Source of the DNA: Octopus bimaculoides
Lineage: Eukaryota
Assembly: GCF_001194135.2 (NCBI RefSeq)
Contig: NC_068985.1
Location: 107,509,065-107,573,064 of the forward strand
Length of the DNA: 64,000 nt
Reading direction: 5' to 3'
Shown: positions 1-64,000 of the stretch, piece by piece
Position numbering within the stretch: the stretch's first letter is position 1
How the letters are laid out: each line of letters opens with the position of its first letter
Program-made: the position numbers and the translations under genes
Notes under the pieces: model-generated
Told to the model about the DNA's origin: nothing
What the model saw: only the letters and a program-made list of their open reading frames with translations
Database searches by the model: none

Positions 1-31
<31 letters not shown>

Positions 32-1029
32 ATCGTTTATTACTGTCGTCTCTTCTTGTGTGTGTGTGTGTGTACCATTTCTTTTTTTTTTTTAACATTA
101 AATTTCAATATAATCGTAATTTGCAATCTGAAAAGTATTTGTAGAAATTTTCATTAAAAAATATTCATTTTTCCGAAAGTTATGAGGAAACAAAGTTGTG
201 GGAGGGGTGTACGTGTTACACACACACACACACACACAATTTTTCCAGAGTGATATATTTTCTTTGTGAAACTCAAAGTGGTGGATTAGCCAAATCGTTA
301 GCACGTTAAAGAGAATACATTAGTGCTATTTATTTTCGCTCTTTACATTTCAAATTCAAATCGCACTGGTTGCAAGTTTGCCTTTTTTTCCTTCTGGAGT
401 TGATAAAATAAAGAACTAGTTCAATGCTAGGGTGCACCCCTTTTACCACCCGAGCTGTCACATCTTGGACCTTCCGCCGGAGTGAGGAGTGGGCGAGTTA
501 AATGGGGTGTCTGTGATTGCTCATAGGTACATGTGTACTTAATAATCAGAAGCGTAACACATCAAACATGTTGACACCAAGTCACACTCGAGTGCAAATG
601 ACGACAGAGATGTTAATAGTGAGATAAAACAGTTCGTATAAAGTTAAACTGTTAATTTTCTTCTGGAAAATAACATGTTTCTTAATCATTGTGAAAGATA
701 TTTAGCTTCCTATTACTTAGAGTCATTACGTGTATTCAAAAGAATTTCAGAATTACCCTTAATGTTTTTATCAACATATGTGAGCTTGGAAGACTAAATT
801 GCATTCGTTTCTAAATTTTATGTGAAAACCTTAAGGAATAGTTTTAAGATAATGATGTTATGAGTAGGAGCGGTATCCAATCTGGTCAAAAAAAATATTG
901 TGATGCAAGTAAACAACGAAGGAATATCTAAAGGGGGAAAAAAAATTGGCCAAACTTACCAGCCATGGTTAAAAGCGAGCCCTTTTCAACGTCTGGAAAA
1001 GATCTTGTTTTGTAGGTAGTTATGTGTGA

Positions 1030-1850
1030 AGTGCGGTGTCTGTTCAGACAAGCAAAATATAAGAAAACCAGAAGAGAAAGAGGAGTGTTTAAACAATTGA
1101 GAGAGAAAAATATGAATGAATATAAGAGCGAGTGAGAATGGAAACGGATTAAGTGTCAAAGTGAGTAAAAAAGAAAGAGAATGAATAAATAAAGAGGGAA
1201 TAAGCGATATATATATATATATAAAGGAAATAGAAGAAAGAATGAATGTTAAAGAGATAGAGGGGGAATGAACGATATAGAAGGAGTGGCTGAGGGTGTG
1301 AGCAGGATATATATATAATATATATATATATATATAGATAGATATAGTGAGAGAAAGAGAGAGAAAGAATGGCTGGGTGAGAGAAAGAGAGAGAGAAAAA
1401 CAGACAGAAACAGAGGGAGAAAGAGAGCAAAGGAGTGAGAAATATACACAGAACGATAATAATAGAGAGGTGAAGAGAGTGAGTGAGAAATATAAGGAAT
1501 GGTTGGAGGGGGTGCAAGAAATATACCGGGAGGGAATGGTAAAGGCTGAGAACAGAAGAGAGTGAGCGAGTGAGATATAGGGAATAGCTTAGAGTGAGAC
1601 TAAGAGAATAAGTGAGAGAATGGTAAAGATAGAGAAGTAAAGAAAGTGAGAGTGACTGATATATAATAATGTCTGAGTGAGAGAAAGAGAAAGGGTGAGT
1701 GAGAGAAGTGAAAATAATAGTAAAGATAGAGAGGTGAAGAGACTGAGTAAGCGATGTAGAAAGAATAGTAGTAGTTAGAGAGAAAAATGAGGAACGGTAA
1801 GAGAAAAGCAACGAAACGGGGAAGTGAAAAGAGGAATTGTATATGAAGCA
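1030..1850 (+). repeat. Purine-rich (GA)n-like low-complexity tract
   Basis: Direct inspection. Confidence 0.85.
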
Positions 1851-1930
1851 GATGGTGGGAGGGTAATTTCTCTACGACAACTTTCTCTGACTACCTTGTT
1901 CTAGACGAGAGGCGTGGCTTGTTACCAATA

Positions 1931-1971
<41 letters not shown>

Positions 1972-2061
1972 CTCTCTCTCTATGTCTCTGTCTCCCTCTA
2001 CTTTTGCCTCCCTCCCTCTCTGTCTCATTGTTGTTATTGTAAAAACAATAAATAATAAAGG

Positions 2062-2260
2062 GTGTTCAATAAAGGTTCTCCGCAGAGACTTGTTTTCATC
2101 CTGCGCATCACCACCATGGCGCTATTTCAAGAGTTTTTCAGTGAACCGATTATTTCGAAGGGACTTCGACCACCTAGATCACCAGATTTAACACCGCCAG
2201 ACTTTTTTTCCTGGGGAGCAAGTATAGGATCAGTGTACAAGAATCGCCCGAAAGCCTTAA
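2062..2260 (+). mobile_element. Tc1/mariner transposase fragment
   Basis: Translation ...SKGLRPPRSPDLTPPDFFSWG, the degenerate WPPRSPDLxPxDFFLWG motif. Confidence 0.8.
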
Positions 2261-2296
2261 ATACTTACTGTGGAGAAACTTTCTGAACTTTCTATA

Positions 2297-2506
2297 CAAG
2301 GTGTCCACAAAGTCTGGGTACATGGGGATTAACACATACATTAAGAAATTATTATTTCTTATATTTAAATGTTTGTTATGATTTTATTTACTCCATGTAC
2401 CCACATGGTGATTAACACATACTTTAAGAAATTATTATTCCTTATATTTAATTGTTTATGTTATGATTTTATTTACTCCATGTACCCAGACCTTGTGGAC
2501 ACCCTG
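2297..2506. mobile_element. Tc1/mariner-type MITE with 2 internal ~85-bp units
   Basis: TIR CA(A/G)GGTGTCCACAAAGTCTGGGTACATGG at both ends, flanked by TA. Confidence 0.85.
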
Positions 2507-2684
2507 TAGTACTAGTGGTTGCCGAAATGACTGATGTCTATCGTCCTGAGGGTGTGATGTTTATAGGCTTCAATCTCCACCCCAAAGAAATACAAAAAAA
2601 AAAGTCCGAGCAAGAGTTGTCAGACAGGTTTGCGTGTAATAAAAAGTTTGATCGTCTGCAATGTTAGACATGTATGTATGTGTG

Positions 2685-2723
<39 letters not shown>

Positions 2724-3029
2724 AGAAACACGCACGTATCCATGCATAAATACATGCATGTATGCGCACGCGCAAGCACACTTTGCTGCAAAGTAAAGTT
2801 CCACTGGTTGTGATTTCACTTTTGCCAAGTTGAAGGCTTCATCAGACCGGGATGAAATCACCAACCGCCAAAGTTTCGAAATCAGTCGACTTTTCCCTTG
2901 AGTTAATAATAAATGTAATACTCCGCTGAATACATTTATGTAGAATCAACATGAATTTATTCAGTAATGCTTTCACAATGTTTGACTATGCAAAAAGAAA
3001 GATCCAACATTAATATTCGCGCATCTATC

Positions 3030-3385
3030 TATCATCATCATCATCATCGTTTAACGTCCGCTTTCCATGCTAGCATGGGTTGGACGATTTGACTGAGGAC
3101 TGATGAAACCAGATGGCTACACCAAGCTTCAATCTGATTTGGCAGAGTTTCTACAGCTGGATGCCCTTCCTTACGTCAACCACTCCGAGAGTGTAGTGGG
3201 TGGTTTTACATGTCACCAGCACGAAAGCCAGCCAGGAGGTACTGGCAACGGCCACGTTCGAAATGGTGTATTTTACGTGCCACCTGCACAGGAGCCAGTC
3301 CAGGGGCACTGGCAACGATCTCGCTCGAATGTCTTTTCACGTGCCACTGGTACAAGTGCCAGGAAGGCGACGTTGGTAACGGTTA
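3030..3385 (-). mobile_element. SINE/short LINE-tail family B with (GAT)n tail
   Basis: ctggatgcccttcc...gcatggaaagcggacgttaaacgatgatgat. Other copies at 18395-18463, 21201-21443, 30546-30697, 31095-31370 and 37868-38230. Confidence 0.8.
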
Positions 3386-3738
3386 GGCGACGTTATCTAT
3401 CTGTGTGTGTGTGTGCGTGTGTGTGTGTGTGTGTGTGTAATCAGAAGATCCAAGGATCTAAGTGTAGGAGGTTTGTAAGCTTCGAGCAGTCTGTGATAGG
3501 TATAAAAGACAACGTTCAGAAACAACAATTTATTGGTGTCAAGTTAACTTGGGGTTCCTTAAAAGCAATATAACCTTCATATAATTAAGGTAGCTCAACC
3601 TGATGAGTAGCTGGCTGAATACCTCATTGAATGCTCAAAAGGAGAAGATAGACAGCTGACAACCATTTTTTTCTCATTGTTTACGTATTTAACTCGTTTG
3701 TTTACATATTTCATGTTATTTGCACTGTTGGTGACGTC

Positions 3739-3769
<31 letters not shown>

Positions 3770-3770
3770 A

Positions 3771-4165
3771 TCTTTTACTCTTTTACTTGTTTCAGTCGTT
3801 TGACTGTGGCCATGCTGGAGCACCGCCTTTAGTCGAGCAAATCGACCCCAGGACTTATTCTTTACAAGCCTAGTACTTATTCTATCGGTCTCTTTTGCCG
3901 AACCGCTAAGTTACGGGGACATAAACACACCAGCATCGGTTGTCAAGCGATGTTGAGGGGACAAACACAGACACACAAATACATACATATATATATATAT
4001 ACATATATACGACGGTCTTCTTTCAGTTTCCGTCTACCAAATCCACTCACAAGGCTTTGTTCGGCTCGAGGCTATAGTAGAAGACACTTGCCCAAGATGC
4101 CACGCAGTGGGACTGAACCCAGAACCATGTGGTTGGCAGCAAGCTACTTACCACACAGCTACTCC

Positions 4166-4166
<1 letters not shown>
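3771..4166 (-). mobile_element. SINE family A (tRNA-like head, internal (TA)/(TG) microsatellite, AGAGTAAA tail)
   Basis: Full-length copy. Head ggagtggctgtgtggtaag...ggttcagtccc. Confidence 0.85.
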
Positions 4167-4208
<42 letters not shown>

Positions 4209-5017
4209 ATGAATATATAAACCTTTAAAAAAAAAATCTTTGTTCATTTCCTTCACTTTCAACCTGTGTCTATGTGATAGATAAGGCAGTTTTAGAGTCA
4301 TTTGACATCTTCTTCTAGCATGTAGTTTGCCCTTATTATAATTTCTATAAAAAATTATAAACTCTATATTAATTTATACCTAAAAGTTTTTACACACTAG
4401 CTACCTGATAAAATCCTATATAGATTTTATCCTTAATTATGATAATAATAGTATTAATAAATAAATACATACACACCCATATATAGAAAGAGAGAGAGAG
4501 ATGTATATAAAGCATAATTAGAGGATAAAATCATTAAAATTAATTAATTTTATCAGTGACCAGCATATAAAAACCCTTTAGGTAAAATACGTTCATAGAG
4601 ATATACATTGTATAGGGTACAATTATACTTAAGACATAATAGCTTTTGTGCCCTTAAATATAGTTATACCCTATACAATTATATATCTATATATATGTGC
4701 GTGTGTGTATATGTATGTATGTTTGTATGTATACTTACATACATACATATATGTATGTATAGCAATGATATGAGAGGTTTTGGTATCCAGAAGACCCAAA
4801 ATGGCATGTAAGGCTATGTAAGTGCTACAGAAGGACTGTAGTTAGACTCCTGGTTCCATAATAGTATGTTTAAAATCAATGACAAAACTTTAAAATGATT
4901 TAACATTATTTAGTGTTAAAGTATAAAGTTCTCTACTTCCCTCGGGTATATTTTATAATTTAAAATAGCAGACATCAATAGGTAAGTCCGTATCAGTTTA
5001 GTATACACAAGAGAAAC

Positions 5018-5222
5018 AAAAACACGGGTCAAAGGTGAATACAAACACCCAGCAAATATGAGCATGTAAAATCCATTTGTGCTCACCATGTCCAAAAATT
5101 CACAAAACACATGGGTCAAAAGACAAATACAGCACCCAGCAGGTATCAATCGGTAAAATCCATTTCAACCACCATTTATAAGAGTTCACAAAAAACATGG
5201 GTCAAAAAGCAAATACAGCACC
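5018..5222 (+). repeat. ~90-bp tandem repeat, about 2.5 units
   Basis: aaaacacatgggtcaaaa...aatacagcaccc recurring. Confidence 0.6.
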
Positions 5223-5474
5223 TATGGCCATTTCGGGGGTACACCACTGTATTCTAAACACAATAGAGTGTAAACTGGTGATGACCCCCTCGTCAGGGTA
5301 AAATTACACACAAATGTCAAGACATGCACAAAAGGAAAAATTATTTTTTATATAAGAGCAAGTTTATATAGTCAATATGGACCAGCCCTAGACAAGCCTA
5401 TGCAAATAATGGAGGAAAAAAAAACCCTGACGTTTTAATTCTATAACTAATATTTTACTCTTGTCTCAATTATT

Positions 5475-5722
5475 NNNNNNNNNNNNNNNNNNNNNNNNNN
5501 NNNNNNNNNNNNNNNNNNNNNNNNNNNNNNNNNNNNNNNNNNNNNNNNNNNNNNNNNNNNNNNNNNNNNNNNNNNNNNNNNNNNNNNNNNNNNNNNNNNN
5601 NNNNNNNNNNNNNNNNNNNNNNNNNNNNNNNNNNNNNNNNNNNNNNNNNNNNNNNNNNNNNNNNNNNNNNNNNNNNNNNNNNNNNNNNNNNNNNNNNNNN
5701 NNNNNNNNNNNNNNNNNNNNNN
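5475..5722. other. Assembly gap
   Basis: N run. Others at 7959-8385, 9791-10038, 18464-19347, 22518-22680, 30791-31077, 40675-40930 and 45971-46064. Confidence 0.98.
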
Positions 5723-5794
<72 letters not shown>

Positions 5795-6699
5795 CGCAGG
5801 AGTGGTTGTGTGGTAAGTAGCTTGCTTACCAACCACATGGTTCCAGGTTCAGTCCCACTGCGTGGCACCTTGGGCAAGTGTCTTCTACTATAGCCTTGGG
5901 CCAACCAAAGCTTTGTGAATGGATTTGGTAGACGGAAACACACATACACATCTTTCACTTGTTTCAGTCATTGGATTGCAGCCATGTTGGGGGCATCGCT
6001 TTGAAGGGTTCTTTAGTCAAACAAATACACCGCAGTACTTATTTTCAAAGCCTAGTACTCATTCATTGTTCATTCTTTATTTCATGACTGATTTAAGCCT
6101 GTGGTTAATATATCAAATAACTACGTGGTTTTGAAGTTTGGATTTACAGTCTGCACCTGTCTCATGCTATTGATAATCACTATGCAGTGTTATAACCTCG
6201 ATTGAAACATCCTGTTAGCTGAGTTTATTGCATGCTTTTACTGAGGTATTCACCCAGATTTATTTAATTCCTATTTTAATTTATTATACACATACATGCA
6301 TTTCCCCTTTTCGTTTTTCTTGCTCCCCCTCTCTCACTTTCTTAGCATTCTCTTTCTTTAATCTCTCTACTTTCCTCTGTTATCTCCCTTGTACCCCCCC
6401 ACCGCCGCTCTCTATCTCTAGTTCCTTGCCCAATTCTTCAATCCCTCTGCTCCCTACCTCTCTCTGTTCCACCCACGTAACCTGTGTTTGGCCAAGCATG
6501 ATCTTTCTTTCTTGGCTTGACTGCTGATCACACAACACCTTATTTTCCTGTCTCCTGACTTTCATTTATGTTTGTTGCCATAAGGCCTCCACTTCACACG
6601 TCAGCTTAACTTTACCTGTCCTTTTAGTCAAAAGACACCTGTTGTTAGTCTTGTTGTTTGTATTTGTAATCGTGTAACATTTTCTCCATTTTCTCAGTT

Positions 6700-7575
6700 A
6701 AGAATATGAAGACAAGGAAAGCCCCCAGCCCATCAGGAATCACTTCTGAAATGCTTAAAATATCTGGCAGAAGAGGATATAGCCTAGTCACCCGTATAGT
6801 TAATCAGGTTACCCATGAGGGAATCATACCTAGCAATTGGTGCAACAGCATCATAGTTAACTGCTACAAAGGCAAAAGTGCCTTAGGCAGAATTAATAGA
6901 GAGGCATCAGATTGCTGAATCAGGTGATGAAAGTCACAGAAAGAGTCATAGCTCAATTCATTAGGAAGAGATTTAGTGTAGACGAGATGCCGAGCAGGAG
7001 CACGACTGATGCTATATTACTGATTAGGCAACTGCAGGAGAAATATTTAACCAAAAATAAACCTCTGTACTTGGCTTTTATTGACATGGGGAAAGCTTTT
7101 GACAGAGTCCTCTGCTCCCTTATCTGGTGGTCAATGCAGAAGTTAGGGATAGATGAGTGATTAGTGAGAGCAGTACAAACCATGTACAGGGATGTTGCCA
7201 GTAAGGTGTAGTTTGGCAATGAGTATAGCAATAAATTCAGTGTACAAGTAGGAGTCCACCAAGTCTCAGTTCTTAGCCCCCTCCTGTTTATCTTAATCCT
7301 CCAGGCTTTTATGGAGGTATTCAAAACTGCCTGTCCCTGGGAGCTCCTCTATGCTGACGACCTTGTTCTTATAGCCGAATCACTACCAAACCTAGAGAAG
7401 TAACTTCAGATGTGGAAACATGGTCTGGAATCTAACGGCCTTAGGGTTAATTTAGTAAAACCTGAAGTCTTAATAAGTACGAAAACAGACAAATCACAGG
7501 TCCCTTCTGGAAGATGACCCTGCTTGATATGTAAGAAGGGCACTGGTAGAAACTCCATATGTTGTACACCCAGTG
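6700..7575 (+). mobile_element. Degenerate RTE-clade LINE reverse transcriptase with C-terminal Cys motif
   Basis: KAPSPSGITSEMLK, STTDAILLIRQLQEKY, LAFIDMGKAFDRV, LLYADDLVLIA and PCLICKKGTGRNSICCT, with stops and frameshifts. Confidence 0.9.
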
Positions 7576-7606
7576 CATCTTTTCCCTGACTTAAGGTCTC
7601 GCAGAT

Positions 7607-7886
7607 CAGGGGTTTTCAAACTTTTTGACTTCCGGACCCCTTTATATTTCAGGCTTTACCTTAGGGACCCCCTTATAAACGCTTATGAAATTTATACATA
7701 AATATTTGCTTAAAATAACATATATTTTTACATTTATTTATTTAACAGTATTCAACAAATAGGTTTGTCAATTAAAAGATTTCGATTAAAAAACATATAT
7801 AAAATCAAGTATTTGCTGTCCACGGACCCCCTGTCTTGTCCTTGCGGACCCCCTGTGGTCCACGGACCACAGTTTGAAAGCCCCTG
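7607..7886. mobile_element. hAT-type MITE
   Basis: TIR CAGGGGTTTTCAAAC / GTTTGAAAGCCCCTG with a perfect 8-bp TSD TCGCAGAT on both sides. Confidence 0.9.
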
Positions 7887-8385
7887 TCGCAGATGACTTA
7901 AACATGCACGCACACACTACCACAAAACATAGAGTGTATTGCAATAGGTTCTCCGTGGNNNNNNNNNNNNNNNNNNNNNNNNNNNNNNNNNNNNNNNNNN
8001 NNNNNNNNNNNNNNNNNNNNNNNNNNNNNNNNNNNNNNNNNNNNNNNNNNNNNNNNNNNNNNNNNNNNNNNNNNNNNNNNNNNNNNNNNNNNNNNNNNNN
8101 NNNNNNNNNNNNNNNNNNNNNNNNNNNNNNNNNNNNNNNNNNNNNNNNNNNNNNNNNNNNNNNNNNNNNNNNNNNNNNNNNNNNNNNNNNNNNNNNNNNN
8201 NNNNNNNNNNNNNNNNNNNNNNNNNNNNNNNNNNNNNNNNNNNNNNNNNNNNNNNNNNNNNNNNNNNNNNNNNNNNNNNNNNNNNNNNNNNNNNNNNNNN
8301 NNNNNNNNNNNNNNNNNNNNNNNNNNNNNNNNNNNNNNNNNNNNNNNNNNNNNNNNNNNNNNNNNNNNNNNNNNNNNNNNNNNNN

Positions 8386-8512
8386 GGAAGCCCAAGCCAA
8401 CATCTCTTCAGTTTTCCGGCCATTGAAAATTCCTGTGAAAAATGACCTTCCTTCATTTTTCACAGGAATTTTCACTGGCCGGATAACTGAAGAGATGTTA
8501 GCTTGGGCTCCC
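8386..8512. repeat. Near-perfect hairpin, 60-bp arms, 7-nt loop
   Basis: Arms 8386-8445 and 8453-8512 with 4 mismatches. The left end is cut by a gap. Confidence 0.9.
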
Positions 8513-8640
8513 ACCCTGGCATCCAAAACTCAGAGTTTTATCATGGCTACCAAATAAGTGTCACATATTTTTACAGATATATATATATATATATATATAT
8601 ATGCATATATGTACATATACATGTGTATATATCATGTCTA

Positions 8641-8693
<53 letters not shown>

Positions 8694-8915
8694 ATATACA
8701 TTTATAATATTTATACATACATACACGCACACACACACACACATATATATATACACACACACACACATATACATACATATAAATGTATATATAAAAATAG
8801 ATGAATTGATAGATAGCTAGATAAACATGTATGTGTGTGTCTGTGTGTGAACAAAGACTGAAAATGAGGAGTGAGAGAGGATATGAGAGAGAGTGAGATG
8901 GATAGATAGATAGAT

Positions 8916-8950
<35 letters not shown>

Positions 8951-10038
8951 AGCATATGTTGAAGAGTGTTATCACAATATAACTGATAAACTGGATCAAT
9001 ATATCAGTTAAGTAGCCTAGAGACATGTAAAAACAGAGACATTGATATGGTAACATCTGAACAACGAATGATTTAAATGTCCAGCAAATGGAATTTTGCA
9101 GGTCATGGAGATCTTAACGAGTGAATGAGTTGGGTAAGTTGAGCCAAATCAGGCAGGTGAATCAGTTGGTAGGCTGATAGGATGGTTGGTTGGTGGGTAG
9201 GCAGACACAGATTGATCGGTAAGTAGACTGACTGAGAGGCATAGGTAAGTAGTCAGGTCGGTAGGTATGTATGCATGCATGCATGTATGCATGTATGTAT
9301 GTATATATATATATCTCTATATCTATCTATCTATCTATATACGATGGGCTTCTTTCAGTTTCCATCTACCAAATCTACTCACAAGGCTTTGGTCAGCCCA
9401 AGGCTATAGTAGAAGACACTTGCCCAAGGTGCCATGCAGTAGGACTGAACCCAGAACCATGTAGTTGGTAAGTAAGCTTCTTACTACACAGCCACATCTT
9501 TTATCTTTCATCTTTTACTTGTTTCGGTAATATATATATATATATATAAATTAAAAACAAAACACAAAGTATTCCGCGGTACACGTGTTTCAAGCTTTAT
9601 AGTCTGGCATACACAGGTGCTTACAATTATCAAGTATTACCTCTAACATTTACTTTACCTATATATATATATATAAGCCAGCTGGAGGAGATGTCCTCCT
9701 GGGGCTAAAAGCAACAGTAACATCCACCCCTAGGGGTCAGCCACACTTAAGTGGCAATATACTACACTTTATATATATATAGATATATAGNNNNNNNNNN
9801 NNNNNNNNNNNNNNNNNNNNNNNNNNNNNNNNNNNNNNNNNNNNNNNNNNNNNNNNNNNNNNNNNNNNNNNNNNNNNNNNNNNNNNNNNNNNNNNNNNNN
9901 NNNNNNNNNNNNNNNNNNNNNNNNNNNNNNNNNNNNNNNNNNNNNNNNNNNNNNNNNNNNNNNNNNNNNNNNNNNNNNNNNNNNNNNNNNNNNNNNNNNN
10001 NNNNNNNNNNNNNNNNNNNNNNNNNNNNNNNNNNNNNN

Positions 10039-10441
10039 ACAGTAACATCCACCCCTAGGGGTCAGCCACACTTAAGTGGCAATATACTACACTTTATCGT
10101 GCAGTTACTGTTAATACTTCATTTAGAGAATTAACATTGCTTGTTTTCACCTTTTCAATATCAGTGAAGAATGTCACTGGAAAAGAAGATATAAGGTTTG
10201 CCAGGTTTTTGTCTCTCTCACCAAGGTCATCAGCTGTCGAACGCCGACGAAGGGAAATAACCCTGAAATCCGGATACGTTCGTGCTGCTGGTCGAGGTGA
10301 GAGGGATAACTCCCTTGGCAAACAGGACACAGTCGTGTGTCGATAAGCCAGCTGGAGGAGATGTCCTCCTGGGGCTAAAAGCAACAGTAACATCCACCCC
10401 TAGGGGTCAGCCACACTTAAGTGGCAATATACTACACTTTA
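10039..10441 (+). mobile_element. Retrozyme-like / Penelope pLTR-like unit, 345-nt period with terminal direct repeat
   Basis: acagtaacatcc...ctacacttta occurs at 10039-10096 and again at 10384-10441. The HHR lies between the two, and the right flank is (TA)n. Confidence 0.6.
10238..10282 (+). ncRNA. Minimal type I hammerhead ribozyme motif (U4C variant)
   Basis: Stem I CGAACG/CGTTCG, core CCGACGA, stem II AGGG/CCCT, GAAA, palindromic stem III ATCCGGAT. Cleavage triplet AUA, predicted cut after 10276. Confidence 0.7.
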
Positions 10442-12084
10442 TATATATATAGATATATAGATAAAGGAATAAATAATTATATGGTAAGGCTTCAACAAGT
10501 AGAATAGCACTCGATCAGCTAAGTCAGTAAAGACAATGATATGATAAAAAAGCAAATTAACAAGATTTGTGGTTTTTATTGAGTGAAGGTGTATAGATTA
10601 GCAAGACTTGTGGTTTTTATTGGGTGGAGGTGTATAGATTAGGGTGTTGGACACATGATTGTAAAATTGTGATTTTGATTCCTGGCCTGGACGATGCAGT
10701 GTGTTCTTGAGCAAAACATTTAAAGTTGAGTCCACACAGCTGGCAAAAATGAGTAACCTGTGATGGACTGGCATCCTGTCCAGGAGGGTATATGTGCACC
10801 ACAGAAACCAGGAACTGGTCCTATGAGTTGATATGACTCAAGACAGGCAGATAGGTACATTGGTGTTGACTGGACAAATGGTGAACAGAGACAGATGATA
10901 CTCCAACCTGTCTAGAGGAGCCTGTCTGCCCTATGACAGCATGGAAACAGACAGAATGAGGATGATGACAATGATAGTAGCAATGACGGTGACAATGACG
11001 ATATGTACATGTTGAGTGCATAGTTAGACATATGATGTAGAATTTGATTTAATAGTCTGATAGTTTCTGACAGAGAGGGACCGTCGGAAGATATGGACAT
11101 GAATAGACATAAAGTGTATACATTGAGTACATCCATAAACAACACAAAGCACAGATTTTGACTGAATAAAACACACACAGTATGTAGATCATGACAAAAT
11201 AGACATAAACAGTGCACAGATATCAAATGGATATATAGATGGTGTGTAGATAAACTAGTACAGTATGTAAATGTAGACTTGGTACAGAGTTACAGAATGT
11301 AGATGTTGACAGGATAATTTGACATAATGTGCAGATGTTGACAATATTGACAGGCATGGCTTGTTGACTAAATAGATGGATATAATATGTATGTGTTCAA
11401 TTGACAAACAGACAGTGTTACAGTGTGTAGACACTCATTGGAGTGACAGATGTAGTTTTCAGAAGTTGATCAGATAAACAAGTATGGCATGCAGATGTTG
11501 ACCAGACAAAAGACGCTGCATTTAGATGTTGATGGGATGCAAATATTTAATATTTGACTGGATAGATGCAGTGTACAGTTGTTGACAAGATTGATAGAAA
11601 AGTTTTGTAGATGTTGACTAGATGGACAGTCATAGGTTATAGATGTTGACCTAATATAAAATGTGTAGATGTTGACTTTTCTTGTCTTTTTAGGAATATG
11701 AAATTACTAGGAGTGGATTCTCAGTCCTCTTGCTCCCAGCCCTTTTAGTTGCCTCTTATGTCACACAGGGAATACAGCAACTGCATTCTACTGGGCCCCA
11801 CACAATCACAGCGGGGTTTGCCAGTTAACCCATAGCTAGGACCCTTACAGGTGTTACCACTCTGGGCCAGAGTAGACCCGGGAACAATAGTGGCTATGAG
11901 GTGGTTCCACACTCCTCAAAACCTTGAATCCAGGGTCCCACTACCGGATGTAGTTTATAGTCATACTCAGGACAGCACATGTTGTCGGGACCTGCTGCTG
12001 ATACTGGGGGTTGACACAATGCACCTAAGTATCTTTTATTTTTTATCTTTTGTTATTCTTTGAAAGCTGCCATAGTCAGAGTAA

Positions 12085-12183
12085 TGTCCAAAATGTACCA
12101 GGACCACTTGATTCAAGCATGTAGATGATTTAGATTTTATATAGAAGCAGTTGTTGAAGCTGAAGGTGACTTTATTGAATAAC
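12085..12183 (+). mobile_element. C-terminal fragment of a maT/DD37D-like transposase
   Basis: LIQACR*FRFYIEAVVEAEGDFIE*. Confidence 0.7.
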
Positions 12184-12240
12184 ATTATAGCATTTTTGCA
12201 CTGGGTACAACATATGGAGTTTCTACCAACACTTTTCTTA

Positions 12241-12520
12241 CAGTTCTATATTTAAGAGATGAGGAATTATGTACATTATTTACATTATTTACATTTGATG
12301 GATATTTGTCCTCATCTTGTTTGTTGTTAACACAACGTTTCGGCTGATATACCCTCCAGCCTTCATCAGGTATCTTGGGGGAAATTTCAAACCTGGGTTC
12401 TCATTCCTAGGGTATTTTTCGATGTTGTTGTTATTATTATCATTCAGGTCGCTGCTTGGAATCGAACTCGGAATCTTGGGGTTAGTAGCCCGCGCTCTTA
12501 ACCACTACGCCATATGCCCG
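12241..12520 (-). mobile_element. tRNA-derived SINE with hammerhead-bearing 3' region
   Basis: Head has A box TGGCGTAGTGG and B box GAGTTCGATTCC. The 3' part contains GATAC-CTGATGA-A-GGCTG..CAGCC-GAAA-CGTT-GTGTT and a (GTAAATAAT)n-like tail. Confidence 0.8.
12329..12374 (-). ncRNA. Minimal type I hammerhead ribozyme motif inside the SINE
   Basis: Intact CUGAUGA and GAAA cores, 5-bp stem II, stem I GAUAC/GUGUU (with G-U pairs), palindromic ACGU stem III, GUU triplet. Confidence 0.65.
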
Positions 12521-13170
12521 TGTACCTTTGTTACATATTAAACCCGGCCATCTCCCAGAAGGGACTTGTGATTTGTTTTCCTACTTACTATGTATGTGCA
12601 TATATACATGTACGTGCATGTAAGTGTGTAGGTATATTTATCTATTTATTTGTATGTATGTGTGTGTATAACTGTATATACATGCGTATATGTGTACGTG
12701 TTTATTTCCCACTTGCTTTTTCATTTTATTATATTTGTCTGCTTCAAATAAACCTGTGTTGTTAGCATTGCAAACGTCATCAATTTTATTTACAATCACC
12801 ACTTTCATCTTATCGCATTATTCTAGTGAGGGCAAACAACATTGTACCTTCCCCTCCTTCTTCTCCCTTTTCTTTCTCCATTTCTCTCCTTCTACTTCTC
12901 CCTCTGCTTCCTTCCCTTATTCTGGTCCCTATAACAACTTCATTAATATAAGCTTAGGAATATTTTCCACCATTCACTCTTCCAGCTGTAACCATGTTGG
13001 TTGAGTCATCTTACACTATTGTTCTATTTTGTGAGCAGTTCTAAGTGTTAAATTTTCTCTTTTTTCACTTGAAGGAAACGGTTTTTTCACATTATATAAC
13101 ACTTTTGTTCATCAATAAAGAACACATCAGAAACAGCTGTAATGAACCACAACGTATTTGTGTTATTACT

Positions 13171-13557
13171 CTTTTACTCTTTTACTTGTTTCAGTCATTT
13201 GACTGTGGCCATGCTGGAGCACTGCCTTTAGTCGAGCAAATCGACCCCAGGACTTATTCTTTGGAAGCCTAGTACTTATTCTATCAGTCTCTTTTGCCAA
13301 ACCGCTAAGTTACGGGGACGTAAACACACCACCATCGGTTGTCAAGCGATGTTGGGGGCACAAACACAGACACACAAACACACATACATATATATATATA
13401 CATATATACGACAGGCTTCTTTCAGTTTCCGTCTACCAAATCCACTCACAAGGCTTTGGTCGGCCCGAGGCTATAGTAGAAGACACTTGCCCGAGGTGCC
13501 ATGCAGTGGGACTGAACCCGGGACCATGTGGTTGGTAAACAAGCTACTTACCACACA
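13171..13557 (-). mobile_element. SINE family A
   Basis: Near full length. The head is cut at the perfect palindrome 13558-13636. Confidence 0.85.
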
Positions 13558-13636
13558 CAATTTAAATAAGAGCTAAAAGATGATCCATTGTAAAAAGTTT
13601 TTACAATGGATCATCTTTTAGCTCTTATTTAAATTG
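13558..13636. repeat. Perfect palindrome, 39-bp arms, 1-nt spacer
   Basis: caatttaaataagagctaaaagatgatccattgtaaaaa-g-reverse complement. Confidence 0.95.
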
Positions 13637-14799
13637 ATATACATACAAAAACTCACATGTGAAAATTTTGCTACGTTGATAACAGATACAATATTTTTAC
13701 CAAATTTTGGTACATACAAGTATGTATGTATGAATATATAATACATATATATGTATGCATTCATGCATGCATGTGTGTGTGTCTATGTGGATGTAGTATG
13801 TGGCTTAGAGGTTAGGGTGTTGCACTCATGGTCGTAAAAGTGTGGTTCCCATTCCTGGACCCGGTGATGTGTTGTGTTCTTGTGCAAAATACTTCATTTC
13901 ATGTTACTCCAGTCCAATCTCTTGGTAAAAGCAAATAATCCTATGACAGACCAGCATCCTGTCCAAGGTTGAATACATTCACCACAGAATCCAGGAAACC
14001 AACCTTATGAGCTTACAGCTCAGGAAGGACCTTTGATTCTGTTTTTGATGTATGTAGGGAAAAATACAATGGATAGTTTTGACAAAAATGTATAGAACAT
14101 GCTAGTTAGACCATGATATCAGCTGCAGCTAATTACTGTAAAAGAAATTGCAACTGTATGAACAAACAATTTAGTAAAATGCAAATTATCAATGTTAGTA
14201 GAACCAATATCAAACTAATCAATCACTGTTTCTTATTTCGGTAAACAAGATGGTTATTGGAATTGTTTCACTCATACGTAATGATATTGACTGATTGTTA
14301 GCCCTCACCATCCATCATTACCACCACTGTTGCTGCCACCACGACCATCACCACCACCACGACGATGACAACGACGACCACGACGACCACCACCAACACC
14401 ACCAATAACATCACTACCTTTCCTTCCCACTATTACTAAACACATACACACACACAGACATGTCTATGGATATATGATGTATATATGTATGCATGCATGT
14501 GTGTATATATGTATAGACACACACACACACACATACATTGAGTCTCGTTTTGTCTTACATGATACAAGTTATCATTGTTCAGCCTCAAGTTATCTTGGAT
14601 GGATTATACCTATAATCAAAGATGTTCAACTGTCTCTTCCTACCTCTCTCCCCTCTTTCTTCCCCTCTCTCTCTCCCCTCTTTCTTCCCCTCTTTTTTCC
14701 CCTCTCCTCTCTCTATGACATATATATGTATGGACTCTCACATTGCTTTGACAACTGAGGGTTCAACGAAAAATAAATCCCCTATGATTGCCTATGTGC

Positions 14800-15060
14800 T
14801 GAGTGAAATTTTTTTTTCCCACTAATGAACTTACTTGCATACAGCCAATCAGAGCTCACCTTGACCTTGTTGTACACAGACAACTATGCAGAGGCAGCCA
14901 TGTGGATAACAGAGGATCAGATCCGTTCAGCTCTCAGATTATACCTAGACACAAAGCCCAACATAACATTCGTAAATGTGTTAAAAACATCCAATCTCTT
15001 GGTAAAACACACTCTGCCAAGTAAACTCAAGATGAAGAATGATGTTGTAAGTCAACCAAT
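14800..15060 (+). mobile_element. Highly decayed RTE LINE 3' fragment
   Basis: Weak similarity to the CTQ-Cys region seen at 7500-7570 and to the downstream ORF2 tail. Confidence 0.35.
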
Positions 15061-15480
15061 CGCCAAGTAATGCCTTATTTTAGAAGGAGACATGATTTAT
15101 TACTGGTGTCCAGAACTCTCGTTTGGAAAAAAAATTTCGTGTGTGCAGAGTCAAAGCTGAACATTTCCTGTAGCATCCTCTACCTGTTCCTTTCACCTCT
15201 TTCCTGCTCCCACAGGATTTAAGAAGCAAATCTGATGGTATTAGTACCAGTGTTGTTGTTTGCTGAACAATCTGCATGAGGAATATTCTTTTCTACTCTA
15301 GGCACAAGGCCTGAAATTTTGGGGGAGGGAGGGCAGTCGATTAGATTGACCCCAGTATGCAACTGGTACTTAATTCATCACCTCGAAAGTATGAAAGGCC
15401 AAAGCCGACCTCGGCAGAATTTGAACTCAGAATGTAAAGACATGAAAATCTGCATGATGAATATTGTTATAGTAAGCATG

Positions 15481-15520
<40 letters not shown>

Positions 15521-15543
15521 CATTAAATTGCATCTGGTGGTGA

Positions 15544-16426
15544 GGCTTCAGTTCATGAGTCCTGGATTGTGGGGGAGTGTAGAGTCACTCTTTAGTTGTC
15601 ATTGCTCACAAGTCAGTTCTGATCCATAATGGACCTGTCAGAGTCCAATCTATGGCTAAATAAATTTCTTAAAGGCAGCAGAGTCACCCAATATTTTTGA
15701 CAAGGCTGTGGGGAAGGTAGTTCTTCTACAGGAAAAATATTCAGACATAAAACTTGCAGCCAAAATAGTATCTGTCATCTTGCAATGCTCGTCACTGAAA
15801 CCTACTATGGCAACTGGGAGAGTGGCAAAAGTGTTGTACAAGCTTTTGTCACTTAAATCCAATGAGGTACAGATGTTGTACTATCATACACACATACATT
15901 GTTGGGAAGCTGTCATAGGACAAACCAAAGAAAGAGGTTTCTAAGTAGTCACATGGCCTACTAGAAACCACAGCCAAATCTCTCCTTAATCATATCCCAC
16001 TGTCAAGGAAGTGCACATGGGTGAATGCAGTTCAAAGCCTAAGTTTGATTATAAGATGGGATTGTCATCACTGAATGCTATTGTTAATAAATAGGTCAGT
16101 TTAATCTAGGATGACTAGAGACCATACAATAACAGCTTTTGTAATTTACAATAACATCTTTAGTAATTGTTTATCATAGTGGTGTAGCATAAGAGGTGCT
16201 GAAAATATTAAGTCAGGCTCAGTTCGTGAGCCCTGGACTTGTGGGGGAGTGTAGAGTCATTCTTTAGTTGCCATTACTCACAAGTTGGTTCTGATCCATA
16301 ATAGACCTGACAGGGTCCAATCTATGGCTAAATAAATTTCCTAAAGGTAGCAGAGGTACCCAATATTTTTGACAAAGCCGTGGGGAAGGTAGCTCTTCTT
16401 CAGGAAAAATATTCTAACATAAAACT
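15544..16426 (+). repeat. ~211-bp diverged direct duplication (15544-15754 and 16216-16426)
   Basis: Colinear with scattered substitutions, offset 672 bp. Confidence 0.85.
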
Positions 16427-16665
16427 ACCCACCCTGTCAGGCTCAGAGTGGGTAGTTACTTTGATTGCAGTGAGGTGTCATGCAGGAATCTGTCTACAAT
16501 AGCTGCCAGTGTGGCTGTATGGTAAGCAGCTTGCTTCCCAACCATATGGTTTCAGGCTCAATCTCACTGTGTGGCACATTGGGCATGTGTTTTCTACTTA
16601 TAGCCTTGGGCTGTGACCAAAGCCTTGTGAATGGATTTGGTAGATGGAAACTGACAAAAAGCCTG

Positions 16666-16704
<39 letters not shown>

Positions 16705-18203
16705 CGTGCACGTGCACGTGTGTGATGTCCTATAACTGTCTGTCTATCTACTTTTGTAGGGTTTTTCCTATTGCTGTCACACATCGTGAGATTTTAAAAT
16801 CACATCAAAATTTTCAAATTTGGTATATTGAAATAATTTTCTATGTTATATCCGATTTTGTTATTTATTTGTTCTAGAAAAATTGCAGAAAAGTGTTACT
16901 GGGGTTTAAAGTTTAATCAATCTTGCCTAATCAGAAAACAAGATTTGGAAGCTGTCATTTTCTGCATGATAGCTGTCTATCACAAAATGGAAGCAAAATC
17001 AATACGAGGAGGAATTTTTATTAAACAAACAAAAGCAAAGCATTACGATGACCAAAGTCATAAGAACTTCTGAAGTTTTAATGAATAAAATCATGTGAAA
17101 CGGTCGAACAGACATGCAAATAATTCAAAAAGGAAAAAAATCCTCAACGAAGTCTTTTTGCGAAAAATTGCACAAATCTGTCCTGATCAAGAGGCCTATC
17201 TGTTGGGGAAGGTATGGTCTGACATGGAAGAAACAAAACTTTATATAAGATATTCTATTGTAAAAATTGCCCAGCAATGATGGGCTATTCAGCTAGTGTA
17301 TACATATATGTATATATGAAACATGTGGATGAGTTTTTCTGATATGTCTATATACACAAACTTTGCTTACATCTCATATTCTTTCCTTTCTTTATTGTTT
17401 ATAAAGTTGTTATAATACATATACTGACCCTATTATCCTTACTCTGGCATACATTATATATAAGGTTTTAAGAAATAATTGTCCCTATCTTGTCCACAAG
17501 ATCTAGACAGCAACCTCTAAAAAAATATAAGAAATTCAGACAAAGTCTACACTTCATGTACCACACCACTTCAGGGTAGAGCTTACAATCTCATCTCAAA
17601 TTGACTGAAATGTGGATACTAAATGGAAAACTTGTGAGCTGCTTCTTAAAAAATTGATTAGTTACCTTTGTTCCACAGGTTAGCTCAAACAGTTACCTAT
17701 CAATAATACTCAGGTTGTTGATATCTACAAATATATCACTCTCACAAAAGCTAAAATATTTCACTTCAGTATTTTCTTTTATAAATCACTCTTTTGCTGT
17801 ATCTATATAACATCTTTACGTTGTTATTATATCTGGTCTCTCAATACAGAATACCAGCTTCTCCATTGTTAAAAGACCTTTCCAATCTTACCATTAAAAC
17901 ATTGCTATGTATACATAACTGTGCTACTGTGCTGTGTCTATATCACTCTCACTAATTCTTAAACATCTCTACTCGGTTACTAGATCCACCCTCTTAATAA
18001 ATAACACTAGCTTCTCCAATATATTGTCTTGCCAATAGACATTAAAATAACACAGTAGTCCAGTTGTAACTAATAGCTAGCAAACATTTGTTTAAATGTT
18101 ATCTGATATCTTGAAAAATTGGTTAACTATCAGATTATCTTACACCTAATTCAGTGATAGTTTTATTATTCTACCAGATAAATGACAGTGGACAAATATC
18201 ATT

Positions 18204-18258
<55 letters not shown>

Positions 18259-18259
18259 C

Positions 18260-18313
<54 letters not shown>

Positions 18314-19458
18314 TGTATGTAATGTATGTATGCATGTATGTGTGTATGTATTATATATGTATGTGTGTGTATGTATGTATATATATATATATATCATCAT
18401 CATCATCATCATCGTTTAACGTCCGCTTTCCATGCTAGCATGGGTTGGACGATTTGACTGAGGNNNNNNNNNNNNNNNNNNNNNNNNNNNNNNNNNNNNN
18501 NNNNNNNNNNNNNNNNNNNNNNNNNNNNNNNNNNNNNNNNNNNNNNNNNNNNNNNNNNNNNNNNNNNNNNNNNNNNNNNNNNNNNNNNNNNNNNNNNNNN
18601 NNNNNNNNNNNNNNNNNNNNNNNNNNNNNNNNNNNNNNNNNNNNNNNNNNNNNNNNNNNNNNNNNNNNNNNNNNNNNNNNNNNNNNNNNNNNNNNNNNNN
18701 NNNNNNNNNNNNNNNNNNNNNNNNNNNNNNNNNNNNNNNNNNNNNNNNNNNNNNNNNNNNNNNNNNNNNNNNNNNNNNNNNNNNNNNNNNNNNNNNNNNN
18801 NNNNNNNNNNNNNNNNNNNNNNNNNNNNNNNNNNNNNNNNNNNNNNNNNNNNNNNNNNNNNNNNNNNNNNNNNNNNNNNNNNNNNNNNNNNNNNNNNNNN
18901 NNNNNNNNNNNNNNNNNNNNNNNNNNNNNNNNNNNNNNNNNNNNNNNNNNNNNNNNNNNNNNNNNNNNNNNNNNNNNNNNNNNNNNNNNNNNNNNNNNNN
19001 NNNNNNNNNNNNNNNNNNNNNNNNNNNNNNNNNNNNNNNNNNNNNNNNNNNNNNNNNNNNNNNNNNNNNNNNNNNNNNNNNNNNNNNNNNNNNNNNNNNN
19101 NNNNNNNNNNNNNNNNNNNNNNNNNNNNNNNNNNNNNNNNNNNNNNNNNNNNNNNNNNNNNNNNNNNNNNNNNNNNNNNNNNNNNNNNNNNNNNNNNNNN
19201 NNNNNNNNNNNNNNNNNNNNNNNNNNNNNNNNNNNNNNNNNNNNNNNNNNNNNNNNNNNNNNNNNNNNNNNNNNNNNNNNNNNNNNNNNNNNNNNNNNNN
19301 NNNNNNNNNNNNNNNNNNNNNNNNNNNNNNNNNNNNNNNNNNNNNNNATCGACTACCTCTAGGACTAATTTGATAAGTGCTAATGCACAAAACTCTTGGC
19401 CCTTGAGTCACTCTGTTGCTTCTGCAAAATAATAATAACAATAACACACACACATATA

Positions 19459-19490
<32 letters not shown>

Positions 19491-20169
19491 GCTCCCACTA
19501 TTTCCCACTTGTTTATCTCCCTTGCACCTTTCTCTTTGTCTCTAATTTTTTTCTAATCCTTCAATCCCACTGTCCCCTACTCATCTCTCCTCCTTCCACG
19601 TGACCGGTGTCCAGCCAGCCATGATCTTTCTTTCTTGGCCTGACTGCCGACCAGCCATAATAACCATGTCAAAACGGAGTGCAGAGCTCAGTGCAGTCCT
19701 ATGGCTTGCCAGCTCCAGTCAAATCTTCCAACACATTCCAGCTTGGAAGATAGATATCAAATGATGATGATGATGATGATGGTGATATATATATGTGTGT
19801 GTATGTGTGTGTGAGCGTGCGTGCAGATATACACATGTATGTTTTGGTAAAACGTTAGTTGTGACATTTAATACTGAAATAAATTTGTATAATTTGGAAG
19901 AGACTCTGGAATTGGATAGCAATTTAGACACAGCTGATGTCACTACAGATTTAAACGATAATGTCTGTGTGAATAGAAATAAAGTATCAAATTAAATAAA
20001 CAAATAAGTGAATAAACAAGCAAATAAATGAATAAATAAATGACCTCTCTACCCACTGAAGCCCCTGCAAATGAAGCAAGGATCAAGAAAGGATCAGGCT
20101 ACAGTGATGTGACGTAAGGGCTGGAGATTTTACAAATACAAAATTATCACCTCCAAACATGACCATATC

Positions 20170-20660
20170 AAGCCACTACTATTACTGCCGCCACCACCAC
20201 CACCACAACAACAACAACCACCACCACCACTGTCACAATCACCACTTCCACTGCCACTGCCACAAATGCTACCACCACCATCACCACAAGTACTACCATT
20301 GCTACCACTGCCACCACAACCACCGCTATCATCAAAACCAGTGCCAGCACCACCACCATAACCAACACCACTACAACCTCCTCCTCCCTCTCACCCTCTA
20401 CCACCAACACCAACACCACCACCACCACTACCACTGTCGCACTAAGAACGAAAGAACAGCAAAAACAACTGCATTAGCAATAGCCATAATAACAGCACTT
20501 CAACACTATCTTCATTTACAGAGACACGCCCAGAACACCACCATGACTACCACCACTGCTAATACACTAACATATTGACACTGATATACAACAACTGCAC
20601 CAACAACCTAACCCACCACCACCACCACCACCACCACAACAACAACAACAAAAGCAGTAA
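20170..20660 (+). repeat. (CAC/CAA)n low-complexity tract
   Basis: Direct inspection. A similar (GGT/CAT)n tract lies at 28150-28430. Confidence 0.85.
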
Positions 20661-21446
20661 CAAACACAACAAGAGCTCATATCTCAAATGGTCTATATAA
20701 AGACATGTCTTTTCTGTCCAACCATCAAATGCAGTGAAGTCTTACATCAACAGACTGTCTGGCAATATTTCATGACAGCAACTAAGCAATTCAGCATCTT
20801 TAGTTTCTCTACAATCTTCTAGAAAGTTCTCTGAATCTATTACCTCATTAATTACCTGTAAAAAATCTCTTGAAATAGTGTTACCTAGAAATTCTATATG
20901 AACGTCTCGGTCTTGTAGTTATAGCTGAATGTCAGCATTTCCATTGGTTGAATAGGACACCACATGATGATAACTGACATCTCTCAATCATTTCATTGGC
21001 TGATTTTTTTGCAAGCAAGACTTGGCATGTGATTTTGGTGATAATGTAATTGTTGTCATCTACTCCATGTCAGCCCTGATTTAGTAGTATAATGTAAGAG
21101 ATCCAAACAGGACTATCCCATCATTTATTCAGATATAGTGTACCTAAGACTACATCATCCAATGTGTGCTTCTTTCTTTTAAATATAGTATGGTGTAAGA
21201 TCATCATCATCATCATCATCGTCGTTTAACGTCCGCTTTCAATGCTAGCATGGGTTGGACGATTTGACTGAGGACTGGTGAAACCGGATGGCAACACCAG
21301 GCTCCAATCCAATTTGGCAGAGTTTCTACAGCTGGATGCCCTTCCTAACGCCAACCACTCAGAGAGTGTAGTGGGTGCTTTTACGTGTCACCCGCACGAA
21401 AACGGCCACGCTTGAAATGGTGTCTTTTATGTGCCACCCGCAGATA

Positions 21447-21592
21447 CAGAAATAAATTTATTTCTCAAACGCGTGATAATGTTATAAATAGCATGATCAG
21501 GCTAAATTATCCATTTATTGCAGAAAAATACGTTACCGGCCAGCACGCTATTTATAGCATTATCATGTGTTTGAGAAATAAATTTATTTCTG
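21447..21592. mobile_element. Small foldback MITE (TA-CAG...CTG-TA)
   Basis: Inverted arms of about 50 bp (acagaaataaatttatttctcaaac...), abutting a truncated SINE. Confidence 0.7.
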
Positions 21593-22239
21593 TATTTTAC
21601 AATACATCTCAACGCTTCTGAAAAAAAAAAAAAAAGAAAAAAAGCTTTGTTTACTTTCATTGTAAATTTGAATTTATAGTATGGTGTGATTTGAGGAAGA
21701 CTCACTTGTTGTTTCTATCATGTTAATACAGAAGTGTGAAACTTTTCACTGACTTTCAAATCTGAAACTGTTCACATAGTAAGTCTTTAAAGCTATAAAA
21801 ACCTATAAGAAAAAAATGGTTGAAACCTTAAGACCAAACTGTAATTTGAGTTATATACTTATAAATTTGCATAATTTAAGAATTTATAACCGATAGCTTT
21901 CCTCGTGATACAAGCCGAATGTTTAACCCTTTAGCATTCAGATTACTGTGTCAAATGCAAAGCTTATTTATTCACATTGTTTTGTATTAATCATATATTA
22001 TCCTGTTGCTTCAAGATTTCAATACCCTGATTGCTTATTTTTAGTATAACATTATAGGGTAGGTGTGAGAGGCTGTATCTGGTCAGTTTGAACTTAAAAG
22101 GTAGACTATTTCAGCTGGATATGGTCTGTTTAAATGTTAAAAGATTAAGTTCTAAAGCTAAGATCATTGGTAAACAACAACATTACTATATTTGGTAATG
22201 GTGACTGAAGATGATTGCTGTTGGTAAACAGAATTACTT

Positions 22240-22292
<53 letters not shown>

Positions 22293-22299
22293 ATATATA

Positions 22300-22846
22300 T
22301 CTTTTACTCTTTTACTTGTTTCAGTCTTTTGACTGTGGCCATGCTGGAGTACCGCCTTTAGTCAAGCAAATCGACCCCAGGACTTATTCTTTACAAGCCT
22401 AGTACTTATTCTATCGGTCTATTTTGCCGAACCGCTAAGTTACGGGGACATAAACACACCAACATCGGTTGTCAAGCGATGTTGGGAGGACAGACACACA
22501 AACACATACATATATATNNNNNNNNNNNNNNNNNNNNNNNNNNNNNNNNNNNNNNNNNNNNNNNNNNNNNNNNNNNNNNNNNNNNNNNNNNNNNNNNNNN
22601 NNNNNNNNNNNNNNNNNNNNNNNNNNNNNNNNNNNNNNNNNNNNNNNNNNNNNNNNNNNNNNNNNNNNNNNNNNNNNNNNATATACATATATACGACGGG
22701 CTTCTTTCAGTTTCTGTCTACCAAATCCACTCACAAAGCTTTGGTCGGCCCGAGGCTATAGTAGAAGGCACTTGCCCAAGGTGCTACACAGTGGGACTAA
22801 ACCCGGGACCATGTGGTTGGTAAGCAAGCTACTTACCACACAGCCA
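22300..22846 (-). mobile_element. SINE family A spanning an N-gap
   Basis: Same consensus on both sides of the gap. Confidence 0.8.
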
Positions 22847-24007
22847 CTAACCAAACATCTCTGACATTAGCCTGTGGTGCATATGCTAGTCTAATTTAAA
22901 AGTCTAATTTTCATGTCAAAAATTGCTTCAGAATATTTAAGCCCAGAGATCCAATTTTCAGTGGAAATATTTTTCATATGACAGCTGGAATTGATGTACC
23001 TAGAGCAGGAATATCGGCAGAGTTTCAAACATCAACTCACAGCCTTGGATTGAACTTGAATTATTATGTTCAGATGCAAAAATAACTGTAAACACCAAAA
23101 GAGGATTTTGTCAGGGAATGATGCTGGATGCAAGTAGTAAACCATTCAAGTCCTTGATAGAAATATTGATTTCAAATTTTGGCACAAGGCCAGCAATTTT
23201 GAAGGAGGAAGTAAGTTGACTACATCAACTCCAGTGCTCAACTGGTACTTATTTCATCAGCCCCAAAAGGATGAAAGACAAAGTTAACCTCAATGGAATT
23301 TGAACTCAGACCATAAAGTTAGACAAAATGCTGCTAAGCATTTTGCCCGATGTGCTAATGATTCTGCCTGCCTGCCACTTTCACCGTGGCAAAAATATTA
23401 AGGACTGACTGGTGAAAATACAATAAATCTAGCAGATGCTTAACTCATTAGAATCCCATTGTGAATAATATATTGGAATGTCATTAATGATTTTGTTTTA
23501 GGTGCCCTGTATTTGACAGCCCATTAGGTATATGTAGATGGTTTGTTTGGTAACTGACCAGTGGCTGTGATACAGCTTAAAGTCAACTTGCAGCAGGAGC
23601 TTATGCCACTCAATTTTAGCTTATTATCCACTATCATTGTTGATGTACAGACCTCTCACAGACACACATAAACAGATTTACATCATGTAAAATATCTCTA
23701 TTCTTTCATTATTGCAACAAAAGTATTTCTTTTGTAAAAGATAAATTAAAATTTTTGTATTTGAATTTTTTTTTTTCTTCTCTCAACAAACCAAATATTT
23801 ATTTCAACATTATATGCCTCCAGCCAATATTTGATCAGACAATTTCATCTCTCAACTTCTGCACGAGGAAATTATTCTTGTCACAACTAACAATTATGTT
23901 TTAATATATAAAAAAACATTCCAGCCTTTATTTTTATTTCTTGATTCATACATAATGTATTTAACAATTGTATATATTATATAGTAGTATATATATTGTA
24001 TAGTAGT

Positions 24008-24330
24008 GAAGGCATGTGGCTTAGTGGTTAGGACATTCGGTTCATGATTGGGAGGTCATGAGTTTGATCCCCAGCTGCGCATTGTGTTCCTGAGCAAGAC
24101 ACTTTATTTCACATTTCTTCAGTCCACTCAGCTGGCAAAAATGAGTAGTACCTGTATTTCAAAGGACCAGCCTTGTTGCATTCTGTATCACACTGAATCT
24201 CCCTGAGAACTACAATAAGGGTACGCATGTCTGTGGAGTGCTCAGCCACTTGCACGTTAATTTCATAAGCAGGCTGTTCCATTGATCAGATCAACTGGCA
24301 CTCCATCAGTTATGATGGAGTACCAGTTCA
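24008..24330 (+). mobile_element. tRNA-derived SINE family D
   Basis: A box ggcttagtggttagg, and ttgagcaagacact...cactcagctg core. Related heads at 10637, 13797 and 43470. Confidence 0.7.
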
Positions 24331-25184
24331 GTTCATATTGTATAGTAAAATGTTTAGTGTTATCACTAAAATATGACTGATGATAATTTTCCTTTTGCTC
24401 ATGATCCTCCCACCTATTCTCCATCTCTCACTCTCCTCGTACATTCTTACAACCCCTACCCAACCTCATTCCCTGTTCTTTTGTCCCCATTCACTTCTAT
24501 TCATTTTCATGTACCTTGAGGGTCCACCCTGGCACTTCATCACCACTATTTTATCTCTCTTTACAATTCCACCTTGATTACCTCCACCAACTTTTCTATA
24601 AGGTAAGTAGCCATATAGCCCCTCTACAGGAAAAAAATCCTGTTCTGTCCTAACCCCTTCTTTCATACTTTAACCTCCGATTGTCTACCACAAAGCTATC
24701 TCTCTCTCTCTCTCTCTCCTGTAGCCCCACTCAGTCAAAGGAGTGGTTAGTTTTACAATTAACATGGTAACCTCACAAGTGCTGGTACCACAATAACCAC
24801 TTAGTATTCAAACCAGTTATATCCGGCCCAAATATTCTGTTTTTTACTTTTTTTTGTTTAAACTGGCCAGGTCTAGCCTCTTACATCTACCCTCCATTGC
24901 CATTCTAAAAATAAAATAATCATATCATTGAAATCTTAAAACAATGAGATAATTCACAATTAATTCAAAACAATGTGAATAAAATAAATATTATATTTGA
25001 CAGAATAATATGAATGCTAAAGGATTAAAGCATTCAGTACACTCTGTAAATAGGTTGGCATTAGAAAAGATATCCAGCTGTAGAAACTTTGCCAAAGTAG
25101 ACATTGAAGCATGATACCATCCTCAGACTTATTGGATCCTGTCAAACTGGTCAACCCATGTTAACAAAAAAGATGAACGTTAAG

Positions 25185-25218
<34 letters not shown>

Positions 25219-26049
25219 CGACGACAATGATGATATGACTTACACAACTTCACTTCTTATTCTCTGCTTCTATTAAGGTTACCTATGCATAATGTAGTCA
25301 CTGGTTTGTGCAGATTCTATTTAGTGAGATTTGGTTGCTGATATTAAAAAAGATTTTTGTCTACACAGAACTTTCTTGTTGGCTTGCTTCATACTTTAAC
25401 ATATCAGCAGTGTAACAGTGTGCAATAATGTATATCAGTGCAAATGTGTACGGGGAGAGAGGCAACGGTGACAGCATTATAGTCTAGCATAGAACCAATG
25501 GGAATACATTACATCAGCATTATAGTTTAATGGTGTAATAATGTAACAACTTAACATATTAATAATGTGTATGTGTGGGTGTGAAACCACTAAAATATTA
25601 GTGTGAGTGCGAGTGTGTATGTGGTTACTGCTTTAGCATATTGGTTTCAAATTCAGTATAAGGTCAGAAATTTGTAGAGAGGGGAGAAGTTGATTACATT
25701 GATCCAGTGCTCAACTGAGACTTATTTTATTGACCCTGAAAGGTTGAAAGGCAAAGTTGACCCCAGTGACATTTGAACTCAGAAACATAAGGTCAGAAGA
25801 AATACCACTAAGCATTTATTCTGGTGAAGCAACAAACTGCCTGAGTATATTGGCAGTATAACAGTGTGTCACAGTATAAATGTTAAATATATATATATAG
25901 AAAGATGTGGTAGTGTTGTAACTTAACATAGAACCTAAGAGACGACTGTGATAGTGGTACATTATATTTGTGTGATGATGTAAAAATTTTGGGTAATAGA
26001 ATGCATGTTATACTGCTAAGAGATGAACAACAAAGTATTTGGATTTATT

Positions 26050-26820
26050 TATTATCAACACCGTATTATAATGTGTAATAACTATAAAGATATTGCAGTG
26101 TGTGATACCTACTAGGATATTAGAGTGTGTTTGACAATCAAGATATTAGAGGATATATTATAACCACCTATAGATCACAGTGTGTGTGATAATTATCCAG
26201 ATATGTGTGGGAAGACCACCATTACATAAGAATGTAAGATCTTAGAATATAACCAGCAGGATATTAACCAGTATAACCAGTAAGAAGTTAGTGTGATAAC
26301 CGGTAAGACATTAAAGTGTTTGCATCATAACCACCATGATATTAATACATGTATTATAACCATCAAGATATTACAGTGTGGATAATAAGCATCAAAATGT
26401 TTGACTGCATCTGATAACCACCAAGATGTTACAGTAGTTGTGTGATAACCACTTAGATATTTTATCATGTATGATAACAACTAAAGTATGATAATGTGTG
26501 TGATAATTTCTATTATTTGTGAGCATGTGTTATAGCCACAAGGATTTTAGAGTGTGGGATAAATACCAAGATATTAGAGTGTGTGTGTTAACCATTACAG
26601 TGTTTATGATAAACATTAAAATATTAGAGTGTGACAACCATTAGGATACTGCAGTCTGTATGATAACCACCAGCATACCATAAGGTGTGTGATATAGTCT
26701 CTTAGCTTTTACAGTGAGTGAGATATTACAGCATATATTATAACTAGCAAAATATTGCAATGTGTGTTGATGGTCACAAAGATATAAGAGTGTGAGAGAT
26801 ACCTACTGAGACATTAAAGT
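26050..26820 (+). repeat. Degenerate ~29-bp minisatellite
   Basis: Recurring aagatattacagtgtgtgataaccac-like units. Similar decayed arrays at 11220-11680 and 48700-48840. Confidence 0.55.
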
Positions 26821-26825
26821 GTATA

Positions 26826-27138
26826 CAGGGTGTGCAGGCTAACTTTATCAGTTTGCACAAAAGGAAAAGAAAACAATATCCCATCCAAAACTAAAAATCG
26901 AAAAACAACAACAACAACACTAGATTGTAGCTGGGGGATAACAGTTTACTCAAAGTAGCCACCTACAGCGTCTGTGACAACTTCAATAAAACTCTAGAAC
27001 CTGCAGCATGCATTCTTCATTGATTCTCTGGGAAGATCTTTGAACACCTTCTTGATCTTGACCACCAGCTCTGACTTGGCATTGCAGGCAGAGTGGTTGA
27101 TGTTTTTCTCAACTGTTCCCCACACATACTAATCCAGT
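26826..27138 (-). mobile_element. maT/DD37D-like transposon 3' end with TIR
   Basis: TA-CAGGGTGTGCAGGCTAAC terminus. Minus-strand translation VWGTVEKNINHSACNAKSELVVKIKKVF...IEVVTDAVGGYFE*. Confidence 0.75.
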
Positions 27139-27515
27139 GAATATGATAAAATAAATATTTATTAACATCATAAGTTACACATTTTCACCCATATCAGAAT
27201 TGAGAGAAATCTTGATAAGCTAACTGCTTCTATGCAATTCAAAGATTTGCAACTAACATTGCTAAGAATGTAAATAAAAATATATATATATAAAAAAAAA
27301 GGAGTGAAACAGGTAGAATATTGAGTACAATTGTTTCATAACTTGCTGATGTTCAAATCCTGTGACTATGTAAACTTCATCAAAGTGTCTTAGCCTGAAG
27401 AATAGCTGCACTGAGAAGCATTCATTGCATAACTGAATGTCAGAAAATCATGAAACAACTGTAGTCAATGTTCTACCAGTGTTCCACTCCTTATATTTTT
27501 GGGAAATATATATAT

Positions 27516-27820
27516 ACTAGCAGTGTAGCCCGGCGTTGCCCGAGAAATTTAATTGATTTTAGTAATACTTGAAATCGATGTCATTGCGTTCTTCTCGTAC
27601 TGATGTATAAATAACTTAGATATAAAATGGGTGAATGTGGCAGAAAATGTATATTTTGAATTAAAATTTATTTGTTCCTGAATTTTTTAACATATTTCAA
27701 TTTCGTAAATCATCATTACTCTTTTGAAAGTTGAAGAATTTCCGAGATGTTGTAAAAGGATATTAATAATAATAATAGTAATAATAATGTAATAGAAACA
27801 CATTCACACACACACATACA
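27516..27820 (+). mobile_element. Helentron/DINE-like non-autonomous element
   Basis: 5' ACTAGCAGTGTAGCCCGGCGTTGCCCG after (TA)n. A related start TTAGCTGACGTACCC occurs at about 43047. Confidence 0.45.
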
Positions 27821-28689
27821 GAAGAGTTAAGAAGAAGAGTGAAATCTTATGGCAGTGCATGAGGAGAAAGCAGAACTTTTGCATTTAAGTAGTCATACAA
27901 TACCTCTCTCACTTGTTGTTAGATAAATTTGGCAATGACATTAATAATTGCTGCTGATACTGTTAGTGTTGCTGTTGGTAGCTGTTGCAAAGTAAATCAC
28001 TGTTCAGACACACTGTCTGTGATTATATCCAATCGAGGTTATAATTGGATATTCATGAGACAAGCAAAGACAAGTGAGGGGGATAATGAAGTAACCAGCA
28101 ACTTAATCTGAAAGGCAGTGAAGTTATGATGTGATGTATTTTAAATTTAATTGTAGTGGTGGAGAAGGTGTAGGTGTGGTAGGAGTGGAGTGGGGTGCAG
28201 TGGTGGTGGTGGTGGTGGTGGTGGTGGTGGCCATCATTGCTGCCATCATCGTCATCGCTGTCATCATCATTATGATCATCGTCTCCATCATCATCACCAT
28301 TATCATCGTCATCATCATCACCATCGTCATCACCATCATCATGGTGGCAGTGGTGGTGGTGGTGATGGTAACAGTCGTGGCAATGATAGTAGTGGAGGTG
28401 GTGATGTTACTGGTAATTGTGGTGGTGTAGAGTCAAGTTCTCTTAAAGCTTGCATTATCATGTGATACATGACAACCAAATAATCAACGATGTCTAATAG
28501 TTTACAATCATGTAAAATGCAATTACTGTTAGTGGGGACGGCAGTGGAGCTATTAGGTTGTCTTGGAAGTTATCAAGCATTATCACGCACACTCTGATAT
28601 CTCAGTGGTTATATTACTGTAATATATTGGTGTTATCACACACATTGGATATCATGGTGATTGTCATCCTTTTCTGTATCACTTTTACT

Positions 28690-29110
28690 TCTCTCAGTAA
28701 TAGGAGTGTGGCCATGCTGGGTTACTACCTTGGAGGACATTTTTTAGTCAAGCACATCAACTCCAGTATATATTTTTAAGCTTTGTACTTATTCTATAGA
28801 TATCTTCTGCTGGACTACTAAGTTACAGGGACATAAACAAACCAGCACCAGTTATCAAATGGTGGGTGGGAGGTGAACAAACACAGATGCAGAGATAAAC
28901 ACATATATACATACATGCATGCATGCACACACACACATATACCTAGGTTGGGCTTCCACACAATTTCCATCTACCAAATTCACTCACAAGGCATTGATCA
29001 GTCTGAGGTTATAGTAGAAGACACTTGCTCAAAGTGCCATGCAATGGAATGAGCCTGAAACCATGTGGATAGAAAGCAAACTTTTCAACCACACAGCTAT
29101 GCTTGCACCT
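28690..29110 (-). mobile_element. SINE family A, diverged
   Basis: Colinear but more mutated. Confidence 0.7.
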
Positions 29111-29111
29111 A

Positions 29112-29965
29112 CAGGGATTTCAGGCTAAATTTGAGGATTTTTATGCCTTTTTTTCTTCTAATTTCTAAGGACAGCTTGATGTACTGGTGAACAGTCAACA
29201 ACATTGAAGAGCATAGTGATTAAGGTTATAGGTGAGAAAAAGTTAACTGACATGGAGGACTGGAAGCCATCTGAATATTGAAAAAGAGTTACCCGTATCT
29301 TGATGGTTCATGCTAGGTATCAAAATGCTGATATCATGGATACTGCTCAATGCTCTGTGAACACTGTAAAGGCTGTAAGATATGACATGGACAGCTCAGG
29401 CATAGACTACAAAGCCAGCTGTGGCCAGCAGGAAGGGACACAACAGGTGTTCTGTCAGCATCCACATACTAGAATTCATCCAACAACAGCAGGACGAGGT
29501 GATGGAAGACCTGAGGAAAGGAATCCAAGTTTTGGCAAAAGAGATGGGTATCGGAGTCACCACCATGAAGCTGACCCTGAATGAGGACTTTTGCAACCAC
29601 TTGTACAAGAGTTGCAAGATACCATTTTTGGCAGCTAAGTCCAAGGAAAACTACTTGAAAAAGGCAAAGAATCTCCTGAATAAGCAGAGACATCCTGTTG
29701 AGCCAGGGATGATGTGATTCTTCTCAGATGAAAAGAACTTCTGTCAGGGCCTGTTGCACAAGACCCAGAACAACAGGTGGCCAGCCTACAATCCATGTGA
29801 TGTCCCCATGTATCATGAAAAATAGGTTTCCCCAAACTATAATGGTCTTTGGGTGTGTCTCTAGTGTGGGTGATGTCATGCCACCTCACATCTTTGAACA
29901 GGGCCTTTGGCTCAATTCAGATGGCTATACAAAGCTGCTGGAGATTGTGGTCAAATCATGGCTGC
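29112..29965 (+). mobile_element. Decayed maT/DD37D-like transposon 5' half
   Basis: TA-CAGGGATTTCAGGCTAAAT terminus related to the 26826 TIR. HTH region, FFSDEKNF and FPQTIMVFGCVSSVGDVMPPHIFEQGL. Confidence 0.85.
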
Positions 29966-30716
29966 TGTTAGACAAAGACAAAGCTGAGAATAGAAGAGAC
30001 AACGAAAGTTCTACTTAATTTGATTATAAAAATTATTATTAAAGGGTTGGGACTCAGAGAGGATGGTCTGCAGATTATTACTGATAATAATCCTAATTGT
30101 GAGTGTAACATAAAAATTACAAGAGGAGCTTACAATGAGCTCAGTTCCTATACTGATCTATACAAAGAGATGATGCATCGTAAACAACAAACAACTTCTT
30201 CACTCCCCAAAAGTGATGTTCATGATAATGAGCTATAAGGTATTGTTCCTCATCCTCCAAGTCACACTCGTTCCATCACCCCACCTCACACTGTAGTCAA
30301 CACCTCTGATAAGAACATATGCTTCAATACTGCGATTCTTATCAAATCCCTGACTTATTCTTCTTGAGATGTCTTTGTATTTTTATATATCTGTATTGTA
30401 CTGTGTGTTTAGAAGTGGTTATTTTCATGTGTAAAGGCAATTGTGTTGCTTGTCCTTTGTTGTTTTCTTGTGCTCTTTTTACAGCCAAATTTTCAGGAAT
30501 GCATAACTTCCATAAAGCAAGGGATTCCTGTATGTATACATATACATCATCATCATCATCGTTTAATGTCCGCTTTCCATGCTAGCATGGGTTGGGCAAT
30601 TTGACTGAGGACTGATGAGCCAGATGGCTACACCAGGCTCCAATCTGATTTGGCAGAGTTTCTACAGTTGGATGCTCTTCCTAATGCCAACCACTCCGTA
30701 TATATATGTATATATA

Positions 30717-30764
<48 letters not shown>

Positions 30765-31827
30765 TATATATACTCCGTATACATATATATNNNNNNNNNN
30801 NNNNNNNNNNNNNNNNNNNNNNNNNNNNNNNNNNNNNNNNNNNNNNNNNNNNNNNNNNNNNNNNNNNNNNNNNNNNNNNNNNNNNNNNNNNNNNNNNNNN
30901 NNNNNNNNNNNNNNNNNNNNNNNNNNNNNNNNNNNNNNNNNNNNNNNNNNNNNNNNNNNNNNNNNNNNNNNNNNNNNNNNNNNNNNNNNNNNNNNNNNNN
31001 NNNNNNNNNNNNNNNNNNNNNNNNNNNNNNNNNNNNNNNNNNNNNNNNNNNNNNNNNNNNNNNNNNNNNNNNNNNNNATATATATATATATAAATGGCCA
31101 CACACCCTGGTGAAGAGGATTGGTCTGCAAGAGTCATGTGCTGGTGTCACACAGAAGACACTTGTGCCAGTGCCATGTAAAAATGCTTGTGTGGTGCCAT
31201 ATTAAAAGCACCCAGCACACACTGTAAAGTGGTTGGCATTAGGAAGGGCATCCACCCATAGAAACCATGCCAAATCAGACTAGAACCTGGTGCAGTTCTC
31301 CGGTTTGCTGGCTCTGGTCGAACTGTCCAACCCATGCCAGCATGGAAGACAGACATTAAAGATGATGATGTAGAATAAATTTTCCAACTTGAGGGCAGTA
31401 ATTAAAGATTTCACCTTTTAAGTTCAAGAAGTCACCTGGACCATGAAAGGTTTTTAGAATTATTCTCCTCTCAGCTAAGCAAAGTCTACACTAACTGCTT
31501 CTGTTCAGGTATGTCTCAGGTTCCTGCAGCTTTCAGTTAGTTTTTTATTGTGTTCCTTCGTCTTTTATTCACCATATTTATAGGCGGCTAATGCTCCACC
31601 TCTCTTGGACTCATGACAAACGAGAAACTCCTGCCTAGTGAGTCTGTAGTCTTGAGACAGACTTTTTTTGCATACATAGGTGTGTGTGTGTGTGTGTATG
31701 CATGTGTGTGTGTGGGTGCAAATAAAAAAAATATATGTATAACATATACATATATGGTATCATCATCATCATCATAGCCATCTTCCTCCTCATCATCATT
31801 ATCATTGTCATCGTCATCATCATTGTC

Positions 31828-31867
<40 letters not shown>

Positions 31868-32395
31868 TTTACAGTTTAAATGAAGAACACTTGAATACAA
31901 AAAAACCAAGTCACACAGTGAAAGAAACAAATAATATCTTCTATAACATTTATTGATCATTTTCCTCACAGACAGACATTCGTATTAAAATATATGGCTA
32001 CACGTCACAACTCATAAATAATAATACTCACACATAACTTTCTTTACATTTTCAGTGATGGAGCTGTGTAGTCATATAACCATTATGAATGTTTAACAGC
32101 TTGGAACATAATTGCATCTGGAGAAGCTATAGAATATATGATGCAGCTTGATTTTATATCTAAATAGCTTTTCATTTTTTCGTTAGACTTTTATGATATT
32201 GTATTATTGCATTAAGTTAAATTTGTTCACTTTTATTGAGTTTTCTGAACACTTTGCTTGAAAAAAAATATTCTAGGTATAACTGCAAAGTACTTATTTC
32301 AATAGCTGCTATAAACGCGCGCACGCGCGCGAGGTGTGCGTGTGAGGTGTTTGCATGTGTGTGTGTGTGTGTGTGTGTGTATCTATCTATCTATC

Positions 32396-32426
<31 letters not shown>

Positions 32427-32500
32427 ATGTCAAATCATCCAACCCATGCCAGCAGGAGAGTGGACGTTAAATGATGATGATATATATATATGTGTGTGTC

Positions 32501-32543
<43 letters not shown>

Positions 32544-33339
32544 CCTGGTGCAATGCCTCAGATTACTAGTTTTCAGTCAAACCATCCAACCCATGCCAGC
32601 ATGGAAAGTGAACGTTAAATGATGATGATGATGATATGTATGTGTGTGTGTGTGTGTGTGTGTGTGACTGAACAAACAATAGAAAGTGGTACTCAACACA
32701 TTTGGTAAGAGTTACATTTGTTGTTTTATAACAATCAAACTGTTATTAAAACATATATATATATATATATGTGCGTGTTAGTATCACGCACATCACCATT
32801 GTTAGTATCGTTTTTGTGTCGACATATCAATGTTTGCATGAATCAGATGGAATTCATTGAAGCAGACTTTCTTTGTCTGGATGCCTTTCTAATTGTTAAT
32901 CCTCAAATAATTCCAGGCAAGCTAATATTTCCAAATGGCCAGACATGTTTCCATAGAAGATTGAAAATGAATGACACTATTTATATGACAATGATGCTTG
33001 TTTACAACAATCACATGATGACATAAACAAGACACACACACACACACATGCATACAGACATACATATGTACATACATACATGTATGCATTCACACACAAC
33101 ATGTTTCTTTTGGCTTCTGTCTGCTAGACCCAGTCACAAGGGTTTAGTTAATCCAGAACTATAGTAGAAGACACTTGTCCAAGAACACCACCTCATTGTG
33201 ATTAGACCAACTATTATCTAAATTACTAATTCTAGTCTCTAGCAATAGGAAGCAGACCAGAATTTGGCATTTAAATAATGATTGTTCTCATCACTGTTGG
33301 TGTTTCCATCCATCCATCCATTTTCTCTACCTATTATTT

Positions 33340-33660
33340 CTAGGAAGGTTGGGGCTAGAGTTCTCAGGCACCTCTTTCATAGGGTCCTATGAAAAGCAAC
33401 TGTCATCAGACTTTCCAATTGGATTCCCAAGTGTGACCAACTGAAATTAATGATATTGTTTGATCATCTTGCTCTTGTCTACCCCCCAGGTAGACAAGAC
33501 ATGCCAGTTGGCAAGACATGCCAGTTGGCATGTCTTGCAGAATCCTCTTACAGTTCTTTCCTGTGACATTCTAATCCCATGTCTATAGTGCTGGAGCTGT
33601 GACCTTTCGATGCGGAGAAGCAGCAGTTCAATCTGGAGAGACTATTTGATTGCTGAACTA
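33340..33660 (-). mobile_element. Decayed RTE LINE C-terminal fragment
   Basis: Remnant similarity to the RTE GRPRTRW tail region. Confidence 0.35.
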
Positions 33661-33820
33661 TGCACCCTGTTGAATAATGGTGTAATATCATTTAATTAGA
33701 TATTTTTATTTTACTAAATCATGAACCAAAGTACCCACTTTACAATTAATTTTTCATGCAGAAACATCCAGCACACTCTGTAAAGTGGCTGGCATTAGGA
33801 AGGGCATCCAACCACACCCA

Positions 33821-34064
33821 CGGGCATATAGGTAATGGTTAAAAGTGCAGGCTACTAACCCCAAAATTCCAACTTTGATTCCAGGTAGTGACCTGAATAA
33901 TAATAATAGTAATAATAACATTGAAAAACACCTTAGGAATGAGAACCCAAGTTCAAAATTTCCCCAAGACACCTGATGAAGGCTGGAGGGTATATCAGCC
34001 AAAACATTGTGTAAACAACAAACAAGATGAGGACAAATATCCGTCAATTGTAAATAATGTAAAT
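33821..34064 (+). mobile_element. Second, older copy of the tRNA-HHR SINE
   Basis: Colinear with 12241-12520. HHR at 33968-34012 has CTGATGA intact but GAAACG changed to AAAACA. Confidence 0.8.
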
Positions 34065-34294
34065 AGTATTATTAAGCAGTCTTGTATATTGTACACCTAT
34101 TAAACTCTCTCAATATCATAAAGTGCTCTATTGCTTGCATTTGTCATTATTCAGTAACACACACACACACACATTGAGCAAATACATAAACTGTTATTGA
34201 CTTTAAAAACTCTTTTTGTTGCTTTCTCATTTTCAATCTTACATACTTTTAGTGGTTTACTGCAAGCTCCATTAGTTAAAAATTTATTGAAATG

Positions 34295-34580
34295 ATCAGA
34301 GCAGGCTTCAACCTTCTTTCCTTTAAATCAGGTGCCAACTGCTGAGGTACATGCTTAACATGCACTTTCCAATGTCTAAAGTCTTCTACCATCATCTGCA
34401 ATGCATTGTAACCACAGTCTCATTGTGCATCGTTCCACATGAATCTATTTCTTCATTTGCTGATCATTCATGTCAGTGGTCACAGTTGATGATCTCCCAC
34501 TGCATAGTTTGGTATTGATTAATAATAGAAGAAAAGCTATGCCCATCTTTGCTTAACTTTTGAGCCAACTTTTCTACTTC
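34295..34580 (-). mobile_element. Decayed mariner transposase N-terminal fragment
   Basis: SGRSSTVTT and KVHVKHVPQQL resemble mariner SGRPST and KVCARWVP motifs, frameshifted. Confidence 0.5.
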
Positions 34581-36219
34581 TATAATTTACAATGACATTT
34601 ATTACAATGTAAGACATTTTGCTTTCACTTCCCTATATCACTATTTCCTATCATTTGTTACCATTAGCTGTCCGGCAATTATTAGCATTATATAGTGGGA
34701 GCCATATCTATTAACATTTGAGTAAAAAAATGGCATAACTTGAGTGTGTGCTGCCTAGAGTAGGCCTTAAGTCTCCCACTCTTCCACTGTCCCCTATACA
34801 GACTTATACAACAGACCAAAAAGTGCTGACCTCATAAAAGTGCTTCTTGGGGTAGACTGCTCTCATTGCTCTCTCCACCCCTGCCAGCTATGTTACTGGA
34901 GACCAATATGATAATATAACTTACCTAAGAGCATTACATGATGCTTATAGTATGGTTTTAACCTCTGTCCAGATGCATCAGTGTCACGGACACTGCTGTC
35001 TAAATACAAAACAACTGAGTGGAGATAGTATTAATCTTCCACCTCTTAGGTCATGAGTTCAATATACTATATGAGCCATCGTATTTGAGTGTTAGGTTTA
35101 ACCCTTTTCTTACCATATATTTAATGAAATACATTGCTATGTTTCAATTAATTTTGAAAATAATGAAGAATTTAGTAAAATAACTGTCATTATTAATCTG
35201 GTGATAGGAACATGAATTAACACGGTTTTAATTTCGATAATTTAAATAATTTTCATAGAACCAAGGGCAATCTTGGGTGGGCTGGTACCAAAAGGGTTAA
35301 TTTCACCCATCTCAGGTTACTTTGTTGCTGGGATTAGATGCCAATCATTGATACTTAATTGGAATAAATGTTCTCCACTACTTCCAATCTATGAAGTTGT
35401 TTGTGTGTGTGCATGCGTGTATGTGTGTGTGGTGGGCTGTGTGTTTATGAGCAGGCATACATTAGCAGCCATATTATGACTTTGTGTGATCATATATGGA
35501 CTCTTAGCCTGTTGGTAATAGTTAAATCTCTGTTTTCACACACAGCATTTTTTTTTTTTTTAATGGGCACATTGAATAATGTAGTCCAAGAATTACAATG
35601 CCTGAAAAATAGATGAGGAGGTCATAGCTGAAATGCTTTTTAATTGTAGGCTTGCAGAACCAGGACTGAGCTGAGGCTGCACAACAACAACTTGATAACA
35701 CTTCAAAGTATTTCCTTTTCCCATCCCACACATCCTTCTACCTGTTTGTCTCTCTCTCTCTCTCTCTCTCTCTTCCATCCTGATATTCATTGTCAAAACA
35801 ACACCACACAGCAGCTATTGTTCTCTTTATAGAAAGCTCATAAACAATTGTTATCTTTATCAAAACACAACTAACTAGGTTGTGGTCATTATTGTTATCA
35901 TCATTGATGTTGTAGCCATCATCATCATCTCCATCAGCATTGTTGCCCCCTCTGCTGCAGCCACCACCGCCACCATCATTATCTCTAGCAGTAGCAACAG
36001 TCAATGTAATTGACTTGCCCCTCTCCTTGTGCTACTCTTCTTCTTCATCATCTTCTATTTCATTATCATTTAGGATTCAAATTTCACTGAGTTGACTTTG
36101 CTTCTCAACCTCTCTGGGTCAAATAAAAAGAATACCAGTCAGATACTGGGTGCAATGTCATCAGCTAGTGCCCACTTCCAAATTTCAGGCTTCTTGTCGA
36201 TGGTAGAAAGAATTATCGC

Positions 36220-36268
<49 letters not shown>

Positions 36269-36289
36269 GTTGTTGTTGTTGTTGTTGTA

Positions 36290-36950
36290 AAGTGGCAAGC
36301 TGGCTGAAACGTTAGCATGCCGGGTGAAATGCTTAGCAGTATTTTGTCTGTCTTTACGTTCTGAGTTCAAATTCCACCAAAGTTGACTTTGCCTTTCTTC
36401 CTTTCAGGGTCAATAAATTAAGTACCAGTTGTGTACTGGAGTTGATCTAATCGACTGCCTCCCCTCCCCCAAAATTTCGGGCCTTGTGCCTAGAGTAGAA
36501 AAGATTATTATTATTATTGTTCTAAGACAGCAAGCTGGCAGAAACGTTAGCACGCCAGGCGAAATGCTTAGCGGTATTTCGTCTGCCATTACATTCTGAG
36601 TTCAAATTCCGCTGAGGTCGACTTTGCCTTTCATCCTTTTGGGGTCGATTAAATAACTACCAATTATGCACTGGGGTTGATATAATCGACTTAATCCTTT
36701 TGTCTGTCCTTGTTTGTCCCCTCTATGTTTGGCCCCTTGTGGGCCATATAGAAATAAGAAATATTAGCACACTGGATAAAATGCTTAGTGCTATTTTGCC
36801 CGTTGTCACGTTCTGAGTTCAAATTCCGCTGAAGTTGACTTTGCCTTTCATTCTTTTGGGTCGTTAAAATAAGTACCAGTTGAACACTGGGGTTGATATA
36901 ACTGACTCATCCTCACCTCTGCCAAGCTGCCCTTGTGGCAAAAAACTTGA
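36290..36950 (+). mobile_element. Three tandem copies of tRNA-like SINE family C
   Basis: gagctggcagaaacgttagc...ctgagttcaaattcc repeated at about 36290, 36522 and 36765. Minus-strand copies at 15297-15440, 23172-23390, 25650-25815 and 36075-36215. Confidence 0.8.
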
Positions 36951-37069
36951 AATAATTATCATTATTATTATTTTAAGGCAGTGACCTGACAGAAACATTT
37001 CATGTGAAACAACCTAATATTATTGATATTATTATCATTATTCCTGTTATTATTATATTTATTAATTAT

Positions 37070-37560
37070 TATTTTGGTTCCACTCAAGTTCGGTCTTATT
37101 CCTGCTAGGAATTATGTGGGTAGCAGGTTACCTGTAACCTTAGGTATCCGCAAGTTTTCAGCAGTCTTTCAAGTGCTTAGAACCCTCCCAATAATCCTTG
37201 CTGTCCCTAAGAGACAAACTTTCTACAGGAGCTCCACCAGGTATTCTATTCCAATTTCCTTCAACCATTTGTCTACATCTTTGCTGACTGTTCTCAATGC
37301 ACCAATTATTATAGGCATGCCCTTTACTGTTCACATGCTCCATGTTCTTCCTATTTCAAATTTTAAGGGATTGTATTTTTTTTTTGTTTTACTTTCTCTT
37401 TCATTATGATTCTGGAATCAAACAGGCATGATGGGGTCAATAAGTAAGCAAATTTGTTTTTCCTTATCTATAATCATTATGTCTAGTCTAGTATTTTCTA
37501 ATTGCTTGTCTGTTTGAATAGCAAAGTTGCACAACGTCTTACATTTCTGTGTCCATTTAA
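37070..37560 (-). mobile_element. R4/NeSL-type non-LTR retrotransposon 3' end (restriction-like endonuclease)
   Basis: NFAIQTDKQLENTRLDIMIIDKEKQICLLID ... PIIIGALRTVSK ... KVCLLGTARIIGRVLST*, followed by an (ATA)n tail. Confidence 0.8.
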
Positions 37561-37569
37561 ATAGGAAAG

Positions 37570-38650
37570 TCTCACAAAATCCTATGTTGCACCAGCAAGA
37601 TCACGGCCTTACATTGACTAAAAGGGGAAGTAAAGCGAAACCCACCATCTATTATATGTGATACAGATTTTGCTGATGGCATAGCTTCTTTATCAAATAC
37701 TATTGATGAAATTCAAGAACTTTTTCTCTGCCAAGAAAATTGTTCTACACATAAGTGTTGCCAAGACAGAGTACTTGTCACTCAACCAAGAAGATGGAAA
37801 TCTTATCACACTGGATGGTGGAATACTAAACTGAGTTGATGACTTTTCTATATTTGGGCAACTGGATGATGATGATGATCATCATCATTGTCGTTTAACA
37901 TCCGCTTTCCATGCTAGCATGGGTTGGATGATTTGACTGAGGAATGGTGGACCAGGAGGTGACACCAGGCTCCAATCTGATTTGGCAGAGTTTCTACAGC
38001 TGGATGCCCTTCCTAATGCCAACCACTCCGAGAGTGTAGTGGGTGCTTTTACGTGCCACAGGCACGAGGGCCAGTCAGGTGGGTACTGGCAACGGCCATG
38101 CTCGAAATGGTGTAGTTTACGTGCCACCTGCACAGGAGCCAGTCAAGGGACGGCACTGGCAATGATCTCGCTCGAATGTCTTTACACGTGCCACTGGCAC
38201 AAGTGCCAGTTAGGCGACGTTGGTAAGGTAGGCGACATAAGTTCATCAAAAAAAGACATTGACATTAGAATTACTGAAGCCTGGGCTGCAATGAACAAAA
38301 CAGAAAAGATATGGAAGTCAGATTTATGCAGAAAAATCAAAATATTCTTCAGCACATCCATCCATTGAGTCAGTGTTGTTGTATGGATCAGGTACATGGC
38401 CCCTGACACAAACACACGAGAAGAAACTAGATGTTGCATACACTAAAATGCTTAGGGTTGTAGAAAACATAAACTGGTGTCAATGTATTACAAACGAAAT
38501 TTTATATGGAAACTTGCTCAAGATAACAACTATAATTGTTTAAAGGTAATTATGATTTGCAGGACATTGCTGGAGAAGTAAGCAGGAAGTTATACACAGG
38601 ACACTATTGTGGGAACTGATTCACAAGAAACGCAGTAGAAGAAGACCTAT
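37570..38650 (+). mobile_element. Decayed RTE LINE interrupted by a SINE-B copy
   Basis: FADGIASLSNTIDEIQEL before the SINE and SSKKDIDIRITEAWAAMNKTEKIWKS after it. Confidence 0.8.
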
Positions 38651-38799
38651 TGGGTTCAATGTAATCGACTTGCCAGCCTTGTACATATATATATTTATAT
38701 GTATGTATTCTATATACATATACATGCTTTGATAAGTGCTAATGTACGAAACTCCGCCTTTGACGTGCTCTGCTGATTATTTATAAAAAAATATGCATA

Positions 38800-38964
38800 G
38801 ACGTAGGAGTGGCTGTGTGGTAAGTAGCTTGCTTACCAACCACATGGTTCCGGGTTCAGTCCCACTGCGTGGCACCTTGGGCAAGTGTCTTCTATTATAG
38901 CCTCGGGCCGACCAAAGCCTTGTGAGTGGATTTGGTAGACGGAAACTGAAAGAAGCTCGTCGTA

Positions 38965-39034
<70 letters not shown>

Positions 39035-39240
39035 TGTTCTGTATTTGTCTCCCCAACATCGTTTGACAACCGATGGTGGTGTGTTTACGTCGCCGTCACT
39101 TAGCGGTTCGGCAAAAGAGACCGATAGAATAAGTACTAGGCTTACATAGAATAAGTCCTGGGGTCGATTTGCTCGACTAAAGGCGGTGCTCCAGCATGGC
39201 CACAGTCAAATGACTGAAACAAGTAAAAGAGTAAAGAGTA
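38800..39240 (+). mobile_element. SINE family A
   Basis: Full length. Partial copies also at 5792-5940, 9330-9495, 16500-16660, 39880-40200 and 51575-51715. Confidence 0.85.
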
Positions 39241-40290
39241 TACTCATCTTTTGAGTTCTATTTTTTTGCATCACCAAACCCTATGCATTATATATTTGTG
39301 TGTAGCTATATGGTAATCTATGACCCTGTATACGATGTGAATGCTTTTTTTTTTTTCATGTTAATTTGGAAATAACCATCTGAGTAAGCCGTGACAGAAA
39401 AATGAACAAAAGCGATATCGAAGGAGGTGAAGCTATATTTAATCGTCCGTTAGAAACGTGACATAAAAATCTAGTATCTCTTACAGGCCAGAGTTTTGTT
39501 CCTCTTCCATTCAACATCATATTTAAAAAATGTCGCGCATCAATCCGCTAGAGACGACAAAATAGGATTGATTGTCATATTTAAGTGCATTTTCATGGAA
39601 AATATATTGTAGAGTTATCTCCCTTAGATCGTCTACCATGTATGCACAATCTTTTTCCAGAACAGGACACGCCTCATAGTTAAGCGGGTTGCACAGCGAA
39701 AAAATGTAATGTTATGTTAAGCATGACATTCAGAAAGTCCCGTGGGCCGCAGTTTGTTCATGATTGTGAAATATCACGCATAATTTAACCGAAAGAAGTC
39801 TTGAGTCCTAACTAATAGGCGTAATGCTTTAGGTGCACATATGTGTGTGATATTTTGCCTAACTATACAAAACAAGAGATATACGGGTTCAGTCCCATTG
39901 CGCGGCACCCTGGGTAAGTGTCTTCTACCAAGATCCGGGCTTAGAAATGCCGTGTGAGTGAATTTAGTTGAGTAACAACGGTGCGGAAGCCGGTCGTGTA
40001 TAGGTGTGTGTGTGTGTGTGTGTGTGTTTCTCGCTCGCTCTTGTCGCTTAACCATCACTGTTTATGTCCCCGTAACATAGCGGTTGGCAATATAGACAAA
40101 TAGAATATATAGCAGACTTTAAAAAAAATAAGTACTGGGGTCCATCTGTTCGACTAAGACTAAGCCTCCCAAGCCGGTGACTCGGGGCACCGCCTTCAGG
40201 GATTTGATCGAACACACACACACATCCGAAAAAGCCCACTCTAAAGCATTAAGCGCAGAAATATATTTTCCAGCCAGTTAAACGTGTAGT

Positions 40291-40340
40291 GGCGCGAAAT
40301 TATAGCCGCCATTGAGTAAGTACTATTCTGCGCATGCGCA
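40291..40340. promoter_or_regulatory. Putative housekeeping/cell-cycle promoter: E2F, YY1 and NRF1 motifs
   Basis: GGCGCGAAA (E2F TTTCGCGCC, reverse) at 40291-40299, GCCGCCATT (YY1) at 40305-40313 followed by a gtaagt donor at 40316, and the TGCGCATGCGCA palindrome (NRF1) at 40329-40340. Local CpG enrichment. Confidence 0.6.
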
Positions 40341-41154
40341 GGGGACTTCACCACCGGAATCCTCTCGAGTTGTACATGCGTAGTAAAACTCGTACTTAAG
40401 CAGTTAGTATCAATTTCTCGGTGAGTTGAGCTCAGACCTTCTACATGACAACACCTCGCTCCTCCACGAAGCACTTTTACACTGTTCTCTGGCAGGCATC
40501 AAGGAAGACCTTAACCTTCCATTACCAAACCACAACCCAATCAGCGGCTGCTAAGCTGTATGACAGGAATTGTATAACCAAGTATCATCATAAATAAACC
40601 TTTTTATTATGTTGTTAATTGTTCTGATGTCTCTTCATTCAAAATGCTGTAAAAGGCGATAGAGAGAGACTAAANNNNNNNNNNNNNNNNNNNNNNNNNN
40701 NNNNNNNNNNNNNNNNNNNNNNNNNNNNNNNNNNNNNNNNNNNNNNNNNNNNNNNNNNNNNNNNNNNNNNNNNNNNNNNNNNNNNNNNNNNNNNNNNNNN
40801 NNNNNNNNNNNNNNNNNNNNNNNNNNNNNNNNNNNNNNNNNNNNNNNNNNNNNNNNNNNNNNNNNNNNNNNNNNNNNNNNNNNNNNNNNNNNNNNNNNNN
40901 NNNNNNNNNNNNNNNNNNNNNNNNNNNNNNACACGCATTTAATTTCTCTGTCCTGTCCTGATTATATCTCACTTGAAAAAAAGAAAAAAAAAGAAAATAC
41001 ATACGAGAAGGTCGGTAATTTTTTTTTTTTTTCCTGCAAGCAGTACAAATAACTCACACTCACACAAACAGGAGAAAAAAACAAAAACAAACACCATTGT
41101 TTTTTTGTTTTACGAAAATTTTTTTTCTCTCTCTTTCTCCTATGCACACATGAT

Positions 41155-41247
41155 TCCACTATCTTTTCCAAGATTGATCTGGTTCGCGCTTATCACCAGA
41201 TTCCAGTTAATATAGAGGACATTCTCAAAACTGACATCACTACTCCT
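41155..41247 (+). mobile_element. Ty3/Gypsy reverse transcriptase fragment
   Basis: [31 protein letters not shown]. Confidence 0.85.
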
Positions 41248-41340
41248 AATATCCATCCATCCATCTATCTATCTATCTATCTAGGTTTGCAAGATTCTTT
41301 ATGTGAATTCATGTGTTGAAGCATATTTTATTGTGTTTGA

Positions 41341-41553
41341 GGACAGTCACTCTATTTTAGTGCCTTAGTATTTATTTAACACACTCACCGGTTCGATTTC
41401 TACTCATTTACTTATTTATTTTTCTAAACTTTTCGTTGCGTCTTACAACCTTTTCAATTGAAAATTTTTAGAAAAAAAACAAATAAATGAATGAGTGAAA
41501 ATCGAACCGGTGAGTGTGTTAAATACCAAAGCACTAAAAGAGAATAACTGTCT
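41341..41553. repeat. Foldback element with ~75-bp inverted arms
   Basis: ttaacacactcaccggttcgattt versus aaatcgaaccggtgagtgtgttaa and flanks. Confidence 0.75.
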
Positions 41554-42330
41554 CCAGACACAATAATCTATTTGTGATACATTAAAAGTCAGCTTCAATC
41601 TTGCTTGCTTGTAATGTTAATCAGCGAAACTGGCACATAATGGGAAGATGCGATGAATTAAGTTTACCCTCAAATGTTAAGATGAATCGAATGAAACAAG
41701 TTTCGCGTAAATCAGTAAAGTAGTTTTCAAGATATTAGAGATTTTCAGGGTATAAATACCCAAAACAGTGAGTAATGGGAAAATGTTCCGAAAATAGTCT
41801 TCATTCTGAAAGGGAAGAAACTCTTATCTTTCTATTAGTGAGTTGACAACGAAAAAAAGTCTTTTTTTTTTACAAATTCTATTTACGCTTTTTTCCCTTT
41901 TTTTTTGTTACAAATTCTATTTACGCTTTTGCTAAACACAATATTTTAATCCTTTACAAATATTTTTAAGTGTATATGATTTCAAAAATGTAAGGTGTCT
42001 GTACAATATGTATATTTTAGCTTTCTTTAAACAATGTTTTAATGTTTTTCGAAGTTATTTTCAAGTGAATATCATTACAAATATTTTTTTGGCATATTTG
42101 AAAAATATTCTGAAGTGAAAATGACTTTAAATATATGGTAGATATTTCGTAGACCCGTTCTATGAAATAGTTTTTATCGAGTGCATTCGACACATCTCCT
42201 CTTCAAAGATTTGGCTGGTATTTCTAGCACGCCCTGCTACCATGTAACAGCTATTTGCAATAAAGGACCCAAAATACCTGTTATGTAGTGGCAAGGCGTG
42301 CAGGAAACAGCAACCAAATCTTTCCAACCC

Positions 42331-42844
42331 AAAACGGGGGCGCCAGTTTTCATTTATGTTTTATGTAGTGTTTTTGGTACGGAAAGACTTTCAAACTTCG
42401 TATACTTATCTATTTTGTGTTATAGAACAGAAAAATATTTTTGTATTCGAATTTATTTCATGTAAAAAATTGTATATCGTATTAATCCACTAACCCTAAC
42501 CCTAACTCGAGAATCCGAACTCTAAAATTGTTACACACATAGATACGCACAGCGTAATTTATTATATAAACAATATATGAGTATAAATTACGATTAAACC
42601 GGATGAAATATGTCACAGGGAATAACATTTTTATGACCGCCCAGCAGTAACTCTATTGAGCTGAATAGACGTCAGTGATTGGTTGAAATTACAGAAATAC
42701 GACAACTTTAACATGGAATAACTTGCGAATTCCTTTTTTTTTGTTAAGAAGACTAAGAGTAAAAGATGTTTTATATGACACATTCTACCAGTGTCCCAAG
42801 TTTCGTTAAGAAAATACTGGCACCCCCGTTTTAAAATAGATCCA
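42331..42844. mobile_element. Non-autonomous DNA element, left end truncated, with internal (TAACCC)n
   Basis: Termini aaaacggggg... and ...ccccgttttaaaatagatcca. Reverse-complement homologue of 44290-44832. Confidence 0.75.
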
Positions 42845-43982
42845 AGGCGTGCAGGAAACAGCAACCGAATCTTTCCAACCCACGAAACAAAATTCTGTTG
42901 CTGGGAAATTCAGAGTTTCCCAGTGACTCAACAGGTCACATGTAGTATAATAATACATTGGAAGTCAGATTGAATCTTGCTTGCTTGTAATGTTACTCAG
43001 GCAAACTGTTGCATAATGGGAAAATACTATGAATTAAGTATATATATTAGCTGACGTACCCAGTAATTCCCGGTAAAGCAGGGCTTATCCCTTGGTTCCG
43101 TTCTCACAATTGTTTCGCTAATCCAATAACAACAATACAAAGTATGTATCCCTTAAGACGGTTTTTGTGCCCTTAAAGAGAATACCGAACTCTCTTACAC
43201 AGGATCTTATTTTTAGGAATTCCCAATAAGTTATGAATACCCAAATTGTGAAGTCGGTTATGTGATTACATGAAATTAGTTACCCGGTAGCAAGAATTCA
43301 AATAAAGTAGCCCCGAAAAGGGCTTTAATGTGTTCCCAGAGTATATAGAACATAGGAGGAAATACTAATGAGGTATGTATACTAAAATTGTGAAGCATGT
43401 TACGTAATAACAGGTTAATCAGATATGAGATAATAATTCAAAGTAAATAACTCTGAAAAGTGAGTTTGATTTCTGGACAGGGTTGTGTTCTTGAGCAAGA
43501 CACTTTATTTCAAGTTGCTCAAGTTCACTCAGCTGTAGAAATGATTTGTGATGTCACTGGTGCCAAGCTGTATTGGCCTATACTTTTCGTTTGGATAACA
43601 TCGGTAGCATGGAGAGGGGAGGCTGGTATGCATGGGCAACTGCTGGTCTTCCATAAACAACCTAGCCTGGACTTGTGCCTCAGAGGGGAACTTTCTAGGT
43701 GCAATACCATGGTTATTCATGACCAAAGGAGGGGAGGAAGTTTCTATCTATCTATACATCGAATTTACCTTCTTGTCTTAACCACGTGCATTTTTTATCA
43801 AAATAATCTCACAGCAAATGCAACTTGATCAGGAGCAAAAATATATATCTTTATTGTGCTGAAGGAGTAGTAAGGTGGTTTTTAGAGCCACTTGGCATCT
43901 ATATCTAGCATATTGCAGTGGGTAATCTGCTTACTTTATGAAATCATTAAAATGATTTTATCCTTAATTACATATCTATCTC

Positions 43983-44012
<30 letters not shown>

Positions 44013-44013
<1 letters not shown>

Positions 44014-44950
44014 GAAAGAAAATGGAGATATGGCATTTAATAAAAAATTATTATCTGTAAAAATCAAACATAGTCCCTTACAGCTGTTTCATTTAAACCT
44101 AAAAGATTAAATAGCAATTATTAAAATCATTATATTAGGCAAAATCTCAGAGGAGTAGAAAAAATATACACCGTTGGGTTTTTTATGTGTTGTATTTTAG
44201 AATCATCACAGTAGTCTGAACACATAAGAAACCTAATGGTATATATTCTTTGTACTCCTCTTATGAGATTTTGCCTAATATAATGATTTGGATCTTTTTT
44301 AAAACGGGGGCCACATTTTTCATTAACGAAACACTTTGAAACTTGGAACACTGGTAGAATGTGTCATATAAAACATCTTTTTTCTCTTAGTCTTCTTAAA
44401 AAAAAAAGAAATCCATAAGTTATTCCATGTGAAAGTTGTCGTATTTCTGTAATTTCAACCAATCACTGACGTCCATTCAGCCGACTACATAAACAAACGA
44501 TTCTGAAACAATTAACCCTAACCGTAGGGTTAGGGTTAAAGCAAATTTAAAATTAAAAAAGCAAATAAAACGAAGGTATGGAGATTAAATACGCTTTACA
44601 TCGCTTAATCAGCCAAAGGAGTAAATATAAACAACTGAATACTTGTCAGTGATTGGTTGAAATTATCGAAATAAGACAATTATTTACATGAAATAAATTC
44701 GAATACAAAAATATTTTTCTGTTCTATAACACAAAATAGATAAGTATACGAAGTTTGAAAGTCTTTCCGTACCAAAAACACTACGTAAAACATTAATGAA
44801 AAATGTGGCCCCCGTTTTAAAATAGATCCAATGATTTTAATAATTGCTATTTAATCTTTTAGGCTTAATTGAAACAGCTGTAAAGGACTATGTTTGACTT
44901 TTGCAGATAATAAATTTTTATTAAATGTTATGTCTCCATTTTCTTACTTT
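44013..44950. repeat. Outer ~120-bp inverted repeat arms (44013-44131 and 44831-44950) enclosing the previous element
   Basis: agaaaatggagat...aaatagcaattattaaaatcat and its reverse complement. Confidence 0.75.
44290..44832. mobile_element. Same family, complete, TIR TGGATCT(A/T)TTTTAAAACGGGG
   Basis: Both TIRs present, internal aaccctaaccgtagggttagggtt. Confidence 0.8.
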
Positions 44951-47900
44951 CTTTTGAATGATTATAAACCATGGATTATAAATAAACCTATTGTTTTATG
45001 AATATTATTATTCACAATAAATATTAGGTATTAAACCAGTAATTCATTGGATGATACCATCCCTTAATGAGCCTAATTTAACCTCTAATTAAATATATAT
45101 ATGTGTGTTATAGTGATAGTGTATATCATTAGATACACCATATAAAATATATATACACTATATAAGTATATTGGTATGCTATATGCATGTAATATTTGTA
45201 GTATAATGTTGGTGGTGCAGTGTTAGCAGAATTTAGTGTTATGGTGGTATATGGCAGTGTCTTCACATTTTTATGAAGATAACAGGGAGGGGGAAGTAAA
45301 AGAGAAGAAAATAACAGAAAAATGACAAACAGAGAAAGTGTTTAATATTGGAAATATGACTTTATTATTTTTTTTTCTGTGATTGTTGTCAGAATTATGG
45401 AAACTGATGATGATACTGACAGTTGTGGCCACTGTTAACAGCAGCAAGTACTTCCAGAGTAAGCATGCTGCATACAGTGACCCTTTTAGTTAACAGAACT
45501 ACTACCCCAGGTAGGTGTCTATTTTATTGTACAACACACACACATACACACATATGGAGAGAAAGAGAGAGACACACAAAGACAGGTGTATATACATGCC
45601 CACATAGAGAGCTTGAGTGGTATGCACAGAGACAGGTGGACAAATGCTTGTAGAAAGAGACAAAGACAGAAAGATAGAAAAATAGATAAACACATGCATA
45701 CACACACATACATATATACAGAGAGACTAGCAGAAAGATGAACAAGAACACAGAAAAAAGATGTTAAATTACTGCTGAACTGCTATTGACCAAAGTATGA
45801 CTAAGAGTTTTATTTTTATATTATATAGCAGTTAGTTGACATATATAGTGTTAGGACAAGAAACAAAGGAGGACATTCATTACTGCATATAGAAATCTGA
45901 AGACAAAAATATATAAATGCGACATATGATTACTAAAAATGCTTTTTTACTCTCTTTTTGGATGGATTTCNNNNNNNNNNNNNNNNNNNNNNNNNNNNNN
46001 NNNNNNNNNNNNNNNNNNNNNNNNNNNNNNNNNNNNNNNNNNNNNNNNNNNNNNNNNNNNNNNNCAGTGTCCTACTATATGGCTCTTGGCACTGGCTACT
46101 TAAAGAAAAAAAGTGAATACCGAGTTCCACAAGGCACAGGTCATAGAAGCCATAACTTTAAATTAATTTAGATGCATGTGTCATTGTTGAAAAAAAAAAA
46201 ATACCTCAATCTAATTCCAAAATTCAACGAAGATCAGCTCTCTCACTGAAAGGTAATATTTGTGCCTGGAGAATTATATAAAATAACATCCACACTCACA
46301 AATATATATGTATGAATTTTTCTGCAGTGAATGCTGGAGGCGATTTTGATAGTATTACAGAATCTGGTTAATTGCCTAGCATAATAATATCAGCCAATAT
46401 TCTGATACATGTATGTTTTATAAAACTTAAAATACTAGTAGCATTAGCTCTAACTGGACACAAGCTGGGGCTTGATTAACCCCAGCTGGGTTGCCTGGGG
46501 AAGGGCACCTGATGTTGAAATAAACTTGAAACACCGAATGACCCCCAAGAAACATTACTAATAATGTGTCCAGGTGCATCACAGGAAAAATTACACACAC
46601 ACACACAACTTACACATACACACAATTAAACCAGAAAACTGCTTTTGACTGACTTATTGGGTATGAATTATAAATTCACTGAAGGATATTATCCTACCCA
46701 GTTGTGGTAGCAGGCATTAAGTACTACATTAAAGAGATGACACAGAACCACATCTGAGACAAACTATTGAATGATATAACCATATCTCCATTTATCAATT
46801 TAAGTTCATGACTCACTAGAAAGTGAATGAAAATGACATACACTATATTGTGAGCAGCGTCTATGAATCTTTAAAGCTAATTCCTTAATTCAAGCCAACA
46901 CATACACACACACACACACACACAATTTTTGTAAGGAAAAGGTTGACTGTGACAGTTGTCAAAGAGTTTGATGGCTGTTTGTAAACCAAAATTTCAAAGT
47001 CAGTCAACTTCTTCCTTGTAAAACTTAGTAAAAAGTATGGAGTGATCCTTTAATGTTAAATTGTTTTTATATATAATTAAACAAACAAATATATATAATT
47101 ATCTTTACTCTCTTAACTATACTACTTATTGGACTTCGTACCACTCATATTATATACACACACATCTACACCTTGCATAGTTTTGATATTGGAAGTCTCC
47201 CTTATTATAAGCTTATAGAATTGTCTAGCTCTAGGTCTAACTCTGGAATGGAGGGATCATTGAATAGAAAGGAGTCAGTGAGAGAACTGTTCCTCAAAGA
47301 AGTATTCATTGGAAATTCATTTAATGTAACTTAACAACAGTGAAATCTGTCCTGCACATAAGAGACACCACTGCTGCTCAAAAAGCAACTCAGTTAAACA
47401 CACTGTCAAAAAAAAAAATAGTTTAAACATGAAGCAGATAGTTATTTGCCAGTAGTTAAGAATAGGTTACATATCAGGAGACAAAAGTATTTGGATAATA
47501 ATAATCTGGAGTCAGTGTTGATCACGTGATTAGAGATAGTGTGAATCTGAAGAAAGAAAAGCAAGCCACAAATGTGAAGTTAATGAATATGAGAGCAGCG
47601 TGCATGAGTGAATTCAACAGAAGAAGTATGAAGCATTAGCCTAGTTATATTTCCTCTCCTTATGGTGGGGCTAGAACAGCATTAATTCCTGCCAAAACTG
47701 GTGTATGTGTTGGTGTGTGTGTGTGTCCATTCTTGGAATGTGTTCTGATCTGATGTAAATTATTCTATTTTGAGATCCCTGCCACATCATTAAGCTGACA
47801 ATAGGAGATAGTCAACGCAGGTAGAATCAACAACATGGACTGTGTGAATTTTCACCATGTGAATTGTTGGGTAGAAGTAGTCCAAGACTTCTCCATCATG

Positions 47901-50900
47901 AAAACTATTGGAAAAATGAGAGAAGATTTAAGGAAAGCATTTATCTTCCTCGGCCAAATTTGCAATGACCAAATATGGTCAGGCTTATATCGTGGTCTAA
48001 TTCAGAAAAAGTTCATGTTGTAGGAAGGTAATATACAGTAGTCATGAAGGGAGACATTTCAAATGATAAAAATATTAGGGAGCCATGAAAATTAGAAAGG
48101 GAAGAGTTCCATGAATTATAATTATAGTGGTGGGTGTAAATTTTGTAGTTGTTTAACCCAAAGTCAACTCTGGTTAAGCAGACCTTTGATCAAAGGAACT
48201 CCAGCTGTGATCATCCCATCTTTGAAGAGGTATCTAGTATCACATTATCTAACATGTCATTTGCATTTTTAAGACAGTAGGGTGTGATTTGAGGGAGATT
48301 TAGCTGCTATTTCCAGCAACATAAAGAGGCTCAAGTTAGTGGAGGTGGGACTTTTATGTCATGAGTTTGTGGCGAGATCCTAGCAGAATGATAGCAGAGA
48401 GGTAATGGGAAAAGTAAGGGTTAGTGTAAACTGAATACAGAGGAAAAGCTAGCTTCAGTTGAAGTGAGATATATGTAGCATGTAACTTTAGTTGGCTTCA
48501 TGAATGATAGTGAGGAGGTGACACAGAATCAGAGAGACAGAGAGAGAAGCTATATTTTTGTCATGGGTATAAATCATTGTAATTTCCAGTAGGTAGCTGG
48601 CAAAAGGACTGCTTCACTTCTAAGTTGTGAGTAGTTCAGTTACTTTCAGTTAAATAATGTTTGAAATATATGTGCTTTCAATATATATATATATAGAACT
48701 AGCTGATTGATATTGCAGTGAACAGACAAGAATAAACTGATATTGCAATGAAAAGACAGGGAAAAGACTGATATTGCAGTGAACAAACAATAATAACTGA
48801 TCAACATTGCAGTCAACAGATACAGAACAATTGACAGTTACAACTTTTGGACTGTTTTAGCACTACATGTTTGGAAGATGAGAATTTGTTTTATTTTAAT
48901 ATGAGATTGTCATAATGTTGGAAAATATGAAAATTTGAAGAAAAACAGCTGCAAGGTATTGTCTTTTTTCTTTCTTTTTTTTTTTTTTTGCATGTATAAG
49001 ACATTCAGATGTTATTGGTGAAAGTCAGTTGAGTTTTATAACAAATTGTTATAATTAAGACCCTATCATATTGCTATTATGCTCTAACTGAACCAAAGAA
49101 CAAAAGTAATACTCGGCTAAATCCATAATGTCACTTTTGAAATTTTATTTCTCTAAATGCTTTCATAATAAAATATATGCAGGGAGAATGTACAAAGGGG
49201 AGAGAAAAAGTAACCATTTGCTATTGACCATTTGTTATTTACATGGCATCTAAAGATGTTTTGTTCCATCTCAAATTGCTATCTTGCATCTCCCAGCTAC
49301 TGTCTCTTTTGCTCTTTGCAATGAGACAAAGTAATTTAGTAATAAAGAGAAACTTGCTAAATATTCAGATTCCAAAAATAATGATTTAACAACTTCTGGT
49401 TTTCACTTAAAAAAAATTCTAGTAGAAAACAACTACCAGTTTGTAAGAGTATGAAATATGACTTCTTACTGTGAGGTGCACAAAGTGCCACATTTTAAAA
49501 GAGGAGGTAAGTGGGGTTGAGATGTGGTGTCTCTCATCAGGGGATTAATGGAGAAAGTGAGTTAACATGGCACCAAAAGGAAATCAAAACTGGGCCTCGC
49601 ACTTCACTTAGCATGAGATTTTTTTTCTACTATTGTATGAAAAATATATAGAAAAGGTGAAAGATGTGTTTGTTTGTTTATATATATGAATATATATATT
49701 ATATATATCATACAGACAACACATTATATATTATATGTAGTTGAATGATAAAAGCAGGGTGAGGTGTCAGGAATGATTGTACTAAACAAACAGACCAATC
49801 ATTGGTTTGCATCACACTGCAGCTGGAAAAGGCAATAGGAGATTGTTGATATAACACACACAAGAGAAGCTTCTAGTTTATCTGCATTGATTGACGAAGT
49901 CTGACTACATAGTTGTGAATTAGATGCAGACACCAATTTCCATATAATGGAATAGAGCAGAAGGCAAGTTCTAGTTTTATCTAATATATATATAGATATG
50001 TATATTCTTGTGTTTGCTACCAGTTTTTATGCATACAAATTTTGTTAAAAATTACTGGCCTGGTAAAGAATTTCACTGGTTAAAAGTATATCTATATATA
50101 TGTATATTTACATACTAAGTTTGCAGAAAAAAATATATAGCTTTTAAGTTTTATTCATTGTCTCAAACTTTAAAAAAATTTTTCTTTCTTTTTCAGTTAA
50201 TCATGTATTTTTCATACGTGTACAAATTTTCCTTTTGAGGCACCAAAGGCATGCAAGCTTCACAGGGACATGAGAAAGAATGGAGACAGTGACATGGTGA
50301 ATGAAGTGAAACAGTTAGTTGACTACAGGCAGATATCTGTAAGTACTATAAGTGAAGCCAGACACACATCATGCAGATTAACAATTTACAGGAAATGAAT
50401 CTCAATAGAACAGATATGAATCTAGAAAAATAGTCAATGAATTGACAGACACAGAAACCCTAAATTATATGGAGAGAATCAAAATAAATAATACAAATAG
50501 ACAGTTTGGCATGTTGTTGAAAAATTCCCAAACTGGATATTGGGGTGGCGGCATAGGTAACTATTAGTAATTTAGTCCACTAACAAGTAGGTAGTCTAAT
50601 AATAGATATACTGTCATATTGCTACTATCTATTCTAAACTAAATAAAGGAAGAAAACGGAGATATAACATCAACAACAGATGAGGTGGGATGGGATTTTA
50701 AAGTAAAACATAAAAAAAGGGGGGAAAAATTACAAGAAAATTAAGTCACATGAAATTGTTGGAACATTTTCAGATTTTTCAGTGGGAAGGGGGATGGGAG
50801 TGCAACTGAGGTAACCAGCTGATCCCATAAAGGTCCTTGTTTAGTCCAGGGAAAATGATGGCAGTGATGCTTGGAAGTTGCTGCAAAATACAGGCCTGGA

Positions 50901-51195
50901 TTGTTTGCAGATTTGAAGCAACTGGTGCACAAAATGAACAACAAAAGCACCAACATCAGTATCTGTGATGTAGACTGCCGAGTATGAAGAGAATCCAGTT
51001 CAGGACCAACTGGTAACATGACTGGTAGGGTTCCTTGTTTGGGATCAACTGGCACTGAGAACTCTTCAACTTGTCCAAAGAAATTGGCAGCAGTTAGGAG
51101 TAGAAAGAAGCTTGTGTTCATGGTCATCCAATAATAATGTTAATAATGATAATAATAATCATATCAGTAATGAAAATAATATCAATAACAATTGA

Positions 51196-51315
51196 TCATT
51201 CCAGTTTTGTATTTGCAGCAACTTTAGCGTGAATTTTGGCATGAACTTTCAAATATTCTGGACGATTTTCCAGTTTTTCGTTGACATGTTTTAATTTTTC
51301 ATCTTTTTCTTCTTC
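51196..51315 (-). CDS. FAM107: FAM107 last coding exon: EEEKDEKLKHVNEKLENRPEYLKVHAKIHAKVAANTKLE-stop
   Basis: Long poly-T tract then tag acceptor, phase 0, TGA at 51198-51196. ENRPEYLKV resembles the FAM107 C-terminal ENAPEFVKV. Spliced product is 141 aa from ATG 57607 or 153 aa from ATG 60228. Confidence 0.88.
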   Translation of the reverse strand, partial: EEEKDEKLKHVNEKLENRPEYLKVHAKIHAKVAANTKLE

Positions 51316-52679
51316 CTAAAAAGATAAAAAAAAAAGAAGAATATTTATTAAGAATGATGAGATGGTAGAGTTATTGTATTGACCAGATGGTATTGAGGCA
51401 AATCTTTTTTACAGCTTGATGCTTTTCATATTGCCAACAAATAAGTTAAAACTTCCTCTTGGTCAAACACGTTTTCATGAAAAACTGGAAATGAGTAATG
51501 CCCCTTATATGATGATGACTGCTTGTTCACAATTATAATGCAATGTCAAAACTAGGACGAGTATACACACACATACATGACAGGCTCCTTTCAGTTTCCA
51601 TTTCCCAAATCCACTCACAAAGTTTTCGCTGGTCAAAGCCTATAATAGAAGACACCAGCCCATGGTGCCAGCAAGTGTCTTCTGGGGCCGTGTGATAGAA
51701 ACTGACAAAAGCTCATCACGTGTGTGTGTGTGTGCATGCATGTTTGTGTTTATTTGCCATCAAATTGTAGCCATTTGAGCAGGGGTGGTGATAATGTTTA
51801 GCTCATGGTTTTGCCATGTGTGTAGATCAGAGGAATAACAATACTTTACTTGAAAAACAGCTATGGGTTGGCAACAAGCAGAGCATCTACTAGCATAGAA
51901 AAGGTGCATGTAAAAACAATAATGATGATCTGTCAAATACTGAATCATTAAAAAAAAAAATAATTACTAGTACCCCATTCCTAATTTTTGTGACCCTACG
52001 TTATATAAGAACCCATTATTATTGTTGTGAATGAAGGAAACACGAGTAAACAACTTCACTTTCAGAGGAAGAGGTGTATGACACAGTTGTCTCCCTTAGA
52101 CACCAATCTAGCCAACATTACTAAATATTCCAAGCCAGAGATATATTATTTAAGAGAAAAACAGGGAAGGTGTTTTGACAGTCATGCTTTTCCAAACATC
52201 ATTACGTTACCAAAAATGAAATTTAATCTGAATACAATTTTACTTCACTGCAGCGGAGTAACTGACAAGCCTAACTGCTGCCCCAAATACTTTAAACTTC
52301 CAATACTTTTGAACTATGATGCACGTCAGAGCCTAACTTCCTGATCAATAACAGATACCAGTTCTAAGTTACATTTTAATATCTGTTAGTCTTCCCCAAG
52401 CCTTGCTTTAACTATAGGTGAACAAGAGTTTTGTTTATGTTTGAGGATAATGTTGCTAGTGAGAGGTTGCAACCGTTTCCCCATTATGATTGAACTGACG
52501 TAAATGAAAACAGAAAGCATCTTTTTTCAAATGTTTTTAACAGCTGAAGGATGCAGATGAAACTCAGTGTTGACCAAGTGGACTGAGTCTTGAAGAATGA
52601 AAAACCAATTTGGTCTTGTACAATGTTGTATACTCTACTGGGATCACATATCCAGAACAAGTGCTTTGGATCAGGCACC

Positions 52680-53025
52680 ACCGTTCAAGCGTGATCATTA
52701 CCAGCGTCGCCTTCCTGGCACATGAAAAGTCATTCGAGCGAGATCATTGCCAGTGCCACTGGACTAGCTCCTGTGCAGGTGGCACATAAAATACACCATT
52801 TTGAGCGTGGCCATTGCCAGTACCGCCTGACTGGCCTTTGTGCGGGTGACATGTAAAAGCACCCACTACACTCTCGGAGTGGTTGGCATTAGGAAGGGCA
52901 TCCAGCTGTAGAAACTCTGCCAAATCAGATTGGAGCCTGGTATAGCCATCTGGTTCACCAGTCCTCAGTCAAATCGTCCAACCCATGCTAGCATGGAAAG
53001 CGGACGTTAAACGATGATGATGATA
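52680..53025 (+). mobile_element. Family B copy in the last FAM107 intron
   Basis: Same consensus. Further copies at 54915-55140 (-), 58968-59260 (-) and 62025-62300 (+). Confidence 0.8.
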
Positions 53026-55779
53026 CACACATTTTTAGATCACATACAAATTATACCATCAAAACAGATTGGCAAAGATACCAAGGCACAATAATCACTA
53101 GCTTATAGATATGCTGTTTCTTGCATCTCTTCTTCCTTCACTATAACAGCTTCTGCTATTCTGAACTAACAAGCTGAGTACAACATCTAGAATAAAATAT
53201 GCGAAATGTACAAAACTGTCTTTTTATGCCCAAAGATCAGATACTTTTAAAATTAACCTTATATGCTTTGGACAAAAGACAGAATAGTCACAGCTAGAGG
53301 GTCTTTGATCATATGATCGCCGATTAAGCAAACCTAGGCTATAACTGTATCATACCCTCCAATTCTACACTACACAATCTTTCCTGATGACTTACCTACT
53401 GACTTTAACCTATGGAAGTTCAATCATTTCTTTTTTTCTGATTATATAATTATATAACATAAATAATGTAGTAGTTGGCAGTCAAGGCATAGCATATGCG
53501 TTTGTCAAGTCTAGAATATAGATAAATTTGTTCTTAGTACAACAGTGAACCTTGGAGTAAGAAAACATTAAATAAGGGCTTGGTAGAATTCAACATCCAT
53601 TTTCCATGTAAGCATCAGTGAAACTGGATCTCTGCATAACAGAAAATTTTTCCTCAGGGCAAAACCCTGTTCTCTTGCTATATGATATGGCTAGATATTC
53701 AACTGAGGGGTGACTATTTTTGAACAAGGGTAAAACATAAGATTGATACTGCTTCTTTTCTTCTAAATTTTCCAGAACTAAATGGTCTTATCCACTCAAG
53801 ACACAACAGTAGTTGGAACTTATGACCATTCATTCAATGAGGAGTATTATATGAACACCTTACCCTCACATCCACAATATATGAAAGCTGAAGTCAGGCT
53901 CCCAAATAATACCAATAGCACCACTCACTGTAGCAGATATATTGATTATTAATATTCAGGGTTAGCAAGAGTCTGTTGGAGAATTGCCAGCTGAAGTAAA
54001 CATCAATCATCTACAGATAAAACTTTCATGAATCCTGACATTTTCAAATACAGCAACAAAGAAATGGTGCAAATTAAGGAAGCTTGAATACTACTGTGGC
54101 ATTAATACAGTTAGCTGTAGCTGATATTTTATATCAACGTGGAATCCTGAAGATGATGTGAACAAAATTTCGTGATGTATTTTAGCTCTAAGTTTAAATC
54201 TTGCAGGGGTCAGTTAACATTGATCTTATAAAATTCAAATGAAGACTGTACTGAGATCAACTCCGTAAAAGAGTGCTGAATAAGTAGCTTAACTAAATTA
54301 TTACAATATCTAGGTCTGCTTTTCTGAGTTCAATTCAAATCTAGTGAGGGGGATCACTAATTCTGGGACTGATAAACAAGTTTTTGCTATGCTGTTGACC
54401 CTAGTGAAAAGTAATATTTTACATTACGATCAAATCAACTGCCAATGTATGTGTTGCACAATAACAAAATGCATACAAAAAGTTACTCTACAGGTATTTA
54501 GCTCTTATAGTGCAGAAGCTGAGGATATGCAGTTCCAGGCATGTGCACAAGAATTGAGTTAACCTGTTTTTGATAATGGAGTACTTTCTGGAATTCTCCA
54601 CATTTCATTGTAGTATGCACATTTTATTGGTCTGTAAAATTCAGTATCTGCATGTCAGAACACAAAACAAATTTCATCAGTACAGTGAGAGTTAGCCCTT
54701 TTGTTATCATATTTCTGTTGAAGTACACTGCCTTTATTTCAATTAATTTTGAAAAATAGTGAAGATTTTATTGAAGTAAATTTGTTATTAAGATCACTTT
54801 AAAGCAGGACATTTGTACCATTCAGCTAGAGGTTGCCTCACATAGGATGGTATCAAAGGGTAACTTTCTTTTAAGCCGTTAACATTCAAATTACTCTGTC
54901 AAATCATCATCATTTAGTTTCTGTTTTCCAGGCTGGCATGGATTGGACAGTTTTGCTGGAACTGGCAAGCCAGAATACTGCACCAAGCCCCACTGTCTGT
55001 TTTGGCATGGTCTTTATGGCTGGATATCCTTCCTAATGCCAACCACTTTACAAAGTGGACTGGGTGCTTTTAATGTGGCACCAGTACTGGCGAGGTCTGT
55101 TTTGGCATAGTTTTCACAGATTGGATGCCCTTCTTAAATGCTTATTTATTCACATTGTTTTGAAGTAATCACAGAGTCTTGTAGCTTTGAGACTTCAATG
55201 GTGTTTACTTTTAGAATGATATTGTAAATATAGTTATGAGAAACTGGATCCGGCTAGTTTGAATATAAAACAGGTAGAATATTTGAGCTGGATATGGTAA
55301 GTTTTAGATGCTAAAGGGCTAAGGAAACTGAATTAAGAAAAAAGGATTAGCAAGGAAGTTTGGTAGCTAATAGAATTTGGTGAAATAATGTTTAGTCAAT
55401 GTAATTCTACTACTTCAATTGCACTTGACAAACATTTTTGCTGGAAAAACTTACTGAATAGATGAGAATGTCCAGATCAAAGAACAAAGACATAAAATTT
55501 GTAAAGGTGAATTGAATAAATTCTTGAAACAACCACCAAGATTTAAGAGACTAACAGTGAAAAATCTCATACAGACCAGTCTCCTGAATGATAAAGAATT
55601 TTACTCTACTGACTTGTGACAATACACCAAGTTCCAGACGAGGAATAATTTTTTTATACTACACTGAACCCAAACTTAAAGGCCAGACCAAGTTTCTAAT
55701 GAAAGTTAAACAACAGTAAGTGTAACATAGCAAAATATGGTGAATAAAGAAGATTGAAATAATATGCTTCTTCCCTTAC

Positions 55780-55933
55780 CTGTGTAATTTTATTTTTCCT
55801 TTCTTCTAACATCAATTCTAGACTATTCCGTTTGTTAACAATTTTATGTTCGTCCCATTCTTTCCTTCGTTGCACTTCTTTCCTCTGCTGCATTACTTTT
55901 TGCAGTTCGGATTTCTTCAAGACATTTTTACCT
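55780..55933 (-). CDS. FAM107: FAM107 exon: (L)GKNVLKKSELQKVMQQRKEVQRRKEWDEHKIVNKRNSLELMLEERKNKITQ
   Basis: Acceptor ttcttacttcag, donor CAG|gtaagg. Phase 2 in, phase 0 out. KSELQKVM-x-x-RK and SLEL-x-L match FAM107 KPELQKVMEKRK and SDLEIEL. Confidence 0.92.
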
Positions 55934-56724
55934 CTGAAGTAAGAATACAAAAACGTATATCATATTATAATCACATTGCACAACAACATTGAAATGCTGT
56001 CCAAACATTAGCAGCCAAACATACTAATTTGATCTAACTGAATAAACCAATCACATCAATTTTATTCTAATGATCTGATCAATGACTCCTGTCCCATACC
56101 AATATTTTGACAACCACCATACCTTAACCTAATCAACTTGCATTCACTACATACCAGTGATATAGCCAACATACAATATTGACCCGACCTATTAAATTTG
56201 AATATTTATGATTTTCACTGGGACAAAAAGTGATATATGAATTTAGAAACTTAAGAACTTCCGAATTAGTGACCCCTGAAGATCAGCATCTGGAAAGGAC
56301 GTTAATTTGAATTGCTTAGGTGTGATTAGTGGATCCATCCCAGATTTCAGACAAAAGCACAGGACCACAAATTTTAGGAGAGAAGTTATGATTGATTATA
56401 TTGACCTAGTACTTGACTGGCACTAATTTTAATAACCCCCAAAGAGACAAAAAGTATATACTACCCTGGCGGGAGATGAACCCAGAATGTGAAGATATGT
56501 AGTTGAATATTGTATGGCATTTTGTCCATTGGACTATCTCAGTATATTATTGATTTCTAGCATTGACATAAGGTTAGCTGGGAAGAGGTACATTTGATTT
56601 CATTGATCTTAATAATGGATGGGTATAGGCAAGTAACACTCATGAAGCTCTAGTTTTGAACTTTAGCTTTGGAACTAGATAACTTAAAAACAACCAGTAC
56701 AACTCTAGTCTGTACCACAACTCT

Positions 56725-56935
56725 TTCTCTTTACTCTTTTACTTGTTTCAGTCATTTGACTGCGGCCATGCTGGAGCACCACTTTTTAGTCGAGCAAATT
56801 GACCCCAGGACTTATTCTTTGGAAGCCTAGTACTTATACTATTGGTTTCTTTTGCCGAACCGCTAAGTTACGGGAATGTAAACACACCGCCATTGGTTGT
56901 CAAGCGATGTTGGGGAGACAAACACGGACACACAA

Positions 56936-56966
<31 letters not shown>

Positions 56967-57137
56967 CATATATACGATGGGCTTCTTTCAGTTTCCGTCT
57001 ACCAAATCCACTCACAAGGCTTTGGTCGGCCCGAGGCTATAATAGAAGACACTTGCCCAAGGTGCCACGCAGTGGGACTGAACCCGGACCCATGTGGTTG
57101 GTAAACAAGCTACTTACCACACAGCCACTCCTGCGCC
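56725..57137 (-). mobile_element. SINE family A in a FAM107 intron
   Basis: Full length. Confidence 0.85.
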
Positions 57138-57455
57138 TATAATAATAATATTAATGAATAATAATATTAATGAAATTAATAATGGTTTCAAATTTTGGCA
57201 CAAGGCCACCAATTTTAGCATGGAAGGGATTAATTGATTGGTTCCTTATTTTACTGACCCTGAAGAAATACCACTAAGCATTTTGTCACTGTAGTGATAC
57301 TCTCCACCAGTAGCCTTAACGATTGATATTGTCACAAGACAAAATTCTGTTGGTAGTTAGAGTCAATCAAACCAATGCAATACTTGGTGGATTGGCAGAA
57401 TTGTAGAACAAAATAGTTAGTAGTCGTAGTAATAATAATGATACAAATAACTTAC

Positions 57456-57618
57456 AATCTGTGATTAAGTAAAAGTTCTTTGTGCAAATCGCGGCGTTCT
57501 TTGGACAGAATACAAGGGTTAACCAATTTTTTAGGTTGTACTAAACCATTTTCTTCATCTGAAGCTGGGTATATGTCTTCATTCAGATAGTCAGGATGTG
57601 GCTCCATGAAGATATTTT
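57456..57618 (-). CDS. FAM107: FAM107/DRR1 (DUF1151) exon: ENIFMEPHPDYLNEDIYPASDEENGLVQPKKLVNPCILSKERRDLHKELLLNHR
   Basis: Acceptor ttacacag, donor TT|gtaagt. The motif LVQPKKLVNP-x(5)-RRDLHKELLLN matches my recollection of the FAM107 signature LIRPQKLINP-x(5)-HQDLHRELLMN. Internal ATG at 57607. Confidence 0.92.
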
Positions 57619-58157
57619 CTGTGTAACAATAACAGCAATGACATTTTAGGCAACGAGATAACATTTATAAAGAAGAAAAACAAAAAGATATCTCTATAAC
57701 AGTTTGAAAGTAGAAATTGTGGAATAATATAACCACAAAGATAAATAAAGTTTTGGTGTAATTTTTATTATTTATCTAACCCATGCCAGCATGGAAGACA
57801 GACATTAAATGATGATGATGATTCAATGTCTTTAGTTCCACTTTTCCATGCTTGCATGGGTCACACAATAACTTTGATGAAGTGTATTTTTCTATGATTG
57901 AATGCTCTTCCCGTTGCTAACCCTCATCTGTTTCTTTAAGTCTATCTAGCTAACAACAAATACCTGGACATGCTTTTACAGAGAAATCTTAACAAGTGAC
58001 ACCGTTTGTATGAATGGTGACTTCTTGTTTACAATCAGGTGCAGGCATGATTGAGTGGTTAAGAAGTTTGCATACCCAACCACATGACATTTTGGGCACA
58101 GGTTGGAAACAAACCACATTGCTTATATGACAGTGATGCTCATTTGTAATTATTGTA

Positions 58158-58704
58158 CAGGGTGTCCACAAAGTCTGGGTACATGGAGTAAATAAAATCA
58201 TAACATAAACAGTTAAATATAAGAAATAATAATTTCTTAAAGTATGTGTTAATCTCCATGTGGGTACATGGAGTAAATAAAATTGTGACATAAACAATTA
58301 AATATAAGAAATAATAATTTCTTAAAGTATGTGTTAATCTCCATGTGGGTACATGGAGTAAATAAAATCGTGACATAAACATTTAAATATAAAAAATTAT
58401 AATTTCTTAAAGAATGTGTTAATCCCCATGTGGGTACATGGAGTAAATAAAATCATAACATAAACAATTAAATATAAGAAATAATAATTTCTTAAAGTAT
58501 GTGTTGATCTCCATGTGGGTACATGGAGAAAATAAAATCGTGACAAACATTTAAATATAAAAAATAATTTTTTAAAGAATGTGTTAATCCCCATGTGGGT
58601 ACATGGAGTAAATAAAATCATAACATAAACATTTAAATATAAGAAATTATAATTTCTTAAAGTATGTGTTAATCCCCATGTACCCAGACTTTGTGGACAC
58701 CCTG
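58158..58704. mobile_element. Same MITE family with 6 internal ~85-bp tandem units
   Basis: Same TIRs with TA flanks. Units end at about 58271, 58356, 58441, 58526 and 58606, each at ccatgtgggtacatgg. Confidence 0.9.
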
Positions 58705-60203
58705 TATAATGTCACATACATAAAAGACACATGTAATGGGTTTCTTGTAGTTTACATCAACCAGTTCAACTCACAAGGCTTTGGTTGGCCTGGTACCATT
58801 TGCCCATGTTGCTGTGCAATGGAATTGAATACAAAACTGTGGTTGGGAAGCAGGATTCTTAACCATGCAGCCATACATGTGCCTATACATTAATATTATT
58901 ACAAGACATCAAACAAGTATCAAATACTTTTTATCAAGAAGTAGAAACTATTGTTTATAAACTAAATCATCATCATTATCATTTAACGTTTGTTTTCCAT
59001 GCTGGTATGGGTTAGACGGTTTGACTAAGAACTGGTAAGCCAGGAGGCTGCACCAGGCTCCAATCCGATTTGGCAAGATTTCTATAGCTGGATGCTCTTT
59101 CTAACACCAACCACTCCAGTTTTATGTGCCACTGGCATGGGAGCCAGTTAGGCGGCACTGGCATCAGTTATGGTTGAATGGTGCTTTTTATGTGCCAGTC
59201 AGGCGGCTCTGGCATAGGCCATGCTTGAATGGTGCTTTTTATATGCTAGTCAGGCGGTACTGGTATGTTATATTAAAATTAAGTGCTTGTAACTATACAA
59301 ATATGATAATAATTAAACCTAAACAATATGTACACAAACACCAAATATAGAAACACAAAGATGTATGTGCGAAACAAAGTTTTGTATGTTCGACTGAAGT
59401 AGCCCATAAATTGATCCAGAATAAGTCTATAAAAGTGAAACTAGCAGGGCATAGAGTAAGTTGGTTGTGATGCAAATAAACGATGACTGTTTCAAGAAAA
59501 TATATAGCAAATTAAGAGCATAAAAGTAGATGGAGAAATTCTTGTGACAAAATGGTTAAATTACAGATGCAGCTGTCTGGACATCACATATAGAATGATA
59601 TACATTATAAAAATGCATACAGATGTATTGCAGATATTTCAACTAGCCAGCACAGAAAAACAGATGTGGTGATGATGATAATGAAATATAAACAAATATA
59701 TGAAAGACTTCTCGTAAACATATCAAAAAATAGCTAAGCATAAGAAAGTATGAAAGTTAGGTAAGGTGTTGGCTAAGCAGTATTTTATACTTACAAATAT
59801 CAGTGTTCTTGAAATAATTCAGTTTAAAAATAATCACCATAATAGTTTAAACTATGTAGTCAATTAAGAAACAAGTGGAAAGAACAGTTTTTTCTCTGTG
59901 TAAATCAATGATATAGATATACAGTGGAGGTGGCTGATAAAATCAGTTACAGCAATTATCTATAAATCAAAAATATTAATCTAAGTCTTACAGATAGCAT
60001 ACATGACTTAAATAGGTCAAAAGACGTCAAGTAATTTAATGACATTCAGAAAACAGCAGGAGGATGGTATCTAGCAAATAGATCAGAGACGAATGGCTTG
60101 TAAATAAAACAAAGGCAGAATATTTGTAGTACCAATTAAAATGGTAATCTGTCCTGTCCAGATTTTATAGTTTGGCCAAAGGTGAAATACAACATTATCT
60201 TAC

Positions 60204-60264
60204 CTTGAGAGTGAAAGCTATGCTGCATTTCATCTGCTGGGGTGCCAGGCAATGATCGAGCTTT
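60204..60264 (-). CDS. FAM107: FAM107-family gene, upstream exon (KARSLPGTPADEMQHSFHSQ+G; first in-frame ATG at 60228)
   Basis: Acceptor ttttgtctttttcag, donor CAAG|gtaaga, 61 nt. Ends in phase 1 (G), which joins AA of the next exon to give GAA in the conserved frame. Confidence 0.7.
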
Positions 60265-60508
60265 CTGAAAAAGACAAAATCAAGAATTACTAAACATATT
60301 TACAGGAGCATACAGAGGTAAATCAATGTAGGATTGGTGAGTTAGCGTCATAGCAGTTATCCGGTTTTTAGCTAGCCATTTCCTCACTAAATCTAAAGTA
60401 GGGACTCTCATACTAACGTTATCTCCTGTCATGTTCAATCAATAGGCTGTTTTCTAAGTCTGATTATTTCAAGATGGAAGAGGCAATTTATACAAATGAG
60501 AAACTTAC

Positions 60509-60514
60509 CAGGAT
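60509..60514 (-). other. Candidate 6-nt microexon (ATCCTG), or 3' end of an upstream 5'UTR exon, of the FAM107 gene
   Basis: Minus strand reads tcctgttttcttgcttggctctccag|ATCCTG|gtaagt: pyrimidine tract, AG and a perfect donor 244 nt above the 60264 exon. Confidence 0.35.
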
Positions 60515-60832
60515 CTGGAGAGCCAAGCAAGAAAACAGGATTTCCGTGAAATAGATTTGTTAAGTTTTGCCATAAAAAGTGATAAAAAAATGATGACAAT
60601 TCAAATATCGATGTTTATTGGTGAATTAATTGTAATAAGGAGAATAAAAGTACTTCAAGATATAAATAGTATCTGAAGGGAAATGATGCTAGGTTTGGAT
60701 GATACTTAATGACTAAGGAATTAGAGTTTACAGCTTCCTTGGAAAATCTTCATAACACCATTCAAAAGAAAATAATGGATAATACTTTGAAAAAAAAAAA
60801 AAAAAAATTAATGTTACAGTAAAACATGACAT

Positions 60833-61225
60833 AGGTGCAGGAGTGGCTGTGTGGTAAGTAGCTTGCTTACCAACCACATGGTTCCTGGTTCAGTCTCAAT
60901 GCATGGCACCTTGGGCAAGTGTCTTCTACTATAGCCTCGGGCCGACCAAAGCCTTGTGAGTGGATTTGGTAGACGGAAACTGAAAGAAGCCTGTCGTATA
61001 TATGTATATATGTGTGTGTGTGTGTGTGTCTGTATTTGTCCCCCTAGCATTGCTTGACAACCGATGCAGGTGTGTTTATGTCCCCGTAACTTAGCGATTC
61101 GGCAAAAGAGACCAATAGAATAAGTACTAGGCTTCCAAAGAATAAGTCCTGGGTTTGATTTGCTCGACTAAAGGCGGTGCTCCAGCATGGCCGCAGTCAA
61201 ATGACTGAAACGAGCAAAGAGTAAA
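60833..61225 (+). mobile_element. SINE family A
   Basis: Full length, inverted relative to 56725-57137. Confidence 0.85.
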
Positions 61226-64000
61226 CATCTCAGTGGTTTGTTGAGACATTGACACCTTTCACTTGCAATTTCTTCATATTTCAGCATTTAACTGAAAAGT
61301 TAGTGTAGAGAGACAGGACAATAGAATTTAAATTTTAGGGACAAAAAATTAAGCAAAAATGTTAATATGAAGTGTGGCAGATAGGGGTGGTAGTACATTA
61401 AACAGGTATAGTTGGGGTACTACCCTTTCTTGTGTATAGCAAATGGGGCAGGTTCTTTTTTTTCCTTCTTAAGTGTGAGCCTGTGACTGGAAATGTTGGT
61501 TTGATTGAGTGCTTAGTTTTCCTGCAAGAAATTTCAGCCTGGTATCAATAGCATATGTACTGGCAGTCTAGTGACGAGAAGTCAAAAGCCAAAGAATGTT
61601 TCCACTATAAAGATAGTTGTATCTTAAACAGATATATTAGATTTGGTCATAATTCCAGAGAATCTTACACAGGTCTATTCACACCTCACACCCATTTCAT
61701 GTAGTTGGAAGTTAGAAAAAATTTTAATATTAAATTTTTGGACAGTGTTTCTTTTAAGTGAAGGCCTCTGTTGGAATTTTTCTTTTGGGGACCTAGTCTG
61801 CTTTAAGCTAAATTGTGTTGTAATGTGGTAATTTGGAGGTAGATAGAATATATATGTTCGTCTGTAATTAGATTTGTAAATTTACTCTCATTTTACTCAG
61901 CTTAATGTGAATTCACCCCAAGACCCGGACTAACGCTTTAATCTTTAAGTTAATTTGTTTGAGAAAATCTGCAGCGTGTTTACCACTTCATACCATTTAA
62001 CAAGACAGCTGAAAATTCTTTCAGATCGTTGCCAGTGCTGCTGGACTGGCTCCTGTACAGGTGGCACGTAAAAAACACCATTTTGAGCGTGGCTGTTACC
62101 AGTTCCGCGTGACTGGCCCTCGTGCTGGTGGCACGTTAAAGCACCCAATACACTCTCGGAGTGGTAGGCGTTAGGAAGGGCATCCAACTGTAGAAACTCT
62201 GCCAGATCAGATTAGAGCCTGGTGCAGCCATCCGGTTCACCAGTACTCAGTCAAATCGTCCAACCCATGCTAGCATGGAAAGTGGACATTAAATGATGAT
62301 GTACTATTAGTAAGCAACCTAAAAAATTTAACACTACAAGTGCAGACATGGCTGTGTAGTTATGAAGTATATTTTGTAACCAAGTGCATTTGGGTTTAGT
62401 CTCAGTCTGGTCAATGCCCTGTGAGTGGAGCAGGTACATGGACACTGTATTAAAACACGTTGTGTGTTGTGTGAGTGAGTGAGAGCACATGTGTGAATAT
62501 TAACTTCATGTGTCCTCATTAATACTGTGTTAGTAAAAAAAAAGAAAACAGTGATATTGTTAACATTCTCTAATAAACAAATTTCCTGTAGTACAGTGGA
62601 CACATGTAAAACACCAATTTTTTAAAAACAAGTGGGAGCTAGGTGACTGGAAAACATGCAGCTGTAGAAAATCTGCTTCAATAAGTTTTGTCTAACCCAT
62701 GCCAGCATGAAGAAATGGATGTAAAAAACGATGTTGATTATCTTTGTTATTAAGAGGTATGAATTATTTAATTCTCCAGCAGAACTATTAGCAGAAAGAA
62801 GTAGAAACTACATGAAATAAACTAGTTTAGATGAAGATGTATAGTTTATAACTGGAACCATTATCACAAACAATAGCCTGACTGATTTCCTTCACATTTT
62901 TCCACCAACAAACAAACACATTCGCAATATCTGTCACAGAATTTTATTTCTGAAATGTTATAGTAAGGGCCAATGATTCATCAAACTTTAGATAAGCCAT
63001 AAAAAAAAGAAAAAAAAAAAAGAAAAAAGAAACGTGTGACATAATTAAAAGGTCACTTTCCCACAGCATGAAATTGAGGAAATCATGATTTAAACTTTCT
63101 ATAAATTACCTCTGCAACCAGTAAAAATACAAACTCCTTAAATCACCAGTCAATTTACTTATATGTATGTTGGAATTAAACACACACCCACATAAACACT
63201 ATACATATATATATAGAGAGAAGCATCATTGGGTGTGATGGGAAAGATAAACATTTATGCCTCTTAATGTGTTGATTTTATACTTTGTTGAATGCTGGGG
63301 CTTATTTTATTGACTATGAAAGGATAAAAGGCAAAGCTGACCTTGTTAGGATTTGAACTGATAAGCTGGGGATATAAAACTCTCCCACCCCAACACCGAC
63401 TCAAAAGTATATCGAAGAGTGACAACAATGTCTTAACTAGAACATATTTGTAAAAGATTAGTAGAATGATGATGCACAAAATGATTTAGTGAGAAATATC
63501 TAGTGTTATTTCTGCATGTTTTGAGTTCAAACCTCACTAGAGTTGTCTCTGTATTTCATCTCTCTAGAACCATTAAGGTAAATTACCAGGCATAAATATA
63601 CCGAGAGAAAATTTTAACTGATGCACTTTGGAAAAGAGAATGTGCTCGAGTAACATATTCTCTTCCTTCAAGGGAACTACTCACAACATCCAATAATATT
63701 AGGGATGTTAGGAATAATTGTAGACAACAATCTCAGCTGAAGTACTCACATCAACAATGAGTCGATATGGCTTGCAAGATGAGCTGCTAGCTCTCCAGAA
63801 CTTTCCAGCTCGGAGAGCAAGATGTCATGATTCCCCTTTTCTCCTCCTTTGTACAGCCGCACCTAGAAAACTGCCACCATCTGGGGTCTCCCACACCAAA
63901 CACAACAGTGTATAAGAGCTGAGTCACCACAGAGAACAAGTACTAGAAAAGTAAAAGGCATGACTGATCTTGATTACTGGGACCACTCTTAAAATATTGA

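What the first reader, a model, noticed from the sequence alone, without database searches (positions are those of the whole stretch)
10039..10441. Retrozyme-like 345-nt unit with a minimal type I hammerhead ribozyme
Seen in sequence: a direct repeat at 10039 and 10384 defines a 345-nt period. The full terminal repeat appears to be 98 nt (10343-10440), next to (TA)n. Between the repeats lies CGAACG-CCGACGA-AGGG(AAATAA)CCCT-GAAA-TCCGGA-TA-CGTTCG, with a perfect 6-bp stem I extendable by CAGC/GCTG, a 4-bp stem II, a palindromic ATCCGGAT stem III and an AUA triplet. The repeat itself is rich in hairpins (GGAGGA/TCCTCC, CCCCTAGGGG, CACTTAAGTG). Established knowledge: metazoan non-LTR retrozymes and Penelope pLTRs are short tandem units carrying minimal type I HHRs with palindromic stem III that cleave as dimers and yield circular RNAs. 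Inference: this is a cephalopod retrozyme family. The core has C instead of U at position 4, which is either a family-wide variant or an inactivating mutation.
Basis: partly seen in the sequence, partly recalled or inferred. Interest (0 to 1): 0.85.

Follow-up and report, generated by a model that had tools for sequence, protein, structure and literature searches.

The report
Octopus retrozyme-like repeat, variant hammerhead
A 345-base repeated, non-coding unit in an octopus genome carries a hammerhead-ribozyme-shaped motif and looks like one more member of the known animal "retrozyme" class of small mobile elements. This copy has a changed catalytic core, so it may cut poorly or not at all.

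Summary
A 59-nt exact direct repeat (10039/10384) gives a 345-nt period, and the repeat is about 100 nt (10343-10442). The hammerhead-like motif is exactly as described (10238-10282, predicted cut after 10276).

On its own the motif is only marginal:
- No Rfam hammerhead model reports it, even at E<=10.
- Markov simulations give about 0.04-0.17 such motifs per 61-kb window.
- A covariance model built from three validated retrozyme hammerheads ranks it first in the window, at 14.9 bits and E~0.07.

The context makes chance unlikely:
- The motif sits at the tip of a roughly 50-bp hairpin in a very structured 345-nt unit (z -7 to -8).
- The unit is non-coding, has 45.5% GC, and lies in a (TA)n tract.
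- The unit size and helix III shape match the mussel retrozyme.

An Octopus bimaculoides protein model translates a slightly different copy, so the family has at least two copies.

Verdict: probably a cephalopod non-LTR retrozyme-type element, a new member of a known kind. The hammerhead architecture is canonical rather than "minimal". It carries C4 and A10.1-U11.1 in place of the consensus bases, so this copy is probably attenuated or dead.

The parts
9660..9675 (.). (TA)8 microsatellite, left flank and probable target site
9673..9772 (+). Repeat copy R1 (about 100 nt), 100% identical to 10343-10442
   Evidence: (D5, D6)
9773..9790 (.). 18 nt of TA-rich sequence identical to the downstream flank 10443-10460. 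It is either a second haplotype carrying a solo R, or a mis-extension at the contig end.
   Evidence: (D5)
9791..10038 (.). Scaffold gap of 248 N. The spacing fits a missing internal segment: 286 nt are needed for an R-I-R-I-R layout and 266 nt are available.
   Evidence: the arithmetic is inference
10039..10097 (+). Repeat copy R2, 3' 59 nt only, cut by the gap
   Evidence: D6
10098..10342 (+). Internal segment I (245 nt), non-coding. I plus R makes the 345-nt unit.
10196..10325 (+). Long imperfect hairpin of about 50 bp whose tip is the hammerhead-like domain (MFE -63.8 kcal/mol, z -5.5)
10238..10282 (+). Type I hammerhead-like motif. Stem I is 10238-43 / 10277-82. Core is C3 C4(!) G5 A6 C7 G8 A9, 10244-50. 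Stem II is A10.1GGG / CCCU11.1, 10251-54 / 10261-64, with loop AAAUAA. G12A13A14 is 10265-67. Helix III is A15.1U / AU16.1 with a CCGG loop, 10268-75. A17 is 10276.
10276..10277 (+). Predicted self-cleavage site (after A17, triplet AUA)
   Evidence: sequence plus the hammerhead numbering convention; not tested
10343..10442 (+). Repeat copy R3 (about 100 nt) with three small hairpins
10443..10463 (.). TA-rich right flank (TATATATAGATATATAGATA), the other side of the (TA)n target

Best explanation
This is a short tandem insertion of a non-autonomous, non-coding 345-nt retroelement of the metazoan non-LTR retrozyme type, in an octopus genome. It holds 1.28 units for certain and probably 2.28 with one unit lost in the gap. 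It sits in a (TA)n microsatellite.

Inferred life cycle, taken from the published family and not shown here:
1. Multimeric + strand transcripts are cut by the type I hammerhead after A17 (10276).
2. This gives 345-nt monomers with 5'-OH and 2',3'-cyclic phosphate ends.
3. A host RtcB-type tRNA ligase circularises them into a highly base-paired circular RNA.
4. A Penelope-like element's reverse transcriptase and GIY-YIG endonuclease copy the RNA back into (TA)n sites. That produces arrays longer than one unit with arbitrary end points. The roughly 100-nt 'terminal repeat' is simply this overhang.

This particular copy carries C instead of U at core position 4 and A-U instead of G-C at 10.1/11.1. 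Its most stable local fold pairs C3-C4-G5 with the CGG of helix III. It is therefore probably a weak or dead ribozyme as a monomer. Any residual activity would be helped by the double-hammerhead form, in which the palindrome AUCCGGAU of two units makes an 8-bp helix III.
For: Shown here:
- A 345-nt period with three identical R copies.
- The only hammerhead-shaped site in 64 kb on both strands.
- The top hit in the window for a covariance model built from the coral, mussel and axolotl retrozyme hammerheads that were cleavage-tested in PMC7229834: 14.9 bits, E~0.07, full-length, all 12 pairs standard.
- Helix III is 2 bp plus a palindromic tetraloop, as in mussel Mg353 (C-GCGC-G) and axolotl Ax353 (C-ACGU-G).
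- Stem I continues into a roughly 50-bp hairpin.
- The unit folds far better than shuffles: z -8.0 linear and -7.0 circular, 63% paired.
- GC is 45.5%.
- No coding signal was found, no tRNA-like part and no terminal inverted repeats.
- Both outer junctions lie in (TA)n, with 3-5 nt of microhomology (ATAA / TTTAT).
- A second, slightly different copy is translated in O. bimaculoides protein A0A0L8IHK6: 3 substitutions and a 1-nt indel over 161 nt. One substitution turns a stem I A-U into G-U.
- Two hammerhead domains cofold at -53.9 kcal/mol with the intermolecular 8-bp helix III, against 2 x -24.5 for the monomers.

From the literature:
- Features of the class, and mussel units of 350-390 bp (PMC7229834).
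- Penelope-like elements prefer (TA)n targets (PMC8557442).
- Retrozymes derive from pLTRs of Penelope-like elements (bioRxiv 10.64898/2026.07.22.740005).
- U4C is a known natural viroid variant. It cleaves poorly in vitro but still works in vivo (PMC3088659).
- The giant squid genome has 235 Rfam Hammerhead_1 hits (PMC6962438).
Against: - No Rfam hammerhead model reports the site, at gathering score or at E<=10, even on a 91-nt slice.
- The motif alone is expected by chance about 0.04-0.17 times per window, and my own model gives only E~0.07.
- Two of the most conserved features deviate, U4 and G10.1-C11.1. Single mutants in the CUGA turn have low activity (PMC9901934).
- The hammerhead conformer is 7.8 kcal/mol above the MFE of the domain.
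- Only one intact motif is visible in the locus, and there is no other copy in the 64-kb window.
- There is no sequence similarity to mussel or coral retrozymes.
- No expression, circularity or cleavage data exist, and no Penelope-like RT is seen in the window.
- Copy number rests on a single protein model, which could be an orthologue if the window comes from another octopus species.
Confidence: 0.68

Rival explanations
1. The hammerhead likeness is a coincidence. The locus is an unrelated structured repeat, such as a local tandem duplication or an unclassified non-autonomous element built around a long hairpin. The loop of that hairpin merely resembles a hammerhead core with one mismatch.
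For: - Rfam is negative.
- One-mismatch motifs of this quality arise about once per 27 windows in Markov sequence.
- My covariance model gives only E~0.07.
- The core and the 10.1/11.1 pair are non-consensus.
- The hairpin supplies stem I for free.
- The validated mussel unit is not unusually structured (z +0.2), so strong folding is not diagnostic of retrozymes.
Against: - The motif must fall in one specific 33-nt hairpin loop with the correct order, spacing and helix sizes. My rough estimate is 1e-7 to 1e-6 per hairpin (inference).
- Helix III has the same 2-bp plus palindromic-tetraloop form as validated retrozyme ribozymes.
- Unit length, GC content, lack of coding capacity and the (TA)n target all fit the class.
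Confidence: 0.2
2. The locus is a heavily 5'-truncated tandem remnant of an autonomous Penelope-like element, that is, its 3' end or pseudo-LTR with its ribozyme. It would not be an independent retrozyme family.
For: - Penelope-like elements insert as partial tandems that form pLTRs, carry hammerheads in them, are often 5'-truncated and favour (TA)n (PMC8557442).
- Retrozymes and pLTRs are sequence relatives.
Against: - Hammerheads of Penelope-like elements are usually minimal, lacking helix III and loop contacts (PMC6155905; PMC7229834). This motif has canonical helix sizes.
- No RT or endonuclease remnant is seen in the long ORFs of the window.
- The whole unit is 345 nt, within the retrozyme size range.
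Confidence: 0.1
3. The 345-nt periodicity is an assembly artefact: two haplotypes, or a collapsed repeat, stitched around the scaffold gap.
For: - The 118 nt before the gap repeat 10343-10460 exactly, including 18 nt of non-repeat flank.
- The gap sits inside the element.
Against: - The R(59 nt)-I-R stretch with both junctions (10097|10098 and 10342|10343) lies in one uninterrupted contig, 10039-10460. At least 1.17 units are therefore real.
- The other seven gaps show no duplicated flanks.
- The artefact could change only the number of units (solo R, 1.28 or 2.28).
Confidence: 0.02

Closest known systems
Mytilus galloprovincialis non-LTR retrozyme (Rtz Mg353; Cervera & de la Pena 2020, PMC7229834)
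   Same: - The host is also a mollusc.
- Unit size matches: 350-390 bp against 345 bp.
- The unit is non-coding with low GC.
- The type I hammerhead has a 4-bp helix II and a helix III of 2 bp capped by a palindromic tetraloop (GCGC against CCGG).
- Helix I is 6 bp.
   Different: - No primary-sequence similarity outside the motif.
- The mussel core is consensus CUGAUGA with G10.1-C11.1. The octopus core has C4 and A10.1-U11.1.
- The mussel element has about 5000 copies and proven circular RNAs. Here at least 2 copies are seen and there are no RNA data.
- The octopus unit is far more self-paired (z -8 against about 0).
Amphibian satellite 2 / axolotl retrozymes (HHR_Amex1 and HHR_Amex2)
   Same: - Units of 330-350 bp.
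- A weak helix III with a palindromic loop, which allows a double hammerhead.
- Amex2 also lacks a G10.1-C11.1 pair (U.U mismatch) and cleaves weakly as a monomer but well as a dimer.
   Different: - Vertebrate host.
- About 1e5 copies in long arrays.
- Consensus U4.
- Cleavage and circular RNAs are demonstrated.
Penelope-like element pLTR hammerheads
   Same: - Type I topology.
- Tandem arrangement.
- Bias for (TA)n insertion sites.
- The presumed source of the retrotransposition machinery.
   Different: - These hammerheads are minimal, with helix III absent and no loop contacts.
- They are attached to a 3-4 kb element that encodes RT and GIY-YIG. Nothing of that kind is seen here.
PLMVd hammerhead U4C natural variant (Ambros & Flores 1998, cited in PMC3088659)
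   Same: The same core substitution (U4 to C). It reduces cleavage in vitro but is tolerated in vivo.
   Different: - It is a plant viroid with a type III hammerhead, stabilised by loop-loop contacts.
- There is no genomic DNA copy.

Membership tests
Hammerhead ribozyme, type I | Three helices around a junction, with helix I open-ended, in the order I-core-II-GAAA-III-UH-I | tested here: met
   A descriptor scan finds it as the only site in the window. It aligns full-length to the covariance model with all 12 pairs standard.
Hammerhead ribozyme, type I | Conserved core C3-U4-G5-A6-N7-G8-A9 | tested here: not met
   The sequence is CCGACGA, with C at position 4 (10245). U4C is a documented low-activity natural variant (PMC3088659).
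Hammerhead ribozyme, type I | G12-A13-A14, an A15.1-U16.1 pair, and H17 at the cleavage site | tested here: met
   GAA at 10265-67, A15.1 at 10268 paired with U16.1 at 10275, and A17 at 10276.
Hammerhead ribozyme, type I | G10.1-C11.1 at the base of helix II (quasi-conserved) | tested here: not met
   A10251-U10264. Active natural exceptions exist: U.U in axolotl Amex2 and in PMC3088659.
Hammerhead ribozyme, type I | Reaches the Rfam covariance-model threshold (RF00163 and related models) | tested here: not met
   No hit at gathering score. No hit at E<=10 on 1 kb or on 91 nt.
Hammerhead ribozyme, type I | Site-specific self-cleavage | not testable with these tools
   This needs in vitro transcription of monomer and dimer constructs.
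Metazoan non-LTR retrozyme | Head-to-tail repeats of a 150-450 bp unit | tested here: met
   The period is 345 nt. A stretch of 1.17 units is contiguous, and a third R copy upstream of the gap fits 2.28 units.
Metazoan non-LTR retrozyme | Each unit carries a type I hammerhead | tested here: inconclusive
   One hammerhead-shaped motif with a variant core sits in the only complete unit. A second unit, if it exists, is hidden in the gap.
Metazoan non-LTR retrozyme | No LTR, PBS, PPT or coding capacity; GC below 50% | tested here: met
   - GC is 45.5%.
- No Pfam domain.
- No protein relatives apart from a spurious 54-aa model.
- No tRNA-like part or terminal inverted repeats.
- PBS and PPT were not searched for specifically.
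Metazoan non-LTR retrozyme | A multicopy family in the genome | tested here: inconclusive
   One further, non-identical copy is inferred from O. bimaculoides protein A0A0L8IHK6. There is none elsewhere in the window. No octopus genome was available to search.
Metazoan non-LTR retrozyme | Target-site duplications longer than 4 bp, when present | tested here: inconclusive
   Both flanks are (TA)n, so a duplication cannot be delimited.
Metazoan non-LTR retrozyme | Expressed as unit-length linear and circular RNA | not testable with these tools
   No transcriptome was accessible. The predicted circle is very stable.
Penelope-like element (pLTR) | RT plus GIY-YIG ORF between the pseudo-LTRs | tested here: not met
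   Only 245 nt of non-coding sequence lies between the repeats. No RT was found in the long ORFs of the window.

The most novel reading that the evidence does not exclude
C4 is not a lesion of this copy but the family-wide core of an active cephalopod hammerhead. That would make it a natural genomic U4C / A10.1-U11.1 variant. It would cleave mainly as a double hammerhead through the 8-bp AUCCGGAU helix III and yield an unusually rod-like 345-nt circular RNA in octopus tissues.
Probability: 0.1. Interest if true: 0.55.

Novelty: new member of a known kind. Interest (0 to 1): 0.35.

Why it matters
If it is real, it extends non-LTR retrozymes to cephalopods. These are small circular-RNA-producing mobile elements, already known from corals, mussels, insects and amphibians. 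In the papers I could search, cephalopods have only bulk Rfam hammerhead counts (giant squid) and no characterised element. It would also give a concrete unit with which to probe octopus RNA for abundant ribozyme-derived circular RNAs. For ribozyme biology, a family built on a C4 core would be a rare natural core variant. More probably this is simply a decayed copy, and the finding is then routine repeat annotation.

Tried and rejected
- Rfam cmscan gave no hammerhead or other ribozyme on the whole window at gathering score, or on 1 kb and 91 nt at E<=10.
- I tried to find more copies through translated ORFs.
  - The 99-aa minus-frame ORF gave one hit, P0001.
  - Its DNA, and that of the window ORFs, is not on record.
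  - The 95-aa plus-frame segment found nothing against 1.84 billion representative proteins.
  - Two concatenated multi-frame queries failed. They pulled in about 8000 word candidates, none scored, and even P0001 was not recovered, so these runs are uninformative.
- Exact-pattern scans of viral, metagenome (twice) and prokaryote genome contigs gave 0 matches. This was expected, because none of these collections holds cephalopod genomes.
- The base at position 4 in the second copy cannot be read from P0001. It is a synonymous third codon position (TCG or TCA, both Ser).
- MITE or Tc1-like element with a TA duplication: rejected, because there are no terminal inverted repeats.
- SINE: rejected, because there is no tRNA-like head.
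- General gap-flank duplication artefact: rejected.
- Homology to mussel or coral retrozymes: none.
- MAFFT misaligned the fourth validated ribozyme (axolotl Ax330), so I left it out of the model.

Full report
**1. What is in the sequence**

Reading 9600-10900 with the repeat finder gives this layout:
- (TA)8 at 9660-9675
- a repeat R of about 100 nt at 9673-9772
- 18 nt of TA-rich sequence to 9790
- a scaffold gap of 248 N at 9791-10038
- the last 59 nt of R at 10039-10097
- a 245-nt internal segment I at 10098-10342
- a full R at 10343-10442
- TA-rich flank from 10443

9673-9790 equals 10343-10460 over 118 nt at 100% identity, and that stretch includes 18 nt of the downstream flank.

No other copy of the unit exists in the 64-kb window; only (TA)n matches appear. 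Of the eight gaps in the window, this is the only one with duplicated flanks. The duplication is therefore a consequence of the repeat and not a general habit of the assembly.

The stretch 10039-10460 is uninterrupted, so R(part)-I-R with both junctions is real.

If the locus is R-I-R-I-R, 286 nt are needed between the end of the first R and position 10039. The assembly leaves 266. The gap estimate therefore fits a 2.28-unit array with one internal segment unassembled (inference). The alternative is a heterozygous solo-R allele placed in series.

**2. The hammerhead-like motif**

The string is exactly as reported:
- stem I CGAACG/CGTTCG
- CCGACGA
- AGGG-AAATAA-CCCT
- GAAA
- TCCGGA
- T-A, with the predicted cut after 10276

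A type I descriptor of my own allowed up to 1 core mismatch and required stem I >=5, stem II >=3 and stem III >=2. It finds this site and no other on either strand, and no site with a consensus core.

In 546 first-order Markov windows the same descriptor fired 95 times. Twenty of those hits were as good as the observed one. That is 0.17 and 0.037 per window. A one-mismatch motif is therefore not remarkable genome-wide.

Rfam gives nothing, at gathering score or at E<=10 on 1 kb or on 91 nt.

For an independent yardstick I took the coral, mussel and axolotl Ax353 retrozyme ribozymes from the supplement of Cervera & de la Pena 2020. Their cleavage was shown experimentally. I aligned them, annotated the three helices and built a covariance model.
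- With filters off, the octopus site is the best hit in the window: 10236-10284, 14.9 bits, E~0.07, full model length, no non-standard pair.
- The runner-up scores 11.2 bits at E 0.85.

This is suggestive but not conclusive.

**3. Architecture**

The motif is not the minimal Penelope type.
- Helix I is 6 bp up to an internal loop (UGU/U) and then continues.
- Helix II is 4 bp with a 6-nt loop.
- Helix III is A-U and U-A closed by CCGG. The mussel ribozyme (C-GCGC-G) and axolotl Ax353 (C-ACGU-G) have the same '2 bp plus palindromic tetraloop' form. The paper calls this form typical of invertebrates.

There are two deviations from the consensus.
- C replaces U at position 4 (10245).
- A-U replaces G-C at 10.1/11.1.

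Comprehensive mutagenesis finds low activity for all single mutants of the CUGA turn (PMC9901934). Even so, U4C is one of the few natural variants known to keep biological function, in a viroid (PMC3088659). The axolotl Amex2 ribozyme works, mainly as a dimer, with a U.U mismatch at 10.1/11.1.

Thermodynamically, the hammerhead conformer of the 71-nt domain is -16.7 kcal/mol, against an MFE of -24.5. The MFE fold pairs C3-C4-G5 with the CGG of helix III. With U4 restored, the competing fold is 2.2 kcal/mol weaker.

Two domains cofold at -53.9 kcal/mol with the intermolecular 8-bp AUCCGGAU helix. A double hammerhead is therefore plausible.

**4. Context**

- Stem I runs on into a roughly 50-bp imperfect hairpin at 10196-10325 (-63.8 kcal/mol, z -5.5).
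- The whole unit folds at -128.8 kcal/mol (z -8.0). The minus strand gives -122.3 (z -6.2). The cleaved-and-circularised monomer gives -123.4 (z -7.0, 63% paired).
- GC is 45.5%.
- The unit has no coding signal. There is no Pfam domain, and a 95-aa frame finds nothing among 1.84 billion representative proteins.
- It has no tRNA-like part and no terminal inverted repeats.
- Both outer junctions fall in (TA)n, with 3-5 nt of microhomology (ATAA......TTTAT). Penelope-like elements, the presumed mobilisers of animal retrozymes, favour (TA)n targets (PMC8557442; bioRxiv 10.64898/2026.07.22.740005).

For one given 345-nt unit the chance expectation of such a motif is about 2e-4 to 1e-3. For it to sit precisely in the loop of a pre-existing hairpin, I estimate 1e-7 to 1e-6 (inference). 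The conjunction of motif and context is what carries the argument, not the motif score.

**5. Host and copy number**

The 99-aa minus-strand ORF of the unit hits a single database protein, UniRef A0A0L8IHK6 from Octopus bimaculoides (54 aa).
- tblastn shows that its first 28 residues follow one frame of the unit (10393-10307) and its last 26 follow another (10310-10233).
- It was therefore translated from a copy with a 1-nt insertion.
- That copy also has three substitutions: 10240 A>G, 10289 T>A and 10291 G>A.
  - One turns a stem I A-U into G-U.
  - One turns a distal G.U into A-U.
  - One breaks a distal pair.

The window is thus from an octopus, and at least one further, roughly 97% similar copy exists. 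That copy is a paralogue, or an orthologue if the species differs.

Position 4 is a synonymous third base in that frame, so the question of C4 against U4 stays open. The DNA of that copy could not be retrieved. No collection available here holds cephalopod genomes, and pattern scans were empty.

**6. Comparison with what is known**

The published features of metazoan non-LTR retrozymes (PMC7229834) are:
- 150-450 bp tandem units
- a type I hammerhead
- no LTR, PBS or PPT
- GC below 50%
- longer target-site duplications
- self-paired circular RNAs of 170-400 nt

Mussel units are 350-390 bp. The octopus unit meets the structural criteria that I could test. Copy number and target-site duplication are inconclusive, and expression is untestable here.

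It shares no primary sequence with mussel or coral units, which agrees with the statement that these repeats are species-specific.

In the searchable literature I found no description of a cephalopod retrozyme. I found only a count of 235 Rfam Hammerhead_1 hits in the giant squid genome (PMC6962438).

**7. Verdict**

- The 'minimal' label is wrong.
- The dimer requirement does not hold for invertebrate retrozymes.
- The role given to the terminal repeat is better explained as the array overhang.
- The gap was not noticed.
- The second core-adjacent deviation (A10.1-U11.1) was missed.

Most likely (about 0.7) this is a short array of a cephalopod retrozyme-type element whose ribozyme in this copy is attenuated or dead.
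- A chance resemblance inside an unrelated structured repeat remains possible (about 0.2).
- A truncated tail of a Penelope-like element is a minor variant of the same biology (about 0.1).

It is a new member of a known kind and of modest interest. It would become more interesting only if C4 proves to be the family consensus of an active ribozyme.

Noticed in passing
window 3766-4188, 13167-13557, 22293-22848, 38783-39242, 56730-57132, 60839-61225 (also 9302-9495, 5788-5939, 16499-16696): A dispersed repeat family of about 400 bp, with 10 or more copies at 80-94% identity in both orientations. It is probably an abundant octopus SINE-like element. One copy ends about 180 nt upstream of the retrozyme-like locus.
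   Followed up: partly
window 3031-3391, 21206-21442, 30545-30698, 37875-38236, 52716-53024, 62023-62301: A second dispersed repeat family of about 360 bp at 81-93% identity. Its spurious ORFs share the peptide '...LQLDALPNANHSESVVG...'. It has no Pfam domain.
   Followed up: partly
window 2293-2508 and 58156-58708 (opposite orientation): An 85-bp tandem satellite, present as two arrays 56 kb apart in inverted orientation, with 91-95% identity between units.
   Followed up: no
window 10556-10637: A tandem duplication of a 41-nt unit (90% identity), about 100 nt downstream of the element. It overlaps a weak SNORD121A-like Rfam match at 10524-10582 (19.8 bits, gathering score 44, E 1.1), which is probably chance.
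   Followed up: no
window 11000-11680: A degenerate minisatellite with a 32-nt period and the recurring core ATGTAGATGTTGAC, in about 10 copies.
   Followed up: no
window 10302-10315: A second small hairpin, AGGGATAACTCCCT, closely resembles the stem II hairpin AGGGAAATAACCCT (10251-10264). In the MFE fold it is instead part of the long stem. Its meaning is unknown.
   Followed up: no
window 5475-5722, 7959-8385, 9791-10038, 18464-19347, 22518-22680, 30791-31077, 40675-40930, 45971-46064: Eight N gaps totalling 2607 N, several of them next to TA or CA microsatellites. This is a short-read draft scaffold. Two gaps have the identical length of 248.
   Followed up: partly
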